A stretch of 64,000 nt of DNA from Lytechinus pictus (Eukaryota). How positions within the stretch are numbered: the first letter of the stretch is position 1; each line of letters starts with the position of its first letter. The translations under genes were made by a program, and so were the position numbers. Below, piece by piece: positions 1-64,000 of the stretch. The DNA lies in NCBI RefSeq assembly GCF_037042905.1, contig NC_087251.1, positions 1,240,001 through 1,304,000 on the forward strand, in the 5' to 3' direction. The notes beneath the pieces were generated by a model that did no database searches, was not told the origin of the DNA, and saw only the letters and a program-made list of their open reading frames with translations.

Positions 1-158
1 CCCGTTTTCACAAACATTTGTAGTTCCGAAGCCCGTTCCGAGAACCCTCCTTTTTACAATAAGCCCGCTCCAAGGCCCCCGTTTTTGGTCTCGCCCGCGG
101 CACACCCCTACCACTTTTTTGGTCGAGTGCCCCCCCCCCCCCCCCCCCCCCCCCGGGG
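1..158. mobile_element. End of a poly-C/CCCGGG-terminated non-autonomous DNA element
   Basis: CpG-rich segment ending in a long C run + GGGGG; related G-run ends at ~36760 and ~62350. Confidence 0.45.
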
Positions 159-343
159 GCCTGTATTCTTTCCTTTAAAACGTGCCATGAACACATCTGT
201 GCATCCATTGGAGTGCCACAAACACATTTTTGTGCAATGTCATAGAGCTATTGTTATGCCTATTGCATTTTGAGGAGTGCATTGCATGCATGAGTGATTC
301 AATTTTTTACTTCAGCTTATGGTCAAGAGGTTTAACATTAATA

Positions 344-1149
344 GGTGGTTTCAAACCGCCTCGATCACAAGAATCCCCGTTAAATTACGAGAACATTTAC
401 ATGCTCAAAAATATCAGATAATTATTCACGCATTCAGACCGCCCCGAAACACACTCTTTGGGGAAATTTCTCGAAGTTATGAGCATGCGCAGTACTGTCT
501 GGTAGCAGACGAAGAAGCGCGCGCTTTTAGTTGTACAATCGGGGGACGGCCGGGGCGGGAAATCTGCCTGCGGCCGGCGTAGCTCTAGCACGTACTAACT
601 ATACTCGATCGTATGCGCAAATCATTTGTTCCCTTGATCATCTGCAATTGCACTAGATTTCTCTCCAGTACCGGTACCGGTAAATATCACCCTTAATTCG
701 TAAAACTAATTTTTTAAGAAGAATCAACCGCCTAGTCAAAGTCGAACCCCGGGTCACGTCGCATGAAAAGTGTACGTATTTTTATCGCTGCATATGCACT
801 GGCGCTGGCTTGCTGGTAGCTAGGCCTCACATCAGCTAGCCTCGCATATCCATGCATATCGAACAGTGCGGGCTATGAACCGGAAATTCACTTTTCGCGG
901 TGATCGACGGGATACAAGTTCCCGTAGTTTGCTTTCAGATTGCCAAAATACCCACGACCTTGGAAAAATCCCCTCGAAAGTTCTCGTAATTTCGCCAAGT
1001 ACCCACTTTTTAGCAGGTATTTTCTTTCAGGGATATTACGCGTAGTTTGCTTTCACACCGCCAAAATACCTGGTATTTTCTGATCGGGGTAAATTTCCTG
1101 ATCAGAGAATACCTGGAACTGACGAACTTCGAGGCGGTCTGAAACCACC
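344..1149. mobile_element. Non-autonomous TIR transposon, 806 bp
   Basis: 21-bp TIR GGTGGTTTCA(A/G)ACCGCCTCGA with 1 mismatch; TA on both flanks (or AAT/ATT if the ends are AGG..CCT); internal repeats cgtagtttgctttca..gccaaaatacc at ~923 and ~1040. Confidence 0.8.
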
Positions 1150-2018
1150 TATTGTCTCAGGAGTGATTCCCTTTTTTTATAAATAAAACATTTAAATATA
1201 GACTCTTTGAAAAAAAAATGGCACTCGCTGATTACAGTGAATGGCACATTAAGAGTTTTATAAAATCCCTATAACAATGGTATTATAGTAATTACAACAA
1301 TGGTTATAATGATAATGATTACAACATCAACATAGAAAAATGTCAACAATAACAATTATAATACACAAGATTTTATACACAATTTATATCTTATTTTATA
1401 ATGCTCAAGGTGCTTCAGAGCAAATTAAAGAAAAATTACATTCAAATATTCATCCAATTTATTCAAACACGTACAAATGGCTATTACAGACAATTCATGG
1501 CAGTACATTGTATACATGTATAAGACTCTTTTGACAGAATTTTGTATATGACAGATACTGTCATATATCAACCTCTTTTACGTGTATAACAGATGATACA
1601 GGAATACATGTACATGTAATTGTTCTGTTAGTACAGGAATTTATTTTTATCCTTTTTTTCTTTTTTTACTTCTTCCTATACGTATTGAGAAATGTGTATG
1701 TACTGTACATGTACGTGACATGCACCTAGGCTAGCCATATGAATTAAGTGTAGGAATGAATTGCATTGGCTTTGTGCCAAGGAACTCTATGTGAAAATAT
1801 TCTACTAGGGCATTGAAATGAAATCCTATTTGTCTTATTCAATTATATTATTAGGTGATTATTGGCTGAGTGATTATTGGCAGGTGATTATATATGTACT
1901 ATTTCCACTATTACACCAAGGACATGTGGACATGGTGTACCTGTCACAGAGAAGTTAAGGTTTCAAATAACATTTCAGTCCAGAATATTTTTACTCTTGA
2001 TTTTGGGAGTAAATGCTT

Positions 2019-2295
2019 CAGTGGCGTACAGGATGGGGGCTTGGGGTGCCTCCCCCCCAAATTTTTTTTAAAAATTTGAAGAAAAAAAATTCACGACCAT
2101 GAAAAATAAAGAGAAAAGGGTGTTATATGATATTATCTTCTGAATGTTATAACAAAATCTATCACAAGAGTGGATTTTTGTAATAAGTTAGTCAAGATAT
2201 TTGCTCGCTCACTTCACTTGCTCGCAACTTGTTATCAATTTTGCCTGATACGTCATATTTGGGCCCCTGAAAATGTTTGGCTCATTATGCCACTG
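2019..2295. mobile_element. hAT-type MITE
   Basis: CAGTGGCGTA...TATGCCACTG ends; perfect 8-bp TSD AAATGCTT (2011-2018, 2296-2303). Confidence 0.88.
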
Positions 2296-3496
2296 AAATG
2301 CTTCCTTTGCAAAGGTAGAATAAGCATTTTTAAAAACTCATGCACTTCCGCAGAGTACTTTTGTCAAATACATTATATATGAGAGACATTAATGCAAATA
2401 CTAGCATATGAAACTGTCATCTCTAGAGAAAACAGTATTAGGTTGCTAGCGAAATGTGTGACTTTAAAAAAAAAACTGCTCTGTTGTGTTCAGTTATCCT
2501 GTGCTGTTTATGTTGATGTTTTTGAAAGGATGATAAATACAGCTGTTTTCCAGATGTTTTGTTGTGCCTTTCTGAAGAGAAAGCATGTAGTGCTTGTCTG
2601 GCAGTTCTTAGTAGTAAGGTCTGATGTCTATCATTGAATTTGTATGTCAGACTATTTTGGTTCAGATCAACACAATTCAATTCCAGTCACTTTTTTACAT
2701 CAATTTTTCATTTGAGGAAAATGAAAATCATTCATGTACATTCATGATTTTACTCTGATGAATGCATGTCGAAAATCTTCAGTATGTCCGTTTTTATTTT
2801 TGATGCTATTTTCCGTTCTATGATTTTGAGATACACTGTAAATTGATATTGATCAAGAAAATGAGAGGTTATATTTATGACAGTATTAAAAAATAAGTGA
2901 ATTGTAACCCCTTATGTCTATATTTGAATGTATTTGTAAATGTAAAAGTAGCCATTGGAAAAAAAACATGTTTATTATCTGTTTTAAAGATTATTTGATG
3001 AATGTTGAAATACAGTCCTCTGTGGCTTGATGTGGATTATTTCTCCCACGCAACTGTGTTGTGGAGATAACCTCATAAATATTTTCAGTAATACATAAAT
3101 AGCATGTTGATTTATAATTGCTGAAGGTACAGATGTCACCTTGTTTTAATTTTGCTCTTCCTATATAGTCCTGGCAATGTATATCAACATGATCGTGTCT
3201 AGACCATGTAATAAGAAACAAATACAATCTATTTAAAAGACTATGGCAAACAATTCAAATTCGAAATGATTTTATTTTCGAAATCTTTAAAACATACAAA
3301 ATATATATACAATGTTAAAAAATCCATAATCGGTAAAATTCATTGATGAGTAAAAAGGAAACAGAAAACAGAGCTTGTAAATAACACTGTGCAAAAAAAG
3401 AGCCTATTAAATAAAGATAATGAGGATCATGATAATAGAAGCTATGTGTTACGGGCAGTAAGTTAATCACCATGTATATTTTGATTATTATTTCAG

Positions 3497-30812
<27,316 letters not shown>

Positions 30813-32009
30813 AGATAGAACCCTAAAATAACTTCTCTTAACATGTTATTGAATGGAACCAGTTGTTCCCTCTTCAAAGTCCAGAGGAATTCCAGAATTC
30901 ATGAGTCAGTGGGTTAACTCCACTAGTTACATATAATGTACATACAGAACCTTTTTTATATATATATATATATATATTGGGTTCAAATTAATCCCAACTC
31001 TTCAAGCAGGGGAAGCCATGAAAAAGATGATTTTAACTATTGGTGTTAACAATACTGTTATTGTTCATCCAATTAGGCTTTGGTGTTACACCAGTAACAT
31101 CACTAATGGTAATGCAATTTCATCTTTGATGTTTACATCTAATGCTAGTATTAATCCAACTAGATTTTGGTTTTACACAAGCCACAGTGCTGAGACTGAC
31201 CTCACTAGGTGTTGAGCTGATGAAGGTGCAATTGTTATAACTTTGTAAACCCTTGTATGCAAATATCACCAACACCAAACTTGAAATTATACATTGTCAT
31301 TGAATTCACCAATTATAATACTCTAAGGAGATGATGTAGTCTGTTACACTCACAATATCATTCAGTCGTAAGTCACATCCAGGGATCAAAGTTTCATGTC
31401 ATTATGTCATCATCTCAAAGATCTGACCTAGGGGTTTAACATCAAATTTCTGTATCAGTAAGTAACTGATAATGCTGGAAAACCAAACCACAACACCAAA
31501 TTGTGTCAATCAGCATATTTATCCTTTGCAAATGTTGCAATATTGCACATTTATTCAACTGAATTCAACAATCATTTTGTTCTGTCAATTTCTGTAGAAA
31601 GAAACTAAAAAATGATGAAATTACCAAAATCAGTAGTGCAATAAGGAAAGTAAGATTCTACTAAAAAATATCAGAAGTGTCTTCTTTTTTTTTCTCAGAT
31701 TAACTCGGAATGTAATGAGTTAGTTGCTTGTGAAGGAACAGTGCATACATTGTAGGAACAGTGCATACATTGTAGTTTGGAAAGTTGCATTGATATTATA
31801 TTTCATTGTTGAGACTGATTTGAGAGAAATCTCAACAGTTTTAAGATGGCACCAAATTTGCATACAATGGTGAATTGCCATTTTCAGCTGTTTGTTTATT
31901 TTACCAAATTCTTCTATGATACATAATTATGTTATCTCACTAATCTTGACATCATTCATATCTTAGTACATAGGGGTAAGAATGATTTTGGAGCATGTGT
32001 GTATACCAG

Positions 32010-32279
32010 GGCTCCGTCTTAAAAAGAGTTACGATTGATCCAATCAATCGAAACTCTATGGAAATCCATCAGTGACATAATTTTTTCTAACGAAAATTTG
32101 CACAATGTCTTTTGTAAACTAAGGAGAACACACCAAATTGTCAAGAAATCAATAAATTTATGGATACACATTTATATCTAGAATTTTTTTGAACAAACAT
32201 GCATTTTATATGTTGACGTTGCTGGCTGTCCATAGTTGCGATTGATCGGATCAATCACAACTCTTTGTAAGACGGGGCC
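32010..32279. mobile_element. Harbinger-like MITE downstream of the HEATR5 stop (possibly in the 3' UTR)
   Basis: ~50-bp TIR GGC(T/C)CCGTCTTA.AAAGAGTT..GATTGATCC; CAG TSD. Confidence 0.8.
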
Positions 32280-35200
32280 CAGGAATGTAAGTAATGACAG
32301 TTTTGGCCTGTAGGAAACAATGGTGATATTTCTTGTAATTAACAAGTAACATGGTGTACGCATTTGAATATACAAATCAAAGAAGAAAAAAAACTTATCC
32401 TTGGTGAACATTTATACAAAGATTTATGTACTTAAATCATACTTACATTAAATTACTTATTCTCAGCCAATCATCCCTTCAGTATTGTGAACTACTTACT
32501 GTAGTGTATATCTTATGGATTGAGTGAGGTCCAAAAATTAAAATGATTTTATTTTGAACTTTATGTTGTCTTCTTTTTATATTTGTAAAGATTATCTAGC
32601 TAAGATGACAATCACCATGTTAATTGTTAACAAATTGTAATTTGACAAATCTTGCACATTTAAGTGAGATAATTGCACACCAAACAAATCACAATATTTG
32701 TTTAGGAGCTTAACATTTGGGATACAGGTAGTGCCTGTGTGAATACATGTTATCATTCATACTATTATGGCTCGATATAAGAAAAATGTGCATGTACCAA
32801 CGAAGTGTAGTATAGATGACCTTTTTCACAACATGCAGCATATTTGAATGAAGTGTAATGATGATTTAGAGGCTATTCTATGCAAGTTGTATTGCAGTAT
32901 ATCCTTTATATTAAAAGACAACTCTTACATAACTGTCCTTGCTCTTGACATGTGCATTGTATAATGCAGGAATATATGATGGTATGTAATATATCACAAT
33001 ATATTATTGGTGCTACAGACATCAAATTTGCTTGTAGATATGGTCAATGGATGTACGCGAGAGTTACCTATATCATGTTACATAAATACTGCATTGTTAT
33101 ATCTGATTAAAATTTAAGTCTTATCATGTCAGTATTACCTAGGGTATTGTATATGCATAATCCTAAACACACTTTCTGGCTCATGTTTAAAGGGGGAGGT
33201 CACATTGAGAATGAACGATCATTCAATTCTAAAGAGATTAAAACCCTTTTTACATTGACATTCTTAACCTCAGGCTTTCCTTAAAAGTTTCAATAACCCT
33301 CTACTATCTTATATTTGCTTTTTAAATCCATCTAAATTAAATTGTCTGATACTAAACTTCTTAACCAGGTCTTCAGTAAATGATGACATAACAAGGACAA
33401 TTTCCATAAAGAAGGCATAGTTTCAATTGATCAGTATATCCTACACCTATCATACATATTTATGCATACACTTAGAAACTTCTTTAATATCATATAAGTG
33501 ATAATAAATGGGGTTTAAATCCTGTAGGTCAGCAAATAAGAAACAGGCAACATGGGTAATAAAATTATTCTTAATTGAAAATGATTTTCATAGATCCTGA
33601 AGATGGGACTTGAAGTCAATTTTAGAAAGATGCAAATCATTTTACATAATCTTTCTTATTGTAATTATTTGCCACAGGTGAAAATTCTAATCCTTATTCA
33701 TAAGCATTTATAATGCATGTAGATATGTTCAATAATCCTGCAGTTAATTACTATAAACCTGTATTTTGATCTCTTGTTTTGACTTAAACCATGATCTAAA
33801 CTAAACTATGGGGAGCCAATTGTGACATAAAACATGTCAGTAGCAGATGTTTGATAATGAGTATTTATAGGGTCCTCAAGACTATCAATAAGCTTTCAGG
33901 GAAATGAAGAGGGCACTATATTTCTTGACTATTCAACCATAATCTATTGTTAGACTACAGATTTTAAATCATGGTTTAATATAGACTGGATTTCAAAATA
34001 TGGGTTTCTGAGTTTTGAATTTAAATTGTTGATAATGCTGTGATGATTCAGACATTATGTTTACATGTTAATAATTCTTGTAAATTGTAAATTACACTAT
34101 TGATTGAACGATAATGAATGTATCATTTTCCTGTGTATAATATATGTTTTTAATATATTGAGCAACTCAAAATGAGAATGTCATGTAAATTAAATACTGT
34201 TTACCCTTGCTTAAGCTTGGTAGTTAAAACGGCAGAGAAAATAAAAACAAAATAAAACAAAACAAATTGAATGTAATGTAAACAATTTATCATGTATATT
34301 ATCAATGTTGGAATAAAGGTATCTTTTGTGAACCATATAGTTGTTTTATAACTGTTTGTACACAATACGAACTACTGGAATCCATTTTTAATCTAACTAA
34401 GTGATTAATGGTAGAGAGATATATATTAAGAGGGAGAGGAAAATGATATAAAGAGGGGAGGGAGGGGTATGAGAGAGGTGTGGTAGAAAGAGATTGAATT
34501 ATTATACTGGAAATCATCCATTTTCTGTTCTGTGATTGAAGTGCAATAAGTATAACCTACTTGCAAGATAAAAATAAACAATTAGTCCTGTAATCAACAA
34601 GATAGAAAAGAAAGGAAGAGAGAGAGAGAGAGAAGGGGGGGAGCCTGCTACCAATGTAACAGTGCTTGGCCAATGATGTATCCCTTCTTGGAGTTCAAAA
34701 TAGAGGGAGGGTGTGGGCAAAGGAAAGACCAAATAAGAAGGAATGTGAAAGAGTAGAATGGAAAAGTGGGAAGGAAAAGAAATAATCTTGAGGACCACAA
34801 TTTTTTGGAGAATCATTCTTGACCATGTAAGAGCAGCTGGTATGAGAATTGTCTCTTTATCTACACCAAATTAATCTACTTTCCATTTGGTCTCATAAAT
34901 AATACTCAGTCGTCTACAAGCTGTTTGGTTGCTGGCCATTTTGTGTATTCAAAAGAAGACATCTGTGCTTAGCCATTCACCCATTCTCGATGCTGGCTGC
35001 CAATATTAAAAAAAAACCTGAATTTGTGGGTATCGAAGAGTTCTCAAAACATGTATTTGCTAATTGCTATGCTTGGAATTGCTTAAAAAATAGAATGATA
35101 GAAGACAGATCATTCTATTTCTTCATTTTTTATCTTTGTAAAATGAAATAGCGCCATCTCCGAATGATTCTATTAGGCATCTGTGACGTGAATTGCCACT

Positions 35201-35466
35201 TCTGATGACTATTTTGTGACAAATTTATTTCCCTATTCTGTATCGAGTATAGTCACTAATCATCTCCTGCTAACATTGATAGTCCAAACACACTCACCTG
35301 ATTTGAGTTAATCACTTACACTTACTCCAAAAGTAAGATTTTCCTTCGACTCCCCTCACACGTGATTATCACATTGAAAAAAGGCCAAGAGGCCTATAAT
35401 TTATGAACGTCCAAATCGATTATTGTGAATGTTCTGTTTTAGTACTCTCCTTTATTTCTTTCTTAA

Positions 35467-36054
35467 AGGAGAATGAAACTCTTGGAGCAGGTTAGCTTTT
35501 GTGAAAGCAGAAAAATCAAAGAATAAGATCAACAAAAGTTTGAGTAAAATAGGACTAGCAATAGAAGAGTTATGAGCATTTGAATATTGAGATCACTAAT
35601 ACTATGGAGATCCTCCCATTGGCAATGCGACCAAGATCTATGATGTCACAGATGAACAACTCTCCCCTTTTGGACACTGAAAATATACCCCAAAACATAT
35701 CTTTTTGCTTATTCTAATCATATGACAAACGATTCATCAATGATATAATGTTGTGAAACCTCTGTACTTGTCCTCTCATAAAGAGAACACCTCACCTTGT
35801 GATAGACTCTATAAAAGTGAGAATATAAGTGAAATAAGTACTAAAGTAATGAGGGAGTTGTACGTGCATGTGTGACATCACATATCTTGGTCGCATTGCC
35901 AATTGGAGGATCTACATGGCATTAGTGATCTCAATATTCAAATGCTCATAAATTTCTTATTATTCATTCAATCTTCCTCAAACTTTCAACAATATGTTTC
36001 TTTGATTTTTCTCTTTGATATGGATTCAGCTGGTTTCAAGGGTTTCATTCTCCT
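35467..36054. mobile_element. Kolobok-like MITE, family A relative
   Basis: TTAA|AGGAGAATGAAAC...GTTTCATTCTCCT|TTAA. Confidence 0.88.
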
Positions 36055-37394
36055 TTAAGTGTTGTATACACGCCCTTCATTATATCCAGAGGATCCAGCT
36101 TTTGCCAATAGGGGGAGGGCGGAAAATTATTTTCATACATATTTTCCTTTTGTTGTTTTTGAGGGGGTATTCTTACTAGAGACCATGCACGGGTTTATTA
36201 ACATCTTAGCGTTGTTGTTATAAACAAGCTAAGGAAGATCAATTTCATAAGGCCACTTACAATAATGCGAGCGCAAATCGCCAGCGAAATCTTGGGGGGG
36301 GGGGGGGGTATTTTAGGCATTTAAACTTGGAAATTGAACATTCTGAGCAGTGTTCGTAAGCATGAGCGGGATATTATCTAATGATATGAGCGCGAGGTGT
36401 GAGCTGAAAATTCACATTTTTATTACGACTAAAATCTTTGGTAATCATGAAAATTTGTGATTCCAACCTCAGCTGGACATTCGAAGCACTTATTTAACCA
36501 TGAACAGGATGGGCATCCAACTATCATATGCGAGCGAGAACCTGGATCTACCTATGTATGTATATTATCCCTTGGGATTTCTTTTCGAGACTATTTCCCT
36601 AAATAGCAGTAGTGGAAGCAACCATGCAAGCAACCATACTACGATACGAACCTCAAATTACCAACAATACCTACACGCCCATCAATTAAAAGAGGGGAGG
36701 AAGTGTAGACATTAACACGCATAACATAGATTGATGGGTTGTTCAAATAGGGTCAGGTTGGGGGTGGGGGCAGTTAAATGTATTGCTGAAGTGCGTGACC
36801 AAATTATTTCCAAACACCCCCTAAAAGATTTTTTCTCTCTGTGCGAAATAACCCCATAAACAAGTTTTTCGCGGGCTTCACATTTTGGCCCCTAAACAAG
36901 TTGTCGCCAGAATGACTCCTAAACAAGTTTTGTCTCGGGCCCGCACACTGAAACGAGGAGGAAAAAGCCCCGGGGAAAAAGCTTTGGGAAAACATACCCT
37001 AAACACGTTTGGCTATATAGTCTTTAAAAAATAAAAAAAGGCCCTAAATACGTTTGACTCCGCTATTGACCATTGACCAGTCTTTCAAAATAACCCTTTT
37101 TTGAAAATCGGTCGGAAATAGGGAGGGCAGGGGTCAAATTTGTTGATCGATCAGAGATGGGAAAGACTTCATCTTTTTTATCATTGTTTTTTTTTTTCTC
37201 TCTCTTGTCATTTATTACAGCTTGTTAATATTTCATTTTGTAATTGTTGGAACGCACCAGTATTAATTTCCAATATCTTTGAGTTTGATGTATAATTCTA
37301 TGGGATATGGATTTATTGTATAATTTATAATCATGTTTCAAATAATTTGTACAACTTGTTATGGAATTTGAATGTGTATTTTCAGTGATTTAAG

Positions 37395-37690
37395 AGAATA
37401 AAATAAAATCATCCTTAAAAAAGACGAGGAAAGAAGAAAGAAAGACGAGAGGCCTAAACAATAAAAGAAAGAATGAAAAAAAAAAGTCTGATAAAAAGGG
37501 AGAAAAGAAAGACAGAAAGAAAATAAAGAAATATAGGGAAATATAAAGAAAGGAAGGAAAAATAAAGAAGGAATTAAGAAAAGAAAGAAGGAAAACGCCC
37601 AGGGGAAAACAAAAGGAGCTCGGCATGTAAAGTAATAAAGAGAGAAATACGGTAAATAATGAAATGAGAAGTATAGGAAAACAAAGCATT
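37395..37690. repeat. Purine-rich low-complexity tract
   Basis: A/G-rich simple sequence. Confidence 0.8.
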
Positions 37691-37819
37691 GGAGAAAACG
37701 TTTCTTTCTAAGGGGAAGGTGTTTGGGTAAATACTGTCACAGAGAAAGTGGGTGGGGGTGTTTTTATCCTGGGATTTTGCATCCCTACCAGCAGCTTTAT
37801 TGACATTTTACTGGTAATT

Positions 37820-37930
37820 CATTTTCGAGGCCACGCCCATTATTGACGATCTCGCGCGAGATGCATGATATACGGATGAGCGATATCGTTGGTCCTCGGT
37901 ACGTGATGAGCCCGGGTTGCGCCGAATCCT
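37820..37930 (+). promoter_or_regulatory. Putative PLC-beta proximal promoter
   Basis: CpG-rich patch ~450 bp before the ATG; Sp/KLF box GGCCACGCCC (37829-37838) and a perfect 14-bp palindrome ATCTCGCGCGAGAT (37849-37862). Confidence 0.55.
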
Positions 37931-38362
37931 TTTAAAATCTTGCTTCTTGTTGAAACACCTTGAATCTAATATTTTTAAAAATAATTATTACTCTACTTAT
38001 TTCGATCTCCATCAAAATTTTCTAGGCGGGATTCAGATTCGGGAATATTTCAGATTGAATTTTAAGGTTCAACAAGTGAGCAAGACTTGTGTGACTGTGA
38101 GCGGAACACGGAAGTACCTGTACCGCAGGGCTAGCCCATTGGAATTTCATACATGTTCGGACACTGCAGCAGTATAGTTTCGCTGGAGTTGTGAAAGCTA
38201 ACAAATTCCGTATGCGGTTGCCTTGTTCAATCTGACGCCAGTGATCCAAACTGTCATTGAGTCGATGTTGAGTGTCACCAAATACTCTCTGTCTGCAGTG
38301 CTAAAATAACAACATTATTGTTTGAATTTTACGCAGATGAATTAGACAAGATTTGACACACA

Positions 38363-38461
38363 ATGGCCGGGGCAGACACATCAAAGGTTCGGCTAAAGTT
38401 AGAAGAGATTGTTGTTCCTGATGAACTCGTGGAAGGAAACAAATTCCTCAAATGGGATGAG
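38363..38461 (+). CDS. PLCB: Phospholipase C-beta (PLCB1/3-like), first coding exon; gene continues beyond the window
   Basis: ATG..GAG|gtgag gives MAGADTSKVRLKLEEIVVPDELVEGNKFLKWDE (33 codons). This matches the recalled PLCB1/PLCB3 N-terminus MAGAQPGVHALQL..G(T/S)KF(V/I)KWD(D/E), which also has a phase-0 intron after codon 33. Confidence 0.85.
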
Positions 38462-38534
38462 GTGAGCTCACGTCTAGGTGTCTTGTAGTTTGTCATATAT
38501 TTTAGTTGCTTTCATTTGTGTGTATATTGAGGGG

Positions 38535-39345
38535 TTTCAATTCAATTTCAATTCAATTTATTAATAATTCATAAAATGCAAAGCAGATATTAGACAGGAA
38601 TCACTCACACAACATGCGAGGTTAGTATACTATTACTAACCTCGCACAACGCATGTCATTTCATAATGAACTTTGACGTTTTCATTGGACAGGAATAACC
38701 GTCGTTTCTGGGAATTTATTCAACAATTTCTGACATTTTACTATAATCCCCATTTACCATGTATTGGTGAGTGAGCCAACGCAGTTCAGCGGAACAACCA
38801 AAATACAGAGACTGAAGCTTTTGGTCTAAGCAGATATATACAATAAAATGTGTATGGGAATCACAACAAAAGTCTATGGCTTGCTAAACAGTGATCCCTT
38901 TACATACAAAATATACAAACAGACACAAAAAAAAACCACACACACACATAAAAAAAAATGTTTGTGTAGGTTTTGTAGAATCAATATGCAGATAAAATAA
39001 CTTTTCTATATTTAGATTTAAAAGCATATTGTGAATGTATATTTTTTATTTCAGATGTAAGAGCATTCCATAACTTAGTGCATTTAATGATGGTAGAGTT
39101 ACGCTGAGTGAGATATATACAACAATGTGGCAAGATAGCGTTATTCTTATTACGTGTATTAAATGAGTGCTTGAATTTTCTGTTAGAAAAGAAATCTTCT
39201 AAAATAGGAGGTAGTGAGCCGTTAAAATGAGAAAACATAAAGATTGCCAATTTCAGGTTAATCAAATCAGAGAGCTTTAATGTATTTAAGTTTTTGAAAA
39301 GAGAAGTAGTATGAGCAAGGTAGTGCGAGTTCTAGTTGCAAATTT
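38535..39345 (-). mobile_element. CR1/L2-group LINE 3' fragment
   Basis: ORF 38981-39265 (H.FNTRN..KLWNAL..FKSKYRK.IL) resembles an RT C-terminus; tail AATAAA(TTGAA)n on the minus strand; interrupted by 38591-38828. Confidence 0.72.
38591..38828. mobile_element. TAGA..TCTA-ended small transposon with 9-bp TSD
   Basis: AGCAGATAT direct repeats at 38582-38590 and 38829-38837. Confidence 0.72.
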
Positions 39346-39599
39346 CAGAACGTGCCCTTATGGAAAACAAAGCTCAAAGTCTTCTTGGTCTTGATGTTTT
39401 GAAATTTATGTTTTCTTCAAATTAAAGTTCAATGCTTTTCTATAAAAAAGTATACTATGACCATAACCTTGTTCATTGAATGAGTGACTATGACAAGGTT
39501 TGAAGGAGTCTGCGTTCATATTTCAATAATTGATATTGATACAAAACATAAAAATATATAAATTTAGATCAACTTATTTTAATTTAGGCCTACTACTAC

Positions 39600-40043
39600 T
39601 AGACAATTGGCAGCCGTCTGTTTTGAGTTTTTTAACATTTTTAATTTTTTTCAAATTTCTCCTCGTACACAGACGGCCCGCTATCGTGCAGCCACCATTA
39701 GGGGGTTAACAATTCAAAATCCCCCCGACGGGGCTCATCGATTTTTGTCATTATTTCATTGAAAATATATAAAAAGAACTACCAAAATAAAGATTATTAT
39801 TCCGTTTTGGCCTGAAATGCACCAAAATGGGGAAAAATAAACTTAAAAGGGGAAAAAACAGTGACTTACTTCGGCTATCGCGCAACTTCACTTCCCTGTT
39901 TTATCCAAACTTAATACATAAACATATGGCCATTGAGTCCCCTGCACAGATCGAGCTAGAACTTCGGACTCTGTATTTGGTGAGTGGAGCCAACGGAGTT
40001 CAGCGGAACAACCAACATAACAGAGACCGAAGCTTTTGATCTA
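39600..40043. mobile_element. Second TAGA..TCTA element
   Basis: Shares ~70 bp of its right end with 38591-38828; ACTACTAC(T) TSD. Confidence 0.68.
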
Positions 40044-40277
40044 ACTACTACTAGCTATATGATCTCTATTCTCTTTTACTGAATTGAATTGAATTAGATT
40101 GATCGATTGATTGATAGAGTTTGTTCTTTAGTTTCATGAATAATTATTATAGTCTAATTATACAGTGTAATAGTTAGCACTTTCCACTGAATCAGAAGTC
40201 TCTACTTACCAAGAGATCTACTGTAATTTGTAAGATACATGTTCTTGTCCCATATACATGTACATGGATGTATTTTT

Positions 40278-41153
40278 AAGAGTTTAGTTGCAAAAGGGGT
40301 TAGGTCCACTTTGGACCATTCTGAGAAAAACCATGTTTTTTATTCTCACTTATTGCAATATGCTTATGAGAAACTAAATTAGAAAGTCAAAAGGGGCCTA
40401 AGCTTTCGATCCTAGCAGAATCTTCGTCGGAGGCAAAATGAGAAACTAAATTGTCATGATGTACTACCCTATCATATGAACATAAAATTTGGTATAAAAG
40501 AAATCTACCACATTTTTTTTCTATATATTTAAAAAAATATATATCATTGTGGACCTAACCCCTTTTGCAAGTAACCTGAAATGAATCCAATCTCTTGAGA
40601 TTAAAAAAGTGATTTTTCTTTGCCACTTAAATTCACATTTGAATTTAAAATTTTCTGTGGTATCATCAGAGTGACTAAAAATTTAGAGGTTTAGAGACAG
40701 AAAACTATAAAGTTTATGAAAAATGGATCTAACCCCTTTGACATAGTTCTTCAGAAGAGTTTTGTTGCAAAAGGGGTTAGGTCCACTCCAAGAAAATCAT
40801 TTTTTTTTATTCTCCCATATTGCAATATTCTTATGCGAAACTGAATTTTCATGATACCCTTCCATGAGAACAAAATAATTGGGTATAAAAGAAATCTACC
40901 TGTCTTCATATTTATTATAATTCTTTTCAAAAAAAAATCTGTGTGGACCTAACCCCTTTTGCAACTAAACTGAAATGGACATAACCCCTTTAAAAAAAAA
41001 GTGATTTTCTTTGCCATTTTAGTTCACTTTTTAATAGGAATTTCAACTTTTCTTTGGTATCATCTTATAGAGCTTCTAAAAATCTATACATTGAGACATA
41101 AAAATAAAATTTGATGAAAATTGGACCTAACCCCTTTTGCAAGTGAGCTCTTC
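40278..41153. mobile_element. Tandem dimer of a ~400-bp GAAGAG..CTCTTC MITE
   Basis: Copies at 40278-40752 and 40754-41153; TIR and internal motif TTGCAAAAGGGGTTAGGTCC. Confidence 0.8.
40395..40434 (-). ncRNA. Minimal type-I hammerhead ribozyme-like motif (Penelope-type)
   Basis: Minus strand reads GCCU CCGACGA A GAUUCU-GCU-AGGAUC GAAA GC UU AGGC: stem I, core (U4 replaced by C), 6-bp stem II, GAAA, palindromic AAGCUU. Confidence 0.65.
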
Positions 41154-41670
41154 ATATAGTTAAAAAGTTACATTAACCTTTGTTTAATGGGGGGAGGTAG
41201 GGGTGAGTGGTATGAGTTCACAAGGAACTGTTTCCAAATTGCTTATGAAACATTTTAATCAGGATGAAAATGTAATTCGGATGAGATTACTCTCTTGTAT
41301 GTGGACGGAATGGGCTTTACAAAAATGTACATGAAGTAGACTGCATTTAAAAAAAATAAAGCCAAAATGTCTGTATGAGTATTGAGTAAGAGTTTGTGCA
41401 TCATTATCATACGTTCAATATGTTGCTGGAAATTATTTCTGTAAAACATTTTTGACATTGGATTTATCATCAGCTTTGTACAGTATATGGCCATTCATTG
41501 CAAATTACAGTGTGCATACAATGTAAAATACATGTAGGCCTACATGTGTACAAAGTGGAATATTGCATTTGGGGAATGGGTTATATTGAGAAAGAGAGAG
41601 AAAAAAAAAACAAAAAAAATTGTTATACTATCAATTTATCAAACATGACAAGAAGTGTTGGTGCTTTGTA

Positions 41671-41870
41671 GGGAGGCGCGATAGCTCAGTCGGTAGAGCG
41701 GGGGTTTCGGATTCCGGTGACCCGGGTTCGATTCCCAAGTGGTGCGCTAGTGCCCTTTGGTAAGGCATTTATCCTCATTACCAGGTCCCTCGGAGAGGAC
41801 CTTAAGCCGTTGGTCCCCTGGTTGCTTGCTCACAGGCATTCGTGCTTTCTTAGCAGTCAGGTAAAACAAC
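41671..41870 (+). mobile_element. tRNA-derived SINE, second family (Meta-domain-like core)
   Basis: A-box TAGCTCAGTCGG, B-box GGTTCGATTCCC, body GGTCCCTCGGAGAGGACCTTAAGCCG; acceptor stem not intact. Confidence 0.78.
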
Positions 41871-43052
41871 CTCGGTATAACATAACATTGACAAAGAGAC
41901 ACACTTTGACATTTGTCCTTGTCTTAATTTCACCTCAGACATAGATTATAAAAAAGAGGATTTTGGTTTTGAAATCCAGTTGGATTACAAGTTCGCCCAG
42001 TTCACTCTACATGTAGATGAATGAATTTGTGTGAGGTAGGCCTACTTTAATAAGGAGAGCGATTATTTCTTGCTCTTCAGATCATTTTGCATCTAGTTTC
42101 CCGCTTAGATCCGGTTACAATCAGTGAACATATGCACCAGGTACCAATGTAATGATGTAGAGGTGCCCATGCAGAACTAATGTCAATAGGACATAGTCAA
42201 GTCAGGCTGTAATTCGGCTTTAGGCCTACCTGACATTTCTTTCCACTAAAGTTTGTTTTTCAAAGTTGATGAAAATCAACATCATGTTGACAAAAAACAG
42301 TGTGAACTTGGCATGTTCAATGATTGTCATAGCATGATGCTTTTATACAGTGTACAAAATGTACATGTGTTGAAATGTAGACTTTATATTGTACAGTGTA
42401 CATGTACAGTACACTGCATATACATATATTTGTGTGTACATACATGCAGGACATGTATGCCTACAAGAAGCAGAGAGAACAAATTGACCTTGATGTTTTT
42501 TTTAATCATTTCTCAAACTGAATTGCGTAAAAAATATTTGTAATTGTTTAGGTTGTCAGGTGTTATGACACCATTTTAGAAAGTTCTACTACACTTTAAT
42601 GTACACTTTACTACATGTAATTGTGCGTGTAGATACATGTATGAAGAGCTGCCACTTATTTTGCTGGCTCCTCTGAGTGCTTGAAATGGCAGCTGTAGCA
42701 AAAGATTCAGTCTTTTGGTTGCAACTATGAATTCTATTACATTATTAGTATTGGTCATTTTTCAGCTGCAGGGATAGTTTCTAGGACATTCCTCGAGACA
42801 ATCATAATTTTTTAACTATACGCGCCGCTTTTCTGACGGCGGTGTCAATATTGAAATCTTAAACAAGGTTAAGACTTAAGTTTTTGAAATGTCATCATAA
42901 CTTAAAAAGTATATGGACCTAGTTCATGAAACTTGGAGTCTTGGACATAAGGGTAATCAAGTATTACTGAACAACCTGCCTGAGTTTCAGGTCACATGAC
43001 CATGGTCAAAGGTCATTTAGGGTCAATGAACTTAGACCATGTAAATTTTAGG

Positions 43053-43279
43053 GACAGTGATTTTCCGTTTTACCAGTAGAATAAAACGGAAATTCCTTTT
43101 GGTTCTTACACTTTTCATGTAAAAATTCATGGAATTCACCTTTGCAGAACGGAATTCAGGTTTTTCCTGTGTACATGTTCAGTGAAAAAACAGAATTTCC
43201 ATTTTTAGATCAAGTTGAAACGGAATTACAGATTTTCAGAAACGGAAAATACAATTTTTTGAAACGGAAAATCACTGTC
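43053..43279. mobile_element. Small MITE nested in the HINE
   Basis: Perfect 18-bp IR GACAGTGATTTTCCGTTT / AAACGGAAAATCACTGTC. Confidence 0.72.
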
Positions 43280-44030
43280 TAGCTACATGTACAGTGTACA
43301 TGTACATCATCATGTTGGGGGAATCAATATCGAAATCTTAACCAAGGTTAAGTTTTTGAAATGTTTTCATAACTTGGAAAGTATATGGACCTAGTTCATG
43401 AAAATTAGACATAAGGGTAATATTGTACATGTATCACTGAACGTCCTGCTTGAGTTTCAGGTCACATGACCAAGGTCGAAGGTCACTTATGTAGGGTCAA
43501 TGAACTTTGACCATTTTGGGGGTATTTGTGGAATTGTCATCACAAATTTAAAAGTTTATGGATCTAGTTTATGAAACAATAGACATGAGAGCAATTAAGT
43601 ATCCCTGAACATCCTGTGCAAGTTTCAGGTATCATGATCAAGGTCAAAGGTCATTTAGGGTCAACAAATTTTGATAATGTTGGGGGTATTTGTGAAATTG
43701 TCATCACAAATTTAAAAGTTAATGGATCTAGCTCATGAAACTTGGACATAAGAGTAAACCATGTATCCCTGAATATCCTCTGAACATTTCAGTTAAAGTC
43801 AATGAACTTTTGCCGTGTTGGGGCTATGTGTTGAATTGGCATCTTAACTTAGAAAGTTTATGGATCTACACATGTACATGTAGTTCATGAAACATAGACA
43901 TAAGGGTAATCAAGTATGTTTTGCACATGTATAATAGGTCACATGATCATGGTCAAAGGTCATGTTTGGTCAATGGACTTAGTGTTTTATTATCATATGA
44001 GTGTTTTCTTTTGTGAATAATTATTCAATA

Positions 44031-45685
44031 GGGCAATTCCACAGGTTGGTAGACATGAGCTTAAAAATTCAAATTCAATATTTTCTTGAATTTTTTAAAA
44101 ATACTTTAAGTCCTTCATGCATGATAGTTTCAGGAACAAAAAATAAAAGATTATTTTCGTATGTATACTTTGGAAAATAATTGTCAAAAGTTGTGTCTTC
44201 CATTCTGTACCAAAATACAAGAAAAATAGCGAAAAATGAAATATGCCTTATTACCATTTTGTTATTGCAACAACATACCACTTTATATATTTCTGAAGTT
44301 TAGAAGAGTCAAATTACCTAAAATACACAACAGCTTTTCAAGTAAATTTGTAGTAGTCATTCAAAAATGAATATTGCAACCTGCTCAGGTGATGTAACGT
44401 GAGTAACCGAAAAAAATGACTTTGTTTTCTGAGAGAAAAATTCTTCACAGTTAATTGGTGGGATTTTAAATTCTCTTCCTTCAAACAATCTTTGACACAG
44501 TGATGACTATCAAAATCATTAAAAAGTACAATTTTTTATAAAAATGATGAAGAAAAACTGTAATGTGAGTAACCTTGTAACGTGAGTAACCATCATGTAA
44601 TGTGAGTAACCAGTAAAAATCATGCAGTGAGGTAATATTTTCAGTGGGATGTCAAGTTTTAAGTCTCATGGTGAGTTGTGAAGTTATTTTTGATTAATTA
44701 AAAGCAAAATGAGGGTACACCTCTTTGATGTGACTCTTTGTTCATCAAAATATCAGTTCAGTGGTCATACAATCACACAAAAAATTGAATATTAGTAGAA
44801 GTATTCACAATGCGAGAGTGCATTAGTAAGACTTGGTTTCGATTAACCAAACTTTAAAGAGTGTTCGAACAACAAATTGAATGTCCTTACATGTACCTGT
44901 AACCCTATCTAGGCTGGGGTATTTTGGGAGTTAATATGGCCCGGGGGGGGGGGGGGGTGGGTGGGGCCTCCCAGGCCCCCCTTGAGATCTCGGCCATTGG
45001 CCGCACGATCACGCCGAAAATTTGCACGCAGGTTGTCTTGGACATAATCTACAATACTTTACAGTAATTTATTTCATGCAAATTGGTATTAAGCAATTAT
45101 GCTAATTTATGCATAATTTGTAAGCAAAATCATACTTTTCCCTCTTACTCCCTAATAAAGCTCCAATATTTCCAATTTTTTGTATAAAATCTCTTTTTGA
45201 TGTTCCTAGCAATGAATTTTACACACATTATTGAATTTTTAATGACATTTGTGTTGTTAACCATACATGGACAAAATGTAACGTGAGTAACCGTAACGTG
45301 AGTAACCATATTATCTGCACCCCAAGTAAAAACCATGTGTTCTCTATTTTTTTAATTATGTACAAAGTTTGTCTCCCTAATATACTTCTTTGAAATAGAT
45401 ATAATCAACTTTCATAAAAGCCTTGTATGAGGAGACTTTTCACTTATGTCGACTTTTCATTTTATGCATGTCCAAATCATGTAACGTGAGTAACCGACAC
45501 ATTCCAAAGATTTGCCAGGAGCATAATAAAATTTCAAAAGTTTTGTTTTTATACAAAGGATAGTCAGACTGTGTACTTTGTTGTGATAAGGAAATGTTTA
45601 GTTCCTATCAATAATAATGGAGTAACAGCTCCAAGTATGAGTCAAGGTGTCTCCAAATGTAACGTGAGTAACCGTGGAATAGCCC
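44031..45685. mobile_element. Sola-like non-autonomous transposon
   Basis: TIR GGGC(A/T)ATTCCAC; 4-bp TSD AATA; ~8 internal GTAA(C/T)GTGAGTAACC motifs. Confidence 0.8.
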
Positions 45686-46506
45686 AATAGCTGTTTTCAA
45701 AGTCAGCACTGCTGCTACATATATATCAAATCGCGTAATGCAAGCGAGACTGTCAGAGGCATTCCACTTGTTATAGTAATTAGGCCCCTATTAAATATTG
45801 TTATTTTTTATAATTGTTATTATAAATGTTATTTTTGTTAGTATAATTATTATTAAAAATGCAATAAATGAGGTTTTCAGAAGTCTTTTATGATTATGAT
45901 AACTTTAAAACTGTAATTTATGTAATTTCGTTTTAAAATATAAAAATGAAGGTAAATACATGTAAATTGACCTTTGAAAGTTAGTGAACATCCTGAATGT
46001 TTCACTTGAGTCCTCTCTTGTATGAACCATACATTGTCTTTTCTCTAATACCTATATACATGTATGTAACTTGTATCTATTGGAATGATTGTACTGTATG
46101 TACATGTAGATATAAAGCAAAGGAAAACTCAATAAATCCTTGATCATTCCATAGATTTGATGCTGTGCTAATCTAGCTATCTCATTTCCTATACTGATTA
46201 AAGATGAGCAAGGAAACCAGTGAGGATTCATTTCCGTTCTGAGAGTCGATCCTTGTTTGAGAAACTCTCCTCCATGTCGTTGTTCTCTCTGGCTCATTGA
46301 GATGAAAAGCTCGTTGATGCATTCAAATATTTGTAGACATGTACATGTACCAGGGTACTTGTCTAAACTATTACAATCTCTATGTACCTACTCCTTCAAA
46401 TATGTTTAATATTTCCACATCCAAGATCATAATGTGTTCAATACTTTTCTATGGTTCATGTACTTATGTACAAGCTTCATACACATTAAAGCTGTAAAAC
46501 ACTAAA

Positions 46507-48681
46507 GGGTGATTCCATACGTGTCGTAAGGGACATTTAGAGAACAATTGACAGTTTTTTGACAAAAAAAAACAAAAAATATTCCAGTAACTAAAGGTGA
46601 TCATCAAGTGCTACCAGAGTGTTAGAAAAACCAAGACTTAACATGACTTGAATTCACATCCTGTATAATACAGATTTAAAATAGTAATGTGTCGTACGGA
46701 CGCAGAAAAAGTGGCTTTTTTAGAAACCTCACGTTTGTACTCTAAAGTCTGTGAGTTGGACAGATAATTTTCATAGAAACTAAACTCAAATTGATATTCA
46801 ATTACCCAAGAACAAACACATCTATGAAAGAAAGCAAAATAAACATTCATGAATAAATAAAGCAAATTAAGATTTTCGAGAACATTGTGGCGTACGGGAC
46901 ACTCAAAATGTGTTGACGGGACATCTCTAAATTGAAGCCAAACTTTCTTACTTATGTCTCTTTGACTTCTTCAATCACTTTATTTGGCTGATGATAATGA
47001 TAATCCTATCAAACTAAAGACATTCATTATGTTAGAAACCGCTATTGGCTGAATATTTCTGTCAATATATCATAAACAAAATAATGTGTCGTACGGGACA
47101 CTTGTGTGTCGTACAGGACACTTCTGTGTCGTACGGGACACTTGTGTGTCGTACGGGACACTTGTGTGTTGTACAGGCACTTGCGTGTTGTACTGGGCAG
47201 CCTGAATAAAACAATGAACTTTTTATCAATCAGAAGGGGAGCATTGCCCCTAAATTCTTCCTTTTTAATGAAAAGTCTTTTAATAAGTAGTCATTAAGGA
47301 CAATATAATTAAGAAACCTCAATATATACAATCGGGAACAATATGTTATCATTTTTTTTTCATGATGGGAAATGTACCTGGGGTTCACAGCATGTTTAAG
47401 AGCTGAAAAACTTGAGGTTTTGTGTGAAGTTATATTTTAGTGAATTAATTGATGATTTCCAATACACTATTTAAACAATGAAACTGTTTGTGTAAATTAT
47501 GGGGCTAAAATGTTATGATTTTTCGTATAAAATGTATATATACATGATATATGTCACACCTGTCACTTGTAATTCCACAAAATATTTTTTTTCTAAGAAA
47601 TGCGGTTCTACTTTTTCAAACCTTTCTGCATTTCACGAAACCATATGGTTTGTCTTATTTTCCAGATTTTTTTACAACTTGAAAAAAGTAAGGAGTTTCA
47701 ATACTGTACATAAAAACAATTAGTGATCATCAAGGGAAGTCCAAATAGATGATTGATATGTAACTTTTTTTTACATCCTATAGTAATTCCACATTAGCAT
47801 GCAAGAGGAAGTCATCTTCCAGGCTAGGGTTAATCAATTATAAAGGTTTTCTTTGCATGCTCAATGACAAAGAAATTAACCTGCTCTGACTAGTGAAAAT
47901 CATCAGTTTAGCTGACGGGATTCACAAAAGAATACGCCTACATGAATTTAATTAAAATGGTTAGAATCACCTATTTCATGTTCTATGGAGATAAAAAAGG
48001 TACTTTTTCAGTTCACTTTATGTCAAATCATTTACTTGAATTAAAATAGGCCTATTTATAGTTTCTGAATCCAAATCCTGCAATTAAATGCATTATAAAT
48101 TGTGTGTCGTACGGGACATGTCCCGTATGACACACACTGTGTCGTACGGGACAACTTTTAATAGGACAATTATTGAAAAATGAAGGGCAGTAATTAGATC
48201 CTTATGGGATAAATCGATCACCCATGGGTCAAAGAAAGAGAAACTTATATAGTGAAATTGCATCATCAAAAATAAAATTGTAGGAAAAACTTTTGCATTT
48301 TCATGTGTCGTACGGGACATTGCCAAAAAAATTCGGAAAAACCAGGGCTGCCCCTATTATGGATCATGAAAATGTTGTAGATATGATTTGGAACCATCAA
48401 TGATACATTATTCCATTGACCTGCAATATTTTCAATCTTCTCGTGCTTTGCCAATAATTGTTTCAGGCAGTGTTTGTACTTGACTATTTAATTAGCAAAA
48501 TTATTGAAAATTGAAAATTCCATTGTTCCCCCCCAAAAAAACTATATCTGACTTTACTTTTGGTTAAAACTCATAATTTTCATAAAATTTAGGTATCATA
48601 GTAAAATATTACACTACTTATGACTTATTGAAAGCAAGTTGAAATTTATGATATTTTTGAAGTTCTAGTGTGGAATCGCCC
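46507..48681. mobile_element. Sola-like non-autonomous transposon
   Basis: TIR GGG(T/C)GATTCCA(T/C)AC; 4-bp TSD TAAA; internal GTGTCGTACGGGACA motifs, including a 20-bp tandem array at ~47086-47190. Confidence 0.8.
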
Positions 48682-50924
48682 TAAAATGCGCCAAAAACAA
48701 GTTATGGTGAATAAATAGGGAAAATCAACCAAGCAACGACCAACAGGGGCAATTAACCAGATTTAAAACTTTTGACGGGATTACTACCGTACTTCTACTC
48801 ATATTATTGTACAATGCCTACTTTAATAGCTTGTTGTATAGTACACAAGCAAATGGGAGGCTGTATGTAAAGCATTTTTACTGTTGCGCAAGGGTTACTT
48901 TTCAGATGACCTCACATTGAGTAATGACAAAAACATTAAACAAAATTCACTTGAAATGTTGGGCAGAACAGATACACATGATGAACATGTAGTCCCATGC
49001 ATGAATTTCTGTGTACAGACTACAGTGCATACATGTATACGGCTCACAACAAAAGAGAGTTCATTTCTGATCAGTCGGGTGATTTTGAAATCTTTTGGTA
49101 GGTTCATGGATTCAGCATTCAAAATCAGCTCCACCAACTGATCTCAAGACCAGAATGTACAGTATTTTAATGGTAAACTAAACCAACCTTTAGAACCCAA
49201 GTCTACAGTAGTATTGCTAAGACCCTTGGCTCAAACATTTTATTTTAACAAAGATGCTGTGATTTTTGTGTGTGCTCATTTTGAGTCATTTACATGTAAT
49301 GCAGATTTGAGGAATCCTGTTGGCTGACAGTAATAGTAATACTGAAGGATCACTCAATTCCAATCTGTTGGGATAAAAGGGGTACCTGAGGCTGTACATG
49401 TATGTATTATGATTTTTACAGATAAAGTAAAATCAGACAAAGTTCACTGAAAATATTCGGAATTTGATGAGGAATAACAAATTTTAATGACATTTTAGAG
49501 ATTTGCATTAGCCTACATGTATTTTCAGTGAAATAGTTCTATGAATGTCTTCGTGAATATACATTGAGTGAGCTGATGATGTCATATCCCCACTTATTAT
49601 TCTCTTTTTTTAAAAACCACTGATCACTTTCATATCATTACACTCCTAATATTTTAGCTTGTATTTACAGTTCATTCAATTAGGATCCCTAAATTAGACC
49701 CCAAAATAGCCAATCTGGAATAAAATTATTGGAAATGGTTTTTCAACTAATTTGAGTAGGTATGGGTGTCAACATTTACCAAAAAAAAGTTAGGAGGAAT
49801 ACGGGTTGGAGAAAGTGATTATTTTCAAGGTCAAAGGTCAATGACCTTTTCATATATACTGTATACCGGTAATGGTATCTCTGAGATGGAAAGGCGTAGG
49901 TTGGTGATAATGGTGTCAAAATGCACAAATTCTTTAATACCAGAATATAAAATAAAATTAATTACCTAGAATGCACATTCACCAATAAAATTTAAGGTCA
50001 AAGCCTTGCAAAGGTGAATGACCTTTTTTTTTACATTATATACCATACCATATAATGGTATCTCTGAGATGATAAGGTACAGGCTGGTGATCATGGTGTC
50101 AAAATGCACAGATTCTTACCAGAAGATCAAATGAAATAAAATTAAGTACCTAGAATGCACATTCACCCATAAAATTTAAGGCCAAAGGTCAATGACCTTT
50201 TATATATTATATACCATACTGTATAATGGTATCTCTGAGATGAAAAGGCACAGGTTGGTGATCATGGTGTCAAAATGCACAAAATGCACGGATTCTTGCG
50301 AGAAGATGAAATAAAATAAAATTAAGTACATAGAATGCACATTCACCCATAAAATTTAAGGCCAAAGGTCAATGACCTTTTTTTACATTATGTACCCTCT
50401 TATATAATTGTATCTCTAAGATAAAACGGCGCAGGTTGGAGTTCTTGGTGTCAAATACACATATACTTACAGGAAGATTAAATAAAATAAAATTAAGCAT
50501 CGAGAATGCACATTCTTCCATAAAATTCAAGGACAAAGGTCAATGTCCTTTTTAACATTTTTATTTAATAATGGTATCTCTGAGATAAAACACCGCAGGT
50601 TGGTGATCTTGGTACCAGAATGCAAAGACTTGTACAAGAAGATTAAAAAACACCACTGAAATAAGTATAAAAAATAAATTTTCACCCTTGAAATCCAAGA
50701 TCAGAGGAAATATATAATCTGTATGACATAAAAATAACAAAAAAATTATCCTTTGTGATCATATTTTATTTGTGAATAATGTAAATAAAGATGGCTAAAT
50801 TGTAATGAAAACATTGAGGTTTCATAATTTCAGTCTGAAATATTGAAGGTCATGGAGAATATATTTAGGGGTGGAGGTCAATTAAACCTTTCCAAAATAT
50901 CAGTGGACTTTAAGTAAAAAAAGT

Positions 50925-53272
50925 TAATAACCAAATAACACTTCTTCATATACTGCCATGCGTTGCCAATAGCAATGAAATGTTTTCACACCTTTCATTG
51001 TGTGTATCTCTAAAACAACAAATGATGGGAGTTTGCTTTTGATAGAGTTAATAAAGTGAACCTTGCTGTATACTCTGATACTAAGTTTTCCTATGTAACC
51101 ACATTTGTTTACGCATCAGCAAGCAAAAATGTGTCGGTAACTGACATTACGCAAAAGGACATGGAATTTCAAGGTGTTCATTAAAATTGAAATATCTCAT
51201 GTCCCTGAGTAGATAGAGTAATAATTTGAATATGTAAATATACCTCCGTTACTAGGTTAAGATGTGTCAAAATATGAAACAATTAGTTTTTGTCTTTTGG
51301 GGGTTATGATAATTTTTCCACAACCATGCTGGTAACTGACATTACACTTAATTTGCCATAGAGATAACACATGGAAGTCAAATGTGTGGAATCATTGCAT
51401 TGTATCTTCTGTGCAGGGCTTCACATGAAAGTGAGCTTGATGTGGAAGTATACCCGTGTTTCTAGGAACATTTCAATGAAAAAAACTTTTTCTTTTTCTT
51501 AATTCCTTTGATTTGAACATTTTTATCATTACTTGTCGGTAACTGACAATACACATTAACATTTACCAGTGCTATATGAATTTCAAAGGCATAATTTTCT
51601 TGGTACGTATATGTAAGGCTTTTTAAAATCATAAAAGTTTCATAATACTTCACATTTTTAATTATCAAAAGATAAGAAATGTATGTTTTACTTACTCGGG
51701 GGGGGGGGGGGGTGGGGTCATAGCAGCTACATGTTTTCCTATAGTAATTTAATATTGATTTGACTGTACACATGGATTTTTCTGACTATACACCCATAAT
51801 ATATTCATCAGTTTTATATATTGACTTTTTAAACCTTTTCCTTCTCCAACCTCCCCCTCCCCTCAAAAAAAGGCAAAATGAACAAGGGTCTCCTCCCCTA
51901 GGCTACACGTACCCCTCCCCGAATCTCATGCAGCCATGTAGTTTTATTGATTTCTATTCTGGTCAGTGCAAGCAATGCTTGTTCATATCTGTCGGATTTC
52001 AATTCTCTTCATAATTTGTTTAATCATTTTCTTTGCTAATTTCTTTTTTAAGCTGTCCAGCTTCTAAACTGAAACTTAACTAGTTGTAAATTAGAAGAAA
52101 AAAAAACAGTTTTAGTAGATCCATGCAACATTGATCAGAACTGTCAAATTTTACTTTTCATCTATGCTTGTAAACCAAAAACAAAATTGTATCACACATC
52201 CACACTACTAACATGTATAAAAACCAGGAATTTACTTTTAGCGAGGCAATGCTCAAAAGAATCCTAGAAACTAAAAAAGGGACCCTGGAAATCCCCTTCA
52301 TCACAATGTTAAGCTTAAAAAACGTTGCAGATTTAGGCAATAGGTTGGGAAAATTACCCCCTACCCCCCCCCCCCCCGAAAACCAAACAAAAAATTGTCT
52401 GATACAAACAATTAGGTACTTGGTAAGTGCATGTACAAAACAATTTTATAGTAATTTTTTTTTGCACGATGGGAATGCAACTTCCTTCATAATTTCATAT
52501 AGTATTCCTTGTGAACTATACCTTTTTAAAGTCAATAGCAAGCTCCTTCTGGTGTGACTTGAAGTGAAAGACTTAAATAACAAAGTATACAATATTTCTT
52601 CACCATAAAATTGACCACATATTTGCATTTCAATATTGGTAACCAACGTTTATCATAGTAACTGACATTACATCTCGGTAACTGACATTACATTTTCCAC
52701 TTGGTAACTGACATTACATATATTTAATGGTACCCTATGGCTTCATTGTTAATTGGTAATCTTTAATTTTGGTGTAGAAGGGAGGGGTGTTACCAAGAGA
52801 AGAAATCTACCAAGTTTCATATAATATATCCTCTTTTCCAGGAAATGAGAAAAAAAAAGTTCATGTTTTCAGTAACTGACATTACATACCATATCACATA
52901 CTTCATCAATGTTTTTTTATCAGATGAATGAATTACTGGTGTTTCTTTCTGTGGGATTTTAAAAAGTGTTATAATAGCAAGCTAAATCACAGGCGAAAAC
53001 ATCATGATCAAACCTGTTCTTTAAAAATCTGTCAAAACAAAATATGTATCAATATACTATTTTCAACACTAATTTGTATCCATACTTTGGCAGCCATTTT
53101 GAAATAAAAAATGGCTGCCATAGTCGGAAAAAAAATTTGTCTCAGAAACTTCAGGTCTTGTTTTATTAAAAAACATAAAGCATTTGACATGAATATCAAC
53201 TTGATTTTTTGCCTCTGTGTCCATCTGTGGTGAAAATGCCCTTTTTCTCTCCAGGGATAGACCACTCACCTC
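50925..53272. mobile_element. Left-truncated Sola-like element
   Basis: ~7 GTAACTGACA(T/A)TAC motifs; candidate right end ..ccactcacCTC|AATT; left TIR not found. Confidence 0.55.
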
Positions 53273-54592
53273 AATTCTATAATAAATACTATAAACTATT
53301 AGCTTAATCTTCTGAAAATGGATAGGATAGGTATAACTCTCATGTCACAGCTAGCATCATCTGAGAGCATTTCCAAACAGCAGAGGGATGATGATGAAGA
53401 TGAAATGAAGGCCATCATTAGAGCTGCAGCTTCTGTCATACATGTAGTAAATGGCATCATATGTATATCAACTTCAACAAAGATGAATTCCTGTATCACT
53501 ATTATTTACCTTTCATTGCGAGCTGCCAGAATCTCTTGAGATGCTAATGCAGGATATCTGCTCTCTGCCATACGTCACCCATGATGCTATTTCTACTAGG
53601 TATCGGTTTGTACAAGGATCATCTATTTGGTCCAGAACAACTGATTGTTATCATGCACAAATTAGGCATATAATAATGAAATTCAAAAGGAGATAATAGC
53701 TTACAAGTACTCATCCATCGCCCTAACATAACTCCTACAGCACCACTTCCAGTTCTTGAGAATCAAGCTGTGCAACATATCAGTAATAATATACATGTAG
53801 ATCCTGATCTGATATCCCTTCATTGAATGGGCCAGATCAGAGTCTTGAAAATGTCAGAAGGTTTTCAAGAGTTTAATTACTCTTTGCTGAAGTTGAGACA
53901 CTTCATTTACTATGACAAAAGCTGCAGCTCTAATGATTGCCTTACTTTAATTCTTAATCATTGTCCCTGGCTATATAAAAATGTTCTCGGATTATGCTTG
54001 CCATAAGAATTAGGCCTATCCTTTCCATTTACAAATTAAGTGATAGTATTGATTGAGCATTTGAGGATAGTGACCTATTGCTACAGAGGAATTGTTACCT
54101 TGATTTATAACATGCATAAATAAATGCTGCTACTTTAGACAACTTCACCATTTCAAATTATATTATACATGATTTTTTTCACACTTTTGGCAATGCATTA
54201 CTACAATATATATTAAAAAGTGCTATTTGATCTCAATTTCATCTCGAACTTGTATTTTGACATGATCATTGGTCAAGGATTCAACTATCAAATATGTGTT
54301 CCTTTTCCACGCAGGTCAGTCTTTTTCCCATCAGAATCACTATACCTACATGCCACAATCACGTTATATCGACCTACATGTATTTACTTAAATTCCCTGG
54401 CGTTATTGACACAGTTGATTGACCTCTAACCCCTAAATATATTTTTCATGGCCATTTTCTAACCTTTTTTCAGAGTAAAATTATCAAACATTCAAGTTTT
54501 CATTACAAATAGCTATCTTTCTTTATATTATTCACAAATAAAATGTGAATATAATGGATTAATTTCTTTTTTGGGGAATCATGAATAGATAT

Positions 54593-57178
54593 GAGCATGA
54601 TCGGTTAAGGGTTAGCATTGAGGTGAAAAAAAATTTTAAAGGTATTTCTATCAAAATTGCTTTTAAATTAATCTTTGATATCTCAGGTTTCAAAGAACTT
54701 AGTTTCATGAAGATTGATGATTCCGAAAGTACTGGAATAGTCCATTTTATTCATGGGGGTGCTGTTACCTCTCATCACGGACGGACATTTTTACTCAAAT
54801 TAAATTCACTCTAGTTTTGTTGTTTTTAAAGTTACTCTAATTTGGTTTGGACGTTCTTGCACTCTGAACATTAATCTATTATCAAACATAAATTAGTAGG
54901 AAAAAAATATTGGGAACTAATTTTTTTTGGTAGGTGTTAACATTTCCATTTTGAAATTTCCGTCCGTGATGAAAAAAAAGATGAAAAGTTCTTTTATTCT
55001 TTATCAGAATAGAAATAAAAAATAAAAAGGTGTAGAGGTATCTCACTAAACACTGTACATCATTTTATTTGAACTTAGCTGAAATCCATACATTTTATCC
55101 ATATCATAAACTCAATCCAAAATGATCATGGACGGACATTAATTTCATCACGGACGGACAAAGTAAATTTACTCAAATTCAATTCACTCTAGTTTTGTTG
55201 TTTTCAAAGTTACTCCAATTTGGTTTGGATTTTCTTGCACTCTTAACATTAATCTATTATCAAACATAAATTGGTAGAAAAAAAATATAGGAAGTAAATT
55301 TTTCTGGTAGATGTGTCCGTGATGAAATTAATGTCCGTCCGTGATCAGTTTTTGATATGGATAATATGTATGGATTCAGCTTTTTATTCTTTATCAAAAT
55401 AGAAACAAACATAAAAGTGTGTAGAAGTATTTCACTAGACACTGTACATCATTTTATTTGAACATACATGTAGCTAAAATCCATACATTTTACGCATATC
55501 ATAAATCAATAAGAAATGATCACGGATGGACAAGTGAGCAATATACGCAAATACTGCTAATACTGTGGAATGATCCATGCAAATGGGAAACTTTGCTGAG
55601 CAGATTATGAATTTAACTTTAGTTTCAATTTGCAGTGAAAAATGTCACTGAGAATTATTCAGAACTCAAATGGATGGAAACCTACAACTCTTTCACAATT
55701 CTTTTGTGGTATCTTTGTTTGGATGTTATTGGGGCTAAATTGTTGTCAGGAAAAATTGTTAAACATAATTGGAATGCAGATAGAGTTGGAAAGGTACATG
55801 TGTGTCAAAAAAGCAGGAAATAAAATATGGCAAGAACAAGTCCAAAGCTGTAGATTTAATCTATTCAAGCTTGCAGAAAGTGATGGAAAAGAAGAAAGTA
55901 GAATGCATAATCTGATAAGTAGAAAAATCTTCAATTTTTCCATGTACAAACCTATGGATTCACAATGCTTCTAACAGAACATGACATCACGGTCATGAGG
56001 CTTGTGAAAAGGACAAGAATACCTTTTTTCGAAGTCCATTTTGGAGCTAATTTTAAGTAAATTACTTATCTGGTAAACTGTTAAAATGCATACTATTTTA
56101 AAGCTTGCACTGCAGTGTTTAGAAGCATAATAAGCTTTTGATTGGTAAATGAATTATCAATTTCAATTTTGGATTCGGTCAGAGCCTAAATACATGAGGG
56201 CTGTTGATGTTATGGGGTGTCTCCACTGTAATATGGACAAAAGATGAATTTGAAGAGAGCCTCTGACAAGTGTTGTGGTCATACTTGATCCACCAAACAA
56301 GCATAAGGATCAGCAACCTTTGAATCTTTTGGATTTAGTTAATGAACCTAAAAACATATTTGCTCTTGGAAAATTAATGCCTAAAAATGTATTAACATGT
56401 ATCATCATGATATATCATAAAAATAGTTGTATTAATATGATCATTGATCAACTAGATGTTGATTTGGTACCTACTAGCATTTTATACTTTGAAAAGAAGA
56501 CAATATGCATTAGGACATTCTTTACATTTGATTTTGACAAGAGCTGTGTTGAAAGCAATCATATGTCTAGATTATACTGTGCGTCTAGCATAGAAATCAA
56601 GTTGCTACAACTTAAATCAAGTTGTAGCAACTTGATTGTGCAACTAATACTGTTTAATCATATTAAAAAATGTACAAATCATCAATAAAATAGCCTTTAT
56701 TCCCCCAAAAAAGTAATAAGAACTTCTTACAAGGTACTTCCAATGTATTTTAATTGTGTCCGTCCGTGATGTCCGTCCGAGATGTCCGTCCGTGATGGAA
56801 AATATTTGCAATTCTCTCAGAAGTTTGATATTGGTTAAGAATTCAATATGCTGAACATAGAAGCTAACATACCTGAGTGTTAGTTGCATTAACAATTATT
56901 GGTCAATGTTAAGCTGTTTAGATAGAAACAATAAAAATGTACAAAAATTCTGAAAACCACATTTCTATCATGTCCGTCCGTGATATGGCACATTTACTGG
57001 ATATCTATGTTTGTAGGTAACCATGGCAACAAACTTTTTTTTATCATTCAGCATACTTTGTCCTACCCTTCTCTATAAAACACAAAGGAACCTTGTTCAT
57101 CTTATTCCTAATTTGTTACAAGCCTTCAAAATTTCCTAAATCTATCAAATGTCCGTCCGTGATGAACCGATCACGCTC
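54593..57178. mobile_element. Sola-like non-autonomous transposon
   Basis: 14-bp TIR GAGC(A/G)TGATCGGTT; ATAT TSD; internal GTCCGTCCGTGAT motifs; ~375-bp internal tandem duplication at ~54774-55530. Confidence 0.82.
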
Positions 57179-57583
57179 ATATATAAATATTTATTAACTT
57201 TTGACCTGCGACTTTGGATATCAAAGGTGAAGGATTATTCTTTATGATTATTTTGTGCCTTTTTATCTTCTTGCAAAAATTGCTTTTTGACACTGAAATG
57301 ACCAACATGCAGCGTTTTATCTCAGAGATACCATTATAAGATATATAGCCTATGTATAAAAAGGTCATTGACCTTTGACCTTGAACTTTATGGATTAATA
57401 TGCATTCTAGGTGATTAACCTTATCTTATTTGACCTTCCTGTAAGAAACTGTGCATTTTGACACAACGATCAACCTGTGCCGTTTCATCTAACAGAATTA
57501 GAGATATATTATGAAGTATGATACATAATGTAAAAAAGGTCATTGACCTTTGAAAGGCTTTTTACTTTGAATGTTATTTTTAA

Positions 57584-58168
57584 AGGACAAGTCCACCCCA
57601 ACAAAAGTTTGTTTGAATTAAAAGAGAAAAATCAAACAAGCATAACAAAGAAAATTTCATCAAAATCGGATGTAAAATTAGAAAGTTATGACATTTTAAA
57701 ATTTTGCTTAATTTCACAAAACAGTTATATGCACATCCTGGTCAGTATGCAAATGAGGAGACTGATGACGTCATCCGCTCACTATTTCTTTTGTATTTTA
57801 TTATATGAAATATTCTAATTTGCTCCTCGGTGTCAAGTGAAATACGATTAATTTCTCCCTGAAGATGTGGAATTAGCATTGTTTAATAATATATGGTTCA
57901 GTCAAGGTGGTCCTTATTGTCAAATCTGTAAAAAATGACATATTGTAGAATTCAAACAATAAAAAACAAAAGAAATAGTGAGTGAAGGACATCGACTGCC
58001 TCATTTGCATATCACTGAATTGTGCATCACTGTTTTGTGAAAAATAAGCGAAACTTTAAATTGTCATAACTTTCTTATTTCACATCCAATTTTGATGAAA
58101 TTTTTAGCGTTATGCTCATTTGATTTTTCTCTATTCAAATCAACAGTTTTCTGGGGTGGACTTGACCT
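57584..58168. mobile_element. Kolobok-like MITE, family B
   Basis: TTAA|AGG(A/T)CAAGTCCACCCCA TIR; TTAA TSD. Confidence 0.88.
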
Positions 58169-59804
58169 TTAATGTGCATTCTGGGTACTTAATTTTATTT
58201 TATTTGATCATCCTGTAAGAACCTCTGCATTTTGACACCAAGATCACCAACCTGCACCTTTTCATCTCAGAGATACCATTATACCATATATATGATATAT
58301 AATGTAAAAAGGTCATTGAGCTTTCAAAGGCTTTGACCTCGAATTTCATTGTGAATGAGCATTGTAGGTACTTGATTTGATTTCATTTGATCTTCTGGTA
58401 AGAATCTCTGCATTTTGACACCAAGATCACCAACCTGCGCCTTTTCATCTCAGAGATACCATTATACTGTATATGGTGTATAATGTAAAAAAAAAAGGTC
58501 ATTGACCTTTGAAAGGCTTTGACCTTGAATTTCATGGGCGAATGAGCATCGTAGGTACTTGATTTGATTTCATTTGATCTTCTTGTAAGAATCTCTGCAT
58601 TTTGACACCAAAATCACCAACCTGTATTATTTTATCTGGGAGATACCATGATACAGTATATTTTAAAAGGTCATTGACCTTTGACCTTAAAAAAAAAACT
58701 TTCCCAATGCGTATTACTCCTAACTTTTTTTGGTAAATGTTGACACCCATACATGTACCTACTCAAATCAGTCAAAAAACCATTTCCAATAATTTTATTC
58801 CAGATGGTTACTAATTATGGGATACTAAATGTGAGAAAAAGAACTTCAAATTAATTGTATACATGTACATGTACACACATTGCATGAATCTTGGAAAAAA
58901 TTGAAATAATTTTGTTTTATAATGTTCAATGAACTTTATCAAATATCAATCCGTATTGCATATATAGAAATGTAATATAAAACAAAACCGCTTGTCATGT
59001 ATCAGGGTGCATGCATATTGAAAAACATTGTACAATAAAATTGAAATATGACAGTGAAATTCCCAAAGATTGAAGACCAGCCAAACTGGGATATTTTGTC
59101 AGCAATAAAGTTCCTTTACCTTTAGTTGATTTGTGTTGGACTCTTAACTGAGATGAGATTGCCTGACAAATTGATGTTCTAAATTATAGAAATGAAGTAC
59201 AAACAACCAATCTCATCAAATTGCAATGGCCCAAAACAAATATAAATCATATTTTCAATTTTTCATTGCTGCACATTATGAATTTTACAGCAGGAGCTCA
59301 TTTTTAAAATGTTGACAGTATGATTCGTTTTTTAAATTTAAGGTTAAAAAATGTATGTTTGATCTAATGATATTGATACTACAAAATTGTTCTGTATCGA
59401 GAATTAATATTTCTCTTACTAACAATTTATTCTTGATTAGTTTAATTTTTTTTCAACTCTGATGAATTCACCGATATTACATGTATGTAAAATGTAATGT
59501 CTCATTTGCACATGGTATTCTTGCCAAAATACATGAGTATGATGTTTTGTTTAAATAAAAGAAAAATAACACTCACATGGAATAAAACATTTAAATCTTG
59601 GTGATTTATTTTTGGAATCCTCTTGACTCATTATAATCCATATCACTAAAAGGATTTTTCTCAACTCTTCTGAAAATTTGTCCCCCTTTTCTGCAATTTG
59701 GATTTTTTAATTGTTATCCCTAACCAGATTTAAAATAATTCTTTCTCACTGAGGTGACGAACCCCTGGGATGATATATGATTTACTGTACAAGTACATTA
59801 TGAT

Positions 59805-59945
59805 TATAATAATGATGATGATGATGATAATGACAATGATAACAATAATAATGATAATGATGATAGTGATAATAATAATGTTAAAATATTAATAATAATG
59901 ATAATAATAATAATAATTATGACAATAACGATAATTACATATAAT
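59805..59945. repeat. (ATA/ATG)n trinucleotide repeat
   Basis: Directly visible; similar tracts at 8433-8570 and 13944-14010. Confidence 0.9.
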
Positions 59946-61599
59946 AGTATTTGTATGGCGCGGTATCTAATTTCCATTTTTAATACTACAGATGCTTCAG
60001 AGCAAATCAAAGAAAGAAAAGTAAAAAAACTTTACAAATGAATACATAATTTACATGTATTGTAAGCCTATATTTTCTCACTTGTCTGTCAAAAAGCAAT
60101 TGTCATCATGTTTTCCTTGTAGGACATGATGATTCATGATTGTTATCACAACTTTACTTTGAGGTATTCAGAGGCTAAGAGATTACTTCACATCTTATCA
60201 AACTCATTTTTTTTAGCAACTTGAACATGGTTCTTTGATACATTTGACCAAGATGTATTGAACTGACGGCAGTCATGTAACTACAATGAATGTTATGAAC
60301 ATTTTTTTGATGTGCAACAAGTTATTAATTTATTGGGGGCCGTAATTGGAGAACACTTCCATGTAGTTTTACAGTGGTAAAAACTGAAAGGAAAATATTT
60401 CTTTTGGTAAAAATTCATAGAATGCTTTCATGTAATTAACTATTATTGTACTGTGTGAGCAGATTATTCATTTGATGTCAGGTCGGCAAATCATTTGTAT
60501 GATTACACTTAGTGCCCTAACAGCAAGCGACACTAATGCATTGTACATATATAGGAATATTTGTTATGCATCTGGGCAGTCTCACCAGATCGTTATCACG
60601 ATACTGCAAGAAATATGAATATGTGTGTGCTATTTTGTAATGAGAAGGATACCAATACCACACTGTATAGCCGTGAATGTATTCTATCAATGCTTTACAA
60701 GGTGAAACAAGAGTGCTATCTCTACCTCTCACTACACATTCACATCCTGCCTCTCGTATTATGTTACCATGACGATAGTAAGGCTGTCCACTCTGGTCTT
60801 TGTGAGGCTGTGTGTTACAGTGTCAAAGCTTAAAGCGTTTGCTTGTACATGTGTGAATTATGCTTATTAACTTTATAATTTGGAATCTAAACCCTTTCTC
60901 GGATTTATTTGATGCATTCTCATACAAACCGGTACATTATATAGGCAGTACAGTTTGATAGCTATTGAAACCATCAGTTAATCAGTAGCATGTCTTCTAC
61001 TGTTTTAGTGTTCAGATGTTATTTCTACCATGTTGGCCCTATTTGTAACATTTTCATAAACATGTACCACATGCCATTTGCCACTACTTGAAGAATGAAT
61101 TGAGGCCTTGTTGAAAGGCTACATGTAGTATTATTATTCTAGACACTCCTGTTTTAGCATAATGTGTTATGTCAAGTTATGTGGAGAGAGAAATTCATAA
61201 TACATTCAATATAACTCTTTTATTACAAAAATGTGTGATGAAAATGGATTTACAATGTACACTTTGTACAGTATTTTTGTCTGATACACTGCTACTCATC
61301 CAGATATGAATGCACAATTTTCTATTGTAGTGTAGGCCAACAGGGTAGCTCATTACATTGTAAGCCTAAATTGTGAATACTACATACACATACATGTACA
61401 GGTCTAGCTGTATCAGGCCTGCCTCATTCACTCAAATTATTGTACTGTGACAGGTTGATTTATTCATTGATTAACAAGTAAAGTTTAAGTTTTCCCAGAA
61501 GGATCACAAAGTATTCTACAATGTTGACCTGCATAGATCTTCCCTAAAGCGTTGTATGCAATAGGCTGTATCCTGTTCTAGGCCTACTGAGTCAGTTAA

Positions 61600-62194
61600 A
61601 GGGGAATCCAGCCTGGGCCATAAAATGTTGTGTTGGGAAGGAGAAAAATAAATTAAACAGAATGGTGAAAGTTTAAAAGAAATCGGACAAGCAATAAGAA
61701 AGTTATAGCTGCTTTAAAATTGAGATCACTAATAGTATGTACATTTCAAATTGGCAACTGTGTAAGTAAATTATGACAAGGGGCAAGGACAATTTTCCCA
61801 TAGGCCATGTACTTTATTATCAGGGATTTGTGGTTTTCTCCAAAGTATCCATTCCCCTGGGGCAGTAATCTAAATATAACCCAGGTAGTATATTGTTTAA
61901 TGTCCTCATATAAGAAAAATACAATTTGAAGTAAAACTTTTGGGAAAAATTACATCTTAGCCATAATATGTATTGGAGTACATGGAAGAGTAGTCCTTAC
62001 CTTACATCACTATGACATCCCATATGCGGCCAATTTGAAGTCTCCATGAGTATAGTGATTACGAATATTTACAACTTTTGAAAATTCATAACTTTCTTGT
62101 TGTTTGTCCAATATTGTTCAAACTTTCACCTATCAACTTGTCTGATTTTTCTTTTTCTTATAAAAAACAAGTTTTATTTGGGTTGGATTCCCCT
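61600..62194. mobile_element. Kolobok-like MITE, family C
   Basis: TTAA|AGGGGAATCCA...TGGATTCCCCT|TTAA. Confidence 0.88.
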
Positions 62195-62884
62195 TTAAAT
62201 TTGAATATCTGTAAGGGCTTAAAGTCATAACCTCCTTTGATAGACCACTGTGCCCTTCACATTGGCCTGGATGTTTCTTGTATCTTTAAAAAATATTTCC
62301 CATAAATGTGACGAAAAATATACATGTGCCCCATAGGAAAGTGGGCTTGCCCGGGGGGGGGGGGGGGGGGGGGGGTCAAATATATTGCTGTACACATGCG
62401 TGACCAAAAAATGGGTTCAAAGGGGTGTTTTTTCAGTTTTGGACGAGGGCCGAGCGTGCACTCGTTTAGGGTATTAAAAACACTGATTTTCAAGAAAAAG
62501 GGTGGTTTTAAAGATTCAAGATTGTTTTATTGGTCCATGAATGCTAAGCATCCAGATTAATTTAGTTTCCAATGGCTTTAAACACATAACAAACACACAA
62601 AAATGCAAAATAAAATATATCATAGCAATCTAACTCTACATAAACAATACAACTTAGTGATAACTTTTCTGCAATAGGTTGATAACCCTTAGAATTCATA
62701 ATTCGAAATTCATAAATTATAAGAAATAGGTGATGAGATGTCTGCATGCTGCTAACTCCTCCCCCCCATCCTAGTATGCGGTATATAATCATCATAAATT
62801 GACACTTACAAAACACCCGTTCAAAAGAGAGTGATAGATATGTAGGAAAATATGAAAGGGAGCTGGAGGGAAAGGTAAAGTGTA

Positions 62885-63070
62885 GAAGAAGAAGAGAAAC
62901 AAAGAACAAGAAAGGAGAGAAAAGGAGAAAAAGAAGAAGCAGAAGAAGAACTGAGTAGGAGGAGAAGAAGAAGAAGAAGAAGAAAAAGAAAAAGAAGGAG
63001 AAAAAGAAAAAGTAAAAGAGGAAGAAGAAGAAGAAGAAGAAAAATAAGAAGAAAAATAAAAAGAGGAAGA
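62885..63070. repeat. (GAA)n purine tract
   Basis: Directly visible. Confidence 0.9.
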
Positions 63071-63082
63071 TATATCATCGTG

Positions 63083-64000
63083 TTACTTTTGAGTTATACA
63101 CATGTATAGAATTAGGAATAAAGGAGTACCGGTAGCGTGAGAGGCGTGTGCGGGGGGACACAGCCGTATTCCTGAACAATTAAAACGGAAGCAATCATTG
63201 AGGAGGTGGGTCTTGTCTGCCATAATGATTATGGTATGTACTTTGGCAAGTATGCGTTCTTCGTAAATTGCTTGGACAGGGGACAAATCCATGCCTATCG
63301 TCCTTTGTGCAATTCGTCGAATCCGGTCTATTCTTTGTTTTGCTCGTTTGACATATTTCCGAAAGTACATACCAGGTTAAAAGTTATTACACTTTTGATG
63401 ATTGATTGATAGAACAGTTTCAGTATAGTTTTATCGATGTGAAAACTTCTAAGTTTTCGCAAGAAAAACATCCTTTGATTTGTTTTCTTTTGTACTGATA
63501 GACAATTTTGCTTCCATGAGAGCTTGTCATCAATGATTGTTCCGAGGTATTTGTACTCATGTACCTGCTCAATGACATCTCCCTGAATACGGAGTGGTTC
63601 ATGAATTTTATCACCCTTCCGAAAATCAATGATAATTTCTTTGATTTTACTGGTATTCAATATCAGGTAATGATCGTCACACCAACTGACAAAATCATTT
63701 ATCTGTGAGATATATTCATTAGGATCATTGAACAGGTAGCCTGTTATCACGGTATCGTCTTCATACTTGATTACACTGCAGGATGTCTTCGTACCTATGT
63801 TCAAGTTCAAGTGTACAACGAGAAAATAACGGGAGATAATACGCAACCTTGGGGGGCTCCAATTTGCCTCACCACCTCTCGTGACTGACAATACCCAGCT
63901 TTAACTGATTGAATTCTCGAGCAAAGGAAATTTTGGATACATAGAATTGGCCGGGGTTTACATTCATATCTATCAACATTTGTACAAGGCAATGAGGTGC
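63083..64000 (-). mobile_element. Degenerate non-LTR retrotransposon reverse transcriptase (Rex1/Babar-like)
   Basis: GAPQGCVLSP..FSLYT, KYEDDT (YADD-like), SWC..L.LN.SK.KE..IDFRK, YKYLG and QRMFFLRKLRSF are spread over three overlapping ORFs (frameshifts). Confidence 0.88.

Follow-up and report, generated by a model that had tools for sequence, protein, structure and literature searches.

The palindromic word TACATGTA occurs 41 times in the 64-kb stretch of Lytechinus pictus DNA that was analysed (hereafter, the window), and these copies are probably fixed scars of germline excision by cut-and-paste transposons of the Tc1/mariner type that target TA, with a presumed donor. In 100 dinucleotide shuffles of the window the word appeared 2.05 times on average and at most 6 times, with none of the 100 reaching 41. 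Order-2 and order-3 Markov models predict 3.4-5.1 copies, confirming the proposed k-mer excess over a Markov background within the window. Among all 8-mers of the window, TACATGTA ranks first for palindromes and also first for non-homopolymers. Copies with one mismatch number 82 against 62-63 expected, an excess of about 20 to be set beside the 41 exact copies. The original prediction of roughly 30 copies mainly beyond 40 kb is accurate for its own interval (30 copies at 40255-61398), and it overlooked the other 11 copies, which lie earlier in the window.

Comparison with paralogous sequence indicates that the words are insertions at TA. An in-window paralog exists for six of the 41 sites, and in no case does the paralog carry the word. 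These paralogs are shorter by 6, 6, 6, 6, 12, and 14 nt, and the extra bases are flanked by two copies of TA at five of the six sites (the site at 43426 is ambiguous). The net gain fits a TA plus 2-4 terminal nucleotides, at +6 for single sites and +14 and +12 for stacks. The four pairs of plain TA and TA-CATG-TA cited in the original prediction are all real (+6, +6, +6, and +14). Three of them are two-copy comparisons, which account for three of the six testable sites and carry no polarity: TACATGTA at 58750-58757 against a plain TA at 49761-49762, at 53439-53446 against an inverted paralog at about 53911 on the minus strand, and at 55465-55472 against a paralog at 55076, with one adjacent substitution. 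The fourth is the stacked insert TA-CACATG-TA-CATG-TA at 43867-43882 (+14; paralog at 42920), where four of the five aligned repeat copies have a plain TA and the loose ends in run X10 agree. A mixed stack with two different cores, TA-GCC-TA-CATG-TA at 49509-49521, is +12 against the three other repeat copies that span the site; a fifth copy is gapped there. The longer allele is thus derived in both of these clean cases, which are polarised by multi-copy repeats, and the proposed origin by insertion at TA is upheld over loss from an ancestral consensus.

Contigs of repeat families give the same polarity at two further places. At 43422-43433 the window is +6 against the consensus of a high-copy family, and 50, 66, 2, and 14 contigs in the four runs have loose ends at 43421; the letters here are ambiguous and can be read as ATTGTA plus one substitution or as a scar plus a flank change. 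The block at 43043-43317 is missing from other family copies, and three runs have joints that leave out 273-275 nt. It is composed of an inverted-repeat element of 227 bp (43053-43279) with the stack TACATGTA-CAGTG-TACATGTA (43284-43304) after it. Among the polarised insertions are one TAGGCTA and one TACCGGTA, the latter at 49864-49871, which is +6 at TA against other satellite copies and represents a second scar type with the core CCGG. Within 41400-46500, no 6-nt TA/TACATGTA indel and no allele carrying a full element was seen among the best 12 of 29 indel rows from the four runs, in which repeats dominated. One X5 contig departs from the window at 44888 by 3 nt rather than 6. An X1 contig spanning two sites (46020-46281) falls 10 nt short of the window, with the gap positions not placed, and does not enter the argument.

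The scars are concentrated in one gene. A 33-codon exon at 38363-38461 on the plus strand precedes a GT donor, aligns with residues 1-33 of cephalopod PLC-beta (phmmer, PDB 3qr0/3qr1, E 0.0022), and is the first coding exon. This match supports the assignment of the motif-rich region to a PLC-beta intron, which follows the exon at 38462-64000 (plus strand), is open at the window end, and holds 30 TACATGTA and 7 TAGGCCTA; inspection of its ORFs by eye revealed none that looked like another PLC exon. The neighbouring HEATR5B gene (3498-30812, plus strand) starts upstream of the window, the first exon seen matching residue ~114. The comparison region 1-30812 contains 11 TACATGTA, none of them in 6105 bp of coding matches. 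Scar density is 1.5-1.9 per kb in the PLC-beta intron versus 0.51 per kb in the HEATR5B introns (p 0.001 or lower), which bears out the predicted intron concentration.

The further suggestion that scar density might record germline-accessible chromatin near a promoter is not supported in that form. The 6953 non-repeat bp that precede the first coding exon contain no TACATGTA, and neither do the opening 1.7 kb of the PLC-beta intron or the CpG-rich promoter-like region. The density at 58600-61500, 20-23 kb downstream, is as high as that at 40201-46500 (2.41 versus 2.38 per kb), and neither gene shows more than a weak 5' gradient of the word (KS p 0.07 and 0.065). The scar patch, with roughly 3-4 times the density of the introns of the neighbouring gene, coincides with the gene body and not with the promoter.

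Related words are also enriched. TAGGCCTA occurs 7 times against 0.47 expected, always within the PLC-beta intron, and TACCGGTA 4 times against 0.18. The recurrence of variants noted previously is reproduced for TACANTGTA, with 12 copies against 2.13 expected. Among the 16 TA-NN-N'N'-TA palindromes, only those with the cores CATG, GGCC, and CCGG and the TA microsatellite are enriched. The canonical 7-nt Sleeping Beauty-type words are barely so (19 versus 13.6 expected), which weighs against the footprint reading. Substitutions, and no indel, separate the TAGGCCTA copy at 54011 from its paralog, so this word is less securely a scar. Taken singly, TAGGCCTA (p 0.39), TAGGCTA (p 0.22), and TACCGGTA (p 1.0) do not significantly co-locate with TACATGTA; TACANTGTA does so at 4 of its 12 copies (p 0.002).

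Many sites carry more than one unit. Eleven of the 41 TACATGTA copies share a TA with another scar-like unit, compared with 1.7-3% of background TA sites, the list of scar-like cores for this count having been picked after the data were seen. At 41529-41548, CATG and GGCC cores share a TA in the stack TACATGTA-GGCC-TACATG, a putative insertion at a site without a paralog. The stack TA-CAGTG-TA-CATG-TA-CAG-TA lies at 42392-42411, its letters confirmed by an X17 contig. The tandem TACATGTACATGTA at 58860-58873 may reflect re-insertion or slippage. Cluster spacing within the intron is not significantly tighter than that of random TA sites (p 0.10).

The younger transposons that can be recognised are almost free of scars. 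A DNA transposon with GGG..CCC ends and an AATA duplication (44031-45685), which has empty-site joints and is ~97% identical to family contigs, holds one TACATGTA in 1.65 kb, and a related element with GGG..CCC ends and a TAAA duplication (46507-48681) holds none in 2.2 kb. With the strict repeat mask, the delimited elements contain one TACATGTA in 6334 bp versus 29 in the 19205 bp of remaining intron (p 0.002); we relied on this mask because two boundaries of the broad mask had been drawn by eye. The enrichment of TAGGCCTA and TACCGGTA, the polarised TACCGGTA and TAGGCTA insertions, the stacks with a shared TA, and the near scar-free younger transposons are new here. A TA-flanked element at 344-1149 with GGTG..CACC ends and a 25-nt inverted repeat is a candidate for the kind of donor that would leave TAGGCCTA; it has a tandem TACCGGTA inside at 669-682, and a reading with an AT duplication fits it as well. 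The size and letters of TACATGTA agree with the Tc1/mariner footprint proposed originally. The CA..TG-ended donor of that proposal has no representative in the window, where a search for TA-flanked CA..TG-ended elements up to 6 kb returned only internal foldbacks and chance pairs. Because no such element was found in the window, the donor is one that we infer.

In the footprint reading, a CA..TG-ended element would insert at TA and duplicate it. Judging from Tc1/mariner chemistry, excision would then cut two bases inside each end, and end-joining that retains both remnants would yield TA-CA-TG-TA, a net gain of 6 nt. The scars accumulate with time in non-coding DNA, since they are insertions into older repeats, mostly still perfect, and are near-absent from recognisable younger transposons. 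The same TA sites appear to have been struck repeatedly and by at least two families (with the cores CATG, CANTG, GGCC/GGC, and CCGG), which would mean that scarred sites or regions are preferred targets. The scars are probably neutral, and nothing points to a function at this locus alone. The uniformity of the scars counts against excision footprints, as it requires one very dominant repair outcome.

This uniformity, together with the polarised +6 insertions, the missing visible donor, and the fact that the three enriched cores are perfect palindromes, would also be accounted for by a TA-specific insertion without a full insertion-excision cycle, in which, for example, abortive transposase cleavage or break-repair introduces an invariant palindromic core and doubles the TA. 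We know of no pathway that does so, however; the flanks hold no template for the core, and the cores CATG, CANTG, GGC, and CCGG resemble the ends of different elements, with TA-flanked GG..CC elements present in the window. We therefore consider this explanation unlikely. Replication slippage of existing CATGTA-like units in AT-rich DNA is highly improbable. Tandem TACATGTA-type copies do occur at 1605-1618 and 58860-58873, and TG| or |CA stands at 23 of the 82 TACATGTA flanks against a background of 8%. However, the CATGTA/TACATG unit is absent from all seven empty-allele contexts, in none of which does the inserted unit copy an adjacent pre-existing one; the duplication is confined to TA, stacks of mixed cores do not qualify as tandem repeats, and 30 of the 41 sites share no TA with any other unit. 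Slippage, an alternative raised in the original prediction, is thus refuted as the source of the words wherever a paralog allowed a test, and may have extended some arrays.

Selected transcription-factor sites clustered in a regulatory first intron are a very unlikely source. The first-intron enrichment and the few decayed copies would fit, and the available parts of the literature describe TACATGTA as a binding site, cited as an Irx homeodomain preference and as the target of a Myb protein in Phytophthora. Against this, the words are single-copy insertions within decayed repeats that paralogs do not have in common, they avoid the promoter-like region, and selection could retain a TA-duplicating insertion but not create one. 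A compositional effect (CpG deamination to CATG) or an assembly error is barely credible. The scarred region is CpG-poor (o/e ~0.2-0.6), yet the higher-order Markov expectation stays far below the count and CpG o/e is no predictor of TACATGTA density (Spearman 0.23, p 0.21). Deamination changes no lengths, and this explanation is refuted because the paralog pairs show length differences. The words are not an assembly artefact because X17 contigs agree with the window without difference over 6 of the 14 sites of 41400-46500; X17 is possibly the source individual, and its agreement checks the letters, not independence.

Departed transposons normally leave nothing visible. If the words are footprints, a plain 8-mer count would map and date past germline transposition in a genome, and directional insertion would have added about 1% of the old intron letters here (~1.5-2 scars of 6 nt per kb). 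Where motif-enrichment studies report TACATGTA, TAGGCCTA, and TACCGGTA in such genomes, these words may then be scars and not regulatory sites. A wider and distinctly tentative possibility is that several unrelated TA-targeting families (CA-, GG-, and CC-ended) re-use the same sites in certain transcribed introns, adding 5-8 nt per visit. The scars might then be a datable genome-wide record of germline transposase reach, contribute heavily to short insertions and to the growth of introns, and supply ready-made Irx- and Myb-type sites, and the Phytophthora TACATGTA motif could share their origin.

The literature matches listed included no account of TACATGTA scars on a mass scale in echinoderms, and the accessible parts of PMC2872659, PMC1636448, and PMC520745 contain nothing bearing on the word. 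In Phytophthora, motif-1 or AM-20 is the same highly abundant palindrome TACATGTA, sometimes in a tandem-like context, and the parts of PMC3520976 and PMC11134190 that were available read it as a promoter element that PsMyb37 binds; the former weighs and rejects an origin as a footprint. Here, in contrast, the promoter-like region is free of the word, and paralog alignment places it as an insertion at TA. According to the accessible text of PMC6943129, Tc1/mariner footprints consist of the terminal 2-4 nt of the element between TA copies. Sleeping Beauty likewise leaves terminal bases between two TAs after end-joining (TACAGTA/TACTGTA), with 3 nt and a net gain of 5, whereas 2 nt per end would be retained here. 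A further likeness is Tc1 of C. elegans, for which the available part of PMC3520976, citing Eide and Anderson (1988), names taCATGta as a footprint with the same letters as here, TA doubled around CA and TG for a net gain of 6 nt. The word classic in the original prediction is stronger than this source, which calls the Tc1 footprint rare. In contrast to that rarity, the scars described here reach 1.5-2 per kb of old intron and are fixed and stacked, with a donor that is presumed.

The palindrome TACATGTA, which has a CATG core between two TAs, occurs 41 times in the window, compared with a mean of 2.05 and a maximum of 6 in 100 dinucleotide shuffles and with 3.4–5.1 expected under Markov models of order 2–3. 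The original prediction had noted this abundance, and the k-mer excess that it proposed to look for is present in the window, also for TAGGCCTA (core GGCC; 7 observed, 0.47 expected) and TACCGGTA (core CCGG; 4 and 0.18). Among the 16 TA-NN-N'N'-TA palindromes, only these three and the TA microsatellite exceed expectation. TACANTGTA was found 12 times (2.13 expected), and the 7-nt words TACAGTA/TACTGTA are hardly enriched (19 versus 13.6). One-mismatch neighbours of TACATGTA number 82 against the expected 62–63; therefore, most copies are still perfect, and this state is that of a young or conserved word. The TACATGTA pattern is real.

Both flanks of all 41 TACATGTA sites were compared within the window at a threshold of 50 (shuffled null maximum, 31), and six sites had an in-window paralog. 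In all six alignments TACATGTA scores better when collapsed to TA, and in none is the word common to both copies. The two-copy pairs at 58750 and 53439 differ by a clean +6, as does that at 55465, with one adjacent substitution. Two stacks of scar-like units sharing a TA can be polarised and bear out the predicted insertion at TA, as opposed to deletion of an ancestral word. At 43867, TA-CACATG-TA-CATG-TA adds 14 nt in one copy and 4 of 5 repeat copies have a plain TA; at 49509, a +12 insert, made up of TA-GCC-TA-CATG-TA and one extra homopolymer base, is absent from the three other spanning copies. The site at 43426 is +6 relative to its family consensus, with an ambiguous choice of the six added letters; in the four runs, 50, 66, 2 and 14 contigs, respectively, have loose ends there. 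Family contigs of three runs skip the block 43043–43317 (a small inverted-repeat element plus the stack 43284–43304), indicating that it is also derived. At 49864, TACCGGTA is inserted (+6) relative to other satellite copies. Against this pattern, TAGGCCTA at 54011 and its paralog differ by substitutions only, and one contig of sequencing run X5 is shorter at 44888 by 3 nt, not 6.

With a core list picked after seeing the data, 11 of the 41 TACATGTA sites have a TA in common with a further TA-core-TA unit, versus 1.7–3% of other TA sites; mixed stacks lie at 41529, 42392, 43284 and 49509. The flanks read TG immediately before or CA immediately after the word in 23 of 82 cases, versus 8%. Stacking suggests re-targeting of already scarred sites.

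Tc1-family element ends start with CA. As described in PMC6943129, Tc1/mariner elements insert at TA and are excised by cuts a few bases in from each end, and end-joining then leaves the terminal 2–4 nt between two TAs. A CA..TG element cut with a 2-nt stagger would thus yield TA-CA-TG-TA after end-joining, GG-ended and CC-ended elements would be predicted to leave TA-GG-CC-TA and TA-CC-GG-TA, respectively, and uneven joins may give TA-CA-N-TG-TA or TA-GGC-TA. Three of six features of Tc1/mariner footprints were found, and TACATGTA is probably an excision footprint of this type; the scars are most likely neutral.

The predicted footprint origin holds as regards insertion at TA, but no TA-flanked CA..TG donor is present in the window. 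This absence would favour a TA-specific insertion route that makes TACATGTA without a donor. However, one predicted donor type is in the window, because two TA-flanked GGTG..CACC elements occur, at 344–1149 (25-nt repeat, tandem TACCGGTA at 669–682) and 28343–29972 (short repeat); they are possible donors of TAGGCCTA, and we consider the donor-less route unlikely. A role of TACATGTA as selected binding sites is improbable. Replication slippage, an alternative named in the original prediction, may contribute to pure tandem arrays, but none of the seven empty-allele contexts (copies with a plain TA) holds CATGTA or TACATG. Slippage therefore did not seed these paralog-tested sites, and it is a quite improbable source of the word. 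Composition or artefact is a highly improbable explanation, given the Markov expectation and a TACATGTA density that has no relation to CpG o/e in the window. Contigs of run X17, possibly the source individual, are letter-for-letter identical to the window at 6 of the 14 TACATGTA sites in the compared stretch, which rules out an assembly artefact at those six.

The window (34% G+C, animal DNA) holds most of HEATR5B on the forward strand (3498–30809; 30 exon matches, the first at residue ~114). Its best hit among proteins of 278–2000 residues comes from a sea cucumber, with amphioxus next, as would be expected of an echinoderm. A HEATR5B intron contains a perfect 39-bp minisatellite (16890–17126). 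Downstream of this gene, a phospholipase C-beta first coding exon (38363–38461, +) matches residues 1–33 of cephalopod PLC-beta (E 0.0022), and the following intron is open at the window end. This intron, 40% of the window, holds 30 of the 41 TACATGTA sites (p 1.6e-5) and 27 of the 37 clusters (p 4.7e-5). HEATR5B has none in 6105 bp of coding matches and 0.51 per kb in non-coding, non-element DNA. Delimited elements of the PLC-beta intron (with borders set by inverted repeats or target duplications, or with a tRNA head) carry 1 site in 6334 bp, versus 29 in 19205 bp elsewhere (p 0.002). The rate outside elements, 1.51 per kb, is ~3 times that of HEATR5B (p 0.001), and a broader mask, partly drawn by eye, gives 1.92 per kb. 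The contrast between site-poor elements and old DNA fits accumulation of scars with time.

The predicted concentration in this intron is thus upheld, but a peak near the promoter does not fit the distribution. The CpG-rich stretch at 36–40 kb, likely the PLC-beta promoter, has no TACATGTA; nor do the 6953 bp outside elements that separate the HEATR5B stop from the PLC-beta exon, part of which may be 3' UTR, or the first intron stretch (38462–40200). The density is 2.38 per kb at 40201–46500 and 2.41 per kb far downstream, at 58600–61500. A 5' bias within both genes is suggestive only (KS p 0.07 and 0.065).

The DNA transposons at 44031–45685 and 46507–48681 are non-coding, share related GGG..CCC termini and many short subterminal repeats, features by which we take them as Sola-like candidates, and have 4-bp AT-rich duplications (AATA and TAAA, respectively); the former has empty-site joints in three runs. 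Inverted-repeat elements of ~590 bp with TTAA flanks and AGG..CCT ends, presumably Kolobok-like, are at 12168–12759 and 27424–28016 (these two 94% alike, in opposite orientation), 35463–36059, 57580–58171 and 61596–62198. ARAGORN calls tRNA-Arg(TCG) at 41676–41747, within a tRNA-headed high-copy SINE (41672–41880) that is regarded as a repeat because its summed depth exceeds 100,000 in two runs. A hAT-like element (2019–2295) with CAGTGG ends shows a perfect 8-bp duplication, and a Harbinger-like element (4480–4890) has a TTA duplication whose right copy abuts TACATGTA (4892). A 2.6-kb TA-flanked element with TGAG..CTCA ends (54592–57179) contains many ACGGACGGAC repeats and internal duplications. 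Short arrays of a 170–185-bp satellite in opposite orientations occupy 49700–50700, 57210–57560 and 58170–58830, and a related high-copy ~165-bp unit 42845–43990. Decayed nested inverted repeats at 50736–54572 (50736–50918 with 54383–54572; 53313–53489 with 53875–54033) are perhaps an old foldback element. Fragments resembling the LINE reverse transcriptase C-terminus start at 63328 (to 63900, −; Pfam support from weak RVT_1 and ALKBH8_N), 5246 (to 5707, +; weakly, zf-RVT) and 38981 (to 39331, −; by eye only).

None of the literature matches listed, with subscription papers and supplements outside the scope, describes such mass scarring in echinoderms. This window adds stacks with mixed cores, the word TAGGCCTA, the contrast in age to younger elements and the negative promoter result. 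In PMC3520976 and PMC11134190, the same word is an abundant Phytophthora promoter motif, bound by a Myb protein, for which a footprint origin was dismissed. The word is also cited as an Irx preference. The C. elegans Tc1 footprint is alike: PMC3520976, citing Eide and Anderson 1988, names taCATGta as a Tc1 footprint and calls it rare.

What the first reader, a model, noticed from the sequence alone, without database searches (positions are those of the whole stretch)
40366..40452. 57-bp hammerhead-ribozyme-only insertion with 15-bp TSD and an adjacent empty site
Seen: 40381-40437 is flanked by ATGAGAAACTAAATT (40366-40380 and 40438-40452). The tandem paralog of the host MITE has a single copy of that site (ttatgcgaaactgaattttcatg, ~40831), so the segment is an insertion. 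On the minus strand the insert is almost only a minimal type-I hammerhead: stem I GCCU/AGGC, CCGACGA core, 6-bp stem II, GAAA and a self-complementary AAGCUU in place of stem III. Established: Penelope-like retroelements carry such minimal hammerheads, which are thought to cleave as dimers through the palindrome. Inference: this is an extremely truncated Penelope insertion, or a member of a tiny ribozyme-only retroposon family, lying antisense in the PLC-beta intron. This copy has C at conserved U4 and may be inactive.
Basis: partly seen in the sequence, partly recalled or inferred. Interest (0 to 1): 0.8.

Follow-up and report, generated by a model that had tools for sequence, protein, structure and literature searches.

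The report
Ribozyme-bearing 5′ stub of Penelope retrotransposon
This small insertion is the first ~60 bases of a very abundant Penelope-like jumping gene, not a new kind of element, but its many sister stubs share one start point marked by an extra G, which probably records where the element's RNA begins and how it is copied.

Summary
The insertion, the 15-bp duplication, the empty paralogous site and the minimal type-I hammerhead are real. The insert is a piece of a young Penelope-like element (RT plus GIY-YIG ORF, about 4.2 kb): 1165 exact matches to its hammerhead end in this genome. It is not an independent ribozyme retroposon. The C at core position 4 is the family consensus (28 non-C copies), not damage to this copy. 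Both ends recur. The 3′ end is the shorter of two family ends about 55 nt apart (the known PLE 'tail'). The 5′ end is where a full-length copy begins, 30 nt behind a TATA-like box. There 105 copies carry a non-element G (25 A, 8 C; a control site has 8 in all). Best reading: reverse transcription starts internally near the RNA 5′ end and runs off a capped, uncleaved transcript. This copy lacks the G and joins by 4-nt microhomology, so chance truncation stays possible for it. RNA reads did not confirm a start or a cleavage site. The scan found a stub of the same family before on other DNA (e1-7811629). The cap-G reading was not found in my literature searches.

The parts
40381..40437 (-). Unambiguously inserted part: 5′-terminal stub of a Penelope-like element, carrying the hammerhead
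   Evidence: Absent from the paralog; the 63-nt query 40378-40440 is 100% identical at 40 of 40 scored places, this one included
40375..40441 (-). Longest stretch that matches the element (67 nt), including both microhomologies
   Evidence: Comparison with long copies and full-length copy L071
40438..40452 (+). Target duplication copy at the element's 5′ junction; 40438-40441 is 4-nt microhomology with the element's start
40366..40380 (+). Target duplication copy at the element's 3′ junction; 40375-40380 is 6-nt microhomology at the short 3′ end (inferred RT start site)
40396..40434 (-). Minimal type-I hammerhead: stem I 4 bp, core CCGACGA (C at position 4), unpaired A, stem II 6 bp, GAA, palindromic AGCU; predicted cut between 40400 and 40399
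   Evidence: Sequence, fold, architecture as in PMC4209133; activity not tested
40278..40754 (.). Host repeat unit (MITE-like, ~30-bp inverted repeats) that received the insertion
40755..41153 (.). Tandem paralog of the host repeat with the empty site near 40833-40847
38363..38461 (+). First coding exon of a PLC-beta-like gene (context; the insertion is antisense and downstream of its GT donor)

Best explanation
The insert is a by-product of transposition of an endonuclease-bearing Penelope-like element. Shown: it is the element's first ~60 nt; the family has one strongly preferred 5′ end just ahead of the hammerhead and two 3′ ends about 55 nt apart; many stubs have their own target duplications. 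Inferred: the element's RNA starts, capped, at the G of GTCAT behind a TATA-like box. The GIY-YIG domain nicks A/T-rich DNA, and the RT starts internally at one of two sites that lie 60 and 120 nt from that RNA end. If it uses these 5′-proximal sites, not their read-through copy behind the ORF, it reaches the cap after 60-120 nt, often adds a C opposite the cap (the extra G), and the short cDNA is joined to the other end of the target. Two such cDNAs primed on both strands give the head-to-head pairs. The template was not cut by the hammerhead, since the stubs span the cut site. In this copy, 6 nt of primer-template pairing and a 4-nt microhomology join trimmed the G away.
For: 1165 exact copies of the hammerhead end; ORF with RVT_1 (E 9.6e-09) and GIY-YIG (E 2e-04, just under the cut-off) upstream. 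Full-length copy L071 begins at the same place. 31% of copies are lost over the 9 nt before CATTTT against 15.5% over the next 9 nt (1165, 800, 676; Fisher p 5e-16, about 184 excess ends). Base before GTCAT where the element has T: G 105, A 25, C 8 (expected 36/66/36); a control T-G step 24 nt upstream gives 4 G, 4 C, 0 A. 21 of 21 G-copies read have no sense-strand element sequence upstream; 13 have an exact duplication, and in 10 of those 13 it ends before the G. G-copies occur in several sequence variants of the family, so not one source locus. TATATTA at -30. Both arms of inverted pair L076 end in G-GTCAT. Internal RT start at two sites, extension of both strands and use of uncleaved RNA are shown in vitro for another PLE (PMC11167929); an extra G marks capped full-length L1 insertions (PMC11702581).
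Against: This copy has no extra G. Four RNA runs showed no pile-up of starts or ends and almost no reads on the 5′ UTR, so the start site is not confirmed. The textbook initiator TCA+1TTT would put the start 3 nt further in, where 68 copies begin with no G excess (14 G, 54 A). In 3 of 13 duplications the G may come from the target, and several G-copies have 2-12 other extra bases. No intact ORF among 11 long loci read. An earlier paper argued for antisense templates and self-priming for head-to-head copies (PMC3846280).
Confidence: 0.7

Rival explanations
1. Ordinary 5′ truncation: RT started at the 3′ (read-through) copy of the site and stopped by chance after the hammerhead, joining through TCAT microhomology. 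The match to the element's natural start is coincidence for this copy.
For: No extra G here; 4-nt microhomology as in truncated insertions; most copies (800 of 1165) do come from read-through RNA and end at scattered points upstream.
Against: Non-reference bases before GTCAT number 138 against 8 at the control step, so most ends at this place are not background; a structural stall would stop RT before the stems, not just after them (inference).
Confidence: 0.17
2. The fixed 5′ end is real but is not a capped start: it is a processed RNA end with terminal-transferase addition, or the start of transcripts from a few source copies that happen to begin with GG.
For: No RNA confirmation; extra bases other than a single G are common; the canonical initiator points to the A, not the G.
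Against: G dominates over A in an A/T-rich genome; G-copies span family variants; the hammerhead cut lies about 40 nt downstream and no AG acceptor precedes GTCAT, so neither self-cleavage nor splicing makes this end; TATA-like box at -30.
Confidence: 0.09
3. A tiny ribozyme-only retroposon that is itself transcribed, cleaved and re-inserted.
For: Recurrent shared ends and own duplications; one 249-bp tandem, retrozyme-like derivative exists (L112).
Against: No base or variant is private to the stubs; they lack the upstream TATA-like box; they span the cut site; 3′ ends equal those of long copies; the tandem junction occurs twice, at one locus only.
Confidence: 0.04

Closest known systems
Minimal type-I hammerheads (min-HHR) of metazoan Penelope-like elements (Cervera and De la Pena 2014, PMC4209133)
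   Same: Short helix I, unpaired base before stem II, G10.1-C11.1 pair, palindromic 15.2/16.2, location in the pLTR, many dispersed single copies ascribed to truncated PLEs.
   Different: Core position 4 is C in nearly all copies; the text I read names a U3-A8 variant but no C4 (supplementary alignments not seen). That paper does not describe fixed ends of the single copies in the parts I read.
PAc, Poseidon PLE of Anolis (Frangieh et al. 2024, PMC11167929)
   Same: Two 3′ ends separated by a tail, downstream of a hammerhead; A/T-rich targets; insertions made from uncleaved RNA; both strands extended.
   Different: Tail about 55 nt and non-coding here (ATG lies about 550 nt downstream), against 30-40 nt inside the ORF; 0-6 nt primer-template microhomology is common here, whereas PAc start was reported as non-homologous; the ORF here has the CX2-5CxxC linker of Neptune/Nematis.
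Neptune/Nematis-type EN+ PLEs (Craig et al. 2021, PMC8557442, passages)
   Same: RT, C-X4-C-X2-C linker, C-terminal GIY-YIG with CCHH residues, pLTR, inverted head-to-head copies, optional tail.
   Different: Clade not placed by a tree; the flanks read here are A/T-rich but mostly not microsatellites.
Non-LTR retrozymes of animals (Cervera and de la Pena 2020; Li et al. 2026 preprint)
   Same: Non-coding, type-I hammerhead, derived from PLE pLTRs.
   Different: Retrozymes are tandem units of hundreds of bases; this is a single 60-nt stub with one hammerhead.
Full-length L1 insertions with a cap-derived extra G (PMC11702581, passage)
   Same: Non-templated G at a fixed 5′ end beside a target duplication.
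   Different: Here the G marks 60-120 bp products, because RT starts near the RNA 5′ end, not at a poly(A) tail.

Membership tests
EN+ Penelope-like element (parent family) | Single ORF with RT and C-terminal GIY-YIG endonuclease linked to the hammerhead end | tested here: met
   ORF about 890 codons, stop about 930 nt before the hammerhead; GIY-YIG hit 21.9 bits against cut-off 22.6; copies read are broken
EN+ Penelope-like element (parent family) | pLTR with hammerhead at both ends of the ORF | tested here: met
   L071 has the hammerhead end before and after the ORF
EN+ Penelope-like element (parent family) | Optional 3′ tail and inverted head-to-head copies | tested here: met
   Ends at reference positions about 60-66 and 118-122; inverted pairs L016, L025, L029, L030, L076, L079, L108
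Neptune clade | CX2-5CxxC linker between RT and EN | tested here: met
   C-X4-C-X2-C in the translations; shared with Nematis
Neptune clade | RT phylogeny groups with Neptune | not tested
   No reference sequences fetched
Minimal type-I hammerhead of PLEs | Helix I, unpaired base after A9, helix II with G10.1-C11.1, palindromic stem III stub | tested here: met
Minimal type-I hammerhead of PLEs | Core CUGANGA | tested here: not met
   CCGACGA in 1165 exact matches; 28 non-C copies (21 T, 6 A, 1 G), patterns with slightly different flanks
Minimal type-I hammerhead of PLEs | Stem covariation | tested here: inconclusive
   The family is too young; stems are nearly invariant in 12 aligned copies
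Minimal type-I hammerhead of PLEs | Self-cleavage as a dimer | not testable with these tools
   No read-end pile-up at the cut site; co-folding did not return the hammerhead dimer
Non-LTR retrozyme | Tandem units with two or more hammerheads | tested here: not met
   Single stub between target duplications; only L112 among loci read has this form
Independent SINE-like retroposon | Own promoter and sequence distinct from the partner element | tested here: not met
   Sequence is wholly the parent's 5′ end and lacks the -30 box

The most novel reading that the evidence does not exclude
The stubs are genomic fossils of a strong-stop-like step in Penelope transposition: RT starts 60 or 120 nt from the 5′ end of a capped, sense, hammerhead-uncleaved RNA and runs off the cap. 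This one step would explain solo hammerhead copies and head-to-head inverted pLTRs, and would map the start site in vivo. A family that reached over a thousand near-identical copies with a C4 core would also show that strong self-cleavage is dispensable, or is selected against, in this PLE.
Probability: 0.55. Interest if true: 0.6.

Novelty: new member of a known kind. Interest (0 to 1): 0.4.

Why it matters
As an object it is ordinary: thousands of dispersed minimal hammerheads from truncated PLEs are known. Its value is mechanistic. The papers read call the PLE transposition mechanism and the role of the hammerhead unresolved, and have proposed circular or antisense templates. A fixed, G-marked 5′ end on tiny insertions favours a linear, capped, sense, uncleaved template, and it can be tested in any PLE-rich genome by counting junction bases, and in the existing in vitro PLE system by comparing capped and uncapped RNA.

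Tried and rejected
Rfam scan of 39800-41200 at E<=5: 10 weak hits, no hammerhead family. Fold stability of the 57-mer: z 0.44, no support by itself. Dimer co-folding of the first 46 nt gave an intermolecular stem-II duplex, not the hammerhead dimer; uninformative for a core that energy models do not capture. Run search: no RNA holder listed on record. RNA reads from X19-X22 (760, 723, 668, 659 laid; about 6% of each of three runs, 25% of one): both strands about equally, 95-98% running on into unlike sequence, i.e. mostly stubs inside host transcripts; no start or end pile-ups, no splice joints, zero depth over 7340-7480 of L071. A start at the initiator A: no G excess (the script and my note used 15 of 68, a recount gives 14 of 68, same conclusion). 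Hammerhead cleavage or splicing as source of the 5′ end: rejected on position and on lack of an AG. Copy-specific inactivation at position 4: rejected. An amplified retrozyme as source: its junction occurs at one locus. Lunse et al. 2017 is not held and was not read; it may list C4 variants.

Full report
Observation. The 15-bp direct repeat flanks 40381-40437 exactly as stated, and the neighbouring paralog of the host repeat has a single site. The minus strand reads as a minimal type-I hammerhead with 4-bp stem I, core CCGACGA, an unpaired A, a 6-bp stem II, GAA and palindromic AGCU. Rfam does not detect it. A PLC-beta-like first coding exon with a GT donor lies 1.9 kb upstream on the plus strand; the next exon was not located.

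Parent element. A search of the genome (812 Mb, 368 contigs) with 40378-40440 gave 1118 candidates; the 40 scored were all 100% identical over 63 nt. In the 30 loci fetched the match runs on, downstream into a shared tail and upstream for variable lengths. [quoted passage not shown] None of the 11 long loci held an unbroken ORF. L071 has the hammerhead end on both sides of the ORF and begins at CATTTTGCC, 553 nt before the ATG. This is an endonuclease-bearing Penelope-like element with a Neptune/Nematis-type linker (PMC8557442, passages); I did not place it on a tree.

Core variant. CCGACGA is in 1165 exact matches. A pattern for any other base at position 4 gave 28 (21 T, 6 A, 1 G); T is what CpG decay would give (inference). 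In reads of a second, coded organism position 7 is A in 275 of 455 reads while no change at position 4 is listed (8 rows not shown), so C4 seems older than this burst. U4C is reported to lower activity in vitro yet to permit viroid infectivity (PMC3088659, passage). The family ribozyme is therefore probably weak, not necessarily dead.

Recurring ends. 3′ ends cluster at two places about 55 nt apart (also as loose ends in RNA reads of both organisms). This matches the PLE tail, which in PAc lies between two internal RT start sites (PMC11167929, main text read). The window copy ends at the inner site. 5′ ends cluster at GTCAT: 14 of the 30 loci, this one included, start within 3 nt of it (script plus inspection: L004 and L018 were over-extended by chance matches; L022 counted as extended), and 5 of 30 are short at both ends. 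How those 30 were chosen among the candidates is not known, and genome-wide counts give a lower share: 1165 copies, 800 with 9 more upstream bases, 676 with 18 more, about 184 excess ends.

The extra G. Where the element has T before GTCAT, 105 copies have G, 25 A and 8 C; flank composition predicts 36, 66, 36. A control T-G step 24 nt upstream gives 4 G, 4 C, 0 A (fewer copies reach that far). I read 21 of the first 25 listed G-copies in 20 loci (four rows skipped because they had appeared; L087 and L088 are one duplicated locus). None has sense-strand element sequence upstream; 13 end at the inner 3′ site and 8 at the outer; 13 have an exact duplication of 7 nt or more, which ends before the G in 10 (directly before it in 4) and includes it in 3. 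Six of the 8 without a called duplication are parts of inverted structures. Extrapolating, some 65 G-marked hammerhead-only stubs and perhaps 100-150 in all exist; this was not counted. Both arms of head-to-head pair L076 end in G-GTCAT. A TATATTA lies at -30; TATA plus initiator motifs are described in rotifer pLTRs (PMC3846280, passages) and the D. virilis start lies in the pLTR upstream of the intron and hammerhead (PMC2377424, passages; PMC4209133, parts 1-2 of 4). An extra G from the cap marks full-length L1 insertions (PMC11702581, passage).

Mechanism. Shown: parentage, shared ends, G excess, own duplications, stubs spanning the cut site. Inferred: a capped RNA starting at that G; internal priming at the 5′-proximal site; run-off at the cap; twin priming for inverted pairs. 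In the window copy the element and target share AATTTA at the primer side and TCAT at the other side, so the G, if added, was trimmed; chance truncation cannot be excluded for this one copy.

Against. RNA reads did not show a start, a cut or splicing, and barely covered the 5′ UTR; whether organism A is the window's species is not shown. The initiator consensus points 3 nt downstream, where 68 copies begin without G excess. An antisense, self-priming model for head-to-head copies is in print.

Known and new. Dispersed single minimal hammerheads from truncated PLEs are known (PMC4209133), as are tails, inverted pLTRs and PLE-derived retrozymes (bioRxiv 10.64898/2026.07.22.740005, part 1 of 5; reviews PMC7761336 and PMC6765202, passages). 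I found no report of a cap-like G or run-off stubs in PLEs in searches, and only one paper with U4C in one search; the library lacks most subscription papers, Lunse et al. 2017 was not available, and the supplementary alignments of PMC4209133 were not seen and may bear on C4. Earlier notes call the host a sea urchin; I did not test that.

Verdict. A real but ordinary kind of object, with a testable mechanistic signal in its siblings. Interest 0.4.

Noticed in passing
L112 (G000:C2:42467590-42468240): A 249-bp head-to-tail unit made of the last ~45 nt of the 3′ UTR, the hammerhead, the tail and the first ~85 nt of the 5′ UTR, with two hammerheads: a retrozyme-like derivative of this PLE. Its junction occurs only at this locus.
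   Followed up: partly
L071:7190-7500 (minus strand); same in L062, L063, L065: The 5′ UTR of full-length copies holds 2-3 tandem ~150-bp units ending in a pyrimidine tract and AG, the last one about 15 nt before the ATG: a possible 5′ UTR intron; RNA reads did not cover it.
   Followed up: partly
L062 and L065, about 250 nt upstream of the element's 5′ UTR: A different, degenerate hammerhead-like motif (GTCC...GGAC followed by GAAAC) in the flank; probably a remnant of another PLE family. L062 and L065 are a 97% identical segmental duplicate.
   Followed up: no
L071:2976-3778: An ~800-bp palindromic MITE-like element has inserted into the 3′ UTR of the full-length copy, and its 3′ hammerhead has a 16-nt deletion.
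   Followed up: no
L061 (G000:C3:73819500-73829400), L066, L070: Long inverted head-to-head arrangements of 0.4-1.3 kb 3′ fragments, typical of PLEs.
   Followed up: no
window 40278-41153: The host is a tandem pair of MITE-like units with ~30-bp inverted repeats that appear both near the ends and internally; superfamily not assigned.
   Followed up: no
window about 6800-30800, + strand: Exons of a HEATR5/LAA1-like gene (weak Pfam hits PF20210 and PF25808, below cut-off) upstream of the PLC-beta-like exon.
   Followed up: partly
window 5246-5707, 38981-39331, 63328-63900: ORF fragments that look like ends of other non-LTR retrotransposons (by eye; Pfam gave no RT hit); a ~33-bp tandem repeat lies at 16772-17199.
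   Followed up: no
RNA runs X19-X21 on L071:7615-7690: Several A>G and G>A differences confined largely to one read direction in the tail region; could be editing of inverted-repeat duplexes or copy variation.
   Followed up: no
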